Part shown: in pieces, positions 1 through 64,000 of the stretch
Layout: each line of letters begins with the position of its first letter
Position numbering within the stretch: position 1 is the stretch's first letter
IMG/VR virus record: IMGVR_UViG_3300042535_000023
Span: 18,192-82,191 of that record
Direction: 5' to 3' (one strand)
DNA: 64,000 bases
From: a virus
Made by a program: the position numbers and the translations under genes
Notes under the pieces: generated by a model
Database searches by the model: none
The model's input: only the letters and a program-made list of their open reading frames with translations
What the model was told of the DNA's origin: nothing

Positions 1-494
1 TTACCACCACGAATACAAACAAAATCGGTGTCGTCAGTTAAATTATTAGCCTGAATAACTATCTTCTCTCCTACAGCCTTAGTAAAACCATATAGATTGG
101 TTGGAGCTACCGCTTTGTCCGTACTAACATCAATAAACTTTTTAATCTTATGTCTAATAGCAGCATTAACCAGATTGGTGGTTCCTATTATATTAGTTTT
201 AATGGCCTCTTGGGGTTGATTCTCACACACAGGGACATGTTTTAAGGCGGCCAAATGATATACATAATCTATACCACGTTCGAATACCCTCTCTACAGCA
301 TCGGCATCTCTAACATCACCTATAATAAACTCTATTCGTTTATCTTTGAACTTACGCTCCATAACTACTTGAGCAAGTTCTCCCCTTGAAAATATAATAA
401 TTTTCTTTGGGTCTTTTTCAAGTAACTGCTTGGTTAGTTCGTTTCCCCAGCTCCCAGACCCACCACTTAAAAGGATTACCCTATTTTTAAACAT
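1..494 (-). CDS. UDP-N-acetylglucosamine 4,6-dehydratase (PseB/CapD/CapE-like SDR), 3' end outside window
   Basis: Manual translation from ATG at 494: MFKNRVILLSGGSGSWGNEL (NAD-binding GGxGxxG), GDVRD, HLAALKHVPVCE, STDKAVAPTNLYGFTK (YxxxK), VCIRGG; AGGAG SD upstream. Confidence 0.9.
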   Translation of the reverse strand, partial: MFKNRVILLSGGSGSWGNELTKQLLEKDPKKIIIFSRGELAQVVMERKFKDKRIEFIIGDVRDADAVERVFERGIDYVYHLAALKHVPVCENQPQEAIKTNIIGTTNLVNAAIRHKIKKFIDVSTDKAVAPTNLYGFTKAVGEKIVIQANNLTDDTDFVCIRGG

Positions 495-505
495 TATTAT
501 TTCTC

Positions 506-1135
506 CTAATTTAATTTCCATAGGGACATTTGTTTATTATGCCCAGCATCATAATATCTCCATACATCTTCGTCATGTACTTCTAATGGCGCGCCAAGAT
601 TAAAAGGCTCTATCTCCAAATTAATATGCTTATAACCAGCTTCGACTGCTAATTCTTGTTTAGTTAACTCCCTGTTGACTTTTAACCAATTATGCTCGGT
701 AGCTAGTAGGTATTTAGAACCACTTGCATAAAAATTCTTTAGGGCGCTTGAAACAAAAGAGTTAGGTAAATGAAAAAGACAATCCCTACATATAATTAAG
801 TCTGTTTTTGGTAGCAATTCATTAACCATATCCAACTCAACGAAAGATATATTAGGATAAGTATCTAAATTTCTTTTTATAGCCAAATCATTTATATCAT
901 ACCCTGTATAAACTACATTTGTCAAATCCACAAGGTGCATCCAATTCTCAAACAACCCACAAGGGCAATCACTGATAGATTTTATGCCATATTTTTTAAT
1001 TATACTATTTATAAACTCTATAGTTCCTGCCTGTTTAACTTGCTCAGGTTCGCTTCCAGGACCACAAGAACATCTACCATTACTCACCTCAAGATTGTAA
1101 TGATATTTAAAAGTTTCTTTATTTTTTATACCCAT
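506..1135 (-). CDS. Class I SAM-dependent methyltransferase-like protein (glycan-associated type)
   Basis: SCGPGS, ISDCPCG, YTGYDI, DLIICRDCLFHL motifs of small glycan-cluster methyltransferases. Confidence 0.7.
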   Translation of the reverse strand: MGIKNKETFKYHYNLEVSNGRCSCGPGSEPEQVKQAGTIEFINSIIKKYGIKSISDCPCGLFENWMHLVDLTNVVYTGYDINDLAIKRNLDTYPNISFVELDMVNELLPKTDLIICRDCLFHLPNSFVSSALKNFYASGSKYLLATEHNWLKVNRELTKQELAVEAGYKHINLEIEPFNLGAPLEVHDEDVWRYYDAGHNKQMSLWKLN

Positions 1136-1704
1136 TATAACACCAATTCATTTAAAATTTGCTCAATAGCATAGGTCCTTTGCTCTGCCACGCATTCATA
1201 AAAACCCTTTTTATTGATCTCTTCTAATTTCTGAATAAGGTATTTCTCCACACGATCACTAAGTGCTTGACAAGAATCAGTCATATGTTGGGACCTATCA
1301 TTAACACGGAAGTCTTCACGCTTAATAGTCTCTATAGAAAGTCTATCCATCATTTCCCCAATACTGTAGACTACATCGTCGCTGACCCAAGATATTGCTT
1401 CTGTAGGTTCTTTAACAGACTTAACCGTAGCAATATATTTATTAATATGAGCTTTAGACGCAACACGATATTCCCCTACTGACCTGGCAACCCACTCTAA
1501 ATCTGCTATTAATTTATTATCTACAGTGTCTTTTTTACGCTCAGCTATCACAAGTGCATTCGCTTTATAGCAACGAAAATTAGCGTCAGCAAGAATCTCT
1601 ACAAACTCCATAATTCTTTGGGTCTCTTCAGCTGAAAAATGGTTGTTAAAAATACTTTCTACGTGTTCAAAAAATGGTTTAAAATCTATAGTTTCTAATA
1701 TCAT
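1135..1704 (-). CDS. Helical hypothetical protein, DUF4254-like
   Basis: SIGEMMDRLSIETIK resembles the DUF4254 signature, a family usually found next to glycosyltransferases. Confidence 0.45.
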   Translation of the reverse strand: MILETIDFKPFFEHVESIFNNHFSAEETQRIMEFVEILADANFRCYKANALVIAERKKDTVDNKLIADLEWVARSVGEYRVASKAHINKYIATVKSVKEPTEAISWVSDDVVYSIGEMMDRLSIETIKREDFRVNDRSQHMTDSCQALSDRVEKYLIQKLEEINKKGFYECVAEQRTYAIEQILNELVL

Positions 1705-1706
1705 AC

Positions 1707-2274
1707 TTATCTCTCCTTTATAGCTAAAAATGCGGGACCAAATATAAATATTTCGTAGCCCCTTTCTTTATAAAAATCAGGCCAAAGACTAATCAAATGT
1801 TTTTGGTGAACATTGCCAGTTTTTTTTCATACAGGAATCATTACCACTTTCTCCTATAGGACCACCAATTATTGCGTACTTACTAAATGAATTTTCTATA
1901 AGTTCAAAAACAATATCGTGAGCCTCTTGTGTTAAATGCTCTAACATATGATGACATAAAACAACATCATACTTCTTTTCTGGCTTAAAGTCAAGTATAT
2001 TCATACATAAATACTCACCTTCAGGCCCATTATTTTTTCTCCAGTCAACATCTTTTTCAAATATATCTATACCTGTTATAGCTTTACCATTAAAAACATT
2101 AAATAAAATATCATAATTGTGAAAATTATCTATAGGCTGTCCATCAAAAGAACTACTTCCTAAATCCAAAACTGTAGTTATATTAGAAGAACTTATTTTA
2201 TCTTTTAATGTCTTTATCACTTGTTTAATTGGCCAGGTGTTATCTTTTGGTGCTTCAACTTTCTTTCTCCTCAT
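1707..2274 (-). pseudogene. SAM-dependent methyltransferase, frameshifted at an A8 tract (true lesion, phase variation or assembly error)
   Basis: VLDLGSS, GIDIF, YDVVLCHHMLEHL. The ORF stops at 1789, but removing one A from the A8 run (plus-strand T8, 1820-1827) gives ...KTGNVHQKHLISLWPDFYKERGYEIFIFGPAFLAIKER* ending at 1707, next to the following start. Confidence 0.7.
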
Positions 2275-2283
2275 AAAAATCTC

Positions 2284-3039
2284 CTATTCTTGCGCCATAT
2301 TTTTAGCATCTTCTGGTCTGCTACCACTTCTGCGCTCTACTGCCTCATGATGATATACTATAGAGGATCTACTCATGGTAAAATGGGCCCCTGCTCTACT
2401 ACAGCGACCAAAGAATCGTGCGTCAGGAGTATCCCCACCTCTGAATATCAGTTCCCAAGGACCAGCTATTTCCCAATATTTTTTTGGAATAAGATAGGGC
2501 ATAGTATTAGTGGCCTTCCATCCTCCACGCTCTTCTTCAGAAACTAATCTATCCTCAAATATCCTATCATACATTTCAAGGAACCCAACTATATTAAATT
2601 TTCCATATTCAGGTATACCAAAATCGGCAGTATCAATATTTGGTCCTCTAATGGGGGAGATGTGTGCGGAATTAACTATATCATTTTCATTAGCGTACTT
2701 TACAAGATTCAATAACCAATCCTTACCGAAATACATATCAGTATTAACTAAACCACAGTAATTATTTAGTTTAAACCCATAATCAAAACCACAATTCATC
2801 ATGCCCCTTAGATTAGGCACGTAAGGAACAGCGTGATTTGTTTTATACTCAACGATATGTACATTACTATGCTTAGTCTTTAAATCAATTAAATAATCAG
2901 AAACCTCTTTTGTTGGTCCCCAAGTTACAACAATATAGTCAAAATTATCATAACCAGAATTAATAAGAATAGCATCTGTCGAAAAACGTAACATCTCAAA
3001 TGCTGTTGAAACACAATTAAAAATAGACACTCTTTCCAT
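2284..3039 (-). CDS. GT-A fold (GT2-like) glycosyltransferase
   Basis: FDYIVV, MMNCGF, GLVNTDMYF (DXD-like), WEIAGPW, PDARF, VYHH. Confidence 0.75.
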   Translation of the reverse strand: MERVSIFNCVSTAFEMLRFSTDAILINSGYDNFDYIVVTWGPTKEVSDYLIDLKTKHSNVHIVEYKTNHAVPYVPNLRGMMNCGFDYGFKLNNYCGLVNTDMYFGKDWLLNLVKYANENDIVNSAHISPIRGPNIDTADFGIPEYGKFNIVGFLEMYDRIFEDRLVSEEERGGWKATNTMPYLIPKKYWEIAGPWELIFRGGDTPDARFFGRCSRAGAHFTMSRSSIVYHHEAVERRSGSRPEDAKNMAQE

Positions 3040-3050
3040 AATTAGCTCCT

Positions 3051-3668
3051 TTAATACATATTTTTAAATAAATCTTGTTGAGGGTTAATAAAAGTAGTGA
3101 TTTCTTTTATTTTTTGGGCTACAGCCCACATAACTATGCTAGGCTGAGTAGGACTAAAAACTGAAGGTATTGATACTTCTTCTCCTGAAAGTCCGCTAAC
3201 TTTAAAGTATAACACTTCAAAACCATTACTACTAAGGGCGACTTTAATTACCTCAGGACTAAAGGCGTAAAAACCATGCTGATATAGACCATTAGCTACG
3301 GTATGCAACATATAAAAACCGCCTAGTTTTATCATACTAAAACTTGTTGCTAAAACCTGTTTAACATCGAACACGTGTTCTATTGTACCTATATCAATAA
3401 CTGCATGATATTTATTAACATGCTCTATAGGTGCTGGATTATTAAGATCAAAATTATAATTAGCAGACTTATCGAATAAATCTAGAGTATAAGCCTCTAT
3501 CTCTTTCTTCTTTCTAAACCAATCAGCAAAATCATATACCCCTTTATACCTATCTGGCATTTTTTGTTCGGCTACATTTTTATGAACACCATATATTAAT
3601 ACAGGGCCCTCAGTAATGTAATTAAACATCTCATCGTAATACTTAAAATAGTCTGGGCTCATTGTCAT
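3051..3668 (-). CDS. Methyltransferase-like protein
   Basis: YTLDL...FDLNNP...VIDIGTIEHVFD...KLGG...HGFY, typical of class I MTase-like proteins in glycan loci. Confidence 0.65.
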   Translation of the reverse strand: MTMSPDYFKYYDEMFNYITEGPVLIYGVHKNVAEQKMPDRYKGVYDFADWFRKKKEIEAYTLDLFDKSANYNFDLNNPAPIEHVNKYHAVIDIGTIEHVFDVKQVLATSFSMIKLGGFYMLHTVANGLYQHGFYAFSPEVIKVALSSNGFEVLYFKVSGLSGEEVSIPSVFSPTQPSIVMWAVAQKIKEITTFINPQQDLFKNMY

Positions 3669-3671
3669 TTT

Positions 3672-4340
3672 TTATATACCATAACCTAAAATTTTAATAT
3701 AATTTTCTAACTCTGGGGTAAGTACTTCTTTAACTCTTTCAATATGTTCTTCTTTTTTCCAATTATTTATAGAGTTTTTATCTATAGGTCTAGGTGAATT
3801 TAACGACTGATTTTTTTTCAATTTTGCTTGAGGTAAATTATAAAAATTATTAAAAGTGTCGTTAAAAGGGCAGCCTATAAAATCAGAAACTCTACTTAAT
3901 TCCGCTCTAGGATCTTCTACTAAATTCTCATATCTAACAAATATTACATTAGTATTATCTAAGTTATCAACATAGCATTGACTACCAGTAATGATTCTTT
4001 CAGGCTCCACCCAGTAAATACTTGGATTAAATTTGTGCCTCGATACTAAAACATCTAAAGGATGCCTTACCATAAATATAATTTTATACCCGTATTGTTC
4101 TGTTAGAAGTCTACAAGTGTACTCTGGTGTAAATATGTCTGAATAGCCTATAGGTTGCTTTATAACAAAATATTTATAAGTATTCGGGACAACAACCCTA
4201 CCAGGCCTTTCTAAAGGGTGGCGCTCCTCTTTAGAAAAAACAAAACAATCGTCAAAATAAGTCATAAGTAAACACATCATAGTTGTGCCTGCCCTAGGAA
4301 ACCCACTTATAAATACACCAGGTTTTCTAACTCTACCCAT
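3672..4340 (-). CDS. PAPS-dependent sulfotransferase
   Basis: 5'-PSB loop SGFPRAGTT, 3'-PB MVRHPLDVLVS, VRYENLVEDP...VSDFIG, C-terminal SINNWK. Confidence 0.85.
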   Translation of the reverse strand: MGRVRKPGVFISGFPRAGTTMMCLLMTYFDDCFVFSKEERHPLERPGRVVVPNTYKYFVIKQPIGYSDIFTPEYTCRLLTEQYGYKIIFMVRHPLDVLVSRHKFNPSIYWVEPERIITGSQCYVDNLDNTNVIFVRYENLVEDPRAELSRVSDFIGCPFNDTFNNFYNLPQAKLKKNQSLNSPRPIDKNSINNWKKEEHIERVKEVLTPELENYIKILGYGI

Positions 4341-4344
4341 TAAA

Positions 4345-4872
4345 CTAGGCCCCCACCCACTCGTAACAACCTATAGCTACTAAACCATTATCATTAACAC
4401 TTACATTTAACAGAGTAAATCCAAGTTCGTATCTAATTTCTTTATCGCTCCAATGGTAATGATGTGTCTCAAATGGATTACCTATAGCATTACCGTCTTG
4501 AATACAAACAGTTACAGGTATAGTTAAGTATATTCTACTCACATTGGTTTTCAGTTTATTTAAAAATTCTAAGGCGTCTTCTCTGGATAAATGTTCCAAT
4601 ACATCACCTAGAACCGCAACTGTATATTTTTTATTAAATTCAAATTGCCTCAAGTCTATGTTATATAATTCATTATAAAATTGAGGTAAATTATACTTAA
4701 TTATATAAGGTTTCCAAGCCTCTATACCTTCTATCCAAGATACCCTACCTTTAAGTAATTTTCCCCATTTGCCCTCACCAATGCCTATATCTAAAACAAC
4801 GTTGTTTGGATTAGAAATAATCTTTCTAACTATGATATTGGTACCTAAATCTGATTGCTGTGATTGTGGCAT
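4345..4872 (-). CDS. Class I SAM-dependent methyltransferase
   Basis: VLDIGIGEGKWG, GIEAW, LGDVLEHL, GNPFETH. Confidence 0.8.
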   Translation of the reverse strand: MPQSQQSDLGTNIIVRKIISNPNNVVLDIGIGEGKWGKLLKGRVSWIEGIEAWKPYIIKYNLPQFYNELYNIDLRQFEFNKKYTVAVLGDVLEHLSREDALEFLNKLKTNVSRIYLTIPVTVCIQDGNAIGNPFETHHYHWSDKEIRYELGFTLLNVSVNDNGLVAIGCYEWVGA

Positions 4873-5711
4873 AAAACCTCCCTCATTTTAATAGTGATAG
4901 TATTATCGAATATATGTACATTTTCTTCATTAAGCATATTATTAAACTTCTGTGTCAATGGCGCTCCACCGTACCAATGTATTCCTGCTGAATCTTTATG
5001 TAATTTATCAGCATGATTTCCTATATATAACATATTTATTCCAATTTGCCAAGGAAAATTTATCAATGGAAAAACTATAGCGTCATGGAGCTTTGCTACA
5101 ACTAGATCTTTAAAATTATCTTTAACCTCAGATATATTTTTTTCCTCTATACTCATAGTACCAAAACATTCATATACCTTAGGATCATAGTTTGTGAGCG
5201 CTTTATTATAAACTTTAGTGAAAAATGCGTTGGCTCCCGCACTATACATAAAGGATACTGGAATGTAATCTTTCTTTGGGTAACCGTCAAAACAAATTAA
5301 CCCTACATCAGCGCCTTCAAAAACAGACTCGTCTATAGACTTTGTAAATAAAATATCCATATCAGCTACTATACCACCACAGGTACTTAGAAGCTTCCAA
5401 TTTAATAAATCCTTTATATGAACGTCGGACATAGAATTAACTATATCTCTTGGTAGATCTAACATGTTGGGGTTAAACTCTATAATAGTTATAGGAAGTT
5501 TCTGTACCATCTCAGAATAATCTGGACCACTATACTCTGTCTTATCTTGTTTCTCTACTATTACTTCATCTTGTACTCTATCTGATTGTAGGCAGTTCTT
5601 TATTAAATATACTCCCCACCCTTTATTTAGCGCGCAAAAAGAAAAAAGGGTCATGTAGCGCATATAAGACATAGTCTCATTACCCCAATAAAAATAAATA
5701 TCTTTTTTCAT
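4845..5711 (-). CDS. DXD glycosyltransferase (GT32/capsular polysaccharide synthesis-like)
   Basis: IYFYWG, DLLNWKLL..GGIVADMDILF, GIHWYGG. Confidence 0.75.
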   Translation of the reverse strand: MKKDIYFYWGNETMSYMRYMTLFSFCALNKGWGVYLIKNCLQSDRVQDEVIVEKQDKTEYSGPDYSEMVQKLPITIIEFNPNMLDLPRDIVNSMSDVHIKDLLNWKLLSTCGGIVADMDILFTKSIDESVFEGADVGLICFDGYPKKDYIPVSFMYSAGANAFFTKVYNKALTNYDPKVYECFGTMSIEEKNISEVKDNFKDLVVAKLHDAIVFPLINFPWQIGINMLYIGNHADKLHKDSAGIHWYGGAPLTQKFNNMLNEENVHIFDNTITIKMREVLCHNHSNQI

Positions 5712-5712
5712 A

Positions 5713-6783
5713 TTACTTCCCTAATAAAATATTAATAACTATATCAGATACATTTTCCACCAAATAATCTGCTGGAGGTATCCATTTATTATCCCTCTTC
5801 TGAATAAGATTAAATGATTCTAACATATTTTCATACTTTGTACCAGTTAAAATTGATGAGCCACACTCAATTAGTTCTTGTCTCTCTGTTGATTCACGAA
5901 TTATTAATGAAGGGATACCAAATAAACAGGAGATTTCTGGATTAGAGCCTGAATCACTTACTAATAAATCAGCCGTTTTACTTAATTTATTAAACTCAAA
6001 AAACCCTAGTGAACTACTCACTATAACATTTTTTGGATGGAATATCAAATCATATTTTGACATTTTATCTTTTGTTCTTGGATGTAGCGACACCACTACT
6101 TTATATTGCTCTGACATCTTGTTTACTAACCTAACAATATTAGTTAAACTTTCTCTATTATCCACATTTTCCGCGCGGTGAAAAGTTACTAATACAAATG
6201 GAACAGCATTTAGTCCTAAATCATTAACAACATTACTTGAGTCTATTTCATCTTTCCAATAGTTTAATACCTCATAAATAGGATTACCGGTTTTAAATAT
6301 ATAATTCTTACAGTAACCTTCATTTATAAGGTTTTGTTTACTATTCTCTGTGTAAGGAAGATTGTAGGTAGATAACATATCGATAATTTTACGATTAGTT
6401 TCTTCAGGAACTCTAGGATCAAAAGCGCGACTCCCAGCCTCCATATGGATTATTGGTATTTTATATCTATTAGCAACTAAAGCCAACAATCCTGAGTTGG
6501 TGTCCCCCAAAATCAATATTTTATCGGGTTTTTCTTTTAGAAGTATACGTTCAAAATCAAATATAGCTGCACCTAAAAATTCTCCAAAAGAACCACACGG
6601 TCCAGGCAAAGTATAGTCTGGTTCTCGTATTTTTAAATCTTTAAAAAACCTACCACTTAAATCGTAATCAAAATTTTGGTTGGTATATAGCAGGAAGTGC
6701 TGTACTAATTCATCTAACTTTTTAATTATCAAATGTAGGCGAATCAGCTCCGGGCGGGTTCCAACGACGGTTAAAATCTTCAT
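5713..6783 (-). CDS. wecB: Non-hydrolysing UDP-HexNAc 2-epimerase (WecB family, CapG/WbjD-like)
   Basis: VVGTRPELIRL, LGDTNS, HMEAGSR, PEETNR, TGNPI, TFHRAEN, HPRT, SDSG, RESTERQE. Confidence 0.92.
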   Translation of the reverse strand: MKILTVVGTRPELIRLHLIIKKLDELVQHFLLYTNQNFDYDLSGRFFKDLKIREPDYTLPGPCGSFGEFLGAAIFDFERILLKEKPDKILILGDTNSGLLALVANRYKIPIIHMEAGSRAFDPRVPEETNRKIIDMLSTYNLPYTENSKQNLINEGYCKNYIFKTGNPIYEVLNYWKDEIDSSNVVNDLGLNAVPFVLVTFHRAENVDNRESLTNIVRLVNKMSEQYKVVVSLHPRTKDKMSKYDLIFHPKNVIVSSSLGFFEFNKLSKTADLLVSDSGSNPEISCLFGIPSLIIRESTERQELIECGSSILTGTKYENMLESFNLIQKRDNKWIPPADYLVENVSDIVINILLGK

Positions 6784-6785
6784 TT

Positions 6786-7610
6786 TTAACTCCTTATAAG
6801 TCTATTAGTGATCACTTTATAATCTGGAGATGCCGACTTAATTTCATATAAACTCTTATTTAACTGCTCTTTGGCTCTAAGATTAGGAATTTGTTCTAAG
6901 GACGAGGTGTGATATTGATGCAAACAAAACGGTGACGCAACCATCTCTATATCCATATTCTTTTTAACTATACGCATAGCAAAATCAGTATCATCGTAAG
7001 CAAAACCGTTAGCATACTCCTCATCGAAACCACCCAAATCATATAGGTCCTCTTTAGTTATAGCTGTAAGGAAATTAAAAAAGCATTTTCTATATTCTGG
7101 ATGAGAAAACCAGGACTCAAATCTACTACCTTCATCGCAACTACGAGGTAAAAAGCCACCTAAAGCGCTGCTCACGTTTGTTACTAACTCTTCTATTGAA
7201 GTATTTAGATTGATTTGTCGAAGTTTGTTGGTCGAAGCTTGTCCAAGCGAGTAGCACGCAAAAACCAGATACTTATTAAGAGTTAGTTTATCATTTACAT
7301 AACTAAGTACGTCACCCATATTAACACACTCCGGGTTTTGTATAATTATATAATCACCTTTGGCCTGGCTAAAACCAATATTAAAAGGTACACAAGGATT
7401 AGTCCAAGTTTTTTCTTTAGGATTTATTCTTATCAATTTGATAAAGGGATATAGTGACGCAAAATCTTCTATCCGATGCTCATCATCACTGGCATCATCC
7501 ACTAGCACATACTCAAAGTCTTTGAAATTAGAAGCTTTTATAGACATGATGGAACGCCACAGCAAGTCTTTCCTATTATAATAGGCTGATACTATAGATA
7601 TTTTAGGCAT
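6786..7610 (-). CDS. GT2 family glycosyltransferase
   Basis: KISIVSAYYNR, EYVLVDDAS, FNIGFSQAKG, LGGFDEEY...YDDTDF, LHQYH. Confidence 0.88.
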   Translation of the reverse strand: MPKISIVSAYYNRKDLLWRSIMSIKASNFKDFEYVLVDDASDDEHRIEDFASLYPFIKLIRINPKEKTWTNPCVPFNIGFSQAKGDYIIIQNPECVNMGDVLSYVNDKLTLNKYLVFACYSLGQASTNKLRQINLNTSIEELVTNVSSALGGFLPRSCDEGSRFESWFSHPEYRKCFFNFLTAITKEDLYDLGGFDEEYANGFAYDDTDFAMRIVKKNMDIEMVASPFCLHQYHTSSLEQIPNLRAKEQLNKSLYEIKSASPDYKVITNRLIRS

Positions 7611-7619
7611 ATAATTCCT

Positions 7620-8498
7620 TTATTCTAATACCAAAGTTCCATCCCAGGCATCGATCTCTGGAATAAATTCTGTGTAGTCAGTGTATGTACCATCTAACGC
7701 AGATAAAAGTTCAGCGTTAAACATATTCTCTTCTAAAAATTTAATCCTATCTTCAAAGGTAGATAAATTTTCAGGGAATTTACCGCCGTGCCTATTGAAG
7801 CCAAAAAATCCTATATGTAATAGTCTATTACACACAGAGGAGTAACCCCTTACCCCATTTTTATATGAAGTATAATCAACCAAACGATTCATCAGCCCGT
7901 CCCAATCAAGATGAGTAAAAGCACCTCTCTCTTTATTATATTTAGCATTGGGATTATTACTGTTCATTAAATTAATTTTATGAATAGTAGCCGTCCAATT
8001 TTTATAATAATCAACAGTAGCGTGTTCTAACATGTAATTATTAAAAAAGTTTTTATTTATCATTACTCCTGGGCCATTTGAATAATCGGTAGTTCTAAGT
8101 ATAGAAGGGCTTCCCGTATTATTGTAACCCCAACTTGTTATTACAGAGTAATTACCATTAGTTAATTTATGAGCTTTATTTACAAATTCAAAATAAGTTT
8201 TATGTAAAATAAGGTCGTCTTCCATATTTATAACGTACTCTATATCCTGACTAAAGGCCTGCTTTAAAGCTTCCATAATATTAGCACATACCCCATATCT
8301 AACTTTACGTTGCATTACTATCTTTTTAAAAGGATAGGCATCCACTATTTCAAGACATTTTGGATCTGCTCCTCCCTCAATTGCAAATAACGTTGTATAG
8401 TCGTCATCAGGAAAATACTCCCTTGCTATAGTCTCATATTTAATTGAAAGTTGCAACATCTCAGGTCTATTAAACAAAGGCCTTAAAATTATATTCAT
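7620..8498 (-). CDS. Putative GT-A fold glycosyltransferase
   Basis: LFNRPEML, GVCANI, VINMEDDLIL (DXD-like), DWDG, LLHIG. Confidence 0.65.
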   Translation of the reverse strand: MNIILRPLFNRPEMLQLSIKYETIAREYFPDDDYTTLFAIEGGADPKCLEIVDAYPFKKIVMQRKVRYGVCANIMEALKQAFSQDIEYVINMEDDLILHKTYFEFVNKAHKLTNGNYSVITSWGYNNTGSPSILRTTDYSNGPGVMINKNFFNNYMLEHATVDYYKNWTATIHKINLMNSNNPNAKYNKERGAFTHLDWDGLMNRLVDYTSYKNGVRGYSSVCNRLLHIGFFGFNRHGGKFPENLSTFEDRIKFLEENMFNAELLSALDGTYTDYTEFIPEIDAWDGTLVLE

Positions 8499-8507
8499 TC
8501 TGTCTCC

Positions 8508-9626
8508 TTATAATACTTCTTCTATCTCAGAAATTAATCTTTTGCCTATGGCTTCGTAAGAGAAATTTTCTCTAATATATGATTGGAGTTTTAATCCTTT
8601 TTCTTTTGCCTGGGCTTGATTTTCAAATACTTCTCTCATAAGTCTGGAGGCATGCTCCTGATCAGCATTGGCCCACATTTGATCTCCACGGTGCCAAGGA
8701 CTGTAGGGCATACCAAAAGCAAACTCTTTAGTAAAATCAACAAGGTAGGAATTATCTGGTTTTGCATACTCTGTGCTACCGCCCCAACCTGTTAAAATAA
8801 TAGGTTTGCCAAAAGATCCAGCTGTCAGAGGACCGATACCAACCCCCTCACCTTTATCAAGGGATATATAACAATCAAATCTTGAATGTAATGCTTTTAC
8901 TTGGTTATCAGATAGCATGTCCAATATTAAGTATATTGGTGGATAATAATCTAAAGGAGAAAAATTCTTCATTCTTTTTATAGTGTCTCTAATTACATTC
9001 TTCTCTACATCACTAAAATCATTTCTATATGTCTTAAGGACTAGGGCTACATTATCTTCTTTTTTAAATGTTGCCCAATAAGTTTTAAGAAGACCGCCAG
9101 GATTCTTTTTTTCAACCCACTGAAAGATGTCTCCAAAAACAAAAGTATCATCTGATAACCCTGATATTTTATAGTTATCTATATTTTTAGGAACATCATC
9201 AGCGCAATGTGAACAAACTCCTACTGGTATTGTCACACCACTATCTTCAAATACTTTCTTTCCCCACTCTGATCCAGTGATAACTTTGTCCAACGTATTA
9301 ATAAAACCTGGCCAAGTTGGGAATAAGCGGTCATTCTCCCACACTGTAAAAGCAATAGTTTTTTCAGTCTTTTTTTGATAGATAGGAAAATGTTCTGGGG
9401 TAAGTTGAATAAAATGGGCATCATAATCATCAAATCTGTTAACTAAACTCCTAAGCAACTCCCCATCTTCCCCTATACTAGGTTTATTCTTTTCAAATGA
9501 AATTGGATTTAATGTTAATTCTACTCCCATTTTATGCATAGCTAACGCATTTTGACGCGAGGCTTTTCCGTAGCCACTTGGGTCAAAAAAAGGAGCAGTA
9601 AATTTTAATCTTTTAAGCTTTCCCAT
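8508..9626 (-). CDS. GT4 (GT-B) glycosyltransferase
   Basis: SGYGKASR, TVWE, WVEKKN, DCYISLDKGEGVGIG...GKPIILTGWGG. Confidence 0.85.
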   Translation of the reverse strand: MGKLKRLKFTAPFFDPSGYGKASRQNALAMHKMGVELTLNPISFEKNKPSIGEDGELLRSLVNRFDDYDAHFIQLTPEHFPIYQKKTEKTIAFTVWENDRLFPTWPGFINTLDKVITGSEWGKKVFEDSGVTIPVGVCSHCADDVPKNIDNYKISGLSDDTFVFGDIFQWVEKKNPGGLLKTYWATFKKEDNVALVLKTYRNDFSDVEKNVIRDTIKRMKNFSPLDYYPPIYLILDMLSDNQVKALHSRFDCYISLDKGEGVGIGPLTAGSFGKPIILTGWGGSTEYAKPDNSYLVDFTKEFAFGMPYSPWHRGDQMWANADQEHASRLMREVFENQAQAKEKGLKLQSYIRENFSYEAIGKRLISEIEEVL

Positions 9627-9636
9627 CTATAACTCC

Positions 9637-10530
9637 TTAATTAGTAAACTCTTTTCCACAATTAGAACAAATCCATTTACCTTCATACATAATAGCATTT
9701 CCACCACATTTATCACAATAACGTGAATAATCATAATTAACCATAGGTTTGTCTCCTTCTGATTTTAGAGCTTCCGCTTTTACTTTCTTTCGCCCGCAGC
9801 AACGGCTTTTTGCTTCTGGACAGTATCCCAACATCTCACATCTACTATCAACCTTATTAAATACACAAGGAAGCTTTAGTCTACAAATACGTAACATCTC
9901 TTTGGCTAAATTTCTAATTTCCCATTGGGCGGCCGTGCAAAGTCTCAGGCTAAGAAAATGTGTCAAACTAACACAATTCATGGTGATAACTATACGAGTA
10001 GTAACTCCATTAGGCATAACATAACGAGCGTCTTCGCTAGGGATTCCTAAGGCTTTAAGCTGATTATATGCTTTTTGAATTTCTTCTAAGATATTCACAT
10101 AAATATTGAGTGCTTTAGCATCTGCGTTGCCCTCATTCTTTTCATTATCAACTATGCTTGGCGGAAAAACGTAATCGCTAAGCATAAACTCCCCAGCATT
10201 GCTCACATAACGTTGTGACTGCTGAGAGTAACTCGCTATACGGTGACGCACTAACTGATGGCTAAGGGCACGAGAGATGCCATCTACAGCAAATGTAAAC
10301 TTAACATGTTCAAATACTGAGGTGTGTCCTGATGTATGGAGATGCTTTAAAAGATTGTCCATCTCTTTATCAGTAGAGGGCTCATTCTTTTCGAGGTCCA
10401 TAACTGTTACTAAACCAGTTTCATCCTCCTGCCACATATCACCTGTCCAACCATCTGCGTAACACTGTCTAGCCGACGCAAAGATTAACTCCTTAGCATT
10501 GGGTGTCATTGATAATAATTTAACTCTCAT
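9637..10530 (-). CDS. thyX: FAD-dependent thymidylate synthase ThyX with C-terminal Zn-ribbon extension
   Basis: GHTSVFEH, ISRALSHQLVRHRIASYSQQSQRY (ThyX motif), EDARYVMP, LRLCTAAQWEIR. Confidence 0.95.
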   Translation of the reverse strand: MRVKLLSMTPNAKELIFASARQCYADGWTGDMWQEDETGLVTVMDLEKNEPSTDKEMDNLLKHLHTSGHTSVFEHVKFTFAVDGISRALSHQLVRHRIASYSQQSQRYVSNAGEFMLSDYVFPPSIVDNEKNEGNADAKALNIYVNILEEIQKAYNQLKALGIPSEDARYVMPNGVTTRIVITMNCVSLTHFLSLRLCTAAQWEIRNLAKEMLRICRLKLPCVFNKVDSRCEMLGYCPEAKSRCCGRKKVKAEALKSEGDKPMVNYDYSRYCDKCGGNAIMYEGKWICSNCGKEFTN

Positions 10531-10571
10531 ATGTAATCCTCCTTAATTCAGATTAATGTTCTACTACACTT

Positions 10572-10643
10572 TAGCGGAGGGTAGATTCGAACTACCGTGC
10601 TCAAGTTTATGGGACTTGGGAGAAACCCCTTCTCTACTCCGCA
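10572..10643 (-). tRNA. tRNA with CAT anticodon (Met/fMet-like, atypical; CCA not encoded)
   Basis: Minus strand TGCGGAG TA GAGA AGGGGTT TCTC C CAAGT CCCATAA ACTTG AGCAC GGTAG TTCGAAT CTACC CTCCGCT A folds into a full cloverleaf. Confidence 0.85.
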
Positions 10644-10653
10644 ACAAAACTTT

Positions 10654-11931
10654 TTAGAAGGTTTCAGCTTCGATTACTTTGTTTGTGTTTTCTATTGTAA
10701 CATTTTTCTTTGGGTTTGTCAAGTTTAAATAAGCATTGTCAAAAGCATTGACCCAGGCTTGTCCAATCTTGCCCTGCCAATCAAGTTCACTACGAACCCA
10801 GTTATAAGCCGTCTCTGCTTTTTTGGCTGCTTCCTCTCTATTATAATAGACGTGAAGCATTTTGTCAACCATATCCTCAACATCAACAAGAGGGCGACGC
10901 ACTTCATTATCATTTGGAAGAACGGTCCAAAGGCTTGGATTTGTTCCACTTTTTACAAGATAGCCTTTGTCTTCAGTAATGAACTCAGTCATAGCTGTAT
11001 TATTTGGCATAATAACTGGTGTCTTTGTGGCCATGGATTCTACCCACTGAAGACCAAAACCCTCACCAAGATTTGTGCTAACAGAAACGTCAGCACAGTT
11101 ATAGAGTGCATTAACGATATTTTTCGGATACCCAGAATTAACTGAAAAATTCTCTGGGAAAATAACATCCTCAGAAGTGCTTAGCCCAAATGAACGGCAT
11201 ACTTCTAAAAGATTCCAGCCCTGATCCTTCTGTGCCATATGTAAGTAAAGAATTGAGTCTTTAACTTGCTTCCGAAACTCTACAAATGCTTGAATAGTTC
11301 GTGGAATATCCTTACGTTGCTGATTACGATTAAGGTTCATAACAATAAACTTGTCCGCATGCTTACCAAAATACTGCTTCTTAAATGGCATTAACTTCTC
11401 TTTAGGAATAACATTATAGTCATTAAGATTAACACCATGAGGAATTACTTTAATATCTTCAAGAGATGGTAGGGCTTTGATAGCTTCAGCCTTACCATGC
11501 TCAGTATAAGCAAAAATTTCATCAGCATAACTAATGTTAACTGCCCACTCCGGCTTTAAAATAGAGTCCACTGGAAAATAAACTATTGATCGGAACGGTT
11601 TCTTCATATTCTGTTTTAAATGTGGCATTAGTTCTGGAAGGAAGTCCATAATAAAAGTGTCCTGCAGAAGAAATAAAATATCAAAATCCATTCTTGGGGT
11701 CATTTGGCAGAATTTTCTCCTACCATAAGGATCCCTCTCTCCATTTGTACCAGCCGGGAAAATCTTATATGGAAATTCATGAGGGTCGCCCCAGTAATTA
11801 ATACCAAAATTACTAATCTCATAACGACCTGTCCTGTGCAAAGCCTCGAAAATATTACGAGAAACTGTTGAAAACCCTGTTGCGCTTGTTGGGCTGTCCA
11901 TATAGGCCCATACTTTAATTTTTTTGTCCAT
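10654..11931 (-). CDS. GT4 (GT-B) glycosyltransferase
   Basis: TGFSTVS, YFPVD, IPHGV, NLNRNQQRKD, YNCADV...GEGFGL..VESMA; second ATG (11931) is better spaced from the AAGGAG SD. Confidence 0.88.
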   Translation of the reverse strand: MDKKIKVWAYMDSPTSATGFSTVSRNIFEALHRTGRYEISNFGINYWGDPHEFPYKIFPAGTNGERDPYGRRKFCQMTPRMDFDILFLLQDTFIMDFLPELMPHLKQNMKKPFRSIVYFPVDSILKPEWAVNISYADEIFAYTEHGKAEAIKALPSLEDIKVIPHGVNLNDYNVIPKEKLMPFKKQYFGKHADKFIVMNLNRNQQRKDIPRTIQAFVEFRKQVKDSILYLHMAQKDQGWNLLEVCRSFGLSTSEDVIFPENFSVNSGYPKNIVNALYNCADVSVSTNLGEGFGLQWVESMATKTPVIMPNNTAMTEFITEDKGYLVKSGTNPSLWTVLPNDNEVRRPLVDVEDMVDKMLHVYYNREEAAKKAETAYNWVRSELDWQGKIGQAWVNAFDNAYLNLTNPKKNVTIENTNKVIEAETF

Positions 11932-11956
11932 AAACATCTCCTTTAATTAATTTTAA

Positions 11957-12391
11957 TTATACTGTCCTATACCCACACGAATTACAATACCACTTATCCA
12001 ATTTGTACCACGCCGGTTTCTTGCAGTTTGGGCATAAATGACCCTTAAAAGCCCCACATGCTGTGCAGGATTTAACTTCAAATCTATATTTTTTAGAGGG
12101 ATAATACAGAATTTTTTGTTTGTATTCGTAACTCTCTCTACAATCACAAAACTTTTTGTTATCCGCAAACCAAAAGTAATTCTCCTTGTCAGGTTTTATT
12201 TCAAAACTATCCTTCTCACATATAGAACAGGATACATAAATCTCTGCAACTATCTCATCAGAACCACATATACCACAATTCCCAAACCCTCTTCTTTTAT
12301 CTCTACATTCTGTAGCCCGCTTAACTTTTTTGCCAGCATGTCTTGGGGTTTCTTGAACTTCATCTTTATGCGTATCAGGCGATTTAATCAT
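11957..12391 (-). CDS. Cys-rich multi Zn-ribbon hypothetical protein
   Basis: Five CxxC pairs (CGIC, CSIC, CTAC, CPNC, CNSC). Confidence 0.6.
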   Translation of the reverse strand: MIKSPDTHKDEVQETPRHAGKKVKRATECRDKRRGFGNCGICGSDEIVAEIYVSCSICEKDSFEIKPDKENYFWFADNKKFCDCRESYEYKQKILYYPSKKYRFEVKSCTACGAFKGHLCPNCKKPAWYKLDKWYCNSCGYRTV

Positions 12392-12392
12392 A

Positions 12393-13538
12393 TTACTTCA
12401 CTTTCTTTGTCGCCAAAAATGGGTTTGTAAAGCTATTTGAACAGGCGTTAGCAATTCTATCTCTAAGTGCTGGATTCCTATCCATATAATTAACTACTGC
12501 TTTTTGATTAAGGTCTACCATCTCAAGAAGATGTTCTTTAGGAACTACCTTTGACACCATACCAAAATCAAATGACTTCCTAGACATCTGTCTAAGGTAG
12601 AGTTCTTGATTACCTACTCTAAGATTATCTCCACCATACTTTACCTTATCCATTAATACTGATGCTAACTCTTTTTCTCTTTCGCCGATTGTTTTCTGTA
12701 AATCTCTTACATACTGCCACTCATTAAATACTTGTTCATTATCCAAGGCACTAATATCTTTAAAAGCAAAATCAAACTTTGTGCAAGCATCTTTAAAACA
12801 TTCGCAATAGTCGCGGAAATCGCACCAGCCACAAAACGTCGTAAGTGCTGGTTTTGCTTCACTTTCTTTCAAAGCACACATCTGGTCATACACTTCTTTT
12901 AAATACAAAGAAAACTCTTCGCGCTCTTCTTTAGTTCTATAAGAATAAATCATGTCGTGCTTCAACATATCTAAGGATACAATAATACGGGAATACTGTG
13001 GGAACAACATACTACCCACCAAGTCGTAAATAGACAACTGCTTGTCGGTCTTAAGCTGGTCTGGCGTAGGAGCGGTCTTAGAGGTCTTGTAATCAACGAT
13101 TAGTAGTGTATCCTCATCTACCTCTATGGCCTTATCAATTGCACCGACCAGAGGAACTCCGTGCTCCGTAACTATCATATTGGTATCGTTCATACCGAAC
13201 TCTATTTCTAATCCTATAATCTTTTTACCCATATCAAAATCGTTGATACGTTTCTTTACTAAGTCTTTACCTTCAAGATGGATAGACATTTCCTCTATCC
13301 CTTCTTTAATGGCTACTTCCTCATAACGTTTCAGGATGTTCTTTTTATCTTCCGCCGAAAATTCTCCCTTCTCCATCCATATTTTTCCTGCCAACTCTAA
13401 AGCTTCGTGGCATGCAAGACCTAATCGAAATACAGGATTAGAAACCTTTGGAAGATGCTTCATGTAATTAAACCAATATTTCTGCTTACATTGTAAAAAA
13501 GTATTAATTCTTGTAGCACTAATTTTTATATCTGCCAT
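12393..13538 (-). CDS. PD-(D/E)XK exonuclease, RecB/AddB/Cas4-like with Fe-S staple
   Basis: SATRINTFLQC, G...H, GAID...IVDYKT, QLSIY, CGWCDFRDYC. Confidence 0.85.
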   Translation of the reverse strand: MADIKISATRINTFLQCKQKYWFNYMKHLPKVSNPVFRLGLACHEALELAGKIWMEKGEFSAEDKKNILKRYEEVAIKEGIEEMSIHLEGKDLVKKRINDFDMGKKIIGLEIEFGMNDTNMIVTEHGVPLVGAIDKAIEVDEDTLLIVDYKTSKTAPTPDQLKTDKQLSIYDLVGSMLFPQYSRIIVSLDMLKHDMIYSYRTKEEREEFSLYLKEVYDQMCALKESEAKPALTTFCGWCDFRDYCECFKDACTKFDFAFKDISALDNEQVFNEWQYVRDLQKTIGEREKELASVLMDKVKYGGDNLRVGNQELYLRQMSRKSFDFGMVSKVVPKEHLLEMVDLNQKAVVNYMDRNPALRDRIANACSNSFTNPFLATKKVK

Positions 13539-13548
13539 TGTAACTCCT

Positions 13549-13851
13549 TTAATTTAAATACGTATTTTTTATGGTATGAATTAATTCTTTGGGGATTTTT
13601 TCACAAGATATGTTTCCCAAAGCAGGCCCGCCATTAGCAAAACCGGTATGAAAATATATAAAACATTCTTTCGTAATATCTTCTTGTATAAAGAAATAAT
13701 TCTTGGATAGATCATGAGTCTGTCTCCAAACCTCATCTTTAAAAATATTTTTTTGTAAAATATCTTCTGTTTTAATTTGTTCTGAGGATGAAGGCTTTGA
13801 ACAACTGATCATAAACAAAAGAAACACGAAATAGACTATTTTTAAATTCAT
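13549..13851 (-). CDS. Putative lipoprotein
   Basis: GGAGG SD then MNLKIVYFVFLLFMISC: basic residue, hydrophobic core, lipobox-like Cys. Confidence 0.6.
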   Translation of the reverse strand: MNLKIVYFVFLLFMISCSKPSSSEQIKTEDILQKNIFKDEVWRQTHDLSKNYFFIQEDITKECFIYFHTGFANGGPALGNISCEKIPKELIHTIKNTYLN

Positions 13852-13852
13852 G

Positions 13853-14368
13853 CTAACCTCCGAAATAAGAGAACCCATAGGTCTCTTCATTTCTATATTT
13901 TTTAACTCCTAAAATTAAATCTGCGTAACACATAGCCATTGAGTATGCATCTACTATATCATTATTTTGTTTAAATGTCAAGTTTAAATTTAAGCTTTCG
14001 TTAACAAACTCAAATAATTCTTCTTTTGTTTTCACTTTAAAATAGGCCTTGACTGTGTTGTTGCTGATAACGTAAGGATCTATCTTTAAAACATCTTGAC
14101 ATACCTCTTTTGCTACTCCTGCAAACTCTGCCAACATTTTTAAAGTCCCAACATTTATCTTACTGAAATTATCTTCCACAATTATAGCAGTTATTTTATA
14201 ATTTGTCAAGACATTTTTGAGTTCGTTTCTAAAAATATTAAGTCTTTCTGACCTATTAAACTTCGGTAAAGTTTTAATTACTCCTGTAGTAGTTGTGTCT
14301 TTAGTTAAAATACACCAACCAGTAGAAGCACCAGAAATATCAAGACTTAATATTGACCAATCACTCAT
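13853..14368 (-). CDS. ruvC: RuvC-like Holliday junction resolvase
   Basis: [26 protein letters not shown] catalytic acidic residues. Confidence 0.8.
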
Positions 14369-15143
14369 AACTTAATCCATTCAACACAGCTATCTGCTCC
14401 TCAGTCATCTTTTCTACTTTAGGTAATGTCATCCTTAACTTGATAAAAATATTCCCACTTGGTCCTCCATTCAAACCTATACCACCTTGGCCAGGCAATG
14501 AAACTACTACACCATCCTCCCCACCTTTTGGAACATCTACAACAATATCTTTATTTTTAGTTACGTGACTATTACCAGAACAAACCTCACATGGATCTGA
14601 ACCTATCTCACCAGCCCCTCTACAAGCGTGACAGGGATGTGTTGACATCATACGTGAGTTACCATTAACATGGGTTTGTGTGACCATTCCTGAGCCTCCA
14701 CAGACACCACAATGACGTGAGGTTTTAAATCCTCTACCTTTACATGCGACGCACCCTTCCTGATAAGTTACGTTTATACTTTTTTGGCCCCCAAAAATAA
14801 ACATATGCATAGGAACATCCACTACATACTTTAGGTCATTACCTTTCATAGGTCTATTAGGATCTGGTCTCTGCTGGCGCATACCTCCCATTGGACCATG
14901 GCCAAATCCCATATTACGTAGGAAATCATTTATATCCAGCCCAGGATTATCGTATTGGGAACGTTTAGAATCGTCGGATAAATGTTCATAAGCCTCATTT
15001 ATCTGCTTAAACTTTTCTTCAGCTTCTTTATTCCCTTGATTTCTATCAGGATGATACTGCATAGCTAGTTTTCTATAAGCTTTTTTAATCTCTTCAGGCG
15101 AAGCTTCTCTGCCTACACCTAAAGTTTCATAATAATTCGCCAT
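14361..15143 (-). CDS. dnaJ: DnaJ co-chaperone (J domain + Zn finger + one C-terminal domain)
   Basis: NYYETLGV...[13 protein letters not shown], four CxxCxG(xG) repeats, GQGG..G.SGNIFI. Confidence 0.92.
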
Positions 15144-15468
15144 CTATAACCTCCCACTCAAATCCACAAAGACTACATTTATACATATCAAAACCTACTT
15201 CATAACAAACGGAATTACATTTGACACACTTATGAATTAATCCTCCCATAGTGGTGGGGGACTCTGAAACTTGAAAACCATTTTCATCCTCAAGTGTATC
15301 GGGGAGCATCAAAGAATCCTTAACATACTCTCCATCTAAAGCCCGCCAAAGAGCGCCACATTCAAAGCAAGCTAAATACTCTATACTAATAGTGTCACCA
15401 CATTTGCATGGGTAATGTTCCACCAACATCGTTTCCACATGGCCATCTTTACAAGCTACACAATTCAT
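15127..15468 (-). CDS. Zn-ribbon hypothetical protein
   Basis: CVAC, CKC, CFEC, CVKC, CSLC. Confidence 0.6.
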
Positions 15469-15860
15469 GACTTACCTCCCTTCTTAGGAACGTCCTGCAT
15501 CTCAATAATTTGACCAAAAATATCTACTGTGTCTACATTAAATTTCAAAGCTACTGGAGCAAACAGTTGATTAGACTTCAAATCTGGATACTGTTTGGTA
15601 GCAAAAAGAACTTTAGTTATAGATGGCATATACAAAGTATCGTTATCAAGCAAATTAAACTCCCCCTCATCCTCAGAAAAAAATTCGGGATCAAGATCAT
15701 GATATTTACCTGCCCGCGGTATAGTTATTTTATAGGTCTCTGATGAGGCTTTAAAATAATAATTTCTTGAAGGCAATAACACTGCTGTTGGTGTTCCTAC
15801 TTGTGATGGGGTTTCCGCCCACGCCGCTAAATCTGTCATTTCATTTATCTCCTTTTTCAT
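15465..15860 (-). CDS. Hypothetical protein
   Basis: AGGAG SD; translationally coupled to the next gene. Confidence 0.6.
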   Translation of the reverse strand: MKKEINEMTDLAAWAETPSQVGTPTAVLLPSRNYYFKASSETYKITIPRAGKYHDLDPEFFSEDEGEFNLLDNDTLYMPSITKVLFATKQYPDLKSNQLFAPVALKFNVDTVDIFGQIIEMQDVPKKGGKS

Positions 15861-15869
15861 AAAAACTCC

Positions 15870-16919
15870 TTAATAGTATGTCTTTAGGTAACTACAAATA
15901 ACCTCTTTACTTAAATCCGCTGGATCTAGTCCCTTACCTGTATCGTCCTCTTCTGTTACAAATACTGTGTGTATACTTTTAATATGCTTTTTTAAATCTA
16001 ATTCTGCTCTTATCGTCCCTTTTACCCCGGCCAAATCATTATCAAACATTATCACTACACCATTAAAAGCGTATGTGCTTAAAAGATTTCTCTGTCCTTC
16101 TGTAACTGTGGCCCCCATCACTGCAACTACATTGTAAATACCATATTCGTATAAACGCCATACAGATTTAAACCCTTCCACTAATATTAATGGTTTATCT
16201 ACACAATATTTTTGAGCATTATTAAGATTATATAGAGTATTATCTTTATTAAATCCAGGAGTTAGTATATATTTAGATACATCTTTATCTAAAAAACCTC
16301 TTACATCCCTTAAACTATAAGCTAATAACTCTCCATTCTCGCTACGAATAGGTATAATATCCCGAGTCACTCCATCTACACCAACGTGTCCACCAGCCAC
16401 CTCAAAGTAATCTAAAGTTTCTGGTTTAAATCCGTCTTTTAAAAACTTGTCGGATCTAAAATATTTAAACTTGGCCAGACACTCATCACACACAAATGCT
16501 GGGATTTTGTGGCCAGCCCCATATTCCTCTATAAAAGCTTCGTTGGCTCTTTTTCTTTTATAGGCTGAATATTTGTGATCTATACTACTTATATCGCCAA
16601 CCAATTGTCTTAAGTAATTTACAGAGTCGGTAAATCCATAACCTAGAGTGGCTTTAATTAACCCAATAATATCATAACCATATTGCTCCTGGCATCCTTT
16701 TGTAAAACATACCCAAGTTTTTTTATCTTTATTGAAACTAAACCCTGTTTTATTATCCCCGCCATGTATTCTACAAGGACCTTGTATCCATTTATATGAC
16801 TCATGATGAATGCTAAATCCAAGACTCTCTAGTAAGAATCTTGGGTCTACGCTTGCCTTGAGATACTCTAGTTCCTCTTTTTGGGCATCATTATTTTTAC
16901 TCAAGGTTGATACTTGCAT
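15870..16919 (-). CDS. dnaG: DNA primase (CHC2 Zn finger + TOPRIM)
   Basis: CRIHGGDN...WVCFTKGC, LVEGFKS, VMG, MFDNDLAG, DPADL; likely start MQVST at 16919 after GAGGA. Confidence 0.88.
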   Translation of the reverse strand: MQVSTLSKNNDAQKEELEYLKASVDPRFLLESLGFSIHHESYKWIQGPCRIHGGDNKTGFSFNKDKKTWVCFTKGCQEQYGYDIIGLIKATLGYGFTDSVNYLRQLVGDISSIDHKYSAYKRKRANEAFIEEYGAGHKIPAFVCDECLAKFKYFRSDKFLKDGFKPETLDYFEVAGGHVGVDGVTRDIIPIRSENGELLAYSLRDVRGFLDKDVSKYILTPGFNKDNTLYNLNNAQKYCVDKPLILVEGFKSVWRLYEYGIYNVVAVMGATVTEGQRNLLSTYAFNGVVIMFDNDLAGVKGTIRAELDLKKHIKSIHTVFVTEEDDTGKGLDPADLSKEVICSYLKTYY

Positions 16920-18330
16920 ATTCAATATCCTCTTTATCTTCATCTGAACTATCATTATTAACCACTTTACCACTATAATCAGTTACTTGCTGTAGTAAAT
17001 CAACCTCATTTATTATTAATTTCTTTTTATGGAACTTATAAGCTATACCAGATTCAGGAGTAGAACCTCCGCGCCTTGTATCTCTAATTATTAACTTGTG
17101 AGATCCGCCAGTATTATTTTCTGGTCCTCCAGTTTTAGATATATCATCCTCTGTTCTTGTAGTCCAGAATGCTACGATGTCCCCGTATCTTGCTACTCTA
17201 TCACTATCTGCCACATCTCCTGCGCGATTTAATTGCACTGCAGCCAACATCGGTATGTTTAATGTGCCAGCTAGATCTTTAAGCTTGGTAGTTACATCCC
17301 CAAGGATTTGGTGCTCCTGCCTTTGCTTATCTATACTGGAAGATTCTGGCTCTTTAATGTAGTCAAAGATACCAAAACCTATATTCTCCTTCACTTTATA
17401 TTTCTTATACAAGGTTACAAGTTTTTCTACAGTATAACCAGGCATACGTTCATGGAACAATTTACCTCTTTCTATCTTATCAGCTGCTTTGGATATTCTT
17501 TCATACTCCTCTTTTGTGTAGCCTCCGTGCTTGATTATCCTCTCTTCAGTGCTACTCATTGCTGCTAAAAGCCTATCTCTCCATTCCTCAAACGACATTT
17601 CTGTATCCACGTAGAGTAGAGGAAGTTTCTCTGTATAAGCTATTCTGGCTGCTATATTAGTAAGTAAAGCACTTTTTCCCATCTTCTTGCGCGCGGCTAT
17701 AATCATTAATGTGCCTGGAACCATACCATCTATTTGCTTATCAAGAATTGGGTAATGGGTTCTGACGCCAGTCATCTCTACCCTGTGCTCTTTCTTTTCT
17801 TCTATATATTCTCTAAGCCCATCAGCAAGATTCCTTGGCTCATTTATTGCTTTACTTGTGGTGGACAAACTCAATACTGAATTCTCCACACCGCCTATAA
17901 GATCTGACGCGCTGAGTGACCCTTCAACATTATTCTCTATCACAAGCTCTGAGTGCTCGTGAAGGGACTGAAATAATCTGAACTTAGTACTAGCCTCTAA
18001 AACATAGATCAAAGCTTTATCAAAGATACCCAGGGCTACAGGCATAGTTTTGATGGCATTCAACATCCTAACGCCGCCAATATCTTGAAGATTACCACCT
18101 ATTTCAAGCTCTCTTGCTACTATAGGAATATCAAACGACCTATGGTCTTTCAGATATAAAGACTTTAAAGCATTGTATATTACAGCATGGTCTGGGTGCA
18201 AAAAATCTGTATCATTAAGTTTGGTCATCATGGAATAAAAATGGTCCATGTTGTTTAAAGCACAACAAAGTAATGCCTTTTCGTATGTGAATTGCGAGAG
18301 CTCGACTCTTGCCTTTTCTAAATTCAGCAT
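16897..18330 (-). CDS. dnaB: Replicative DNA helicase, DnaB family
   Basis: N-terminal DnaB domain, AARKKMGKS Walker A, DTEMS, IFDYI, AVQLNR, DTRRG. Confidence 0.92.
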   Translation of the reverse strand: MLNLEKARVELSQFTYEKALLCCALNNMDHFYSMMTKLNDTDFLHPDHAVIYNALKSLYLKDHRSFDIPIVARELEIGGNLQDIGGVRMLNAIKTMPVALGIFDKALIYVLEASTKFRLFQSLHEHSELVIENNVEGSLSASDLIGGVENSVLSLSTTSKAINEPRNLADGLREYIEEKKEHRVEMTGVRTHYPILDKQIDGMVPGTLMIIAARKKMGKSALLTNIAARIAYTEKLPLLYVDTEMSFEEWRDRLLAAMSSTEERIIKHGGYTKEEYERISKAADKIERGKLFHERMPGYTVEKLVTLYKKYKVKENIGFGIFDYIKEPESSSIDKQRQEHQILGDVTTKLKDLAGTLNIPMLAAVQLNRAGDVADSDRVARYGDIVAFWTTRTEDDISKTGGPENNTGGSHKLIIRDTRRGGSTPESGIAYKFHKKKLIINEVDLLQQVTDYSGKVVNNDSSDEDKEDIEYASINLE

Positions 18331-18786
18331 CTATGATTCCTTTCTGGTTTGCCATTGTTCATTTTCTCTACGGGTAAGTTCGCGTTTAAACGTCGAAATA
18401 TAGTCACTTATTGTCTTATCAATCCCTTCGATGAGCAGCAACTCATCCTGCATACTGTCTATATCTTCCTGCATAGAATTCAGGGTTGCTGACCCACTAA
18501 TTATAATTAAGGCGGCGTCCTTCTTAGTTTTATACTGCTTAAGTAAATCACTAGTCATTAATTGAAATACTGCTCCGTCCAATGATCTCTCTTTGGCCAC
18601 GATGGATGCTTTTGTCTTATTAGTCTGAGACTTAATATAGATCGAATATTGAGATAAAGCAAGAGAAAACTTACTTATATCTAAACTCGATGTTTGCTCT
18701 AGTTTAGAAACATCATAAGCAAAAATGTCGTCTACCAGGCTGTGGTTTATTTTAACATTTTCAAAAGCAAATACATCTTTATTCAT
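18331..18786 (-). CDS. Helical hypothetical protein (possibly UvsY-like recombination mediator)
   Basis: ~150 aa all-helical/coiled-coil pattern, located between recA and the helicase; family is inference only. Confidence 0.45.
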   Translation of the reverse strand: MNKDVFAFENVKINHSLVDDIFAYDVSKLEQTSSLDISKFSLALSQYSIYIKSQTNKTKASIVAKERSLDGAVFQLMTSDLLKQYKTKKDAALIIISGSATLNSMQEDIDSMQDELLLIEGIDKTISDYISTFKRELTRRENEQWQTRKES

Positions 18787-19435
18787 TATGATTACCATTA
18801 AACATTTTGTTATTTAATGAAAAAGCCTGCCTGAATGCTATAGGGTCAAACATATAACAACCTCTACATCCTATTTCCTCTGTTCTTATAGAATCCCCCT
18901 CTATCCAGCCCTCGGTATGGCCAATTTTTCTGGCATCATACCTATATCCAGTGTTTTTACATGTCTTACAACTTTCACGTTTTTTACTATTCATATTTCT
19001 ATTAATAGGCTGATAATTATTTGGATCCGATTTATCAATTTCTGGATAAGTTCCATCTTTATGGTCTATTTCAATATCAGAATATGTTCCTAAAAAAGCA
19101 CATGGCTGGCTAGCAAAAAAAGCCCTAATAGAAGAAGGGATATATCTAGTAGCACTCTTACAATCAGCTAATGATTCATACCCCTTAAACCCTTTGGTTC
19201 TTACAGCATAAACTTTATTACCAGAGTAACTCTTCTCTATCTGATATTTTTTACCGATACCTCTATCGTCTTGAATTAGGGCGCAGCCATTACCATTTAA
19301 TGAAAAGCCTACTTTATCCACGAGATCTTCTAAAAGCGCCCAATCTGATATACCAAGTATGTTAGGATTAAGAGCCATCTCAAGTAACTGTGACTGTGTT
19401 TGTTTACCAAATCTAATGCTTATATTTTTTGCCAT
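18779..19435 (-). CDS. HNH restriction endonuclease, NlaIII/IceA1-like
   Basis: GNG, IEIDHKDG, NSKKRESCKTCKNTGYRYDARKI, GCRGCYMFDP parallel the IceA1/NlaIII motifs as recalled (IEIDHKDG, NDKKRQICKKCKESGYRFDATKI, GCVGCYQYDP). Confidence 0.8.
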   Translation of the reverse strand: MAKNISIRFGKQTQSQLLEMALNPNILGISDWALLEDLVDKVGFSLNGNGCALIQDDRGIGKKYQIEKSYSGNKVYAVRTKGFKGYESLADCKSATRYIPSSIRAFFASQPCAFLGTYSDIEIDHKDGTYPEIDKSDPNNYQPINRNMNSKKRESCKTCKNTGYRYDARKIGHTEGWIEGDSIRTEEIGCRGCYMFDPIAFRQAFSLNNKMFNGNHNE

Positions 19436-20172
19436 AATTCTTCTCCTTTATAATACTTATTAATTCGTGCATTTGCCTTAACACACATTTCCTTGTCTAA
19501 ATCACTACCAAGAGCTTTTCTTCTGTTTTGAAGTGCCGCTAAAACAGTTGTTCCTGACCCACTAAAAGGGTCTACAACTAAATCACCCTCATTAGAATGA
19601 ATTTCAATTAGCTCCCTCATCAAATCGAGCGACTTTTGTGTAGGATGTATTCGTTTGCCGCCGTCACGGTGTATTGGGTAACTAAATACACCGTCATTAT
19701 ACTTGGAATTAAAGGTAGGCTTACTACCTTTAACAGCTACTAAAGCTACTTCTCTTGCATTTGATAAGTAAGTAGCTTTACTATTTATAGGAACTGGGTT
19801 AGTTTTTAACATTTCAATGAATCTAAACATGCCGTAGCCTTTATTGGCCGCTTCCATAATACCTCGTAAAGACTCTAGTTTCCAAAGGTCATACCAAACT
19901 ATAATGGTTCCGCCTTTTCTAAGCTTCATATAAGCTATTTTAAAAAAATCAAGCAGCATACTGTTATGAGTAGCAATGTCTACATTATCCCAGTCACCAA
20001 AATCAATATCAATCATAAAACGGGCTACACCTTTCTTACCTTTAGATTTAAAGCCCGACTTCTTAGAAATAATATAAGGAGGGTCAGTCAATATTAAATC
20101 TATTGAAGCGTCGTCAAAGGACTTTAAAAACTCCTCGGCACTACAATTATTTATAAATGGCTTACTACTCAT
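19420..20172 (-). CDS. DNA N6A/N4C methyltransferase, beta class
   Basis: IDLILTDPPY, KTNPVPIN, HPTQKS, VVDPFSGSGTT. Confidence 0.92.
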   Translation of the reverse strand: MSSKPFINNCSAEEFLKSFDDASIDLILTDPPYIISKKSGFKSKGKKGVARFMIDIDFGDWDNVDIATHNSMLLDFFKIAYMKLRKGGTIIVWYDLWKLESLRGIMEAANKGYGMFRFIEMLKTNPVPINSKATYLSNAREVALVAVKGSKPTFNSKYNDGVFSYPIHRDGGKRIHPTQKSLDLMRELIEIHSNEGDLVVDPFSGSGTTVLAALQNRRKALGSDLDKEMCVKANARINKYYKGEELWQKI

Positions 20173-20432
20173 CGAGCTACCTCATCTATTTCCATTTCAT
20201 TCTTCTGAAACAAAATTCCACAACAAAGGTACTCATGATTAATTATTTTACCTGTTTTAGGATCTTCTAATTGAACATAGTCACTTTTATACCCGATCTG
20301 TCTACAGTCAAAGGATTTCGCACAATACTTCCACTCTCCTACTACAGTGTGATCGTCCATAGGCTCGAAATCTCTACAATCTTTTTTTAATTTTAATCTG
20401 CAAATACTATCTGGTGTTATTATTAGGGACAT
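20169..20432 (-). CDS. Small Cys-containing hypothetical protein
   Basis: ORF coupled to both neighbours; GGAG SD. Confidence 0.55.
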   Translation of the reverse strand: MSLIITPDSICRLKLKKDCRDFEPMDDHTVVGEWKYCAKSFDCRQIGYKSDYVQLEDPKTGKIINHEYLCCGILFQKNEMEIDEVAR

Positions 20433-20782
20433 ATAGGCTCCTTATTTTGGGCTTCTAATATTCTTTGTAAGACTAATTGTTCGGTTATTATATCATTATA
20501 ATAAAACAAAGTCAAGCATAATTTATTTTCTTCACAATATTCAACTTTCAAATTATCTCTTTTCTTCTGAGCACGGAAATTAGAAACATCATTATCATGC
20601 ATATGTCTATTAAAGGTGAAGTGCTGCTGGCCCTGAACCTCTATTAAAACTGATAAATCTCTTACAAAAAAATCAAAAAATAAACGAGCACCTTTATATT
20701 TTATATAGTGTTCCTTTATAATATGACTAAAAGGAAATAATACCTTAAGTATAGCGCCCACATCTTCAGCTATTTGACTCAT
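20423..20782 (-). CDS. Vsr/DUF559-like PD-(D/E)XK endonuclease
   Basis: LFFDFF...LIEVQGQQH...QKKRDNLKVEYC. Confidence 0.75.
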   Translation of the reverse strand: MSQIAEDVGAILKVLFPFSHIIKEHYIKYKGARLFFDFFVRDLSVLIEVQGQQHFTFNRHMHDNDVSNFRAQKKRDNLKVEYCEENKLCLTLFYYNDIITEQLVLQRILEAQNKEPICP

Positions 20783-21840
20783 ACTAATCCTTGCTTCTTA
20801 TATCCTTCTTCCAAACCTAAAGCTTTTATAACTGCCTCACGGATTATTAAATATATATCCATATTATCCTTCATAAATTGTATGGCCTTAGCTTCACCTT
20901 GTGCTATATTCTTTCCCTCATAAGCATACCAAGCTCCAGATTTATCAAGGATACCTAAATCGGTGGCCAAAGTTACACATTCCCATATAGAGTCGTAACC
21001 TTTACCATAAACCAAAGGCACAACACAAGATCTAAAAGGCTTACTTAACTTGTTCTTTTTGATAACAAAATTAGTTAGATGCCCCATAACCTCGCCGGAT
21101 TCAGGATCAACTATATGTGAGCTCTTTGCTTCCCCACCATCTACTTTTATTCTACCAGTCGCACTAAAATCGAGCGCTATTCCTCCAGTTGTTACTTCCG
21201 GATTTCCGTAGCCACCTATCTTACTTCTAACTTGGTTAATAAATATTAAAAGTGTATTGGTTTCACCAGCTAAGGGAACAAACTTTCTCATAGCCTTAGA
21301 CATAAGCCTTGCGAGAAGGCCCATAAATTGATCCTCCATGTCAGCATCAGCCTCAGATTGCGGAATTAGAGAGGACACACTATCAACTACAGCGACATCA
21401 ATTTCTCCCGTGGCCATTATTTTTTCCAATACATCCAAATTCTCTTCTCCTGAAAATGCCCTGACAAGAAGTAGGTCATCAATATTAACACCCATAGCCG
21501 CAAATAACTTTGCGTCAGCTGCTCTTTCTGCATCGACAAAACAACAACGCTTGCCCTGTTTTTGGGCCTGTGCAATAATGCTCATGGTCAAAGTTGTCTT
21601 GCCTCCAGATGGAGGACCATAGACCTCATACACCCTCCCAAAAGCTAAACCAGCTCGACCAAGTGCCGCATCAAGACCAAGTGATCCTGTGGATATAGTA
21701 GGGATAATAACATCCTTCTGGTCACCCATAGAAGTTAATACCTTACCATACTTCTTCTCAATTGCTTTTTTGACTATGTCCAACGAATCTACCTTTCTAT
21801 CCTTACCTTCCTCTTCCTTTACTTCCTTTTTCTTTGCCAT
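20779..21840 (-). CDS. recA: RecA recombinase
   Basis: ISTGSLGLDAALG, EVYGPPSGGKTT, FVDAE, VVDSV, ARLMSKAMRK, FINQVR, TTGG, KNK, KSGAWY. Confidence 0.96.
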   Translation of the reverse strand: MAKKKEVKEEEGKDRKVDSLDIVKKAIEKKYGKVLTSMGDQKDVIIPTISTGSLGLDAALGRAGLAFGRVYEVYGPPSGGKTTLTMSIIAQAQKQGKRCCFVDAERAADAKLFAAMGVNIDDLLLVRAFSGEENLDVLEKIMATGEIDVAVVDSVSSLIPQSEADADMEDQFMGLLARLMSKAMRKFVPLAGETNTLLIFINQVRSKIGGYGNPEVTTGGIALDFSATGRIKVDGGEAKSSHIVDPESGEVMGHLTNFVIKKNKLSKPFRSCVVPLVYGKGYDSIWECVTLATDLGILDKSGAWYAYEGKNIAQGEAKAIQFMKDNMDIYLIIREAVIKALGLEEGYKKQGLV

Positions 21841-21849
21841 ATTCTCTCC

Positions 21850-22419
21850 TTAATCAAGTGATATTCCCATATCGTCGTTATCTAATTCTCCTGATCTATC
21901 TATACATTCATTTAACTTATCAATATGTTTTGCTTCTGTTTTCTTATAAAGTAATTCTACTGCTTTATTTGTTATCCATACTGCTTTTCCTTGGCCGAAA
22001 ATTGTAAATCCTACTGGGGGTTTTAGTTGAAACTCTTCCATATTATCAAAGAATGAATCTATTATATCCATACATTCTTGGAAGGCTACTTTTTTATTGA
22101 CTCCATTTTTTTGGCGCGAGGCTAAAAAATGCTTCGCCACTACTCTATCTCTAGTCTTATCTTCAGAACAAAGAACCTTTGGGTAACGATGTCTCAAAAT
22201 ATTATAGAAATAACTTGGAAGATCATCTAACCTTGTTGTAATAGGCTTCTCTTTTACTTTATCTGATACCCTATAACCACGAAAAATAAGATAATCTTTA
22301 CAAACAGCATCAAGTTCATCGTAAACAACGTCATCAAACCCAAACACAGGGTTAGTAGAAAATTTATTTATAACATAATTTAAATCTTCCGTCAATGAAT
22401 TTAATGTAACCTTCTTCAT
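21850..22419 (-). CDS. Hypothetical protein
   Basis: 189-aa ORF in operon context. Confidence 0.6.
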   Translation of the reverse strand: MKKVTLNSLTEDLNYVINKFSTNPVFGFDDVVYDELDAVCKDYLIFRGYRVSDKVKEKPITTRLDDLPSYFYNILRHRYPKVLCSEDKTRDRVVAKHFLASRQKNGVNKKVAFQECMDIIDSFFDNMEEFQLKPPVGFTIFGQGKAVWITNKAVELLYKKTEAKHIDKLNECIDRSGELDNDDMGISLD

Positions 22420-22424
22420 AATTC

Positions 22425-23558
22425 TTATCTCTTTGTTAATTTAGTAATCAATGCCCTATGACTTTCTAAATTACCTGAATCAAATACCAACCAATTAGTA
22501 TCATCTGAAAATTTAAAATTTAATTTGGCGTCCTTTATAACCGAAATAGTATTGATCATATGAGCACCATTTACGTCGACCGAAAAAGATTTATCATAAT
22601 TAACTTCGGAATCACTATCAACCGTGGCCTGATTATTTGAGAATGTAATCTTTTTATCTTGGATTGTCAAGGATAATCTTTTGTTATCGTCTGGATCTAA
22701 AAGGTCCCTGAAAGGTGTAAGGCATTCCATTAACATATCTCTATCCAATTCTATTGAGCCCGAAAAATTTTCAAGAAGTGGTTGGTAGTCTGGGAAGGCA
22801 CATCCAATAACCATGCGCCCATAAACATTCACATTATCAATCTTAACCTCAATCTTGGCCCCCTCGATATTAAAAAATACCTGTGAATTATCTCCAAGTA
22901 TTTTCCTTAGTCCCTGGGCAAAATCCATCTTAAATAAGAAACTTCCTACTTTAAGGTTACCCCTATTCTCGACCCTATACTCTGAAAGAGTTACAGCGTT
23001 AGAACCAACAAAAATTATATGCTTGTCAGTAAATGTAATGCAAGGCCCCTGAAGGTATGTTCGAGTTTCTTTGGGATCAATGGCATAACTAATTTTTTCG
23101 ATTGCTTCTTTTAGCAACTGTGAATGCATTATGAAGGTTGTTTTTTCTACAGGAATGGGTCTGTTGATTCCGAAGTTGTCAAAGTGGGTAAGTTTAATTT
23201 TACCTTTTGTTTCTTTACCATTACCATGAACATTACTAACATAAAGAAAGGTGCTGTCTTTAACTTCTTTAAGATGAAATTCTTTGGCGCCTACCGACCC
23301 ATCATATGGTGCAAAAGAAGAAACAAAAGAACGCATATCTCCATAAGACACTGTTACATGTCCTGGAACTAAAATTTCTGCCTGGTCTACAGTAATATCT
23401 ACCCCCATAGTTCCAAGGTTTGATATAAATATTAACTTATTATCCTCGGTAGACTCGATGTAAACTCTTCCTGATGACTCCTCTGTCCCTATCTTGGCCG
23501 TGATTCCTAAAACTTTAACTACTCTTTGAAACTCCATAGTATTCAATTTAAATTCCAT
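22425..23558 (-). CDS. dnaN: DNA polymerase III beta sliding clamp
   Basis: ~377 aa; IEKISYAI...RTYLQG, VGSNAVTL, FPDYQ, three-domain clamp pattern; start MEFK after AAAGGAG. Confidence 0.8.
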   Translation of the reverse strand: MEFKLNTMEFQRVVKVLGITAKIGTEESSGRVYIESTEDNKLIFISNLGTMGVDITVDQAEILVPGHVTVSYGDMRSFVSSFAPYDGSVGAKEFHLKEVKDSTFLYVSNVHGNGKETKGKIKLTHFDNFGINRPIPVEKTTFIMHSQLLKEAIEKISYAIDPKETRTYLQGPCITFTDKHIIFVGSNAVTLSEYRVENRGNLKVGSFLFKMDFAQGLRKILGDNSQVFFNIEGAKIEVKIDNVNVYGRMVIGCAFPDYQPLLENFSGSIELDRDMLMECLTPFRDLLDPDDNKRLSLTIQDKKITFSNNQATVDSDSEVNYDKSFSVDVNGAHMINTISVIKDAKLNFKFSDDTNWLVFDSGNLESHRALITKLTKR

Positions 23559-23612
23559 AATACTTTCTCCTTTAAACAATTAATAAAAACTATTATTCCT
23601 TTTTATTCTTCC

Positions 23613-23641
23613 TTTATACACTATTTTTTAATTCTTGTCAA
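23613..23641 (-). promoter_or_regulatory. Consensus sigma70-type promoter upstream of dnaN
   Basis: Minus strand TTGACA (23641-23636), 17-nt spacer, TATAAA (23618-23613) in the intergenic gap. Confidence 0.85.
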
Positions 23642-23647
23642 GGTATT

Positions 23648-26600
23648 TTAACCGAAGATTAATAAATTATCTCTTGTTGAATAGTTGGTTGCTTTAGTCC
23701 AAGCACCTGACCTTTGAATATTTGATATACGTGTCTCATCTAAATATCCCTTATAAGTATATCCTGTTCTAATATCTAAACCACTAAATATAATAGAAGT
23801 TCCACTTGCTACGGTAAAACCTGAAACGGAGAATTGATCATGAAGGGCCCCATTCTTATATGTCTTTGCAACACTTCCATCATAGTTAATACTAACATGT
23901 GCCAGCTCTAACTCTTGAATAGTAAATGTGGTTTCTGGAGTTAGCCCCGATATTGTTTTTGTGCTGGACGCTCCGTGCCAATTATAATGTATAATATACT
24001 TTGTTGGTGTTGCTGAAATCACGTTATTACCCCAAGCCCCATCTCCCTGCAAAGGCTTCATAAATGTTTCTACTGTGCAAGAAGTGAATCCTGGGAAATT
24101 ATTTACCTGACCTTCAGCATAAGATCCATCACAATATAAAGATCCGCCTCCATTAATTATTCCACTAACAAACTCAGGTGTTCCATACACACAAGGTCTA
24201 TTAGAAGAACTCTCAACAAACGATCCATCAAAGTGCCATACCCCTAAATAATTATCATCCCAAACGTCTTGTGCTATAGTAGAGCCACTATCATCTATCA
24301 AATTACTATCTATGTCTATATTATACCACAAATAAATTTCGGTGTCAACAGAAGAACTTATAAAAGGCACCTTTACCCACATATGGGCTGAACCTAAAGT
24401 ATGGTTCCAATAAGAAATTTCAGCAGGGCAGGTTACTTGAGAACCAAAAGCATTAGCTATAAATCTTATTTTCTTCCTATTATCATAACTTTCTCCTGAT
24501 CCATCAGAAAGAATTTCAAACAAAGAAGTAGAATCATAGTCACTACTTCCTGAAGTTAGCCCTATATTAACAAGTATTGGAAAATTTGTCAAGTCAGAAT
24601 CTATCTTAGTATGATCTATCCTTATTCTAATACTATTTCCTTCATTAAATTCCCCATATGTGCCCACTATAACGGATCCTATGTCTTCTGTCAACTTATT
24701 TCTTTCACCAGTTATATATGAAATCAATTCATGTTGATAATTTGATCTTGAAGTTACATCCATTCTGCTTGGTAAATCTCTGAAACCTTTATATTTATAA
24801 CCAACACTTAAAACTCTAGCACTTATATCTTTGTAACCACCCACCGCATTTATTAATGACTCTAAATTATATTTTCTTAAAATACTAACACGATCTATGA
24901 CATCCCTCATAGCTTCATCTATTGTAGAATAATCTCTTAAATCAAATATATATTTTTTCTTTACTTGTGCTCTATCTATTGTATTATCAGTTACTTTTTT
25001 AAATCCTTCTATTCTTATAGACCATTTAGAATTCCTATCTGCTTTATACACTTTTTCTTCGCCCGAAAAAAAGTAATATTGATCTACTGCTTCTCTAAAA
25101 GCAAACTCGACCTCCCTTTGCCAGAAAGGTTCACCAGGAATAACATTTACAACTATATCTCTAGACTTAACTTCATCAAATCTATCTTTCATTGTATATG
25201 AAAGATTAATAGTAGCTATTATACTAGCCCCTAAATCCATATACAAAGGCTGCCCATAAATATAGGAGTAAAAATCAAAGGTGTTTTGTCGTTTATAACG
25301 AACGGTAAAGTAATTGTAAGTGTAACTCGGCTGTCTAACACTAAATGACAATGGTATCCTTGTAACTTCTCTTCTATTATACCTTATTGTTATAGAATCT
25401 TCAACTAAATATTGTTCAGAATTAATATATGATTTAATATCAAACATATTATCAACTATGCTCGAATAAATATAACCCCTCAAATCAAATTTAACTTTTG
25501 GATTTATATAGGCATTTAAATCTTTATACCCAGAGCCAAAACACGCGGCGTTTATTACACCTTTTATATCTATATGAGACAGCAAAGCAATATTTATAAA
25601 GTTTTTTACTAAAGTTATTTTTGGAACCAGCTGAGATGGTATATTTATTAACTTACCAACTGAAAAGATATAAGCCCCTAAATTAAAGGGCTCTATAGTT
25701 TCAATATATGAGTTTATATTTTGTTCGCCATAACTTGTCACATAACCAGGTAAATCTAAAGATACCTTAAGCCCAAGCATACATTTTAAATATGCTTTTA
25801 AATCCACAGGCTGAACCACATTAATATAAGCCCTAATATCATTAGCTCCATACTCAGCTAACATATAGGCAGGTAAATCAAATATGTGCCAAACATCAAT
25901 ACTACTTGATATATCTACAGGTCTTACAGCTTGTAAATAAGCACCCAAATCCTTAGGCGGGGCTTTAATTCCTAATTTACCCCACAAAAGAAATGAATTA
26001 TAAATATGAGGAACAATACCTGGTAAATCATACTCCGCCCAACCATGTAAAAAAGCGGCCACATTTTTTATAACATTACGAGCATACACCCGCATTATAT
26101 GGTTTATATCTATAGATAATCTAAAATTAACTTTTAAATAATTTGGTATATTATGAGTGGCAGGAGTCCAACCGCGTATGGCTACTTTTAAATTCTTTTG
26201 ATTTAATCTATGCCAAGGTCTTATAGTTTGAAAATAATCATATTGTTCTGGATAAGTAGGTTTTAAATACTCTGCTACATCTTTTTCTAATCTAAAATTA
26301 GGTTTTAAATAGTTTGGTATATCACGCTGTCCTGGTTTCCAACCTCTAATAGTATTAAAAATATCCTTACTATTATCACGGGAATAACCTCTAATAAGAT
26401 TAGAAACATTATATTGGTCTTTGCCCCACATTCTTATGGTTGAAAATACATCTTTAATATTACCAACAGAATACATTTTAATTACTGAGTTAACATCCAA
26501 AAAGGAATTAATAGCTGGTTTTATGTAATGTATTAAATCTACTGTATCTTTTATTGTGGGTTTAACATAATTTTTTAAATCTTTAATATACCATTTACCG

Positions 26601-27097
26601 TTAATAGTTCCACGCAAATCAAAATGAGGTGGATTTACCTTTAAATAGCCACCTATATCCCTTATACCACCATATCTACAAGGTAATTTTAAAGTTTTTG
26701 GTCCTCTACTATCATAACCTACTATAATTGTAGGACAATCTTTTAAATAAGTATAATCACTGTTCTGATAAATACCCATAGCAGTCATAATTGAAGATAT
26801 GTCTAAAACTTCTTTAAACACGCCACGAATTGTATTTTTTATATTTATGTAAAATGGAGAATATAGATAGGCATTTAAATCATAAGAACTTTTAAACTTT
26901 ATACCGGTAATATCTGAAGATACATTTTCTTGGCCGGGAGCAAAAACCTTAATTATAGAATTAAGATTAACGGTCCCCTCACTAACAACCCCATAAGAAA
27001 ATTTAAATTGAAGATCATCGTTTGAAGGAGGAGTATAACCTACATCCGAAAACTTAAAAAAGAGGTTATTTGAATTTGGTGGATTATAATCTGCCAA
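23648..27097 (-). CDS. Large virion protein: YxPP N-terminus, 11-14 aa solenoid repeats, C-terminal DUF2341 + LamG
   Basis: TTG start after GGAGG; repeats D-[LIV]-x-x-[YT]-[IL]; IDHTKIDSDLTNFPILV...WVKVP...YLWY, GVWHF, LDETRISNIQRSGAW. Confidence 0.75.
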   Translation of the reverse strand: MADYNPPNSNNLFFKFSDVGYTPPSNDDLQFKFSYGVVSEGTVNLNSIIKVFAPGQENVSSDITGIKFKSSYDLNAYLYSPFYINIKNTIRGVFKEVLDISSIMTAMGIYQNSDYTYLKDCPTIIVGYDSRGPKTLKLPCRYGGIRDIGGYLKVNPPHFDLRGTINGKWYIKDLKNYVKPTIKDTVDLIHYIKPAINSFLDVNSVIKMYSVGNIKDVFSTIRMWGKDQYNVSNLIRGYSRDNSKDIFNTIRGWKPGQRDIPNYLKPNFRLEKDVAEYLKPTYPEQYDYFQTIRPWHRLNQKNLKVAIRGWTPATHNIPNYLKVNFRLSIDINHIMRVYARNVIKNVAAFLHGWAEYDLPGIVPHIYNSFLLWGKLGIKAPPKDLGAYLQAVRPVDISSSIDVWHIFDLPAYMLAEYGANDIRAYINVVQPVDLKAYLKCMLGLKVSLDLPGYVTSYGEQNINSYIETIEPFNLGAYIFSVGKLINIPSQLVPKITLVKNFINIALLSHIDIKGVINAACFGSGYKDLNAYINPKVKFDLRGYIYSSIVDNMFDIKSYINSEQYLVEDSITIRYNRREVTRIPLSFSVRQPSYTYNYFTVRYKRQNTFDFYSYIYGQPLYMDLGASIIATINLSYTMKDRFDEVKSRDIVVNVIPGEPFWQREVEFAFREAVDQYYFFSGEEKVYKADRNSKWSIRIEGFKKVTDNTIDRAQVKKKYIFDLRDYSTIDEAMRDVIDRVSILRKYNLESLINAVGGYKDISARVLSVGYKYKGFRDLPSRMDVTSRSNYQHELISYITGERNKLTEDIGSVIVGTYGEFNEGNSIRIRIDHTKIDSDLTNFPILVNIGLTSGSSDYDSTSLFEILSDGSGESYDNRKKIRFIANAFGSQVTCPAEISYWNHTLGSAHMWVKVPFISSSVDTEIYLWYNIDIDSNLIDDSGSTIAQDVWDDNYLGVWHFDGSFVESSSNRPCVYGTPEFVSGIINGGGSLYCDGSYAEGQVNNFPGFTSCTVETFMKPLQGDGAWGNNVISATPTKYIIHYNWHGASSTKTISGLTPETTFTIQELELAHVSINYDGSVAKTYKNGALHDQFSVSGFTVASGTSIIFSGLDIRTGYTYKGYLDETRISNIQRSGAWTKATNYSTRDNLLIFG

Positions 27098-27110
27098 AAC
27101 TTAAACCTCC

Positions 27111-27410
27111 TTAAAATATTACGTTTATGTCTACAACATTCGAACTATCCAAAGTTTCTTGAGCTCTTCCTGCCTGAGTTGTTGAATAAAAATCATACAA
27201 AGATCTGGTAGAACTATTTATTACACTAACTGTTCCTGATGAGGCTAAATAAAAATTACCTTTATTTATTCCAGCTGATGGATCCGCCCAAATAGAAGTA
27301 AGATTAGAAGAACCTTTCAGTATAAAACCATAAAAAGTTCCTATAGGAGCAAAATCAAAGTCTAAATTATAAACCTCTATGGGGTCATCAAAGTTAAAAT
27401 CTGTGGCCAT
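27111..27410 (-). CDS. Small putative structural protein
   Basis: GGAG SD; DFNF/DFDF N-terminus; structural-gene context. Confidence 0.55.
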   Translation of the reverse strand: MATDFNFDDPIEVYNLDFDFAPIGTFYGFILKGSSNLTSIWADPSAGINKGNFYLASSGTVSVINSSTRSLYDFYSTTQAGRAQETLDSSNVVDINVIF

Positions 27411-27419
27411 AATTAGCTC

Positions 27420-28043
27420 CTAAGAAGTTTCTGGTATAATCCAATCATGAACTATTGTATTAAAGTCTAAATTATTTTCATTAAAACAAACAATATAATA
27501 AGGAGTTGTTAGACTCACAGAAGTCTCAAAAGTATAATGTCCAGTAACATCGCTCCACGTTTCACTTAATAACTTTCCGGTATCTCTATGATAAAGACGT
27601 AACATTCTGGAAACTGGATTTATGCCCTTTTTTGTTACATGCCCTGTCACAAAACCCCTTTGCTCCATTTGCCAATCACCATGCATTAATAAATTTTCTT
27701 GCATGGTGGAGCCAAAAAAAGAAACTTGTGGTCTATTATTTATAGTAAAAGTAGGTGTATTTTTTATACCATTACCAGTCAATCTGCCTTGCTGTGGATC
27801 TAACTTATAAATAGAAGATATAACCTGTGGGGGTTTAATATTAATATCATCTGTTGATGATAAATCTACCACACCATAATAAACACTGTTATCTCTTATT
27901 ATGGGGGACATAACATGAATATCATCTACAAAGGTCTCTATGGTAAGGTATAACTTATTATCTCTTAACACGGGCGACGTGATGTGTATATCATCCGCAG
28001 TATTTGAAGGTATTCCGACAACTACATTTCCAAGATCTGCCAT
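27420..28043 (-). CDS. Tail-associated protein with carboxypeptidase-regulatory-like beta-sandwich
   Basis: GHV...SRMLRLYHRDTG...TWSD.TGHYTF...FNTIVHDWIIP, similar to the C-terminus of the 1717-aa protein; N-terminal DDIH repeats. Confidence 0.6.
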   Translation of the reverse strand: MADLGNVVVGIPSNTADDIHITSPVLRDNKLYLTIETFVDDIHVMSPIIRDNSVYYGVVDLSSTDDINIKPPQVISSIYKLDPQQGRLTGNGIKNTPTFTINNRPQVSFFGSTMQENLLMHGDWQMEQRGFVTGHVTKKGINPVSRMLRLYHRDTGKLLSETWSDVTGHYTFETSVSLTTPYYIVCFNENNLDFNTIVHDWIIPETS

Positions 28044-28051
28044 AGATTATC

Positions 28052-28957
28052 CTATACTATCGGTGTATACCAATCACCGGTTATTTGAAAACATAAATTA
28101 CCAGTATAAATAGGACACATATAAAAAGTATTTCCTGATAATGCCCCTGATCCTTCAAAAGACATAGGATTACGAAATTGAGTAGTTCCTGCTATTATAG
28201 GATCAAATAACCCAGGTAGGTATCCCAAAAAAGTATAATCATGCATAAGTTTAATTCTATCTATATGCATGGCCCCTGTTAATCTATCGGGATATACTAA
28301 ATAACCATGTGATCCTATAGTTGCTCCATCTCCAGTTGTTCTAAAAACACACTGAGTAGAAGGAACAAGTAGATGATTCCAAGCTCTTCTTATATATTTA
28401 CCGCCGCTGGTAAATTGTTGGCCTTGTATCTGGGAATTCCAACCATTAGTTGAGTGTTGTTGTGTTACTAAAAGTGTGTTGTAAGGAAAATCGGCCGAAG
28501 TGCATAAATAATCTCCAAAAAACTGCATATTTCTGTAATCCATATAAGTGGTTGGGTAAGAAGCATAAGAAACACCACTTATAAAATAAAAACTTCTATC
28601 CGTAGCATAAATTTCCCAAGTATTATCTGATGTGACGCTGGTAGCTTTCCAAAACCGACTGTAAATATAACTCTCAGTAACGAAAGGCTCCGTGCCTGTA
28701 TTTATATCAGACATTGTAGCGTAGGCATTAACAGACGTATAAGTTTGGGTATCATCTACTCTCAAATAACACCTTCTTCCCGCCGGAGCTCTATATACAG
28801 CCAGATTAGTTCCAGCAAATACTTTTGACCAACCAGCTGAAGGCTTTGAACCATAACCATTAACTAAACAAGCGTCCAAAACTTTTATAAGTTCGCCGGC
28901 CACATTACTCTGAGTTGGAGCTGATGTATCACTCCATCTATAAACAAATACACTCAT
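28052..28957 (-). CDS. Tail-fibre-like protein, paralogue 1 (D.SAP...LDACLVNGYG family)
   Basis: SDTSAP...LDACLVNGYG, YLRVDD, AYATMSDINTG, FFGDY, GYLPGL. Confidence 0.65.
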   Translation of the reverse strand: MSVFVYRWSDTSAPTQSNVAGELIKVLDACLVNGYGSKPSAGWSKVFAGTNLAVYRAPAGRRCYLRVDDTQTYTSVNAYATMSDINTGTEPFVTESYIYSRFWKATSVTSDNTWEIYATDRSFYFISGVSYASYPTTYMDYRNMQFFGDYLCTSADFPYNTLLVTQQHSTNGWNSQIQGQQFTSGGKYIRRAWNHLLVPSTQCVFRTTGDGATIGSHGYLVYPDRLTGAMHIDRIKLMHDYTFLGYLPGLFDPIIAGTTQFRNPMSFEGSGALSGNTFYMCPIYTGNLCFQITGDWYTPIV

Positions 28958-30568
28958 AATTTTCTCCTAAATTTAATACCAACTGGTGCTGGTATTTATA
29001 AAAACCTGCGCGTTCATTAAAGGAATAACACTCATAACAGTTCCTGACATAGTAACATCCCCATCAACTGTAAATGTATCCATATTTGTATAAGGCTGTC
29101 TATGCAATGGCTCATAAAGTCCTGGCATATCTCCCATATAAGCACCATTGGCCACTAATCTTACTTTATCCATTAATAATTCACCAGTGGCTGGGTTTGG
29201 AAAAGTTATTGCATTATAATAACCAAGGTTAGTTTTACCAAAATTAAAATAAGCTATGGCTCTATTACCATTACCCTTTAGATAGTCCCAATAACGCCAA
29301 CAACGTTTTCCATTAGTATCATAATTAATAGAATTTATATTATAGCCAGCTGAAGCCCTACTAGCATCACCTGTAATACCGTGAGTAAGCATAGTATTAT
29401 ATGGAAACTCTGTGTCTCTACATTTATAGTCCCCGAAAAAATTTAAAACTCTACTTGTGTAAGAAGCATTACTACACATAACAATATAAAAACTTCTATC
29501 TGAAGCATAAACCTCCCATCTTGCGGTTACACCAGAAACAGTAGAGTCAACCTTCCACCAAACTCTACTTGTGTCATTCCAATCGCTGAAGGGCTCCTCA
29601 CCTGTGTTTATATCAGACATTGTAGCGTAGGCCTGAACTTGAGCAAACCTGTAATCGCCGGCCGAAATCGGAGCATTATCATCAATATATAAATAACAGC
29701 CCCTAGAACCAGAGAGAGTTGACCTAAATACGGCTTTGCCGGAGCCTACATCCTCATAAGGACATTGCCAGCCAGCACCTGAAATGGTAACTCCAGAAGA
29801 AGTGGTCCATCCATCCACTAAACACTTTTTTAACACAGTATTTAAAGACCCTTTAGTGTAGTCCAATAAAGGGGCGCCTTGATCCAAATATGTATATTTA
29901 TGAATTAAACTCATCTATGTCTCCTATGTCCAAGGGCCTGTAAGATCTATAACACACATACTATTATAGCAAGGTAAACAATATAAATTTCTTCCTGATA
30001 GACTACCTGAACCAGAAAAAGTTACTGGATATGAAACTGCTGATGATGGGCTATGTATGATGTCGTATAGTCCTGGCATTTTTCCAATTAAACTTGAATT
30101 CTGCACCATATTGACAGGCTCTATTACCATGTCCCCCAAAATAGGATCAGGAAAAACTGATAAAGCAGTATGTAGCCCAAGGTAACTAGAATTTCCAACC
30201 GTCAGGTAAGTAAATTGCTGACCTGTCTGTAAAATTTCATTCCAACCACGTCTACAGTATTTTCCAGAAGTATTTATAGTCTGAAGATCATAATTATATT
30301 CCATATTATCTCTATAAGTGCCATTAACACCATGTATTAAAGCTGTATTATAAACAAAGGCAGTATTCCTAGCTACATAATCTCCAAAAAAGAATATAGC
30401 TTTATGTGCGACAACTGTAGCATGACTACCAACATAGTAAAAAGAAGTGTCTGATGCTATAACTTCCCAAGGATTTGCTGCATTGTCTTGACTTTGGCAC
30501 CAATTAACTGCAGCAGAGTTTGTAAACGGCTCAGTTCCCGTATTTATATCAGACATTGTAGCGTAGGC
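28701..30568. repeat. Three identical 26-bp direct repeats TTTATATCAGACATTGTAGCGTAGGC (28701-28726, 29607-29632, 30543-30568)
   Basis: Read directly; one copy in each tail paralogue, encoding AYATMSDIN. Confidence 0.92.
28973..29914 (-). CDS. Tail-fibre-like protein, paralogue 2
   Basis: DQGAP...LKKCLVDGW, AYATMSDINTG, FFGDY, GDMPGL. Confidence 0.65.
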   Translation of the reverse strand: MSLIHKYTYLDQGAPLLDYTKGSLNTVLKKCLVDGWTTSSGVTISGAGWQCPYEDVGSGKAVFRSTLSGSRGCYLYIDDNAPISAGDYRFAQVQAYATMSDINTGEEPFSDWNDTSRVWWKVDSTVSGVTARWEVYASDRSFYIVMCSNASYTSRVLNFFGDYKCRDTEFPYNTMLTHGITGDASRASAGYNINSINYDTNGKRCWRYWDYLKGNGNRAIAYFNFGKTNLGYYNAITFPNPATGELLMDKVRLVANGAYMGDMPGLYEPLHRQPYTNMDTFTVDGDVTMSGTVMSVIPLMNAQVFINTSTSWY

Positions 30569-30808
30569 CTGAACCACTGCATATCCAGATGCGTTAGAAT
30601 TATCTACTCTTAAATAACATCTATTACCAGAAGGTGGGCGATAAACCCTTAGGTTAGCTCCTGTATATACTATAGACCAACCAGCGGAAGCCTTAGAACC
30701 ATAGCCATTAACTAAGCATGCATCTAAAACACTAACTAACTGGCCAGCAGTAAAGTTTGTTATTTGTGGGGCACTTGCATCTGTTGAGCTATATTTTGTT
30801 ATTGCCAT
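29924..30808 (-). CDS. Tail-fibre-like protein, paralogue 3
   Basis: STDASAP...LDACLVNGYG, AYATMSDINTG, FFGDY, GKMPGL. Confidence 0.65.
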   Translation of the reverse strand: MAITKYSSTDASAPQITNFTAGQLVSVLDACLVNGYGSKASAGWSIVYTGANLRVYRPPSGNRCYLRVDNSNASGYAVVQAYATMSDINTGTEPFTNSAAVNWCQSQDNAANPWEVIASDTSFYYVGSHATVVAHKAIFFFGDYVARNTAFVYNTALIHGVNGTYRDNMEYNYDLQTINTSGKYCRRGWNEILQTGQQFTYLTVGNSSYLGLHTALSVFPDPILGDMVIEPVNMVQNSSLIGKMPGLYDIIHSPSSAVSYPVTFSGSGSLSGRNLYCLPCYNSMCVIDLTGPWT

Positions 30809-30816
30809 AAAATCTC

Positions 30817-31512
30817 CTATCTCATATGGTAAATACCTACTCTATTTGTTCCTTCATCAATAACAAAAGCCCCTGATGTGGTAGCTACAAATAGAACATT
30901 GTTTATTTTATTAAGTGATGTTTTTTCAGTTACATAAATATCATTTATTTTTTCATTCTTTGGTAATTTTGAATCATCCGTTAAATATTTATAAGATGAC
31001 TCTTCCCAATTATTTAATTTATTTGTTTGAACATCTATTTCCCAACCAGCTACACCTGAAATAGTATAGTATAACTCACCATAACTTGTAATATGACACT
31101 TTTCGGCCCGGCCTCCGCCGGTTATAGTAGTAATACTTTTATAACCCTGTGGTATGGCCTCAATTAAAGAAACCCTTGTTCCTGAATTAGAGACTATACC
31201 TAAAAAATTACCATTAGCATTAACATAATTAACATTATTACTTTCTATATAAGGGGAGGTTAAATAATCTTCTAAACAATTATATAAATTATAAGGAGTA
31301 ATTACACTACCACTAATACAAGTCTTGTTTACCCTTTTTAGCCCGCTGTAAGTAGTTCCAATATAAACATAATCTTTGGCCCCAGTTATTGATACGGTAT
31401 CCTCTAATGGTATATAAGCACACAAATCATTAGTATCTACTGTGTATATACTTAACTGACTTGCTGCAGCTGCGTAAATATAATTACTATCTGTATATAT
31501 TTGTTTTATCAT
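30817..31512 (-). CDS. Beta-propeller-like putative structural protein
   Basis: Repeated strand motifs YIYAA, YVYIGT, LFVATTSG. Confidence 0.55.
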   Translation of the reverse strand: MIKQIYTDSNYIYAAAASQLSIYTVDTNDLCAYIPLEDTVSITGAKDYVYIGTTYSGLKRVNKTCISGSVITPYNLYNCLEDYLTSPYIESNNVNYVNANGNFLGIVSNSGTRVSLIEAIPQGYKSITTITGGGRAEKCHITSYGELYYTISGVAGWEIDVQTNKLNNWEESSYKYLTDDSKLPKNEKINDIYVTEKTSLNKINNVLFVATTSGAFVIDEGTNRVGIYHMR

Positions 31513-34500
31513 TAAGGTATAATCCTATCAAAAATCATAGCATTAAATGTATCTCTTGGTGGTAAAGCTACTACATAATGAGGTTCCCCAGCATAAGGAG
31601 AAGATACCATGAAAGTCCCACTCTCGGTAGCAGTATTTGTGTAATCTACAACTTCCCCTGTGCTACTTCTATGTAAATAAATAGGCACTCCAGAGGACCT
31701 GGTCCCTAAATCGGAAGCCCAACCATTAAATGTAAACCTATTATAAAAATTAAAAACTTCGCTTGTATTTGTTACTCCAGTTGTTGTGGTTTCAATATAC
31801 CACTTATATTCAATACCACTTGGAGTATCAAAATCTACATAAACAGTATCGCCACTATGAACACCTGAAACTGTGCTACCTATATGGGCATTATAAATAT
31901 CATAAAAATCAACTGAAAAACTACTATCAGGAAGACCTGACATAGTTACTATTGCAGACAATTGTTTGGTTTGGCCATATACTGTGCTTCCATTTTCTGG
32001 TATAATATTAGAAAAAGCAAAAAACTCAGAAATAGATTGAAGTAGCCCATCATTTAAACTATAATATGTAGCCTTTCTCCAAGCATCTGATCTAGCTATA
32101 CTCGATATTCTAACCTCATCTATATGGCCTTTAAATGACTGACTATAACCAACCGAACCGCCTATAGCGTTTGATGTATTAGCTCCTATACTCACCCCAC
32201 TAACTGATGTGCTACTATCTTTTTGAACCAAATCCATGTAAGCTATAAGATTTGACCCAGATCTTACTAAATTATAATATTGCCAAGTTCCAGTTACAGT
32301 AGCTATATTATCTACATAAACTGACCCATTAACAAAAGTTACACCATAAGCAAGCCCAGAATCAACATATAAGGCATGAAACTTATTAGCAGAGGAACTA
32401 TTACTAAATATGGTATTCGGCCCTACTATATAAATACCGCCTTCTATAGTAAAATCACCTGTTCCAAAGTTAAAATTAGAACTATCCTTCAAAGCTATTA
32501 GGTCGTTGGAACCGTCAAAATCTAAGGCTCGTCCTACTTGTCCATTTACTATAGAATCTGCTTCTATCATTGACCCTTGTGGGGTGCCATGTAATTGATA
32601 TTTAGTTGAATCTTTTATACTATCTGTTCCATATACTGGGTTTTGATTTAAATGATATACAGCACTGTAATTATTAGACCACACTTTTTGCGCGGAAAAA
32701 TCTCCAACATCGCCAATATATTGGGAGGCTGGTTTATTTTTATCATAATAAAGTTTAAGTTGTGTGTAGGAGATGCTATCAACAGTAGGAACTTTTGTCC
32801 AAAGTGATGCCTTATTGACATACTCATATAAACATATTTTACGAATTAAAATATTGGTTCCGCCTCCAGAAATATTATCAGCGACCCTAAAAATATAATA
32901 TCTAAATGACTGATTATTATCTAAATAGAAAAATTGTTTATCTATACGATCTATAGCAACATGGTCTCTGGCTGTAAAGGTGCCCAACAAAGTTAAATCA
33001 TCTATATTAGAATAAGTTGTATTAGAAAAAGCAGCACTACTATTAGAACCATAAATAGAAAAGTTCTTTGCACCCATATTAGTAACACCGCCAGAAGAAT
33101 GTCCATTTTCTATATAAAATCTTTTTATTATCTTACTTTCACCTAAATCAATATTAAATTTTTGATTGGTTATTTGCCCATTCCCTGATGCCCAGGTGGC
33201 GTTTGCATGATTACCTAAAACGGTTATGGTTGGATCAACAGCAAACCAAGGTAAATAATTTGAATCATGATAACTTGTGGCTATTACTGTAGTTGTGTTA
33301 ATTATTTTAGGATAAACAGAAACATATCTATTTTCCCAATCACTAATTTCTGTATAAAGTTCTGTCTCTATTCCACTCACAGTGGTAGTTACAGCCATAC
33401 TTTTTCTGTTATGCCAAGATTTACCATACTCATCTTTGGGGTAATCAAAGCCTATTTTATAGTAATTGGGTATACCTTTAGTTATTCTTGGATAAGCTAT
33501 GTAGCCGGCAGTAAATTGAATTATATTATTTTCAGAACTGTTCATTCTTCCACCAACACGTATTGCTTTATTTGTACATCCTAAAGAGGCAGAATGTGTG
33601 GTCTTGCTAAGGAAAAACCCATTTAAATAAAAATACAAATAACCATCCATCCTGACCAAGGCTACATGATGCCATTGGTTAGTAGTAAGTCCTGGGGCCG
33701 ATACAGCTATAAAAGAAGATGCCCCCGAAGCTCTTGTAGCAAAAACTATCTTTACTCCAGAACCCCAAGCGCCGTCTGTACCATATTGAAGTGCCCAGGT
33801 TCCGTCTCCGGCTGCATCCATCGCCCCTTGTGAAAATAAACATTTGGCAACCGATACATCTGTAGGATATACCCAAGCCTCCATAGTAAAGTCGCCGATG
33901 CCCAGATTTATAGAGGGATCGTATGGAGTGTATAAGTAAGAAGTCGATCCATTAAAATATAAACTCTGCTTAAAAGATAACAATGTACCTATAGGGACAA
34001 AATTAGAGGGTGGAGAATAAGAAAACTCATTAGAATTAAATCTAAAAGTAGCAGTAGAGGTAGTATATAAACCTACTATTGGTTTTACTGGCACCGCTCT
34101 ATTTTTTAAAAAAGAGGAGCCCGTAAAAGCTGGATTCTCGCCAGTAGTTGGATTTCCTGATGCTTGCCAAACACCATTTTTAGAAAACCAAACAGAGCCC
34201 GTGTAATGATCGACAGCAACACCAACCACATCCCCAACAGCAAAAGTATTACCATAAGCTGTTGGTAAGGCATTATAATATGTATTTCCACTATTTCCAT
34301 AATAACCATAACTTGTGGTGTTGTCTCCAGGGTAAAAACCCGTAGGATTGCCTATACCTACCATATGATGGGTACTCGAACCCTGGTCCACTATAACTTC
34401 AAAATAGTATCTACCAAAATCTGCATGGGCATTTGTAGTAATACTTGCCCAACTATTATAAGCGGCGTAAGATACTGATTTTTTTTCAGTTGTAATAGTG

Positions 34501-36665
34501 GCATGGTAATTAAAATAATACTTTTTTATTAGATTACCAACAAAAGATACTGGATTTTTATAATTGGAGATGTCACCATCAAAAGATAAAAGTAATTTAG
34601 TCCCGCTTGTTGTTGTATAAGGATAAGTTGGAGGAGTAAAATTAGATGTCCATAAAGCCTCCCCTTTGGTTATTCTTACGCCATACATACTACCAACAAA
34701 CGGTATTACTGTTCCTCCGTCAAGTAAATCTTTTCCTATATTTAAAGGACGAGTTGTAGCGAAATTATTAGAAACGGTCCCAGATGCTGTAGCTATACCA
34801 TCCTTATATATCTTTGTCTGATTGGTCCCTTCCCTGACAACCGCTATGTGGGTAAAGGTATTACTAGTAGGTGTTCCCCCATTATTTATCATCTCTACTA
34901 AACCACTGTGAAACTCTAACTGGCCGCCAAAAATTTCAAAAGACCACATATCAGCACTAGCACCGGAGCTTGGCCTATTACTAATTAAAGCTCGTCCTGT
35001 TCCAATGGCTGACATATTAACATACATATCTATAGTAAAAGGGCCTGTTCCAAAAGTCCAATCATCGGAACTTGGTAACTGTAAGTAAGAAGTTCCATCA
35101 AAATTACAACAATAGTTAAAACCACTAACTGTTGTCCCACTTATTGTAGCATTATTATAAAAATTAATTTGTCTTGATGAATCAACATCATCCATGGTAG
35201 AATGTATATATAAAATATCCTCTGCTTCCGCTGGAATTTCTTTTTCATTGGTTGGAATAAAAGTATTATCAAACAAACAATTGCCGTTATTGATTCTTAA
35301 TTCAGATATATATCCGTTTAAGTAATGATCAGAAAAAGTATTACCATTTATGCCTATAATTAGGGGCTGAGTAGAAATACCCAAAATAGGTCCAGCGTAA
35401 TAAGAATCTTGTTCACCATTTATATAACAGGACGTTATTTTACCATTATAACATAAACTAATATGATACCATATATTAGCGCTAATGGTTTTTGCCCCTG
35501 TTATCAACGTTCCTGCGCCAGCAAAATATCCTTGTGGATACCAACATATTTTATTTCCTGAGCTAAGATACAAATACCAAGAACCATTAACAGAAGTATT
35601 CTGCCAAACATTTAAAAGTGTTTGTTGCGTAGAAACTACGCTAAAATTAACCCAAAAGTCTATAGTAAAATCTTGATTATTAAAATAAAAATCCGATGAT
35701 GCTGGGATAGAAATATAAGAACTTAATCCATTAAAATAATAACTTTTTTCAAATATCCCGTACCCTGAGTAAGATTGCACATTAGTAAAAGACATATATT
35801 TTACGGGAGTTGATAAATCCCCCTCTGGTAACAACAATAATCTAGTATCTTTATCAGGAATATATGATCCTATAACCGAATCCAATTGAAAATCCGAGGT
35901 CCATTTAGCCACACCTTTAGTAACCCTAATCAATGCTAAATTACCTTTAAATCTTCTATCTGAGGGATTAGACCCTATGTAAAGATCGGCCGCAACAATA
36001 GATGTGGAATTATTTGATGACCCAGAAGCTACTCCGTTAATATAAATACTTATTGCCCCACTATTTTTTACCACTGCGACGTGTGACCACTGTCCTGAAG
36101 TTAAAGCGGAAGTAGAGGCCAGCTGAAATGCCCACACAGAACCATTATAATAAATATGAACTCCTATGTAAAGACCGCCTGTAGACCAATCAGAGGCTGT
36201 AGAATACCCCAAAGTTATTTCCAAATAAGCGGCAATTCTAAAAACTATATCACGCTCGTTTGTAGATCCGTATGGCTCTATCCAAAAATCTACTGTAAAA
36301 TCTTCTGTACCAAAAGCCCAATCTGAACTGGAAGGTATAAGCAAATAATCATCTAAACCATCAAAATAATAACAATAATCCGTGTCATTTAAACTAGATG
36401 TACCACTTATAATCGCCCCACCATAATAAGTAATATTATGCCTAGACCATGAAGAGTCTCCAACACAGTGATTTAATAAGCTTGTACCACTGACATTAGG
36501 ATCATAATCTAATTTTGTAAATACGTTAGAAAGGTCATAATTATTTATACCCGTTCCAGATGCTATAGACATTAAGGCAGGAAAATCTACAAGATCTTCA
36601 TCTATTTTACTACTATCAATTACTAAAGTAGTGCTATAATCCCAACCTGTTGGATCAAAGGTCAT
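31512..36665 (-). CDS. Giant multi-lectin virion protein (split DUF2341, ~5 LamG, SPRY, discoidin-like, C-terminal beta-sandwich)
   Basis: Repeated FDG...FGT.DFT[VI]D.W...WxHVAVV...RITKG LamG units; GRYYFEV...GDVVGVAVD...WFSKNG SPRY; NQKFNIDLG...FRYY discoidin. Confidence 0.8.
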   Translation of the reverse strand: MTFDPTGWDYSTTLVIDSSKIDEDLVDFPALMSIASGTGINNYDLSNVFTKLDYDPNVSGTSLLNHCVGDSSWSRHNITYYGGAIISGTSSLNDTDYCYYFDGLDDYLLIPSSSDWAFGTEDFTVDFWIEPYGSTNERDIVFRIAAYLEITLGYSTASDWSTGGLYIGVHIYYNGSVWAFQLASTSALTSGQWSHVAVVKNSGAISIYINGVASGSSNNSTSIVAADLYIGSNPSDRRFKGNLALIRVTKGVAKWTSDFQLDSVIGSYIPDKDTRLLLLPEGDLSTPVKYMSFTNVQSYSGYGIFEKSYYFNGLSSYISIPASSDFYFNNQDFTIDFWVNFSVVSTQQTLLNVWQNTSVNGSWYLYLSSGNKICWYPQGYFAGAGTLITGAKTISANIWYHISLCYNGKITSCYINGEQDSYYAGPILGISTQPLIIGINGNTFSDHYLNGYISELRINNGNCLFDNTFIPTNEKEIPAEAEDILYIHSTMDDVDSSRQINFYNNATISGTTVSGFNYCCNFDGTSYLQLPSSDDWTFGTGPFTIDMYVNMSAIGTGRALISNRPSSGASADMWSFEIFGGQLEFHSGLVEMINNGGTPTSNTFTHIAVVREGTNQTKIYKDGIATASGTVSNNFATTRPLNIGKDLLDGGTVIPFVGSMYGVRITKGEALWTSNFTPPTYPYTTTSGTKLLLSFDGDISNYKNPVSFVGNLIKKYYFNYHATITTEKKSVSYAAYNSWASITTNAHADFGRYYFEVIVDQGSSTHHMVGIGNPTGFYPGDNTTSYGYYGNSGNTYYNALPTAYGNTFAVGDVVGVAVDHYTGSVWFSKNGVWQASGNPTTGENPAFTGSSFLKNRAVPVKPIVGLYTTSTATFRFNSNEFSYSPPSNFVPIGTLLSFKQSLYFNGSTSYLYTPYDPSINLGIGDFTMEAWVYPTDVSVAKCLFSQGAMDAAGDGTWALQYGTDGAWGSGVKIVFATRASGASSFIAVSAPGLTTNQWHHVALVRMDGYLYFYLNGFFLSKTTHSASLGCTNKAIRVGGRMNSSENNIIQFTAGYIAYPRITKGIPNYYKIGFDYPKDEYGKSWHNRKSMAVTTTVSGIETELYTEISDWENRYVSVYPKIINTTTVIATSYHDSNYLPWFAVDPTITVLGNHANATWASGNGQITNQKFNIDLGESKIIKRFYIENGHSSGGVTNMGAKNFSIYGSNSSAAFSNTTYSNIDDLTLLGTFTARDHVAIDRIDKQFFYLDNNQSFRYYIFRVADNISGGGTNILIRKICLYEYVNKASLWTKVPTVDSISYTQLKLYYDKNKPASQYIGDVGDFSAQKVWSNNYSAVYHLNQNPVYGTDSIKDSTKYQLHGTPQGSMIEADSIVNGQVGRALDFDGSNDLIALKDSSNFNFGTGDFTIEGGIYIVGPNTIFSNSSSANKFHALYVDSGLAYGVTFVNGSVYVDNIATVTGTWQYYNLVRSGSNLIAYMDLVQKDSSTSVSGVSIGANTSNAIGGSVGYSQSFKGHIDEVRISSIARSDAWRKATYYSLNDGLLQSISEFFAFSNIIPENGSTVYGQTKQLSAIVTMSGLPDSSFSVDFYDIYNAHIGSTVSGVHSGDTVYVDFDTPSGIEYKWYIETTTTGVTNTSEVFNFYNRFTFNGWASDLGTRSSGVPIYLHRSSTGEVVDYTNTATESGTFMVSSPYAGEPHYVVALPPRDTFNAMIFDRIIP

Positions 36666-36676
36666 ATATTACCTCG

Positions 36677-39406
36677 TTATATTCCCCACCAAACTTTTAA
36701 TCTAGTGGTTTCATTTGTGTCGAAAGATTCATTAGGAAAATTAGTCTGAATATATAAAGGCTGGCTTGAATTTGGCTGTATATCTTCCACTTTTACCGCC
36801 GGCGGAGAAAGTATCTCATGAATTATAGGTGTCACAGAAGGATTATTAGTCATCAAATCAAACTTAACTTGGTGATATTTAGTTTTAGGTAAAAAATAAC
36901 CACTAGCTTTTACTTTTTGCCAAGCCAAAGTCCCACTAACTCCCCAAACTGGATCATAGGTTGCTGGTAAGACTTGTATATCACTTTTACAATGTGTATC
37001 ATGTTCTACATGATAAATATCAAAAAATCCTGTAGTAGTATAACCGGTTGTCATAGTTTTAAGTATATTCCCATTATTATTATAAATAATTATGCTATCA
37101 TTAGAAGCGCTATAAACTGCTACATACCCTTTTTCTGCGCGAATTTGTGTAGGAGCTGACACAGCAAAAGTAATTCTTCTAACCCCAGAACTATCATGAT
37201 GGCTAATTTGATTATTATTAGCCCCCCAAAATCCATCAGAACCATCATTACAAATATAATACATAGAGTGGGTGGCTTGTATGATTCCTAAAGAACTACC
37301 ATCATCAATAAATCGTTTAACAGTATAACCAACAATGTCTGAAACCCAACACCCCCCATCCCCTGTAGAACAAACTGCTCCTGGATCTGTCATAGATGTA
37401 TCACTAAACAAAGAGTTACCTGAACTATCTAAATGAACCAAACTTTTGTTAGATTTGTCTATATACCAAACACCACCTCCATTTATTTCTGGAGAAAAGT
37501 TTTTAATATAATCAAAAGTCGATTGATAAGACCAAACAACAACAAGACTACCACTACTATAATCTATTAAAACAAATTTTGTGTGACTTTTACAATACGC
37601 CCATAAACGACCATTCCCATCATAAGATAGTCCCCCATCAAATGCATAATCGTTACCTAAACTAGAAACATTATTTATTAACAATTTACCAGTGTTAATT
37701 ACCTTTACTGTCTGCAGTACATAATCCCATGGGGCGGAAATGGAAGTATTAACAAAAACATGTCCTTGTTTTCTACATACAGCTGTTCCTATAGTAGTAT
37801 AATAATTATTATATCCAGGATTTGACCAATTATACCAAATGGCATTTTCTATATTTGTATATAAGTTATATGTATATATAACTGTAGCATATATGGTGCT
37901 TGCTTTATATCCCCAATAAATTTCATCCACCGCTACAGGCTCTATATTACTACTTCTTACATTTATTGTTCCACCATACACATTTAAATCGTCGCCTATA
38001 GTAGTCCCACTAACTACTGTGGTGGTAGTTAATAAATAACTTGAAGAATATTGATCTGGAAAATTAAATATTGGTGTAAGATAAGAACCTGAGGCAGTAA
38101 CTAAACTACCAATCGAAACAAATCCTGTAGGAATAGGGTAAGAAAAAAAGGCACTATCAAATCTAAAAGTTACTTTATCATTCTGATGATATAGTGCAGC
38201 TGCTGGCCTAATTGGGGTAGTTTTACTTTTTATGAAAGCCAGATTAGTATAATTAGGAGAAGTATCAGTGGATGGATTACCACTATTTTGCCAAACTCCA
38301 TTTTTTGAAAACCAAATAGAACCATAAGTATGATCAACTGCTATACCTATTACATCATTTGTTGTGTATGCTGAACCCATACCAAAAGCACCGTTATTAT
38401 AATAACCATTCCCATCATAACCATAATAAGCTATACTAGTAGAATTGTTTCCTGGGTAAGTATCTATATTATAAGTTATGTTACCTATACCTATCATCAT
38501 GTGTGTAGGAGAGGTTAATTGATCCACTTTTACTTCAAAATAATATTTACCATGCATTATAGCGCCGGCCGTTTGGCCGGCTTTCCAAGAATCAGTAACA
38601 GTTTTAGTTAAAGAAAACCCACTTATAGTTATAGCTGAATTAACATTATTACTATCAAAAACAAAAGGCTCTGTTTTATATAATTTAATAGTATTACCTG
38701 ATACACAAGTAAAATCTCCAGGAAAAGTTCCTAAATCCCATCTGTAGTCAGTATTTATATTATCACTACCTATAGCAAAACCATCTTCTAAGCCATAAAA
38801 CTTATTCTGCTCTCCGTTATAAAGTTTAATATATTTATCAGACTCTTCTCCTGTATAATCAATAGTAATATAAGCATTGGCTACAGTATCACCGCTATTG
38901 TATAAATCTATATGAGATACATCTCCGGATAACATATTATTAAGAGTTATGTCTGATTCATTTCCTTCCACGCCAAAACTTACTATCTCATCGTTATTTA
39001 ATGCTTTTATTTCCAATAACTCACAAGTAGTATTAGTAATATAAAATCTAATATATCTTGGAGAAAAAGAGTCTGGAAGATTTTCAACATAAAAATATTC
39101 GGAATTAAAATTTCTTGTAAGATTGGTATAAGAATCAACCTCATAATTTTTATAAGATAGGTTCATATTACCTAAAATGGTTCCAGATGCTGTAGAGCTA
39201 CTTAAATATATCCTTATATCACTAATATTTATTCTATTAGATAGATCTATATCTAAATATAAAGTCTGGCCTGTTAAGGATGCGCCTGAAGAAGTAGTGT
39301 TATTATTTACAAGTTTAGCTAATTGATCGTAGGATAAACTAATGCCGACCCCAGAAACTGTGGTTGATTTTATTATCCCATCAAGTATTATATTATCCTT
39401 GGGCAT
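36677..39406 (-). CDS. Virion protein with SPRY domain and beta-propeller
   Basis: GKYYFEV...IGIAVD...WFSKNG SPRY; GGVWY, GGCWV, DGFWG propeller blades; paralogous to the neighbouring 751-aa protein. Confidence 0.7.
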   Translation of the reverse strand: MPKDNIILDGIIKSTTVSGVGISLSYDQLAKLVNNNTTSSGASLTGQTLYLDIDLSNRINISDIRIYLSSSTASGTILGNMNLSYKNYEVDSYTNLTRNFNSEYFYVENLPDSFSPRYIRFYITNTTCELLEIKALNNDEIVSFGVEGNESDITLNNMLSGDVSHIDLYNSGDTVANAYITIDYTGEESDKYIKLYNGEQNKFYGLEDGFAIGSDNINTDYRWDLGTFPGDFTCVSGNTIKLYKTEPFVFDSNNVNSAITISGFSLTKTVTDSWKAGQTAGAIMHGKYYFEVKVDQLTSPTHMMIGIGNITYNIDTYPGNNSTSIAYYGYDGNGYYNNGAFGMGSAYTTNDVIGIAVDHTYGSIWFSKNGVWQNSGNPSTDTSPNYTNLAFIKSKTTPIRPAAALYHQNDKVTFRFDSAFFSYPIPTGFVSIGSLVTASGSYLTPIFNFPDQYSSSYLLTTTTVVSGTTIGDDLNVYGGTINVRSSNIEPVAVDEIYWGYKASTIYATVIYTYNLYTNIENAIWYNWSNPGYNNYYTTIGTAVCRKQGHVFVNTSISAPWDYVLQTVKVINTGKLLINNVSSLGNDYAFDGGLSYDGNGRLWAYCKSHTKFVLIDYSSGSLVVVWSYQSTFDYIKNFSPEINGGGVWYIDKSNKSLVHLDSSGNSLFSDTSMTDPGAVCSTGDGGCWVSDIVGYTVKRFIDDGSSLGIIQATHSMYYICNDGSDGFWGANNNQISHHDSSGVRRITFAVSAPTQIRAEKGYVAVYSASNDSIIIYNNNGNILKTMTTGYTTTGFFDIYHVEHDTHCKSDIQVLPATYDPVWGVSGTLAWQKVKASGYFLPKTKYHQVKFDLMTNNPSVTPIIHEILSPPAVKVEDIQPNSSQPLYIQTNFPNESFDTNETTRLKVWWGI

Positions 39407-41661
39407 TATCTACTCCATTTTATAGACAAATTAATATTTAAATCTTTAGGTTCTTGTATGTTGACCAATTTTACATATATACTTTTACTTTCTCCGGGGG
39501 AAATATTTTCTAATTTTACTGTTGGATAAGTTAATACCCTTCTAATTTTAGTAGAAATATGATCATGCTCAGAAACAAAGGTAAATTTTAATTGGTAATA
39601 AGAACTTTTAGGCAATTCGCCACCATTTTTATTTATAGTATACCAATCTAATTTACTAGTATCTCCCCACACAGGGTCGTAACTTAATGGAAATACCTTA
39701 TAATCTATTTTACTTTGATCATCGTAGTCCAAATAAAAAACCGCCGGCTTAGAAGAAGTTACTCCAAAATTCTTAAATGTATTTATTATAACAAGGGTTA
39801 CTTTATCTATAACATAAACTACTCTTAATTTTTCACTATAAATATAAATATTTTTTGGGGATAAACATACATGATCTGCTTTGGATGGCAACATCATTTT
39901 AAACATAAGAACCCCAGAAATATCTATATGTCCTAAAATATCTCCGTTTATATACCAAACAGTGTCATCATCATCTGAATAAATGTAAGAGAGATTAAAA
40001 TCTAAGGCTGAGGAAAAAGTAACAGCCCCATTGTGTGATACTCTATGAAGATTCCAACCTATAGACTCGAATACCCAACAACCATTATCAGTTGTTGAGG
40101 CTACAGCTGTAGGAGATGAAAAATATTTTTCATATAGTTTTGTTCCATAAGAATCCCTGTGAACTAGTGACCCCTTTTTTTTATTTGTATACCAAATACC
40201 ACTACCACGTTTCTCTACTGAAAAATCATATATATAATCATCTTTATTTAAATTATAGGTCTCTGTAAAATCGGCTGCATTAATAATGTTAATATTAGTT
40301 AAAGTTCCTAAAATTTTACTATAGCCCCAAATAGAAGAACCTGCGTAAGAAAACTCCATCTTATTAAATTGAGAGTTAGTAGCAGAAACATTACTCAATA
40401 AAATACCATCTTTATTATAAACAGTCAAGTATGTAGATGAATTATAAGCTATTAAATTTCTCAGAGGACTAACAGCCACACAATTAGGAGGAGAATAATA
40501 ATTAGCAGGGTTCCAATATATATCTAAACTACCCAAAGTAGTGTTATATTTTTTAAGTCCTACACTGGTGCCCCAGTATAATTCCTCTAAAGCGATAGGT
40601 TTTGTATTAGAACTTCTTATTTCAACATTTTTTTCTAAACCACCAGAAACCTTTATCTCATCAATATCAATATAACTATTTTTTAATTTATCAATTGAAT
40701 ATAATATTGGTGATATATAAAAAGCATTAAATGGGACTTTATCTAAAATATAATCAGATACATAGGAATAAATAATTGTTTCGCCTACATATGGTAATAA
40801 AAAAATATGACCTTCACCGGCCTCACAGTTAGCAGTAATTACTGACAAAGGTTGATTAGCGCCAACAATACAAACCATGTTACCGCCACCATAATTAATA
40901 CTCATTTGTATCTGATTAGAGATGGCAGAATAAAAAACCGGAATTATCGGTTGGGTATCTATATGGGGATTAGATATAAAATATGAATTACTAGTAACAT
41001 CCCTAACATAATTTGGATCATAATAACCCCAACCTGGAACAATATCATATATCCCCGCAGCAACAAAAATGGGGGCCTGATCCGCTAAAACAAAATTAAT
41101 ATAGCAACCACCCCCAACATGACCATCGCCTGCTACAGCTATCCCAATTTGACAAGGAACACTAAAAGCTAATGATCCAATACTAGTAAAATAGCCCTTA
41201 TTCTCTAAAATAAACTCCAAATTATTAGAAAGATTCCAACTTCTTTCATAAAAAAGCCCAGCTAGATTTTGTAAATAACCACTTATAATATATACACCAT
41301 TAACTACATCTACGGTAAGATCTAAGGCAGTAAATAAACTATAACTACCAATACCGGATGCCAACACAAACAAACTTCCTGAAGTAGTTGTTATATCATC
41401 TGAACCTGTATAACCTCTATCAACAGCAATGTGCCCATCAGAATCTATATAGGTTCCAGTAAAAGCACCTAAACTTTTATTTAATAATATATTTGTGCCA
41501 ATTTCTAAAGAAAAATTGTTTGTTATTGGGGCTATACTAATATAATCATGACTACCATCTTCAGAATATTCTACATAAACATAAGCGTCGGAGGCAGTAG
41601 AACCAGAATTAGTGATTGGTACCTCATAAACAAAGTCTATATCATCCATAACTATATCCAT
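39406..41661 (-). CDS. Virion protein with beta-propeller (paralogue of the 909-aa protein)
   Basis: Shared NSG...AY, IRSSN..P, GIWY/GCWV blades, YDPVWG, and VKLENI motifs. Confidence 0.7.
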   Translation of the reverse strand: MDIVMDDIDFVYEVPITNSGSTASDAYVYVEYSEDGSHDYISIAPITNNFSLEIGTNILLNKSLGAFTGTYIDSDGHIAVDRGYTGSDDITTTSGSLFVLASGIGSYSLFTALDLTVDVVNGVYIISGYLQNLAGLFYERSWNLSNNLEFILENKGYFTSIGSLAFSVPCQIGIAVAGDGHVGGGCYINFVLADQAPIFVAAGIYDIVPGWGYYDPNYVRDVTSNSYFISNPHIDTQPIIPVFYSAISNQIQMSINYGGGNMVCIVGANQPLSVITANCEAGEGHIFLLPYVGETIIYSYVSDYILDKVPFNAFYISPILYSIDKLKNSYIDIDEIKVSGGLEKNVEIRSSNTKPIALEELYWGTSVGLKKYNTTLGSLDIYWNPANYYSPPNCVAVSPLRNLIAYNSSTYLTVYNKDGILLSNVSATNSQFNKMEFSYAGSSIWGYSKILGTLTNINIINAADFTETYNLNKDDYIYDFSVEKRGSGIWYTNKKKGSLVHRDSYGTKLYEKYFSSPTAVASTTDNGCWVFESIGWNLHRVSHNGAVTFSSALDFNLSYIYSDDDDTVWYINGDILGHIDISGVLMFKMMLPSKADHVCLSPKNIYIYSEKLRVVYVIDKVTLVIINTFKNFGVTSSKPAVFYLDYDDQSKIDYKVFPLSYDPVWGDTSKLDWYTINKNGGELPKSSYYQLKFTFVSEHDHISTKIRRVLTYPTVKLENISPGESKSIYVKLVNIQEPKDLNINLSIKWSR

Positions 41662-41691
41662 AATCTTTCTCCTATAATATAGATAAGTTAC

Positions 41692-44600
41692 TTAAACAGG
41701 GGTTACCCAAGTGATTTCAAGGTTTGCTGTCTTCTTGCTGCAGGATTTAAAACTTGAGTCCTTATTTGTTCTAATAAATATAGGCACTTTTTCTCCTGCC
41801 GGAACTTGTTCGAATATAAAAGGAAATTGGCCATCAGAAACTTTATAAAAATTTATACCATCTTTAGATAACTCAACAAAACTATTTGGAGTAATGGCAC
41901 TATCCTCTATTGGGGATTGTTTTTCTATATCAAAGAAAGTTTTACAGTAATCGTAAACTCTTAAATTCTCAAAAATAGCACTACCAAAAGCATCATTATT
42001 ATAAGCCAAAAATGTATTGGCACCGCCGAGTCTTAAATTAACCGATTTAGCATCCCCAATAGTCCATGGATCTTTGCTGGCTAATACTAAAACACCATTC
42101 AAATAAAGACGCACTGTGTCCCCATTGTCAGTATTCATGCCATCATTGCTCCAAACTAAAGCCACATGCATTGGAACTTTATAACTAATATAAAATTCTG
42201 GTAATATTTTTTCACTATCATGCAAATAAATAATTTTATAATTTGTTTTAGCGTTACCAACACCAACCTCAAACCAAGAGGCTGATCTTATACCTAAAGA
42301 AACAATATCATTATTATTATTTACCAAAGTAAATAAAGTTCTTGAATTTATATTCCCATATAAATCCAAACCTTGAGAATCACAATAAGGCTTAAACCAA
42401 AATTCTACGGTACCTTTATTTAATGTTAAATTAGATATAGGAATCTCTAAAAACTCGTTCCAAGTTAAACACAGCCCTTTACCAAAATGAACCGTATCTT
42501 CAAAATAGTTACGTTTAATCTTAAAACTATCTATACACATATAAAATGATTTTCCTACCCCAGAGTAAATCAACCCGATAGATTCAAAAGGCCTGTACAT
42601 GAAATTTAAATTATTATCTAATCTGCCAGTCGAATTATTTTTTGTAGGATTAGTAAAATCAAAATTATTAAAAGGTATCTCTATTTTGTTCCATCCTGTA
42701 ACCAAATTCAAATTAGTAAAATCTTTTATATAATAACCTAACGGGGTATTATTTTTAAAAGAGCCGAAGGCTATACCACCGAAGGTAGTATCAATGGCCG
42801 TAATGTCACTTATATATAACCAAAAAGATAACAAATCCATTTCAGAAAAATTATTATCTATATCAAAATTGTCTCCTTGTAAAAATTCTACTAAATCTAT
42901 TCCTGAAGAAGTTGGATAATCTACTCTTAAAGATCTTTTTGATTCTTTAACATTTAAACTATCATTAGACAACGTGCTTAAAACTGACCGCCACCACCAA
43001 TGATAGCTTACTGGGTCAAATTTTTGATCTGAGTATATTCTAATATTCCCAACTGTATGTGGCCCGTAATGATTCGTATTATTATCGTAAGAATAATTAG
43101 TAGCCGTGTCATAAGTCAGGGCTATCCATTTTAATTTGTCTGCCCTCTTTTTTACTACTGGTATACCGACACCCCAAGAATATGGAGTACTTTCATGAAT
43201 TACTCCTTTAATTATATAATAACCTTCATTTGAAATATGTAATAAACTATTTTGAGAAACCCAACCGGCACCTAATATAGAAGCTGATAGTTCAATAATA
43301 TCTTTATTTCCTATAAATTGTAATCCTATAAAATTGTTTTTTAATGCACCATAAGATTCCCAAGTTACTGTATAAGAACCGACCGGCAAAAAAGTAGACT
43401 CGGAAAAAATATACTCAATAGAATCAGACATCAGTTGTTTAATAGCAGATGAATAAAAAGTTAAATAATTACCGGCCGAGGTTGCAAAAGAAACTTTATT
43501 AGGATTATTATTTGCACTATCTGAACAACTAAAAAACTCCCCGTACTCATTCCAAAGTTTATAATAATATAATCTACCTTCCTTAACAAATTGAGATTTA
43601 CTAATAAGCTCATAGTTTGTGACACTAAAAAAATCCTTCATATTAATACAAATTATAGGATGGTCCTCGCTACTCATCTCACCGCCTTTAGATGTAGTGT
43701 ATACTTCAAACTCGCTAACAAAACCACCATCTAAGTGTAATGAAACATCTGCATCCGGATTATAAATATAATCATCTCCATGAGCATAATTCAATATCTT
43801 CAACCTGACACGCATAGCGTCCACTGGTGAAAAATAATGAGAAGTTATTAAATCTAAATTATCTTCTATATCTAATACTTTTTCAAAATCTTCTCCTGAG
43901 GCTGTTGAAGAAGTCCATACTGCGTAGTCTATATTATAATAAGCCTTATCATTACCTGGACCATGATAAATTACCACACGTTCTATATTTTGTATAGTAT
44001 CGAATGTTAATTCTAAAGTTGGGTCTTCATCAGAAGATAAAAATCCCCAACATGAATCGAAACTTCCAATAGATTTAATACCATCATTAACATTTGCTGG
44101 ACTTAAGTTTGTAACAGTATAGGACGAACCACTAACTGTAACATAAGATGAGCCACTTACAGTTGCAGTAAGAGCCACATTTATAGGAGTAATATAATAA
44201 TTTGTAAGTTTGCTACCCAAATCCACCCAATTACAATTATAGCCGCCTGCTCTTGTGTAAGGAGTAGTTATGTCTGGATAAACTCCTAGTTTGTCTATAC
44301 ACCTTGTGACGCCATCACCGCAGGTTAAATTTATACGTAACCATCTCGCTTCTGGGTCTTCCAAATATGTATACTTTTCAGAAGGAACTGTAAAGGACTC
44401 GGTCCAAAGAGCTGTTCCTCTAATTATGATAATTTCATCTAAATAGCCTTTAAAGTAGTTTTGTGAATTATCTCCCCACATATAGTAGTAACCCACAAGA
44501 AAATACTCATCAGCAGTACCTTGATGAAAATCTGATATAGCAAAAGCACCAGAATTTTGCAAAATACCATTTTTAAATGCGTATATTTTACCTTCTTTTC

Positions 44601-47600
44601 TACAAAGTGCCCAGTGTGTCCATGTATCGTAAGTAACAGCACCCATAGAAAAGGTATAATGTCCATAACCACCATAATACGATGCTAAATACATAATGTC
44701 CGCCGATACAATTATTGAATACCCATAATTATTAGAATAAGACATAACAGAAGATATAGCTATACCTTTATTCCCTACTGCTCGCTTTTCCCACCAATGC
44801 ATAGTAAAATCATCGGTCCTCAACATTAATTTTTCTACAGTATTATCTGTAGATTTATATTTTACTTTTAAGTAAGAGGAGCCATTTAAGTAAAGGGAGC
44901 CTTCAGGGAATTTATAAGTGCTTCCGCTTATTGTTGGGGTACCTACAGTACTAATTTTATAATAGTTTTGAGAAGTATCCACAAAATTAATAGCATCAAA
45001 CTGTAATAATAAAGTTGGTTTTGGATTATTCCATATAACCTTACTTGGTGATTCTACATCACTATTTGAATAATACGTCCTCATGTCCTTTGTTATAAAA
45101 TACTTATTTGATAAAGACCCATAATTACGCACTATACTTAGGTTATGTGCTTTCTTTAAATCCACCGCTATCGAATTTTCATAAAAAGTATCATGCTTTC
45201 CTATAGTTGCGCTACCCAATTTTAAATAATTTATATTATTGTTACTTACATAAATATCAAAAGAAGTATTAAAAGTATTAATATGTCTTATTTTTATTGT
45301 ATCAATTAAATCACCACATTTTAAATTAAAAGCCACACTTCTCTGCCCTGATATAGAGTCATTACTTAACATAGGCGCCCCACATATTTTACACGCAAGA
45401 GTCCCTATATTAGTTATTTTTATTTTTGCTATTTTGGAATCAGTCATATAACCGTTGTATATCTCGGTTCCATCTAATAAACAAACAAGATTTTTATTTT
45501 TACGTTTTATTATTAATCTACTATTTGTCACGCGTGAAAAAGTAGTAACTTCAAAAGATGGAAAAGTATCCCTATTATTGCTTACAATAGTCATCATCTT
45601 ATAGCTTGTGGAAGCATCACTAAAAAGTCTTACTTTACATACTAACTGATTATAAGCATCGTAAAAGTAATAGTTCATGTCTATAGTGGCTGTAGAGATA
45701 CCTACAGCGTAAAAATGAACATCAAAAGTAAAATCGGATATTAATTCAACATCAGCTGTTATCTCGCTTAAACCTGTAGAATTAAACTTCGCATAACTAT
45801 TATTTATATCTATAGATTGAGCCGGAGTATTATTTACCCACTGAACATCTACAGGTATTCTTGTAATATCATTCATTAGGATTCTTGTTGAAAGATTGAT
45901 GCCCCTACTCGGCCTTGACTGTGCTTGATTAACCGTATCTTCTCCACCAGTATTAGAGTAATAAACTCTATCCGCTTCTACATAATCATCTTGATAGTAT
46001 GGAAACACCGAAATTACATGTGACTCTCCCTGTAAAGGAATTATTTTCCAGTAGGTGCTTGAAACTATAGGTATAGTTATAGAACTTTCTTTGATTGAAT
46101 TTTCATTATAAAATCCTATGGAATCTCCATGGCTAAATGTGCCAAGATGATCCCAATTTACACCATCTGTTTTTGAATAAATGTTAACTCCATCAATTAA
46201 ATTTTTTAATCCATAAGTATTACAATTAATACCTACCTGTCCCATAGCTGTTCTTATTGAATAATCATCATTTTTATTTATTGTTCCGCCAGCACCAACC
46301 TGAGGGTATTTTATTGATTCATCAGAATCTAGTTTAGACCAATAAAGCAAAGCATTATAATTGGACATGTCTCTAGGTATGCCTACATGTAAATCTTGTG
46401 GTCTATCAAAAACATTTTCTATTTCAACCTTATTTATTTCGCCCACAGAATTTAATTTAGAGCCTTCTAATAAAATATTATCAACACAGTCCTTCATCTT
46501 TGACTCTGCGGATACGTCACAAAATATACTTTGCAATTCGAAAGAGGATTGTGACTCCAACTCCAATTTAAAATACTTAGTGGCATCTCCTATTACCGCT
46601 CTTATTTCATTATCCTGTGAATCATAAAATGAAGCAGAAGACCAATCTTCACCGTAGTCGGATTTAATCAGTGAGGCATTATCCACCAATGTTGGATCTG
46701 TTTTAAATTTACTATATAATTCTATCTCCATCATTTTCGTGCTGGCATGGTGTGTTGTATGTATACAAAATCCGGCACACTCTATATCATCAAACTTATG
46801 CTCTATTATATTCCAATTCATATGCGCTGCCGTTTCTACCTGTGATTGATTGGTACAATTTCCATCGGCATCAAAAATGGGTAAAATAGTAGGCATAGGG
46901 TTATTAAATAAAACAGCCTGAAAATTTGTAGTAAGTTGATCTGGATATTGAGTATCCCTATAGTAAGCTATACCATCCAAAACTACCTCGGTGTAACTTG
47001 GAACAAAATTGTAACCAGGTACAATAGAATTTCCTAGACCTTTTCCGTCCCCCAAATAAGTATTTAAAGAAAAAGATTTAAAATTTGTTGATTCTTTAAA
47101 ATACATAATACTTTTATGCACGTTAGTAGTAAAACCTCTAGGAAACGTAATATAAAAAGTTATAGGATCAAATTCATAATCCCTTACCGAAGCACTTGTT
47201 CTAGGCCATCCGAATTCATGTCTTTCTGCTGGAATACGATTATAATCGTTGGCACCATTATGTTGCCATTCAGCATCGCCATTAACAAAAAAATAAGCTA
47301 CGTCACCAACAGTATATAAACCATCAGCATTAAGTCCATAAGAATCCCCTATTCTACCATTATCTGGTGTTCTAATACCATCACTTAAACAACTTACGCC
47401 GTAAGCAATACTAGTATGATAAAAATACTCTGGTACAATCATATAATAATTACTACAAACATGCGTGTGCTTTTCATTATATAAATTAACGGTCCAATTT
47501 ACATCTAAACAACTAGCTATATTATACTCGAAATAATCTGTGGTCTCCCCACCTACTAAACCAAAAGTCTCTATATTTACTTTTTCTCCTAAATCAATAT

Positions 47601-49200
47601 CTAAAACAACGTTCGTTTGTAACCTATTACTGCGAGCGTAACAACAAAATCCAGTCACTCCATATGAATAAGGTTCGCCAGGGTCAAAAGCTGTGTCTAA
47701 AGGAGGTGCCCCAGACATTTGATAAAAAGTAGCATTGGGCTTTCCTCCAAAAGTAGATAAAGGGGCGGAAACATCTATATTATAAAAAGCCAAAACATCT
47801 CCCTTGCTAACAAGTATATTACAATCTACTCTGTAGGTTACATGCCTAACTGTATAAATACTTGTACCAACTTCTGGTGGTATGACTTCTTCTGAAATTA
47901 CTTTAAATGTCCCATTTTTATGCGGCCGCAAAATATAAACTTTAGCAGTTGTTCCTTTATAAACTTTACCATTAACATATATCTTATTTAATCTGCCACT
48001 ATCATTTATAGGATGGGACAGTTCAATTATGGTGGCACCTTTATTAAGGTATGGTTCAAAATATTCTATGGCGCCGGCTGTGCCAACTTGATTACTGGCA
48101 GTCATAGAGTCAGCAAAATCTCTCCTACCGGCCTCAACATTGTATTGAAATGGATTATGTATATATGGAGAACTTGTTTTTCCATCATTAATTAAACTGT
48201 TAAGTTCAAAATATTTTAATCTTCTAGCTGCTGCGTAATCAAAGCCGGAGGCTGCCCGCTCCCCATTAAAAGTTGTTGAAACATCTACATTATTTTTAAA
48301 AAATCCTAATTCCTCCATAGCTGTGCCTTGTTCTATAACTATAGGCAACTGCTCTACGCTACCAGAATATATTTTTATTTTATTATAAAATGTGTGTTCC
48401 ACATCAACATAAGCATAAGCGCCTACGCTACTTTTACTTAAACTGTTAGCTATAATTTTTGATAATTCCCTACCAGTTATATTAATATTAGTCCCTAATT
48501 TTACTAACTCAGCCCCATAACCACCTATGTTAATATATAGCTCATCATTTACACCAGATGTTGTTGTATATATATCTTTAGATACGCCTGCTTCTATAAA
48601 TGCCCTTTTACCGGCGCCGGGACAAGGGTGTGTATAATACGAATAATAATCGCATTGATTATTACCACAAGTATATTTATTTATAGCATCAACTTTTATA
48701 TACTTAATGGCAAACTTGTCACCGGAAGAGCCATCAATCATTGGGTAAAATCTTAATTGATTTATATCCCCCTGCCATCTCTGACTTGGTCCTAAATTTA
48801 TATCATATAAATGCCACTTATCATCCGATATTAAATCGAACTCGTGCTCTTTATCTGAATTCCAAATTTCATCTCCTAATAAAAGCCATCTAACTTTTCC
48901 TTTTGTGGCTGATCTTAAAGGATTATTTGTAGTTAGTTTCATCATAACTTTTATGTGATAATATTCTTCAGCGGCTAAAGGCGAAAAAACATTCGTCCTA
49001 CCAATATAACATTCATTATCAGAAGCTGTCCCAAATAAGATACCTTGCCAACATCCATATAAAAAAACATTATTATAAATATCCCAACCATATACGTCAC
49101 CATTAATGCTAAAATCAGTAGTATATCCTACCAAACTATCATAGCGACAAAGGTCTGAATTACGTATAGTATTAGCATTTTTTAAGTAATTATATTTCAC
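41692..49200 (-). CDS. 2502-aa multidomain virion protein (CBM-like, LamG, discoidin-like domains)
   Basis: WHLYDINL...WQGDINQLRF CBM-like; SLYLNG...DFTMHWW...YLDEIII LamG; KGTVEFWFKP...HVALVW LamG. Confidence 0.72.
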   Translation of the reverse strand: MKYNYLKNANTIRNSDLCRYDSLVGYTTDFSINGDVYGWDIYNNVFLYGCWQGILFGTASDNECYIGRTNVFSPLAAEEYYHIKVMMKLTTNNPLRSATKGKVRWLLLGDEIWNSDKEHEFDLISDDKWHLYDINLGPSQRWQGDINQLRFYPMIDGSSGDKFAIKYIKVDAINKYTCGNNQCDYYSYYTHPCPGAGKRAFIEAGVSKDIYTTTSGVNDELYINIGGYGAELVKLGTNINITGRELSKIIANSLSKSSVGAYAYVDVEHTFYNKIKIYSGSVEQLPIVIEQGTAMEELGFFKNNVDVSTTFNGERAASGFDYAAARRLKYFELNSLINDGKTSSPYIHNPFQYNVEAGRRDFADSMTASNQVGTAGAIEYFEPYLNKGATIIELSHPINDSGRLNKIYVNGKVYKGTTAKVYILRPHKNGTFKVISEEVIPPEVGTSIYTVRHVTYRVDCNILVSKGDVLAFYNIDVSAPLSTFGGKPNATFYQMSGAPPLDTAFDPGEPYSYGVTGFCCYARSNRLQTNVVLDIDLGEKVNIETFGLVGGETTDYFEYNIASCLDVNWTVNLYNEKHTHVCSNYYMIVPEYFYHTSIAYGVSCLSDGIRTPDNGRIGDSYGLNADGLYTVGDVAYFFVNGDAEWQHNGANDYNRIPAERHEFGWPRTSASVRDYEFDPITFYITFPRGFTTNVHKSIMYFKESTNFKSFSLNTYLGDGKGLGNSIVPGYNFVPSYTEVVLDGIAYYRDTQYPDQLTTNFQAVLFNNPMPTILPIFDADGNCTNQSQVETAAHMNWNIIEHKFDDIECAGFCIHTTHHASTKMMEIELYSKFKTDPTLVDNASLIKSDYGEDWSSASFYDSQDNEIRAVIGDATKYFKLELESQSSFELQSIFCDVSAESKMKDCVDNILLEGSKLNSVGEINKVEIENVFDRPQDLHVGIPRDMSNYNALLYWSKLDSDESIKYPQVGAGGTINKNDDYSIRTAMGQVGINCNTYGLKNLIDGVNIYSKTDGVNWDHLGTFSHGDSIGFYNENSIKESSITIPIVSSTYWKIIPLQGESHVISVFPYYQDDYVEADRVYYSNTGGEDTVNQAQSRPSRGINLSTRILMNDITRIPVDVQWVNNTPAQSIDINNSYAKFNSTGLSEITADVELISDFTFDVHFYAVGISTATIDMNYYFYDAYNQLVCKVRLFSDASTSYKMMTIVSNNRDTFPSFEVTTFSRVTNSRLIIKRKNKNLVCLLDGTEIYNGYMTDSKIAKIKITNIGTLACKICGAPMLSNDSISGQRSVAFNLKCGDLIDTIKIRHINTFNTSFDIYVSNNNINYLKLGSATIGKHDTFYENSIAVDLKKAHNLSIVRNYGSLSNKYFITKDMRTYYSNSDVESPSKVIWNNPKPTLLLQFDAINFVDTSQNYYKISTVGTPTISGSTYKFPEGSLYLNGSSYLKVKYKSTDNTVEKLMLRTDDFTMHWWEKRAVGNKGIAISSVMSYSNNYGYSIIVSADIMYLASYYGGYGHYTFSMGAVTYDTWTHWALCRKEGKIYAFKNGILQNSGAFAISDFHQGTADEYFLVGYYYMWGDNSQNYFKGYLDEIIIIRGTALWTESFTVPSEKYTYLEDPEARWLRINLTCGDGVTRCIDKLGVYPDITTPYTRAGGYNCNWVDLGSKLTNYYITPINVALTATVSGSSYVTVSGSSYTVTNLSPANVNDGIKSIGSFDSCWGFLSSDEDPTLELTFDTIQNIERVVIYHGPGNDKAYYNIDYAVWTSSTASGEDFEKVLDIEDNLDLITSHYFSPVDAMRVRLKILNYAHGDDYIYNPDADVSLHLDGGFVSEFEVYTTSKGGEMSSEDHPIICINMKDFFSVTNYELISKSQFVKEGRLYYYKLWNEYGEFFSCSDSANNNPNKVSFATSAGNYLTFYSSAIKQLMSDSIEYIFSESTFLPVGSYTVTWESYGALKNNFIGLQFIGNKDIIELSASILGAGWVSQNSLLHISNEGYYIIKGVIHESTPYSWGVGIPVVKKRADKLKWIALTYDTATNYSYDNNTNHYGPHTVGNIRIYSDQKFDPVSYHWWWRSVLSTLSNDSLNVKESKRSLRVDYPTSSGIDLVEFLQGDNFDIDNNFSEMDLLSFWLYISDITAIDTTFGGIAFGSFKNNTPLGYYIKDFTNLNLVTGWNKIEIPFNNFDFTNPTKNNSTGRLDNNLNFMYRPFESIGLIYSGVGKSFYMCIDSFKIKRNYFEDTVHFGKGLCLTWNEFLEIPISNLTLNKGTVEFWFKPYCDSQGLDLYGNINSRTLFTLVNNNNDIVSLGIRSASWFEVGVGNAKTNYKIIYLHDSEKILPEFYISYKVPMHVALVWSNDGMNTDNGDTVRLYLNGVLVLASKDPWTIGDAKSVNLRLGGANTFLAYNNDAFGSAIFENLRVYDYCKTFFDIEKQSPIEDSAITPNSFVELSKDGINFYKVSDGQFPFIFEQVPAGEKVPIFIRTNKDSSFKSCSKKTANLEITWVTPV

Positions 49201-49585
49201 TTTTTTTCCTTATAGAGCAAACATTATAAATGCTTGTTAAACAGTGTCCATTATTGAAGGACCCCATACACTTACCACAATAAACAGAGGCAGAGTTATC
49301 CTCTAAATCCAACTCTCGCAGCCTTTTATATTCTTGTTGTTGTCTTAAATCCATAGCAACCTTAGCTAACTCATAACGAACTTTGTTATATACTTCTGCT
49401 ATGGTTAGTTTTATTGTTGTATTACAATCTAAACAGGTGTATAACATATAAGCTTGAATAGTATTTGGATCTAATTTACCATCCACACTAACTAAATAAT
49501 TCATAGTTTTAGTATAAACATCTACGGTTCTTTTATGATCTAAAACCAACTCACCATTACATTTATCACAAGGTATTTTAAACAT
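49190..49585 (-). CDS. Zn-binding hypothetical protein
   Basis: CDKC, CLDC, CGKC...C...C. Confidence 0.6.
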   Translation of the reverse strand: MFKIPCDKCNGELVLDHKRTVDVYTKTMNYLVSVDGKLDPNTIQAYMLYTCLDCNTTIKLTIAEVYNKVRYELAKVAMDLRQQQEYKRLRELDLEDNSASVYCGKCMGSFNNGHCLTSIYNVCSIRKKSEI

Positions 49586-52500
49586 TAATATCCACTAAGG
49601 GCCTCATCTAAAGATGATAACATTTGTTGTAGTTCTTTCATTTTAGGGTTATTTGCCCAATACTTCCCTTCCCACCCGCCATATTTATTAAAATCGTCTC
49701 TGGCAATATCAGCATCTACTGCATATCCAATTTCATCATTTGGAAAATATTGAAAAGGATATTTTTTTAAAGTGGTTGGATAAACTAAACGACTAAGAGG
49801 TGAAGCAAAAGCTTTGCTTGTGGTCGCTCTAGCAAAGTATTTTGGATAAATAGCAAAAATTAACGTAGACATTATATCAAGCCTATCCATTAGTAATGAT
49901 GACCCTAAACTATATTGTGTGACCTCATTAAAATGCTTCATGTATCCTCCAAATTTTATTCTCTTTTTAGGATCAACATATACGGTTCCTACACCGTACA
50001 TAGCCTCCCCGTAACCTGTAGTATTTATAGTGTCACCAAAAACTTTTTCCATCTGTATATACTCATATGAAAAAGATCTGTCACCACACCAGGTTTTCAT
50101 ATATGCCCCTTGAACAAACTTATGCCCCGCCGGACTATATGGAGATTGTTCAACTAATTCTGACAAAGGTGCTACATAAGTATTTTTAAAAGAACACGTA
50201 GAAGGTAATGACATTTTCATTCTATTATCAGCTAAAAATTCTCCTAATGTTGGAGGAAGAATTATACTCATAGACATATCATCTTTAAGTGGCTTCACCG
50301 CAGCATCAAACAATTCTTTTTGTTTTTTCTCCATCTGTATGGGTGAGCCTTTTAAAGGCTCTAATTCCGGTTGTATTTTTTGAACATAACGTCCTTGACA
50401 TTTATTAACAAAACTCATAGCCTCATCACTACTGGCAAGTATGCCTTTATTACGGTCAAAGACTTTTTTAACAATTTCTGGTTTATTATTTGAACATTCC
50501 ATGACGCCTAGTCTAGAATCTCGTTGCCAAATGGTAGATAATTCTAAAGGATTAGCAGATAAAAGGGCATTACTATCATCTCCTTGTGGTGCCATATCCC
50601 CATGGTTTCCCACTGATATATGATACATCCTTTCGTAGGTATTTATATACTCTGTGGCGCTGGCCGCCCACTCCTCATGCAACTTCAATCCAGTTATTTC
50701 AATAGAATTATTATAATCTAAATAGCTACCTCCAAAGGCAAGCTGGGATAACTTTATCAAAACTCTATCTCTTCCGCCTGTAATTAAATACGCTAAGGGC
50801 ACAATACAATCCACTCTAACCTTTTTTAATACTACTGGTGCTGGCTTTCCAACTACTGGTACTGATGGAGAATCCATGGATAAACTATTATATAAACTAT
50901 AATACTCGCCAAAATATGGCTCATCCGATGAATAGCCAGAGGATGCTTCTGGGGCGTATACACCGACGGCCGGCACATGATACAAAACTGCGGGCTTCAT
51001 CCTTATATTCCCATCAGCATCCCGTAACACATTCCCATTAGCATCTAATAAAGGCTCTTCCTCCTGATAGCCATATTTAAATTCTAACACAACCCTAGAA
51101 ATAGTTTTTACTTTCTTACCAAAAGTAAATGTGAAATAAAGAAAGTCTGCGCTAGACGTATAAGTACTTGCTGCACCACCTTGTGGTGATTGATCTACTA
51201 AAGGGGGCCAAGCACTGTCAAAAAAACTACTTCCTGCTGTTATATATGCATCAAATTCTACAACTTCTTCTAATATTTTAGGAAAAAATGGGAAACCTGA
51301 TGCAAATACCTCTACCTTTAGGCCTGTTTTAAAATACTTATAATCATAGACGCTAGGATTATCTTCTTGTCTGTTTTGTTTTACAGAATTAGCATCAGAG
51401 ATGGCATCAGATCCATTATCAAATAAAGAAACGCCGCCATACCAAGGATGTTTAGTACATGTATCGTAAAGACTATAATTAGGTGCTTTCTTATGGGCGT
51501 CGCCACCAGACCAATCAAAGTAACGTACTGGTCCATCATCTAATTGCATACCTGGAAGTCCAATATATTTGCCGTCTACCCCTCTGTTTGGCGCCACAAA
51601 TTTTAATTCATGTCTTCCCTCGTCTATGGTTCTGGTATACTCCCTCAAATACATATCATGAACATAACTTGGGTAAGAAACACTACAAAAAAGATGAAGA
51701 CCTACTAAATTACCACCTTCTCTTGTATATGGCTTTTTAGTGTCATCCTCGGATGAGGCTAGAAATAATGAGTCAAGTGAAATTAAAACTCTACGCTCCA
51801 AAGGCTTCCAATAGTCGCGCCAAGCCCATTGTATAGATTGTCCAGCCCCCATGCTCTTAAATTCATACCAAGGGATAGAATCCCTAAACATATAACCGTA
51901 ACCTTGGGGATAAGTTATCTGCTCATCTGCTCTTACCCTAAATACATCATCGAATCTGTATCGCCCTTGAGATATACTTTCATTAACACTAATACCATCT
52001 ATAGTTTCTGCTAACATATAACTCATGGGGTTTATAGTATTTTGGCCAACACCACTATCATACGCCCAAAAAGTCTCCTCTCCCTCTTTAGTTATATCTA
52101 CATCACCAAATGCCATTGGTATTGGCAACCACTTCCATGCTCTGGTTATACACTTCTGTGGACGAGTTTCATAATACTGCACTCTATCCATAGCTCTATA
52201 TGATCGTGCAAAAGGACGAGATGGGTTCCCAAACTCAGGCCAAAGCTCTAACTCTTTTTCCCATTTAAGTAATTGAGTATCTGATATACCAGATCTTATT
52301 TGGCCATACCCCATAAAAATATTTGAATCTTTTGGTGTAACTTTAACAGCATTAAACTTATCTTTTCCACAATCACAGGCGGTGGGTATATGACAAAAAT
52401 CACCGGTCCAGCCCATATACATATCTGGCCCCAAATACCTTAAATCATGCTGACCATGTTTATAATCCACATAGTTACCCATGTCGGTGCCTTCGGTAAA

Positions 52501-55251
52501 AACATCCATTACCTCCATGGCAGAATAGTCTTGGTTAGTTACTAACTCATAGGATTGGTATCCTTTACAAAAAGTATATGGCCACCATAAAGCGCCTATC
52601 GTTTTACTATCATGTGTGTATGCTGACTTCCAAGTAACGGTAGATAATAAATTATGGTCACCACATTGGGGGTCTCTTGTTTCTCTATGTCTCCCATTAA
52701 CGATGGTGGTACCAAAACCTTCCATCCTTAATACTGTGGAGGCATATTCCCCAGTTTGTATAGGAACCTCGCTCCACGTACCATGACATCTACAAGTAGG
52801 CAAACAAGCATAATCCTTATATTCCGCTGCCCAAGTATACCTCATCTCCACATCTGGGCAAAATGGTTGCTTTACCCAAGTAACCATCTTTGTTCTAGTT
52901 GAACCAACATCTCTACCAGATCTTCCTTTAAATGTCACTCCAGCTATAGTAGTTGCCACGAACTGAGTTAAAATATAAGGATTATTACCACTAATAAAAG
53001 GCTTGTTTAAAACTGATTGATTGTCGTAGTGAGTTGCTGCCTGCCAACCATCCCCAGGGTTTTCACCAAAACTCCTTTTTTGAAATATTGTTAAATTACC
53101 TAAAACAACATTATCTTTACCATCACAAGGAGTTTTATATTTGTTTATGTCTTTAGGATACAAAATAACCTCATTTGGAGATAGCTGGCCGTAGTAAGAA
53201 TGTAAAATAACCTCTAATGGGCAAAAACTCCCATCTTGATAATATATTATATACTCATCAGCTATCCAAGGTAAAACCGCGTTGGAAACCTCCAAGTTAT
53301 CTAAAGTTAAAACAATATAACCATCTGGTAATACTTTATATTCAGTAGGGCTTAAAGTATAAACTTCAGTAATCTTTAAATATAATATATAACCAGTAAG
53401 ATGAGAATCAAGAATATTTGCATCATCAGTTGCTACAACATCTGCGCCTGGCTGTCCACCACAAGGGTCTATATTAGTAAGTAAATGAAAGTCATAGTCA
53501 TTAAATACATAAGATACTGTTGGAGTAAATCCACCATGAGATATAGGTACAAATTCAAACTGAATATCTCCATTATCATTCTTATCACAAGCGAAGGTTT
53601 TCTCATAGTAAGGTAATCCAACTACAGCTCCCCCATCACCATTAATAGCAAAATTTGTCTGTACTACCATTCCGCCAACAAAGTACTTATTAAATGTTAT
53701 TTTATCATATTCCCAGGTACCTTGTCCTTTACTAAAAGCAAAAATTATATTTTCATTATAATAAGTATTAATATTTACAGCAAAAGTATTTCCTCCTGGG
53801 TCTGTAAGGTTGCATCTTAACTTTTCTGGGGCTATTATCGTCAAACCACTTAACAGTGTGTTTAAATCTTCTTTTAATTGAGCAAATTTTACAGGATTAT
53901 TCAAACCTAATTCTATATCCAGCATAGAATCATATTGATATAAATATGAGGAAAGTATATTTTTAATTTCAGGATCACTGCCATTTAAAACAAAAGTATT
54001 AGATAAATAGAAAGACTCCCCATAAATAATAAACTCTTTGTCTTCCATAAGAGTTGTTGTTTCATAGTAATTTCTACCATTTTCTTGCTCAAATGTATTT
54101 CTAATAATTGGAGCTAACAGAACATGTTTTAAATTTGAAATTAATGATGGATAATTGGGCCCCTGGTTACCTGCTTTTAAACCGGCGGTTATAGTGGTTT
54201 TTTCATAGCCTATTGTAAATGGATCAAAATTCTCTATATATACTTTTGTTACCCCCATTCTATACTCTTGATTACCATTACTATCAATCAAAATACTTGT
54301 TTTATCCGAGTCCCATCCATCCCAGGCGTATATATAAGCATCTGAAAAATATAACTCATATAAACCTTTGGTCCAACGTTCCTTTCTAATATAATAACGT
54401 AACTCGTGTATTTGTTCTGCTTTAACCTTATCCCCGGGCTTCATTTTTAAATCAGTACAATACTGCCAACAGACCCCCGTATAATTAGAACAATCAGAGC
54501 TTGCTCCATTACATTTATAATAAAAACGTCCACCTACTACTCCGCCATCTCTAAAATTTACTACTCCAAGTTGTTTACAATCACATTTTGTATTAAAATA
54601 AGCTATTTTTCCATCTGTGCCAGGAGCATACATTGCTACATCACCTTTCCACCAAGCACACTTAGAGAGTCTAGCTCTCTCATTTAAAATCTCATAATCT
54701 AAAGGGAGTCTATAACCTAACTCTTCGGCAATTAAACAATACTCTTCTTCTGGGAAATTGGTAGCTTTTCTTGTTTTTACATCTACATCTTCACTAGGTT
54801 TTACTATACCAAAACCTAAAATATAAGGCATATAACCAGCGCATTCTATGGAGGTACCCTTATTATCACAATCACCATTATTATATTTAGTAATATCGCT
54901 AAAGGTAAATGTGGGTATAGTTTTTATAAAACCCTTAGCATCAAATATAGGCTCACTTAAAGGTACTACCCAGCTCTTACAGGTTTTTACATTATGAACG
55001 TGCCTAGTTGGATCTGGGAGAATACAGCGATATTTTGTTGAGCCTGCTGCTTTATAAGCTTGGCATTTAATATTTGTGCCAATATTATTACAAAAAGGAT
55101 AGGTTATTCTTGTACGAGCACAAAGGTCAGCCTCTTCAAAACCATTATCTTCATAATAGCTGCAAACATGAATATCATCATGCCAATACTTACAAACTGA
55201 TGGCTCTTCGTACCAATACTGACAGGGGTTATACTGAACTGGATCTGGCAT
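49585..55251 (-). CDS. 1888-aa hypothetical protein with Cys-rich N-terminus (probable virion protein)
   Basis: Long open frame; dense Cys/Trp/Tyr N-terminal ~270 aa; no recognised domain. Confidence 0.65.
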   Translation of the reverse strand: MPDPVQYNPCQYWYEEPSVCKYWHDDIHVCSYYEDNGFEEADLCARTRITYPFCNNIGTNIKCQAYKAAGSTKYRCILPDPTRHVHNVKTCKSWVVPLSEPIFDAKGFIKTIPTFTFSDITKYNNGDCDNKGTSIECAGYMPYILGFGIVKPSEDVDVKTRKATNFPEEEYCLIAEELGYRLPLDYEILNERARLSKCAWWKGDVAMYAPGTDGKIAYFNTKCDCKQLGVVNFRDGGVVGGRFYYKCNGASSDCSNYTGVCWQYCTDLKMKPGDKVKAEQIHELRYYIRKERWTKGLYELYFSDAYIYAWDGWDSDKTSILIDSNGNQEYRMGVTKVYIENFDPFTIGYEKTTITAGLKAGNQGPNYPSLISNLKHVLLAPIIRNTFEQENGRNYYETTTLMEDKEFIIYGESFYLSNTFVLNGSDPEIKNILSSYLYQYDSMLDIELGLNNPVKFAQLKEDLNTLLSGLTIIAPEKLRCNLTDPGGNTFAVNINTYYNENIIFAFSKGQGTWEYDKITFNKYFVGGMVVQTNFAINGDGGAVVGLPYYEKTFACDKNDNGDIQFEFVPISHGGFTPTVSYVFNDYDFHLLTNIDPCGGQPGADVVATDDANILDSHLTGYILYLKITEVYTLSPTEYKVLPDGYIVLTLDNLEVSNAVLPWIADEYIIYYQDGSFCPLEVILHSYYGQLSPNEVILYPKDINKYKTPCDGKDNVVLGNLTIFQKRSFGENPGDGWQAATHYDNQSVLNKPFISGNNPYILTQFVATTIAGVTFKGRSGRDVGSTRTKMVTWVKQPFCPDVEMRYTWAAEYKDYACLPTCRCHGTWSEVPIQTGEYASTVLRMEGFGTTIVNGRHRETRDPQCGDHNLLSTVTWKSAYTHDSKTIGALWWPYTFCKGYQSYELVTNQDYSAMEVMDVFTEGTDMGNYVDYKHGQHDLRYLGPDMYMGWTGDFCHIPTACDCGKDKFNAVKVTPKDSNIFMGYGQIRSGISDTQLLKWEKELELWPEFGNPSRPFARSYRAMDRVQYYETRPQKCITRAWKWLPIPMAFGDVDITKEGEETFWAYDSGVGQNTINPMSYMLAETIDGISVNESISQGRYRFDDVFRVRADEQITYPQGYGYMFRDSIPWYEFKSMGAGQSIQWAWRDYWKPLERRVLISLDSLFLASSEDDTKKPYTREGGNLVGLHLFCSVSYPSYVHDMYLREYTRTIDEGRHELKFVAPNRGVDGKYIGLPGMQLDDGPVRYFDWSGGDAHKKAPNYSLYDTCTKHPWYGGVSLFDNGSDAISDANSVKQNRQEDNPSVYDYKYFKTGLKVEVFASGFPFFPKILEEVVEFDAYITAGSSFFDSAWPPLVDQSPQGGAASTYTSSADFLYFTFTFGKKVKTISRVVLEFKYGYQEEEPLLDANGNVLRDADGNIRMKPAVLYHVPAVGVYAPEASSGYSSDEPYFGEYYSLYNSLSMDSPSVPVVGKPAPVVLKKVRVDCIVPLAYLITGGRDRVLIKLSQLAFGGSYLDYNNSIEITGLKLHEEWAASATEYINTYERMYHISVGNHGDMAPQGDDSNALLSANPLELSTIWQRDSRLGVMECSNNKPEIVKKVFDRNKGILASSDEAMSFVNKCQGRYVQKIQPELEPLKGSPIQMEKKQKELFDAAVKPLKDDMSMSIILPPTLGEFLADNRMKMSLPSTCSFKNTYVAPLSELVEQSPYSPAGHKFVQGAYMKTWCGDRSFSYEYIQMEKVFGDTINTTGYGEAMYGVGTVYVDPKKRIKFGGYMKHFNEVTQYSLGSSLLMDRLDIMSTLIFAIYPKYFARATTSKAFASPLSRLVYPTTLKKYPFQYFPNDEIGYAVDADIARDDFNKYGGWEGKYWANNPKMKELQQMLSSLDEALSGY

Positions 55252-55574
55252 TATCTAAGGGTCTCTGTAGTCATAGTGAATCTACCTGTATTTTCATCTA
55301 CAGAGTAAAACACTTTGGTAGCCCCTTCATAATAGCCTATAGTTCTCTTTTCTACCCGCGCGGAATCTTCTCTTCCTGGGGCAACTGAAATGCGATTCTT
55401 GACTAAGTAAGCTTGTTTATTTGATAAATCCCAACGTCTGCCATCAAACATCAAAGTAAGGGATTGAATACTAATTTTTGGAACTTCTTTCCAGGGCATT
55501 TCACCTTCAAATATTAAAGTTCCATCTGTAAGGGTAACTATCCATCCTCTTGTAAAACGATTTCTGTTAATCAT
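55251..55574 (-). CDS. Hypothetical protein
   Basis: ORF coupled to the downstream gene; AAGGA SD. Confidence 0.6.
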   Translation of the reverse strand: MINRNRFTRGWIVTLTDGTLIFEGEMPWKEVPKISIQSLTLMFDGRRWDLSNKQAYLVKNRISVAPGREDSARVEKRTIGYYEGATKVFYSVDENTGRFTMTTETLR

Positions 55575-55590
55575 AGGGAATCCTTTTTCA

Positions 55591-56640
55591 TTATTTCATG
55601 AATACTACTTCTATATTAATCGGGGTGTGGTCTTTAACCCACTCTACTTTATATTCATCATCCTCATCGTACAAATCAGAACTTTTTATTTCAATGTATT
55701 TGTTTTCTTCTGGGAGAAAGAAATCTGGGGTATATGTTTTTCGGATACCTTCCTTGTTTATGTAAGGGAAATGTGCAGACTCATATCTCCAGGAAATACC
55801 TTTTTCATCCAATTGGGTAGCATATTTGGCCTCTATTTTAGAACGGAATTTTACTAAACCATTTTCTTTTGATTCATAAAAAGTAGGGGTTCCAAAAATG
55901 TTTTTATAATTTTTATTAATTACAGCCTTTTCAGATATGTTACAACGTCTAATTTTTTCGTTTCGTTCTTTTGTGGCTTCTTTTCCAAACAAACGTGTAA
56001 AATTCCTAGTAATAGTATGTCTATCCGTACCAACTTCTAAACCTATATCGTCCAAATTAAGATCACTATCAAAATATTTCTTAAACAATGTATATAGATA
56101 ATCTCTATGTAGGTCACATTTTCTACTTCTCATTGAAAGGTGTTGATTAAGTTTTAACACTGGGACTTTACAAACTGGGCATTCTGTTAATGTGCCAGCT
56201 CTTTCGGATACTTTTATACAGTCCTCACAATAACCTCTTCCTGCATGAGGTCTATTTGTTGTTTTACATAACTGGCATTCATCATAAAGTTGGGACCAGG
56301 CACCAAATCGTCTTTCTTGGATACCTTTTTTTCTATCCCTTACAACATTATAACAATTACCACATAACCCTTTAGCTTTATATACCTTATCATTTTTTCC
56401 ACATTTTATACAAACTTTTTCTTTCCAATCATAATTTTTATAAAAATTATCTCTATAACAATTTCTACATAAACCATTGGCCCTATGTTTAATTTTAGTG
56501 GTACCACAAATACTACAAGACTCATATTTCATAGACCACTTACCATCTAAAGACCATCCTTCTTTATGTCTTCTATTATGCCCACATATAAAAATATTAT
56601 CTTTTCTAGTTATTCCACCACACCCGCATTGACATTCCAT
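55591..56640 (-). CDS. Free-standing homing-endonuclease-like protein: tandem Zn ribbons + C-terminal PD-(D/E)XK nuclease
   Basis: CQCGCG...FICGHN; three C..C...G.C..C repeats; C2H2-like CPVC...HL; FRSKIEA...WRYE...YTPDFFL...IEIK. Confidence 0.75.
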   Translation of the reverse strand: MECQCGCGGITRKDNIFICGHNRRHKEGWSLDGKWSMKYESCSICGTTKIKHRANGLCRNCYRDNFYKNYDWKEKVCIKCGKNDKVYKAKGLCGNCYNVVRDRKKGIQERRFGAWSQLYDECQLCKTTNRPHAGRGYCEDCIKVSERAGTLTECPVCKVPVLKLNQHLSMRSRKCDLHRDYLYTLFKKYFDSDLNLDDIGLEVGTDRHTITRNFTRLFGKEATKERNEKIRRCNISEKAVINKNYKNIFGTPTFYESKENGLVKFRSKIEAKYATQLDEKGISWRYESAHFPYINKEGIRKTYTPDFFLPEENKYIEIKSSDLYDEDDEYKVEWVKDHTPINIEVVFMK

Positions 56641-56645
56641 AGCTT

Positions 56646-56732
56646 TTCTCCTTATTGAGATTTTTTAATTTTTTAAGGTTAGGTAGGATGAATAAGCATC
56701 CTACCAGCGTTGGCCAACGTTGTCCCTTAATT
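56646..56732 (-). promoter_or_regulatory. Candidate structured RNA leader of the endonuclease gene
   Basis: 9-bp hairpin GGTAGGATG/CATCCTACC (56682-56705), palindrome CGTTGGCCAACG (56708-56719), closing TTAAGG/CCTTAA; the hairpin loop is complementary to the AATAAG at the RBS. Confidence 0.55.
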
Positions 56733-56739
56733 CTATCAA

Positions 56740-58341
56740 TTATGAATAATCGTAATAAAAACGGCTATTTAAGCTCGAATTTGCCCCTGTTTCGGCCGTT
56801 CCAAGTCTAATATTAACATAAATAACATCGCTTGTCAACCCATAACTTCCGATAGACTCAGAATCGTCTGCGTTATCTACTATATGCAAGTTTTCTTTAG
56901 TGCTATAAAGATAAGCTGGCGGGGTATCATTATCAATATCACCAGCTACAATTCCTGGATACCACTCGATACCAGTAATTTCCCCAGAACCTGCTTTATT
57001 TTTCTGGCCCACTGTACCAAATCTAAATTTAGTATCTGAATTACCTTCATCGTGATGATTAAATGAGCCATGAGATTGTTGACCAAACTTAACCGAAGAA
57101 ACCTCAACAGCACCAGCCTCAACCTCAAACAAAATACACTTGACAGCACTCTCGGTGGATACCGTAACATTTCCATAATTGAGACTTGTTATATTATAGT
57201 TTAAAGGTTTAGGTCCGGTACACCTAACAGTAAACTCCTCACCAGCACTTAGGGAAGAACCACCAGTTGGATTAAACATGACATATAACCCCTTGGTACC
57301 AACCCTGGAGTAACCACCAGAAACAGTTGTTAAAGGAACGCTACTCATATCCCCTCTGTTGGAACTATAAACATAAGAGGCACTACCCACCACCGCAGAG
57401 GCATTCGTGCCTGTAGCGTAATCTGGCTTGTAACAAGCTATGGTCCACGCTGGGTTAGCGGTATTAAATACTGCGTCAGAGAATTTAACCATTAATCCTT
57501 TTGTTCCTACTTTATACCAATGGTCTGGATATAACAACTCAACATAAACACCACCAGATGAGTTATCGGTGGCAGTAGAAGATGTCCAAGTCATGGTGGG
57601 TACATTTCCTGTACCAGCACCCATGGTAGAACCATTTGATGTGCTTATAATTATTGTGTAAGTGATATCAACTGTGTTATTAAAAATGCCACCAGTTGTA
57701 ATGGTACCATCATAAGTATTAGCTCCACCTTTTGTAGCAGTTCCTATACCCCTAGAAGCATGATTATCATTACTTACAACAATACTATAAGTTTCATCAA
57801 ATAGGCCATAGTAAGTTCCTGAAGTAGAAACTGTACCATTAAAAGTATAAGGAGAAGAAGCTAGATGTGGGATATACACTGCCCCACCTGTCTCAACCTT
57901 GGCATCAAAACCAAGCACTGAATGGGCACTATCTGTACCACTTGATACTACTACACTTGAAGATGACCCCATCGAGCCAGAATAAATCTTGAAACAATTA
58001 TTATAAGTATTACCTGACACTCTGTCGTATTGATTTGAAAACTCACAATAGGCCTGATCATATCTGGCGTCACTCTTACCAAGATTTCTAAGCTTTTCAG
58101 TTATGTCTCTAGCAACATAACGAGGATCTAAAAGGGCCCCAGAGTAAAGAGTAATGGTACTACTATCCCCATCTATACTTAAATAGAGTTTATTAGTAGT
58201 TTGGCCAATAGTAAATTGGTCTCCTATAGAAGAAGTTCCTATAGAATATCCCATAGTCCCTTTACAACCTGCTCCTCTACCATCCCCTATTGTTCCAGAA
58301 GATGTTGGATTATATTGTACAACTCTTGCTCTTGCTGCCAT
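56740..58341 (-). CDS. Gly/Ser/Thr-rich putative structural protein
   Basis: AGGAGG SD; beta-rich low-charge composition; no recognised family. Confidence 0.65.
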   Translation of the reverse strand: MAARARVVQYNPTSSGTIGDGRGAGCKGTMGYSIGTSSIGDQFTIGQTTNKLYLSIDGDSSTITLYSGALLDPRYVARDITEKLRNLGKSDARYDQAYCEFSNQYDRVSGNTYNNCFKIYSGSMGSSSSVVVSSGTDSAHSVLGFDAKVETGGAVYIPHLASSPYTFNGTVSTSGTYYGLFDETYSIVVSNDNHASRGIGTATKGGANTYDGTITTGGIFNNTVDITYTIIISTSNGSTMGAGTGNVPTMTWTSSTATDNSSGGVYVELLYPDHWYKVGTKGLMVKFSDAVFNTANPAWTIACYKPDYATGTNASAVVGSASYVYSSNRGDMSSVPLTTVSGGYSRVGTKGLYVMFNPTGGSSLSAGEEFTVRCTGPKPLNYNITSLNYGNVTVSTESAVKCILFEVEAGAVEVSSVKFGQQSHGSFNHHDEGNSDTKFRFGTVGQKNKAGSGEITGIEWYPGIVAGDIDNDTPPAYLYSTKENLHIVDNADDSESIGSYGLTSDVIYVNIRLGTAETGANSSLNSRFYYDYS

Positions 58342-58381
58342 ATTTTTATTCCTCCTAAAGTTATAACTTAATTATATATTT

Positions 58382-59854
58382 TTAAATTGTTGGATCTTCT
58401 ATGGTGAAATTCCATGTGTATGGATCCATTTCATTCCCCGCCAAATCTTTTACACCACTTACTGTTACTGTATATGTTCTACCATAGTAAAAGGCTGTTG
58501 ATTGGGTCCTCAATTCCGCTCCAAGATCTACATCCTCTACAGGTAAAATTGAAGATGGGATATCATAAGCACTGTAATCTTTTGTTCTAAAGCGATAAAA
58601 TTCCGTGACTGTATTTGGGCACGTAGCTTTATTTTTAGCAGTTACTAATATCTCAACTTCTTTATTTACACCCCAATCTACTACTTTATTATAGGTTACA
58701 TTATACCCGTATAAAAGATGGTAATCCTCTTCCTTAACATCTCCTAATGTGTTTTGCATGTGAACTGTATAGATTAACACGTCATCAGATAAGAAATCGT
58801 CTGGTGGGTTATAAAACATCCTTTTACCGTTATTTATACCAGAAAAGGTTACTACTACTCTTTCGCCATCCACCAAAAAATATGAATTACCCTCATCTAT
58901 TTCACTAACATAATCTATTAAATCTACCCAAGCTGTTGTTGTAGCGTCTACGAACTCCTCTACATCTAAGAAAAAATCTGCTGTATATAAACTCCAAGTT
59001 CTAATGTCGCACTCAATATTATTACTTGTTTTCCAACCTGCGGCCGTAAAATCTATATAAAATCCAACACAATTACTTAATGGGACCTCCATTTCAGCAT
59101 TTATATATATAACTTTTTGCTGCGTATTAAAAATATCAGAATCAACATATCTGGTTTTAAGAATAGTATTAAATATATCTGATGGTAAAGCAACAATACT
59201 ACCAGAAGCTACTGTAATATCTGAGTTGATATAATTTATTTTTCTAGCAGTTGAAAAAATATCTCCATCTATACTTGCAGTTATTATAAAAGGAAATGTT
59301 ATATCTACTATAGTATCATTATTTTTTATTCTTTCTTTACGAATTCTAAATTCATCTTCTGTAATTAATTCTCCTATCAAACTATTAAATCTAACTATAT
59401 CCTTTATATCCTCATAATTATTAACTAAATTGTTTACATAAATTATAGTCTTAATCCTACTATAATCTACTACTTCGGGCCTAATCTTAACATCAACAGC
59501 GGTCTTTAAAAACCCATCTATTACTTCATTTATTTGAAATTTAGTTACTGTTGATTTTATTCCAGATTGAGTTGGGGCTATTGTAAATTGATCTATTATG
59601 TCATTTGATCCAGACAGTGCGGCGTTTGTTTGAAATAGCGTTTCTGTTTTAATTAATGAGGTTTTAGTACCAGTTACAGTAAAAAAAACAAGCGTATCTA
59701 CCTCGTTAGTTGTTGAGTCGGCTACTAAAAAATAAGTGCCTATATCCCTATATGCAGAAGACCCACTCTCCAACGTAAAAACTGTGGGAAGTAAAGACTC
59801 CATATAGGATAAATCACCTATCTCTGACTCTACATAAACATCTATAGTTGGCAT
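58382..59854 (-). CDS. Putative structural protein with ~14-aa repeats and C-terminal Ig-like domain
   Basis: SDIFNT-type repeats; YTVTVSGVKDLAGN..M.PYTWNFT (SbsA/Big_5-like). Confidence 0.65.
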   Translation of the reverse strand: MPTIDVYVESEIGDLSYMESLLPTVFTLESGSSAYRDIGTYFLVADSTTNEVDTLVFFTVTGTKTSLIKTETLFQTNAALSGSNDIIDQFTIAPTQSGIKSTVTKFQINEVIDGFLKTAVDVKIRPEVVDYSRIKTIIYVNNLVNNYEDIKDIVRFNSLIGELITEDEFRIRKERIKNNDTIVDITFPFIITASIDGDIFSTARKINYINSDITVASGSIVALPSDIFNTILKTRYVDSDIFNTQQKVIYINAEMEVPLSNCVGFYIDFTAAGWKTSNNIECDIRTWSLYTADFFLDVEEFVDATTTAWVDLIDYVSEIDEGNSYFLVDGERVVVTFSGINNGKRMFYNPPDDFLSDDVLIYTVHMQNTLGDVKEEDYHLLYGYNVTYNKVVDWGVNKEVEILVTAKNKATCPNTVTEFYRFRTKDYSAYDIPSSILPVEDVDLGAELRTQSTAFYYGRTYTVTVSGVKDLAGNEMDPYTWNFTIEDPTI

Positions 59855-59864
59855 ATGCGCCTAC

Positions 59865-62800
59865 TTATGTGTATGAATAATGCAATGTTGTTACGAAATC
59901 ATAATTGCCATTAGTAAAAGTTTCGTCTATATCATCGAGACGGGGCATAAACAATATGTACTCTCCATGTTCACTACCTGTATAACCTCCATTTGCAGCA
60001 AACCTTAAATCAAAAGTACCGTAAAAAGAATCGTTGCCTTTTAAAATTATATCACTCGCAGGAGGATGGACCATTGAATTTGAAATCCTATTTGACGTTG
60101 GAAGTTGTTTAGTTCCTAAACCGGCTCTATAAGCAACACAAGTAGCCTTATAGTGACCCTCAGCTAATATTTTATTATTAGTAGTCGTATGTGTATCATC
60201 GTCCCAAGCAGTCAATTTACAACCATAGGCCTCCCCTAAAGTTACTTCGAATATTACTGAGTTCTTTGGATTAACAAAAGCAGTATTAGAGGAGGTGGTC
60301 CCTAGTAATGAGCTTGACCAGCAATATAGTTTATCCCCTGCTGACAACACTTCAGTTCCTACAACACCACTTAAAGTTAGAGAGGTGTTGTACATTATTG
60401 CACCTGATGTAATTGCTTCAGGTGTTAACCAAGAACCCGGAATGGATGACTCTGGATCATAATTACTGGTTCCTGATATAACAGTAAAATCATTCATATC
60501 TATTTTATAAATTTTTACTGTATCATTACTAACTCCGGTGCCTATTTTCGATAAAGCATAAATATATCTTCCTGACGATTCCCCAGTTATACTTAATATA
60601 CCGCTACTGGTAAGTCCTACAACATTGTTCATTAACCACTCATCGGCAGATGTATCATAAGAATAGACATGTGGTGGCACACTATCTTCTAAAAACCTTA
60701 GTAATGTTCCACTATTCGTGATACCCCAAGCTATTTTTGTTATATCTCCAGGATAATCTGTTTTAATGTCCCATGTATTAGCTGAGGTTGAATATTTATA
60801 TAACTTACCAGAAATATTTCCTTTCAAAACATAAACAGAATCATCAAAAGCTTTTATTGAGCATCTAACGTCTAATGCCGAAGGCGTTGGAGCTAATATA
60901 TCCCAAGTATTATCATTATTATAACGCCAAAAACCTGTAGTAGTGGCTCCTTGTATAGCATAAAAACACCCACTTGCTGAAACATAGTCCATATAAAAAT
61001 AACTTTTTGCTCTGTATGGCAAATCAAGCAACTGGGACCAGGTGGACATATTATATTTATAAAAAGATTTTTCCTCTTGTCCCCTGATATAATATAAATT
61101 TGTTCCATCATTATTTAAATAAGCCCAATACTTATGCGTAAAATATGGGTCAGAAACATAGGTGGTATTTGAGAGTGGTGTACTAGATAAAGAGGACCAT
61201 GTTCCACTAAAAGTAGTATTCCATATTCTATTTGATTTAACTCCCTCTACTATATAAATAGTATCATCTAAACATGTAATATTTTTTGTAGGAGTTATTT
61301 CATCAAAAAGTGTGTCACTTCCTGGCAAATAGCAAAGAACATCGTCAATTATGTCATACCTATAAAGATAGGACGTCCCAACAGTGGAATTAGCCTCAGT
61401 TATATAAAATTGATTATTAATTCCAGATGCCAAATTAAAATTAGATGCACTAATTGTAATGTCACCAAGACCGATTACTGAAGTACCGCTAAGTGTTGAA
61501 TAGAAAAAATTTTTAGTATTATCATCAGTACTAATAAAACCAAAGAAATAATTTGGGCCTCTAGCAGCACGGCAAAAAAAGGGCTTACCCATAACACAGG
61601 ATGTACTATTATAATAATGTATATCCCAAGTTTTAGCTACATTAACCACATCTGTTCCTTCAAAAGTGATTTGCAGTCCATGATAGCCTATAGTTATAGG
61701 CACATAAGCTGCTATGTTTGTAGCAAGTATAACCCCAGTACCACTGTTACCAAAATAATCACTATATTGATAGTTTAAATTAAAAGAACCAGGAATTCCT
61801 CCGGCACTCACACTTAAATGATATTCATAACTACCCGACTTTGAGTATGTGCCAGAGGCAGATATCGGTGGAGAATCATGAACACTTTCTGTAACATTAG
61901 CATTATAAACTAAAAAACCATTGGTAATATTATAAATACCAATACCATAAACACCTGCTGAGGAGTACTTGTCAAACACATAAGTATATATTTTTGTGTC
62001 ATTTTTCCAAAAATAAGAACTTGTAGAAAGCGTACCTGCTGAATACTCAGCAAGAGAATAACTTTTATATAGGCTCCAGGTATCAGTAGATACAGTGTAT
62101 TTATAAAATTTTAAACCAAGTTGTACGGTACATCTTGACATACAATATATAACATCAGCTTCACCCAAATTATCCATATATATGGGCGAATAAATATCAA
62201 CTATGGGGGCATCTAAAGATGCCCAAGAATCATTAATAATATCATAAGACCAAAATACATATGTGCCTCCACTTAAAATATAAACTATATTATCAATTAT
62301 TATAAAAGCCCCAGTAGTATTAAAAATGCCTGGAGAATTAGACCACCCAGTAGGAACCCACATATTATCAGCAATAGAATATTTATAAGATTCGCAGTAA
62401 GTGTCATAAAGTATTTTATAAACATACCCACCAACAGTTAGCGTATACCCTGCCACCTTTGTATAAGCATCAGAGGTAGATAAATATGGTTGATCCGGAA
62501 TTAACTTGTCCATAGTAGTATCGTCTGTTGGTTTATATGAAATATAACTATTTATTACAAATGAGTCACTTATAGAAGATACGTCGTTAAATACTACTTT
62601 TACTTTTGCTGTATTAGAACTTTGTGTTGGTATTACTGTGGCTTGACCATCGTTTATTGCTGTTTGGTTTAGTGTCCAAGAACCACCATCATTATAAGAA
62701 ACGTAAATTTGAACATTTTCGTAGCGCGAAATTCCTGAAGAATTCCACCAAACGTACTCTGCTTTATTATCGCCAAAAACCCACTCTGAAGCACCTGTAG

Positions 62801-63236
62801 GTCCTAATAATGTTAAAGTTACCCCAGATGTAGTTGCAGTATAAGAGCCTACATTAGAAACAGAGGCATAATTATCACTATCACTAACTACTCTTTCTGA
62901 CAATAAAGATAAATCATTTCTTTCTAAAGTAACTTGTGCAGTAGAATGTATGTTAAAATCAAAAGGCGCTGTTAAAGTAAGAGTGTTAAAAAAAGTATCT
63001 TGTTTAGTATTTGAATTTAATTGTTCTTTTGGACTTCTTTGATCTGAAGCGGCCCTAAACATATAATCTGTGGCCTCATACCAAGTTCCAATATATTTAC
63101 CTCCTGGAAGTATATGAGATCTTGTCCCAGCTGCTGCTGGAGAAGTTATATTGGGACTAGTAAATACTATCTTTGATAAATCAAAATAGGAAACATAAGA
63201 ACTACCCCAAAATTTTTTATTTATAGTAACAGCCAT
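59865..63236 (-). CDS. Kelch-repeat beta-propeller virion protein
   Basis: Many IY..xG...[FY][WY].Y....[DN].W Kelch blades; C-terminal LTAWDD...TTLHYSYT domain. Confidence 0.75.
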   Translation of the reverse strand: MAVTINKKFWGSSYVSYFDLSKIVFTSPNITSPAAAGTRSHILPGGKYIGTWYEATDYMFRAASDQRSPKEQLNSNTKQDTFFNTLTLTAPFDFNIHSTAQVTLERNDLSLLSERVVSDSDNYASVSNVGSYTATTSGVTLTLLGPTGASEWVFGDNKAEYVWWNSSGISRYENVQIYVSYNDGGSWTLNQTAINDGQATVIPTQSSNTAKVKVVFNDVSSISDSFVINSYISYKPTDDTTMDKLIPDQPYLSTSDAYTKVAGYTLTVGGYVYKILYDTYCESYKYSIADNMWVPTGWSNSPGIFNTTGAFIIIDNIVYILSGGTYVFWSYDIINDSWASLDAPIVDIYSPIYMDNLGEADVIYCMSRCTVQLGLKFYKYTVSTDTWSLYKSYSLAEYSAGTLSTSSYFWKNDTKIYTYVFDKYSSAGVYGIGIYNITNGFLVYNANVTESVHDSPPISASGTYSKSGSYEYHLSVSAGGIPGSFNLNYQYSDYFGNSGTGVILATNIAAYVPITIGYHGLQITFEGTDVVNVAKTWDIHYYNSTSCVMGKPFFCRAARGPNYFFGFISTDDNTKNFFYSTLSGTSVIGLGDITISASNFNLASGINNQFYITEANSTVGTSYLYRYDIIDDVLCYLPGSDTLFDEITPTKNITCLDDTIYIVEGVKSNRIWNTTFSGTWSSLSSTPLSNTTYVSDPYFTHKYWAYLNNDGTNLYYIRGQEEKSFYKYNMSTWSQLLDLPYRAKSYFYMDYVSASGCFYAIQGATTTGFWRYNNDNTWDILAPTPSALDVRCSIKAFDDSVYVLKGNISGKLYKYSTSANTWDIKTDYPGDITKIAWGITNSGTLLRFLEDSVPPHVYSYDTSADEWLMNNVVGLTSSGILSITGESSGRYIYALSKIGTGVSNDTVKIYKIDMNDFTVISGTSNYDPESSIPGSWLTPEAITSGAIMYNTSLTLSGVVGTEVLSAGDKLYCWSSSLLGTTSSNTAFVNPKNSVIFEVTLGEAYGCKLTAWDDDTHTTTNNKILAEGHYKATCVAYRAGLGTKQLPTSNRISNSMVHPPASDIILKGNDSFYGTFDLRFAANGGYTGSEHGEYILFMPRLDDIDETFTNGNYDFVTTLHYSYT

Positions 63237-63248
63237 AAGAGCTCCTTT

Positions 63249-63668
63249 TTAAGCGGCGATTTTCCAATACGGGGATTCTATTATTTTGTCTTCCTTTGTT
63301 ACTACTACGTCCCCTATTTTATGTTTACTTAAATTATATTGACGTAAAACGACTCGATAATTAATTACATGATCACCATTGGTACCTTTTATATTAACAC
63401 TATGAAATATCTTTTTCCCCGACTCCAAACTTTGTGATACCTCTACTAAATGTAAATAACGTTTAAATTTTGGAAATTGGATCAATTTACCGTTAGAAAG
63501 TTTATAGCTTAATTGTTTAAACCCATCTTTTAATTCTGACCATCCAGTATTTAATAAATTGCCCCCTCTAACTTTGTCTCCGTTTTCATACTCGGCAACA
63601 AAAAAACATTCTTCTGGGTCTACCATCTCTATCGTATTATATTTACCCTCAATTATAATTGTGTCCAT
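63249..63668 (-). CDS. Hypothetical protein
   Basis: AGGAG SD; 139-aa ORF. Confidence 0.6.
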   Translation of the reverse strand: MDTIIIEGKYNTIEMVDPEECFFVAEYENGDKVRGGNLLNTGWSELKDGFKQLSYKLSNGKLIQFPKFKRYLHLVEVSQSLESGKKIFHSVNIKGTNGDHVINYRVVLRQYNLSKHKIGDVVVTKEDKIIESPYWKIAA

Positions 63669-63677
63669 AAAATCTCC

Positions 63678-64000
63678 TTAAATATAAAGATATCTAAAAC
63701 TTAAAACTGGTGTATTGTGAAAACAAGAACTATCTGATGGTAATAACACATAGACATTAAAAGAAAGAAATTCATTTTCTACATAATCTGCATTCTTAAG
63801 CTTCACTCTATGGTCATAGCCTGCTAAACACTCTGATTTGGAACCATCACTCCCTCCGCCAGAATAGGTGGTTCCATGCCAATCCAATGCTGGAGCTTCA
63901 TGTGTTGTCCTAACAGCGTTAATCATTGAATATGGGTAATTATTAGTACCTACTAAAACTGGAAAAGCGGTACTAGAAAAATTATATGTATCCCAAGCTT
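63678..64000 (-). CDS. Putative structural protein, C-terminal part (start beyond window)
   Basis: Frame is open to the window end (...AWDTYNFSSTAFPVLVGTNNYPYSMINAV...); AWD and terminal FRYLYI resemble the C-terminal domain of the 1123-aa protein. Confidence 0.6.
   Translation of the reverse strand, partial: AWDTYNFSSTAFPVLVGTNNYPYSMINAVRTTHEAPALDWHGTTYSGGGSDGSKSECLAGYDHRVKLKNADYVENEFLSFNVYVLLPSDSSCFHNTPVLSFRYLYI

Follow-up and report, generated by a model that had tools for sequence, protein, structure and literature searches.

Short acceptor motifs for protein glycosylation are known from several bacteria. For instance, the sequon of Campylobacter PglB is D/E-x-N-x-S/T, and that of O-glycosylation in Bacteroidota is D-(S/T)-(A/I/L/V/M/T); in both systems, lipid-linked glycans are transferred outside the cytoplasm via an oligosaccharyltransferase. 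In eukaryotic proteoglycans, a xylosyltransferase attaches at Ser-Gly, and nearby acidic residues mark the sites. Very few systems are known in which a phage glycosylates its own particle, and none was found with a defined short acceptor motif. Mycobacteriophages reportedly encode glycosyltransferases (GTs) that decorate their own structural proteins.

In the part of the literature consulted, mycobacteriophage virion glycans are placed on the C-termini of capsid and tail-tube subunits (PMC12619734, citing Freeman et al., 2023, Cell Host Microbe). The autotransporter heptosyltransferases TibC and AAH are described in the available text as soluble enzymes that hyperglycosylate many Ser, not Thr, of the beta-rich TibA/AIDA-I, with a mapped Ser-313 in an N-S-G-G context and the acceptor Ser on a protruding loop of the beta-structure (PMC4358343, eLife 2014). 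The lateral arms of phage JBD30 each comprise three gp47-gp48 heterodimers, which the distal tail protein and the upper baseplate protein hold in place, and the accessible text on this virion reports neither a T-x-S-G feature nor glycosylation of gp47/gp48 (PMC11445458, EMBO J 2024, PDB 8rk3). Searches of the phage glycosylation literature found no published T-x-S-G (Thr-X-Ser-Gly) motif; PMC8402811, considered as a precedent, deals with the lipid-linked glycans of a cystovirus and has no bearing here.

Tandem tail-fibre paralogues

The window, that is, the whole 64,000-nucleotide stretch analysed, belongs to an uncultured giant (jumbo) phage and carries three tail-fibre paralogues in tandem on the minus strand: P3 (28052-28957, 301 aa), P2 (28973..29914, 313 aa) and P1 (29924-30808, 294 aa), all defined by ORF and translation and pairwise 33-44% identical in alignments. 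P2 is the T-x-S-G-rich member. The initial annotation had counted five T-x-S-G in P2 against 0 and 1 in its sisters and had quoted loop strings from all three proteins. The translations bear out both the strings and the counts, with one motif in P1 and none in P3. The single P1 motif, TFSG at residue 263 (30011-30022, minus strand), occupies a site common to six homologues.

P2 matches the tail-fibre/baseplate-arm family phrog_9600 / phrog_9998 with E values of 1.3e-33 and 6.9e-27 (the latter over residues 5-287), and the PHROG matches of P1 and P3 reach 3.7e-38 and 8.7e-38; these families are annotated as 'tail assembly protein', and the match extends over most of the protein. The family was found by tblastn in 43 phage records at 23-36% identity, and the family profile had 0 matches when run against PDB sequences. 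Arrays of two to four adjacent family paralogues occur in other loci (L006, L009, L026 and L054), and the neighbours of P1, P2 and P3 match Laminin_G_3 and baseplate-wedge PHROGs. The AF2 model of P2 (pLDDT 82.3, pTM 0.87) was compared with the PDB by Foldseek, where 8rk3_K (317 aa; E 4.8e-6, TM 0.51/0.50) and 8rk3_G (305 aa; E 1e-4, TM 0.53/0.55) were the only two chains with E <= 0.001 among the 500 PDB matches listed. The modelled likeness of fold is moderate, and the chain lengths together with the available text of PMC11445458 suggest that K and G are JBD30 gp47/gp48.

A FastTree phylogeny unites P1, P2 and P3 with their relatives in a single clade (SH-like support 99). The paralogues thus arose through duplication within their own lineage, and the sites of P2 were gained later than that event. 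Family members were counted in three sets that may overlap (88, then 85 more, then 139 more). By lineage, the T-x-S-G counts are 5, 4 and 4 for P2, 1, 1, 2 and 2 for P1, and 0 and 1 for P3. The P2 orthologue of the nearest relative, P0002 (83% identical), has four motifs; the P1 orthologue of that relative, for which the same longest contig (2017 bp) is given, has one. At least four T-x-S-G were found in none of 139 other database homologues, and family members in some unrelated phages are also rich in the motif, with four to six copies. The records of relatives G001-G004 hold no match to P2, an unrelated 360-aa ORF sits at its place in G001, and a metagenome scan for a close relative of P2 found none, the best being 39% identical.

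From the composition of P2, 0.21 T-x-S-G would be expected, and the five observed give a Poisson P of 2.9e-6; in a control set of 2689 ORFs, drawn from 156 loci of unrelated phages, the best value is 5.4e-5. The rate is, however, raised in the other virion-module proteins of this phage, against which P2 shows 5 versus 0.98 expected (P = 0.0034, 17 proteins tested), a modest to moderate excess, and at which P1 and P3 are ordinary (1 and 0 against approximately 1). The contrast between P2 and its sisters might accordingly be read as chance scatter on a phage-wide raised rate, as the P value becomes approximately 0.06 after correction for 17 proteins. Such scatter does not account for an excess inherited within the P2 lineage, for four of five sites kept in P0002 with x changed at two of them, or for a tandem pair written into the most conserved loop of the family, and it is very improbable.

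The five sites of P2

The motifs of P2 are TSSG at residue 38, TISG at 43, TLSG at 66, TVSG at 125 and TMSG at 288. The first two form a tandem, TSSG-V-TISG (residues 38-46; 29777..29803, minus strand), that in the alignments replaces the conserved GYG-SKxAA-GW loop of the family with a five-residue insertion and that is modelled as a short hairpin or coil (block pLDDT 96). TLSG (residues 66-69; 29708..29719, minus strand) lies in a variable segment that follows the conserved YR. TVSG (residues 125-128; 29531..29542, minus strand) falls in coil immediately past a model strand at 118-124. TMSG (residues 288-291; 29042..29053, minus strand) is built on an x-[LYM]-[AS]-G element that runs through the family; in a MAFFT alignment, 82 of 88 members have its G.

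An alignment of 177 sequences was used to follow each column. Site 38 is found in P2 only, site 43 is confined to the P1/P2/P3 lineage, sites 66 and 125 recur elsewhere only in P0002, and site 288 is shared with three outsiders. No outsider has the motif at the same column as sites 38, 43, 66 or 125, which upholds the earlier proposal that the motifs are not required by the fold. T-x-S-G lies within three alignment columns of site 66 in six outsiders and of site 125 in two.

It had further been proposed that the motifs were gained at variable loop positions and that they distinguish P2 from its sisters. The first proposal fails for the 38-46 loop, which is the most conserved of the family: homologues with a short loop read GYG-[SAT]-[KQR]-x-x-x-GW almost everywhere, and among 123 further homologues in which a short loop could be recognised, 121 lack T-x-S-G there. 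The second needs correcting for more distant relatives, whose P1-like sisters P0004 and P0008 carry TISG in the equivalent loop. By the DSSP strings of the P2 model, Gly is in coil in all five motifs, coil being 53% of the whole protein, and loop placement in the model is weak evidence for modification.

Over-representation across the virion module

P2 belongs to a putative virion module of 17 ORFs (12,728 aa; 23648..63926, minus strand), some with Laminin_G_3, SPRY or baseplate-wedge PHROG matches and many without annotation. Among 8000 patterns of the form a.bc in these ORFs, T-x-S-G ranks first, with 44 occurrences against 8.0 expected (P = 9e-19; runner-up P = 5e-5). It also ranks first across all 71 ORFs of the record, taken with no prior classification (47 against 10.6), and in the complete relative G001, over its full set of 272 ORFs (74 against 30.1). 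The 32 non-virion ORFs at 3-23579 contain one, against approximately 1.4 expected. Loci of relatives show a 2.9-6.3-fold excess in 10 of 11 cases and 2.2-fold in one. Unrelated phages have a lower ratio, 1.45-fold in 76 tail loci (287 against 197.5) and 1.5-fold in 389 tail ORFs of at least 300 aa (199 against 133), and the enrichment is specific to this phage clade.

Two alternative causes were rejected, and a third found no support. Patches rich in T, S and G would raise the other five permutations, which stay at expectation in the 17 ORFs (4-9 against 8.0). A cause at the DNA level is opposed by the Ser of the motif, encoded by both codon families (27 TCN and 17 AGY). Repeated homologous domains are not supported as a cause by the 44 contexts, which look diverse by eye, bar one local duplication in a 2502-aa protein.

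Each fixed residue of the motif is specific, and x is free. Given T..G, Ser is enriched 3.9-fold at the third position and Thr is at 0.63-fold; given ..SG, Thr is enriched 3.9-fold at the first position and Ser is at 0.81-fold; and G follows T.S at 4.5-fold. Between this record (G000) and G001, 13 of 29 aligned T-x-S-G sites are kept. The background is 791 of 7624 (10.4%) when every such triple is counted (P = 2e-6), and the other triples built of T, S or G are kept in 15 of 110 cases. The residue at x is identical in just three of the 13 kept sites, and gains and losses occur elsewhere. Selection acts on the protein, and on every motif position. Enrichment, per-position specificity and conservation with a free x together lend strong support to the wider hypothesis about the motif.

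The initial annotation took the motif to be a selected modification site. Its selective part is favoured by enrichment, specificity at each position and positional conservation; as to modification, a structural reading is a serious competitor, given the hairpin-turn placement of the motif in a neighbouring protein. That neighbour (231 aa; 30817..31512, minus strand) has three T-x-S-G on a repeated strand-turn-strand element; T, S and G are invariant at the three sites in all three orthologues while x varies, and the weak AF2 model (pLDDT 61) sets the motifs at the turns of repeated beta-hairpins.

On such a structural reading, T-x-S-G would be a lineage-specific habit of ending a strand and entering a tight two-residue turn, with no covalent modification, and the gains in P2 would be re-modelled loops or hairpins, e.g., a new fibre interface or receptor. 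The flanks of the motif are beta-branched or small, with T/V/S/A/P/I/L at position -1 in 41 of 44 cases and T/V/S/I/L/A/F/G at +1 in 43 of 44, and the motifs of the P2 model begin at strand ends, as the conserved sites of the 231-aa protein are modelled in strand-turn-strand elements. The baseline of unrelated tail proteins, where T-x-S-G is the commonest of the six permutations, and the outsiders with the motif near sites 66 and 125 or at site 288 agree with this as well. A turn preference, however, leaves unexplained why Ser and Thr are not exchangeable, and the common turn formers N-G (0.96-fold) and D-G (0.64-fold) are not favoured after T-x. Neither does it explain an approximately four-fold larger excess in the clade than in tail proteins of other phages, nor the overwriting of a loop that over 100 homologues retain, and the 231-aa model that speaks for it is of low confidence. 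The escape of two large proteins from the excess is likewise unexplained: the 1888-aa module protein (49585..55251, minus strand), possibly an internal or tape-measure-like component, has no T-x-S-G against 7.7 expected at the module rate (its G001 orthologue has one), and a 7667-aa protein behaves similarly. The structural reading is possible though somewhat unlikely.

For a 533-aa protein, neither PDB sequences nor the Atlas offered a usable clue to its identity, and a 490-aa protein had no relative among viral_contigs. Close relatives of the phage among isolates were sought by blastn with 56740-63236 and by tblastn with the 533-aa protein, and none turned up. DnaJ carried no host signal, since its matches, at 35-41% identity, were spread over many phyla.

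Sugar and glycosyltransferase genes

A cluster of sugar-nucleotide and glycan-tailoring genes, recognised with Pfam and NCBIfam, occupies 3..9626 on the minus strand, as do its members. It comprises a PseB/FnlA-like dehydratase (3-521, continuing upstream), three methyltransferase-like ORFs (506-1135, 1789-2274 and 4345-4872), a sulfotransferase (3672-4340), a WecB-type 2-epimerase (5713-6783; 220 bits against a cut-off of 210), a GT2 (6786-7610, Glycos_transf_2), a GT2-like ORF (7620-8498) and a GT1 (8508-9626), with ThyX also inside it. A GT4-type glycosyltransferase (Pfam Glycos_transf_1 and GT4-conflict) follows at 10654..11937 on the same strand. The window thus holds four to five GTs, with Glycos_transf_1 in two ORFs and Glycos_transf_2 in two (one weak), together with an RmlD-like reductase.

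The core of the cluster is conserved in G001, where the GT4 is 63% (BLASTP) to 66% identical. The GT4 is also present in G002, G003 and G005, that is, in four of eight relatives' records searched, the other four being only 14-37% complete. It is present in all clade members that cover the region, and hence no negative case exists for a joint distribution of motif and enzyme.

The ligase of the Wzy_C/PglL type (PF04932), Bac_transf (PF02397) and the Wzx flippase (PF01943) are absent from G000 and the complete G001, in a search that covered these three families among the phage-encoded proteins; the same searches matched 9, 9 and 13 of 14 control genomes. Phage-encoded lipid-linked en bloc glycosylation of the PglL type was rejected on this ground, and the absence of ligase, initiating transferase and flippase fits direct transfer in the cytoplasm. 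Pfam scans of the 71 ORFs found no heptosyltransferase of the GT9 type.

Recognition of T-x-S-G by a partner other than a GT was also considered, such as a kinase, a protein-acting sulfotransferase, an enzyme of the host or a chaperone of assembly; the motif might also be an element with which the virion surface binds a ligand. Enrichment, specificity and conservation hold equally for these and name no partner, and the window does encode a sulfotransferase and several methyltransferase-like proteins. However, no kinase or other protein-modifying enzyme was found among the 71 ORFs scanned, and G001, still enriched in the motif, lacks counterparts of the sulfotransferase and of two methyltransferase-like ORFs. 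The sugar and GT genes are the only conserved candidate enzymes next to the trait, and a non-GT partner is decidedly improbable.

Other phages with related enzymes provide a weak independent test. GT4 homologues in phages TJE1 and S-CBS4 adjoin portal, protease or terminase genes (head/packaging), and T-x-S-G is approximately two-fold enriched in these carriers (5 against 2.5, approximately rank 459, in TJE1; 15 against 7.4, approximately rank 40, in S-CBS4). The unrelated contig L150 encodes family paralogues with five and four T-x-S-G, including a tandem T.SG-x-T.SG right before the conserved GW, and a Glycos_transf_1 gene lies one ORF beyond them. It is an independent parallel, yet a single anecdote, because no GT was found in the examined flanks of five other loci with fairly T-x-S-G-rich family members or a high locus-wide ratio, and a GT profile picked up no other gene of the GT1 type across the 156 control loci.

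Proposed role of the motif

The preferred reading, held tentatively at a probability of approximately 0.45, is that T-x-S-G is a candidate O-glycosylation sequon of the phage's own glycosyltransferases. P1, P2 and P3 are regarded as lineage-specific duplicates of a baseplate-arm or tail-fibre building block, in a clade of AT-rich jumbo phages whose virion-module proteins may be under positive and purifying selection for [T/V/S/A]-T-x-S-G-[T/V/S/I]. P2 is the paralogue in which the motif accumulated, its five sites including the tandem pair in the family's most conserved loop. In the cytoplasm, soluble phage-encoded GTs would act on virion proteins once folded and O-glycosylate their exposed strand-turn positions at Ser or Thr, the sugar probably being a phage-made UDP-6-deoxy-HexNAc type that is then methylated and sulfated, and P2 could be the glycan-bearing subunit of the fibre. 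We infer all four of the modification, the residue, the enzyme and the sugar; the motif statistics, specificity and conservation are observations, as are the gains in the P2 lineage, the similarity of fold and the conservation of the GT cluster. A point against the sequon is that the GT cluster, with ThyX within, could serve another target, e.g., host surface glycans or DNA.

A more far-reaching version would make T-x-S-G a true O-glycosylation sequon of the jumbo-phage clade, the first short one for phage virion proteins. Soluble GTs would build a 6-deoxy-HexNAc glycan, its methyl and sulfate decoration would vary between relatives in a serotype-like manner, P2 would be coated and P1 and P3 left bare by writing and erasing sequons, and L150 would perhaps be of independent origin. 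Serotype-like differences in decoration fit the sulfotransferase and the two methyltransferase-like genes missing from G001; taken as a whole, this version is unlikely.

If T-x-S-G is a sequon, virion glycosylation would be predictable from sequence alone, and the genomes of uncultured phages would show where fibres are shielded by glycans or masked at their receptors. It would also offer a compact cytoplasmic pair of tag and enzyme for glycoengineering. Should the motif turn out to have a structural role only, it would still need explaining: four residues that top the ranking of 8000 patterns in two genomes, and that are conserved while the second position stays free, form an unusual constraint on protein sequence in a single clade.

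Comparison with known systems

The glycans described for mycobacteriophages are C-terminal, whereas the candidate sites here are four-residue motifs dispersed over many virion-module proteins. In this they resemble the PglB and Bacteroidota sequons, as a motif of 3-5 residues with a free position that occurs in many unrelated proteins, although the motif itself differs.

The Ser-Gly core recalls proteoglycan attachment sites, and the gene cluster here includes a sulfotransferase. A proteoglycan-type xylosylation site was nevertheless rejected, as no D/E enrichment is found at -6 to +7 around 143 S-G dipeptides, and T at -2 is absent from the proteoglycan signal.

TibC and AAH, as described in the available text, offer a working analogy, with no claim of membership, for a beta-rich protein that carries numerous Ser-Gly sites at its turns. 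Their donor is ADP-heptose rather than the UDP-HexNAc-derived sugar proposed here, and T at -2 is not described in that text.

Similar to gp47 and gp48 of JBD30, the paralogues of this locus are approximately 300 aa long and lie side by side in a tail module, and P2 matches the fold of the presumed gp47/gp48 chains with a TM of approximately 0.5. The sequences are 10-15% identical, the paralogues number three rather than two, and JBD30 is a siphophage, whereas the phage analysed here is a jumbo phage.

The tail-fibre gene trio and its genomic setting

The window forms the final 64 kb of an 82,191-bp record (G000), is AT-rich (GC approximately 34%), and carries every long ORF on the minus strand; the 31% completeness estimated by CheckV for a record of this length indicates a jumbo phage. 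Three adjacent sister tail-fibre genes are located in it: P1 (29924-30808, minus strand, 294 aa), having one T-x-S-G motif (T.SG; Thr-any-Ser-Gly) at residue 263; P2 (28973-29914, minus strand, 313 aa), having five at residues 38, 43, 66, 125, and 288; and P3 (28052-28957, minus strand, 301 aa), having none. The nucleotide coordinates of the motifs were verified. The sequence strings quoted in the initial annotation are found in the translations, and its count of five motifs in P2 against one and zero in the sisters is confirmed.

All three proteins match phrog_9600 ("tail assembly protein") and phrog_9998, P2 and P3 sharing 37% and 44% identity with P1 and 33% with each other. Relatives were detected by tblastn in 43 phage records at 23-36% identity, mostly siphophages of Xanthomonas, Stenotrophomonas, Xylella, and Ralstonia, and other phages commonly carry tandem arrays of two to four such paralogues. 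In a FastTree phylogeny of 113 short-form members, the trio and its closest database relatives constitute one clade (SH-like support 99) with the topology P3, (P1, P0004), (P0003, (P2, P0002)), which indicates duplicates arisen within their own lineage. The trio was not found in G001, a complete syntenic relative of 268,764 bp, where an unrelated 360-aa ORF occupies its place, suggesting a variable cassette of the fibre region. When window 27420-30808 is compared with G001:C1:216266-217348, the 207-aa ORF after the trio is also missing from G001 and the neighbouring gene order is slightly different; the whole stretch looks like a swappable fibre cassette.

Other genes were noticed in the record. 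At window 18779-20172, the genes for an N6/N4 DNA methyltransferase and an IceA-like protein (PF05315, E 6e-26) overlap; neither has a G001 counterpart, and together they look like a restriction-modification-type pair. Two conserved virion-module genes flank a 349-aa ORF (window 55591-56640) that combines a double zinc ribbon with a nuclease domain of the phage endonuclease I/TnsA-like kind; missing from G001, this ORF probably represents an insertion of the homing-endonuclease type. The nucleotide-metabolism genes upstream of the window include one for a 111-aa MtN3/SemiSWEET-like (PQ-loop) membrane protein (L080:4541-4876), which is kept in G001 at 53% identity.

Enrichment and conservation of the motif

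The putative virion module (23648-63926; 17 ORFs, 12,728 aa) contains 44 T.SG motifs against 8.0 expected from per-protein composition, which places it first in over-representation among the 8000 possible a.bc patterns (P = 9e-19, against P = 5e-5 for the second-ranked), while the other five orders of T, S, and G occur 4-9 times each. It also ranks first over all 71 ORFs of G000 without prior classification (47 vs 10.6 expected) and over all 272 ORFs of G001 (74 vs 30.1); the 32 replication, repair, and sugar ORFs (3-23579) have one against approximately 1.4 expected. The motif serines use both codon families (27 TCN and 17 AGY), which places the cause at the protein level. Each fixed position is specific: in the T..G context, Ser is found at 3.9 times and Thr at 0.63 times expectation; in the ..SG context, Thr at 3.9 times and Ser at 0.81 times; and Gly follows T.S at 4.5 times. 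The x position is free, being mainly V, I, S, T, A, or L, and the flanks are made up of small or beta-branched residues.

In 76 unrelated phage loci with the same tail family, T.SG was counted 287 times against 197.5 expected (1.45-fold, none above 3.5-fold), and their non-redundant ORFs with a length of 300 aa or more (389 in all) gave 199 against 133 (1.5-fold). Relatives' loci, recovered through a 533-aa protein at 37-66% identity, gave observed/expected values of 27/4.3, 18/3.2, 16/3.6, 21/5.0, 13/3.9, 11/3.8, 11/3.8, and 8/3.7. The enrichment is a clade trait, and it is established that T.SG is a short motif of virion-module proteins, specific to this clade and under selection.

Across ten orthologous pairs of G000 and G001, T, S, and G are all kept at 13 of 29 ungapped aligned T.SG sites, compared with 791 of 7624 (10.4%; P = 2e-6) for i, i+2, i+3 triples in general and 15 of 110 for other triples built from T, S, and G. 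Only three of the 13 kept sites also have an identical x, and the aligned sites at which the motif is not kept represent gains and losses. A 1717-aa Laminin_G_3/SPRY protein (window 31512-36665) has four T.SG in its C-terminal ~110 residues (1574-1683), all of them retained in G001, three with a different x. The motif is not found in a 1888-aa virion-module protein (window 49585-55251; 0 vs 7.7 expected at the module rate, P = 5e-4), and its 1935-aa G001 orthologue has one. This protein, without a Pfam or PHROG match, may be an internal or tape-measure-like component beyond the reach of the selective pressure. A single 7667-aa ORF of G001 (G001:C1:148970-171973) likewise has only two against 3.3 expected from composition.

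P2 against its family

Family members were counted in three possibly overlapping sets. The first 88 non-redundant members include 48, 25, 10, 3, 1, and 1 proteins with zero to five T.SG, P2 being the one with five and none having six; the 85 further members from metagenome loci include 45, 23, 13, 0, 1, 2, and 1 with zero to six; and the 139 further database homologues include 55, 54, 19, and 11 with zero to three and none with four to six. The excess in P2 over composition (P = 2.9e-6) lies beyond all 2689 control ORFs (best 5.4e-5). Measured against the raised rate of the phage itself, it is modest (P = 0.0034). Pure scatter between paralogues would be a very improbable source of the contrast with the sisters, the counts by lineage being 5, 4, and 4 for P2; 1, 1, 2, and 2 for P1; and 0 and 1 for P3.

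The closest relative is represented by P0002 (83% identity to P2) and P0007 (75% to P1), for which the same 2017-bp longest contig is listed. P0002 keeps four of the five P2 sites, with x changed at two and T replaced by N at site 38, while P0007 has the family-wide TFSG alone and an ordinary GYGSKPSAGW loop. Among more distant relatives, the P2-like P0003 has four motifs, the P3-like P0010 has one, and the P1-like P0008 and P0004 have two each, including TISG in the 38-46 loop. In short-loop homologues this segment reads GYG-[SAT]-[KQR]-x-x-x-GW with almost no exceptions, and T.SG is absent from it in 121 of 123 further homologues; in P2 it reads GWTTSSGVTISGAGW, a tandem pair of motifs with a five-residue insertion.

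In a 177-sequence alignment, site 38 is found in P2 only, site 43 has same-column T.SG elsewhere only in P0002, P0003, and P0004 (all of the P1/P2/P3 clade), and sites 66 and 125 only in P0002; T.SG lies within three columns of site 66 in six outsiders and of site 125 in two. Site 288 is common to P2, P0002, P0003, and three outsiders, and is built on an x-[LYM]-[AS]-G element that runs through the family, with its Gly present in 82 of 88 members. The earlier proposal of a selected modification site rather than a fold requirement is supported as regards the fold, sites 38, 43, 66, and 125 being found at the same column only in their own lineage. It is established that the P2 lineage gained T.SG after duplication, at sites dispensable for the fold.

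Structural setting of the motif

P2 was modelled with AlphaFold2 from 45 sequences (pLDDT 82.3, pTM 0.87). The matches of this model among solved structures are chain K (E 4.8e-6) and chain G (E 1e-4) of 8rk3, the JBD30 baseplate, at a TM of approximately 0.5, the sole two with E ≤ 0.001 among the 500 matches listed. From their lengths, we infer these chains to be gp47 and gp48. The lateral "bent arm" fibres of JBD30 are reported to bind the type IV pilus and to consist of three gp47-gp48 heterodimers, the two subunits having similar folds (PMC11445458).

According to DSSP, Gly is in coil at every one of the five motifs and Ser as well at four of them, coil making up 53% of the whole protein, and the start of sites 66 and 125 coincides exactly with a strand end. 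The main rival to modification is a lineage-specific strand-turn habit, which we consider possible but rather doubtful. The appearance expected of a structural motif is given by a 231-aa neighbour (30817-31512), where T, S, and G are invariant at three T.SG in all three orthologues, within a repeated hydrophobic-strand/T.SG/strand element, each at a beta-hairpin turn of a weak model (pLDDT 61).

Sugar and glycosyltransferase genes

T.SG may instead mark O-glycosylation by the phage's own enzymes, to which a probability of about 0.45 is given. At the window start and within the 2 kb preceding it are genes for a PseB/FnlA-like UDP-GlcNAc 4,6-dehydratase, an RmlD-like reductase, a KdsC-like phosphatase, and a WecB-type 2-epimerase scoring above its curated cut-off, together with glycosyltransferases (GT2, a GT2-like ORF, GT1, GT4, and a DXD-type candidate), three or four methyltransferase-like ORFs, and a sulfotransferase. 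G001 shares the dehydratase, reductase, epimerase, GT2, GT1, and GT4 at 48-72% identity. It has no counterpart of one GT2-like ORF, the sulfotransferase, two of the methyltransferase-like ORFs, or a 205-aa ORF that has no annotation (window 3051-4872, 7620-8498), so glycan decoration may vary between relatives. A ThyX thymidylate synthase gene (window 9637-10530) lies between the GT1 and GT4 genes, an arrangement shared with G001. In two sets of four records from relatives, GT4 was found in three and in one, respectively; the four that lack it are just 14-37% complete. Searches for a Wzy_C/PglL-type ligase, a Bac_transf initiating transferase, and a Wzx-type flippase, positive in 9, 9, and 13 of 14 control genomes, found none in G000 or the complete G001, which fits stepwise transfer by soluble enzymes over a lipid-linked route; host enzymes could also serve.

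GT4 homologues occur in 14 phage records. In Synechococcus phage S-CBS4, the stretch between portal and head protease holds one, accompanied by another GT and a methyltransferase, and Tetrasphaera phage TJE1 has one with sugar genes just ahead of terminase; their virion proteins have only 15 T.SG against 7.4 and 5 against 2.5, respectively, which does not help the glycosylation reading. Nor is that reading helped by two further searches: among 156 control loci, a profile built on seven GTs picked up no additional GT1-type gene, and no GT lies in the examined flanks of L064, L067, L039, L030, and L044, five loci where family members are fairly T.SG-rich or the ratio over the whole locus is high. 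That T.SG serves another modifying or binding partner is an improbable alternative.

Glycosylation did gain support, as a single case, from an unrelated GC-rich contig, L150 (1416-7373), whose family array has two members with five and four T.SG and sisters with none. Both have a tandem T.SG-x-T.SG shortly ahead of the conserved GW, and one has T.SG within three columns of P2 site 125. Beyond the array, one ORF past its last T.SG-rich member, comes a Glycos_transf_1 gene (E 5e-17) with no detectable similarity to this phage's own GTs. L150:1416-2693 is apparently frameshifted at its 3' end relative to L159:77-1450. The short contig L149 encodes two adjacent T.SG-rich proteins (five in 307 aa and three in 281 aa).

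Comparison with known systems

A literature search by the name T-x-S-G found no relevant report, and no report of a short acceptor motif in phage particles was found in searches of the literature on phage virion glycosylation. Aquatic "moraphages" are described as having DnaJ/DnaK genes and four core GT groups (PMC12619734). For the T.SG sites, the TibC/AAH heptosyltransferases are a working analogue only: their targets are numerous Ser residues in beta-helical autotransporters, including one in an N-S-G-G context (PMC4358343).
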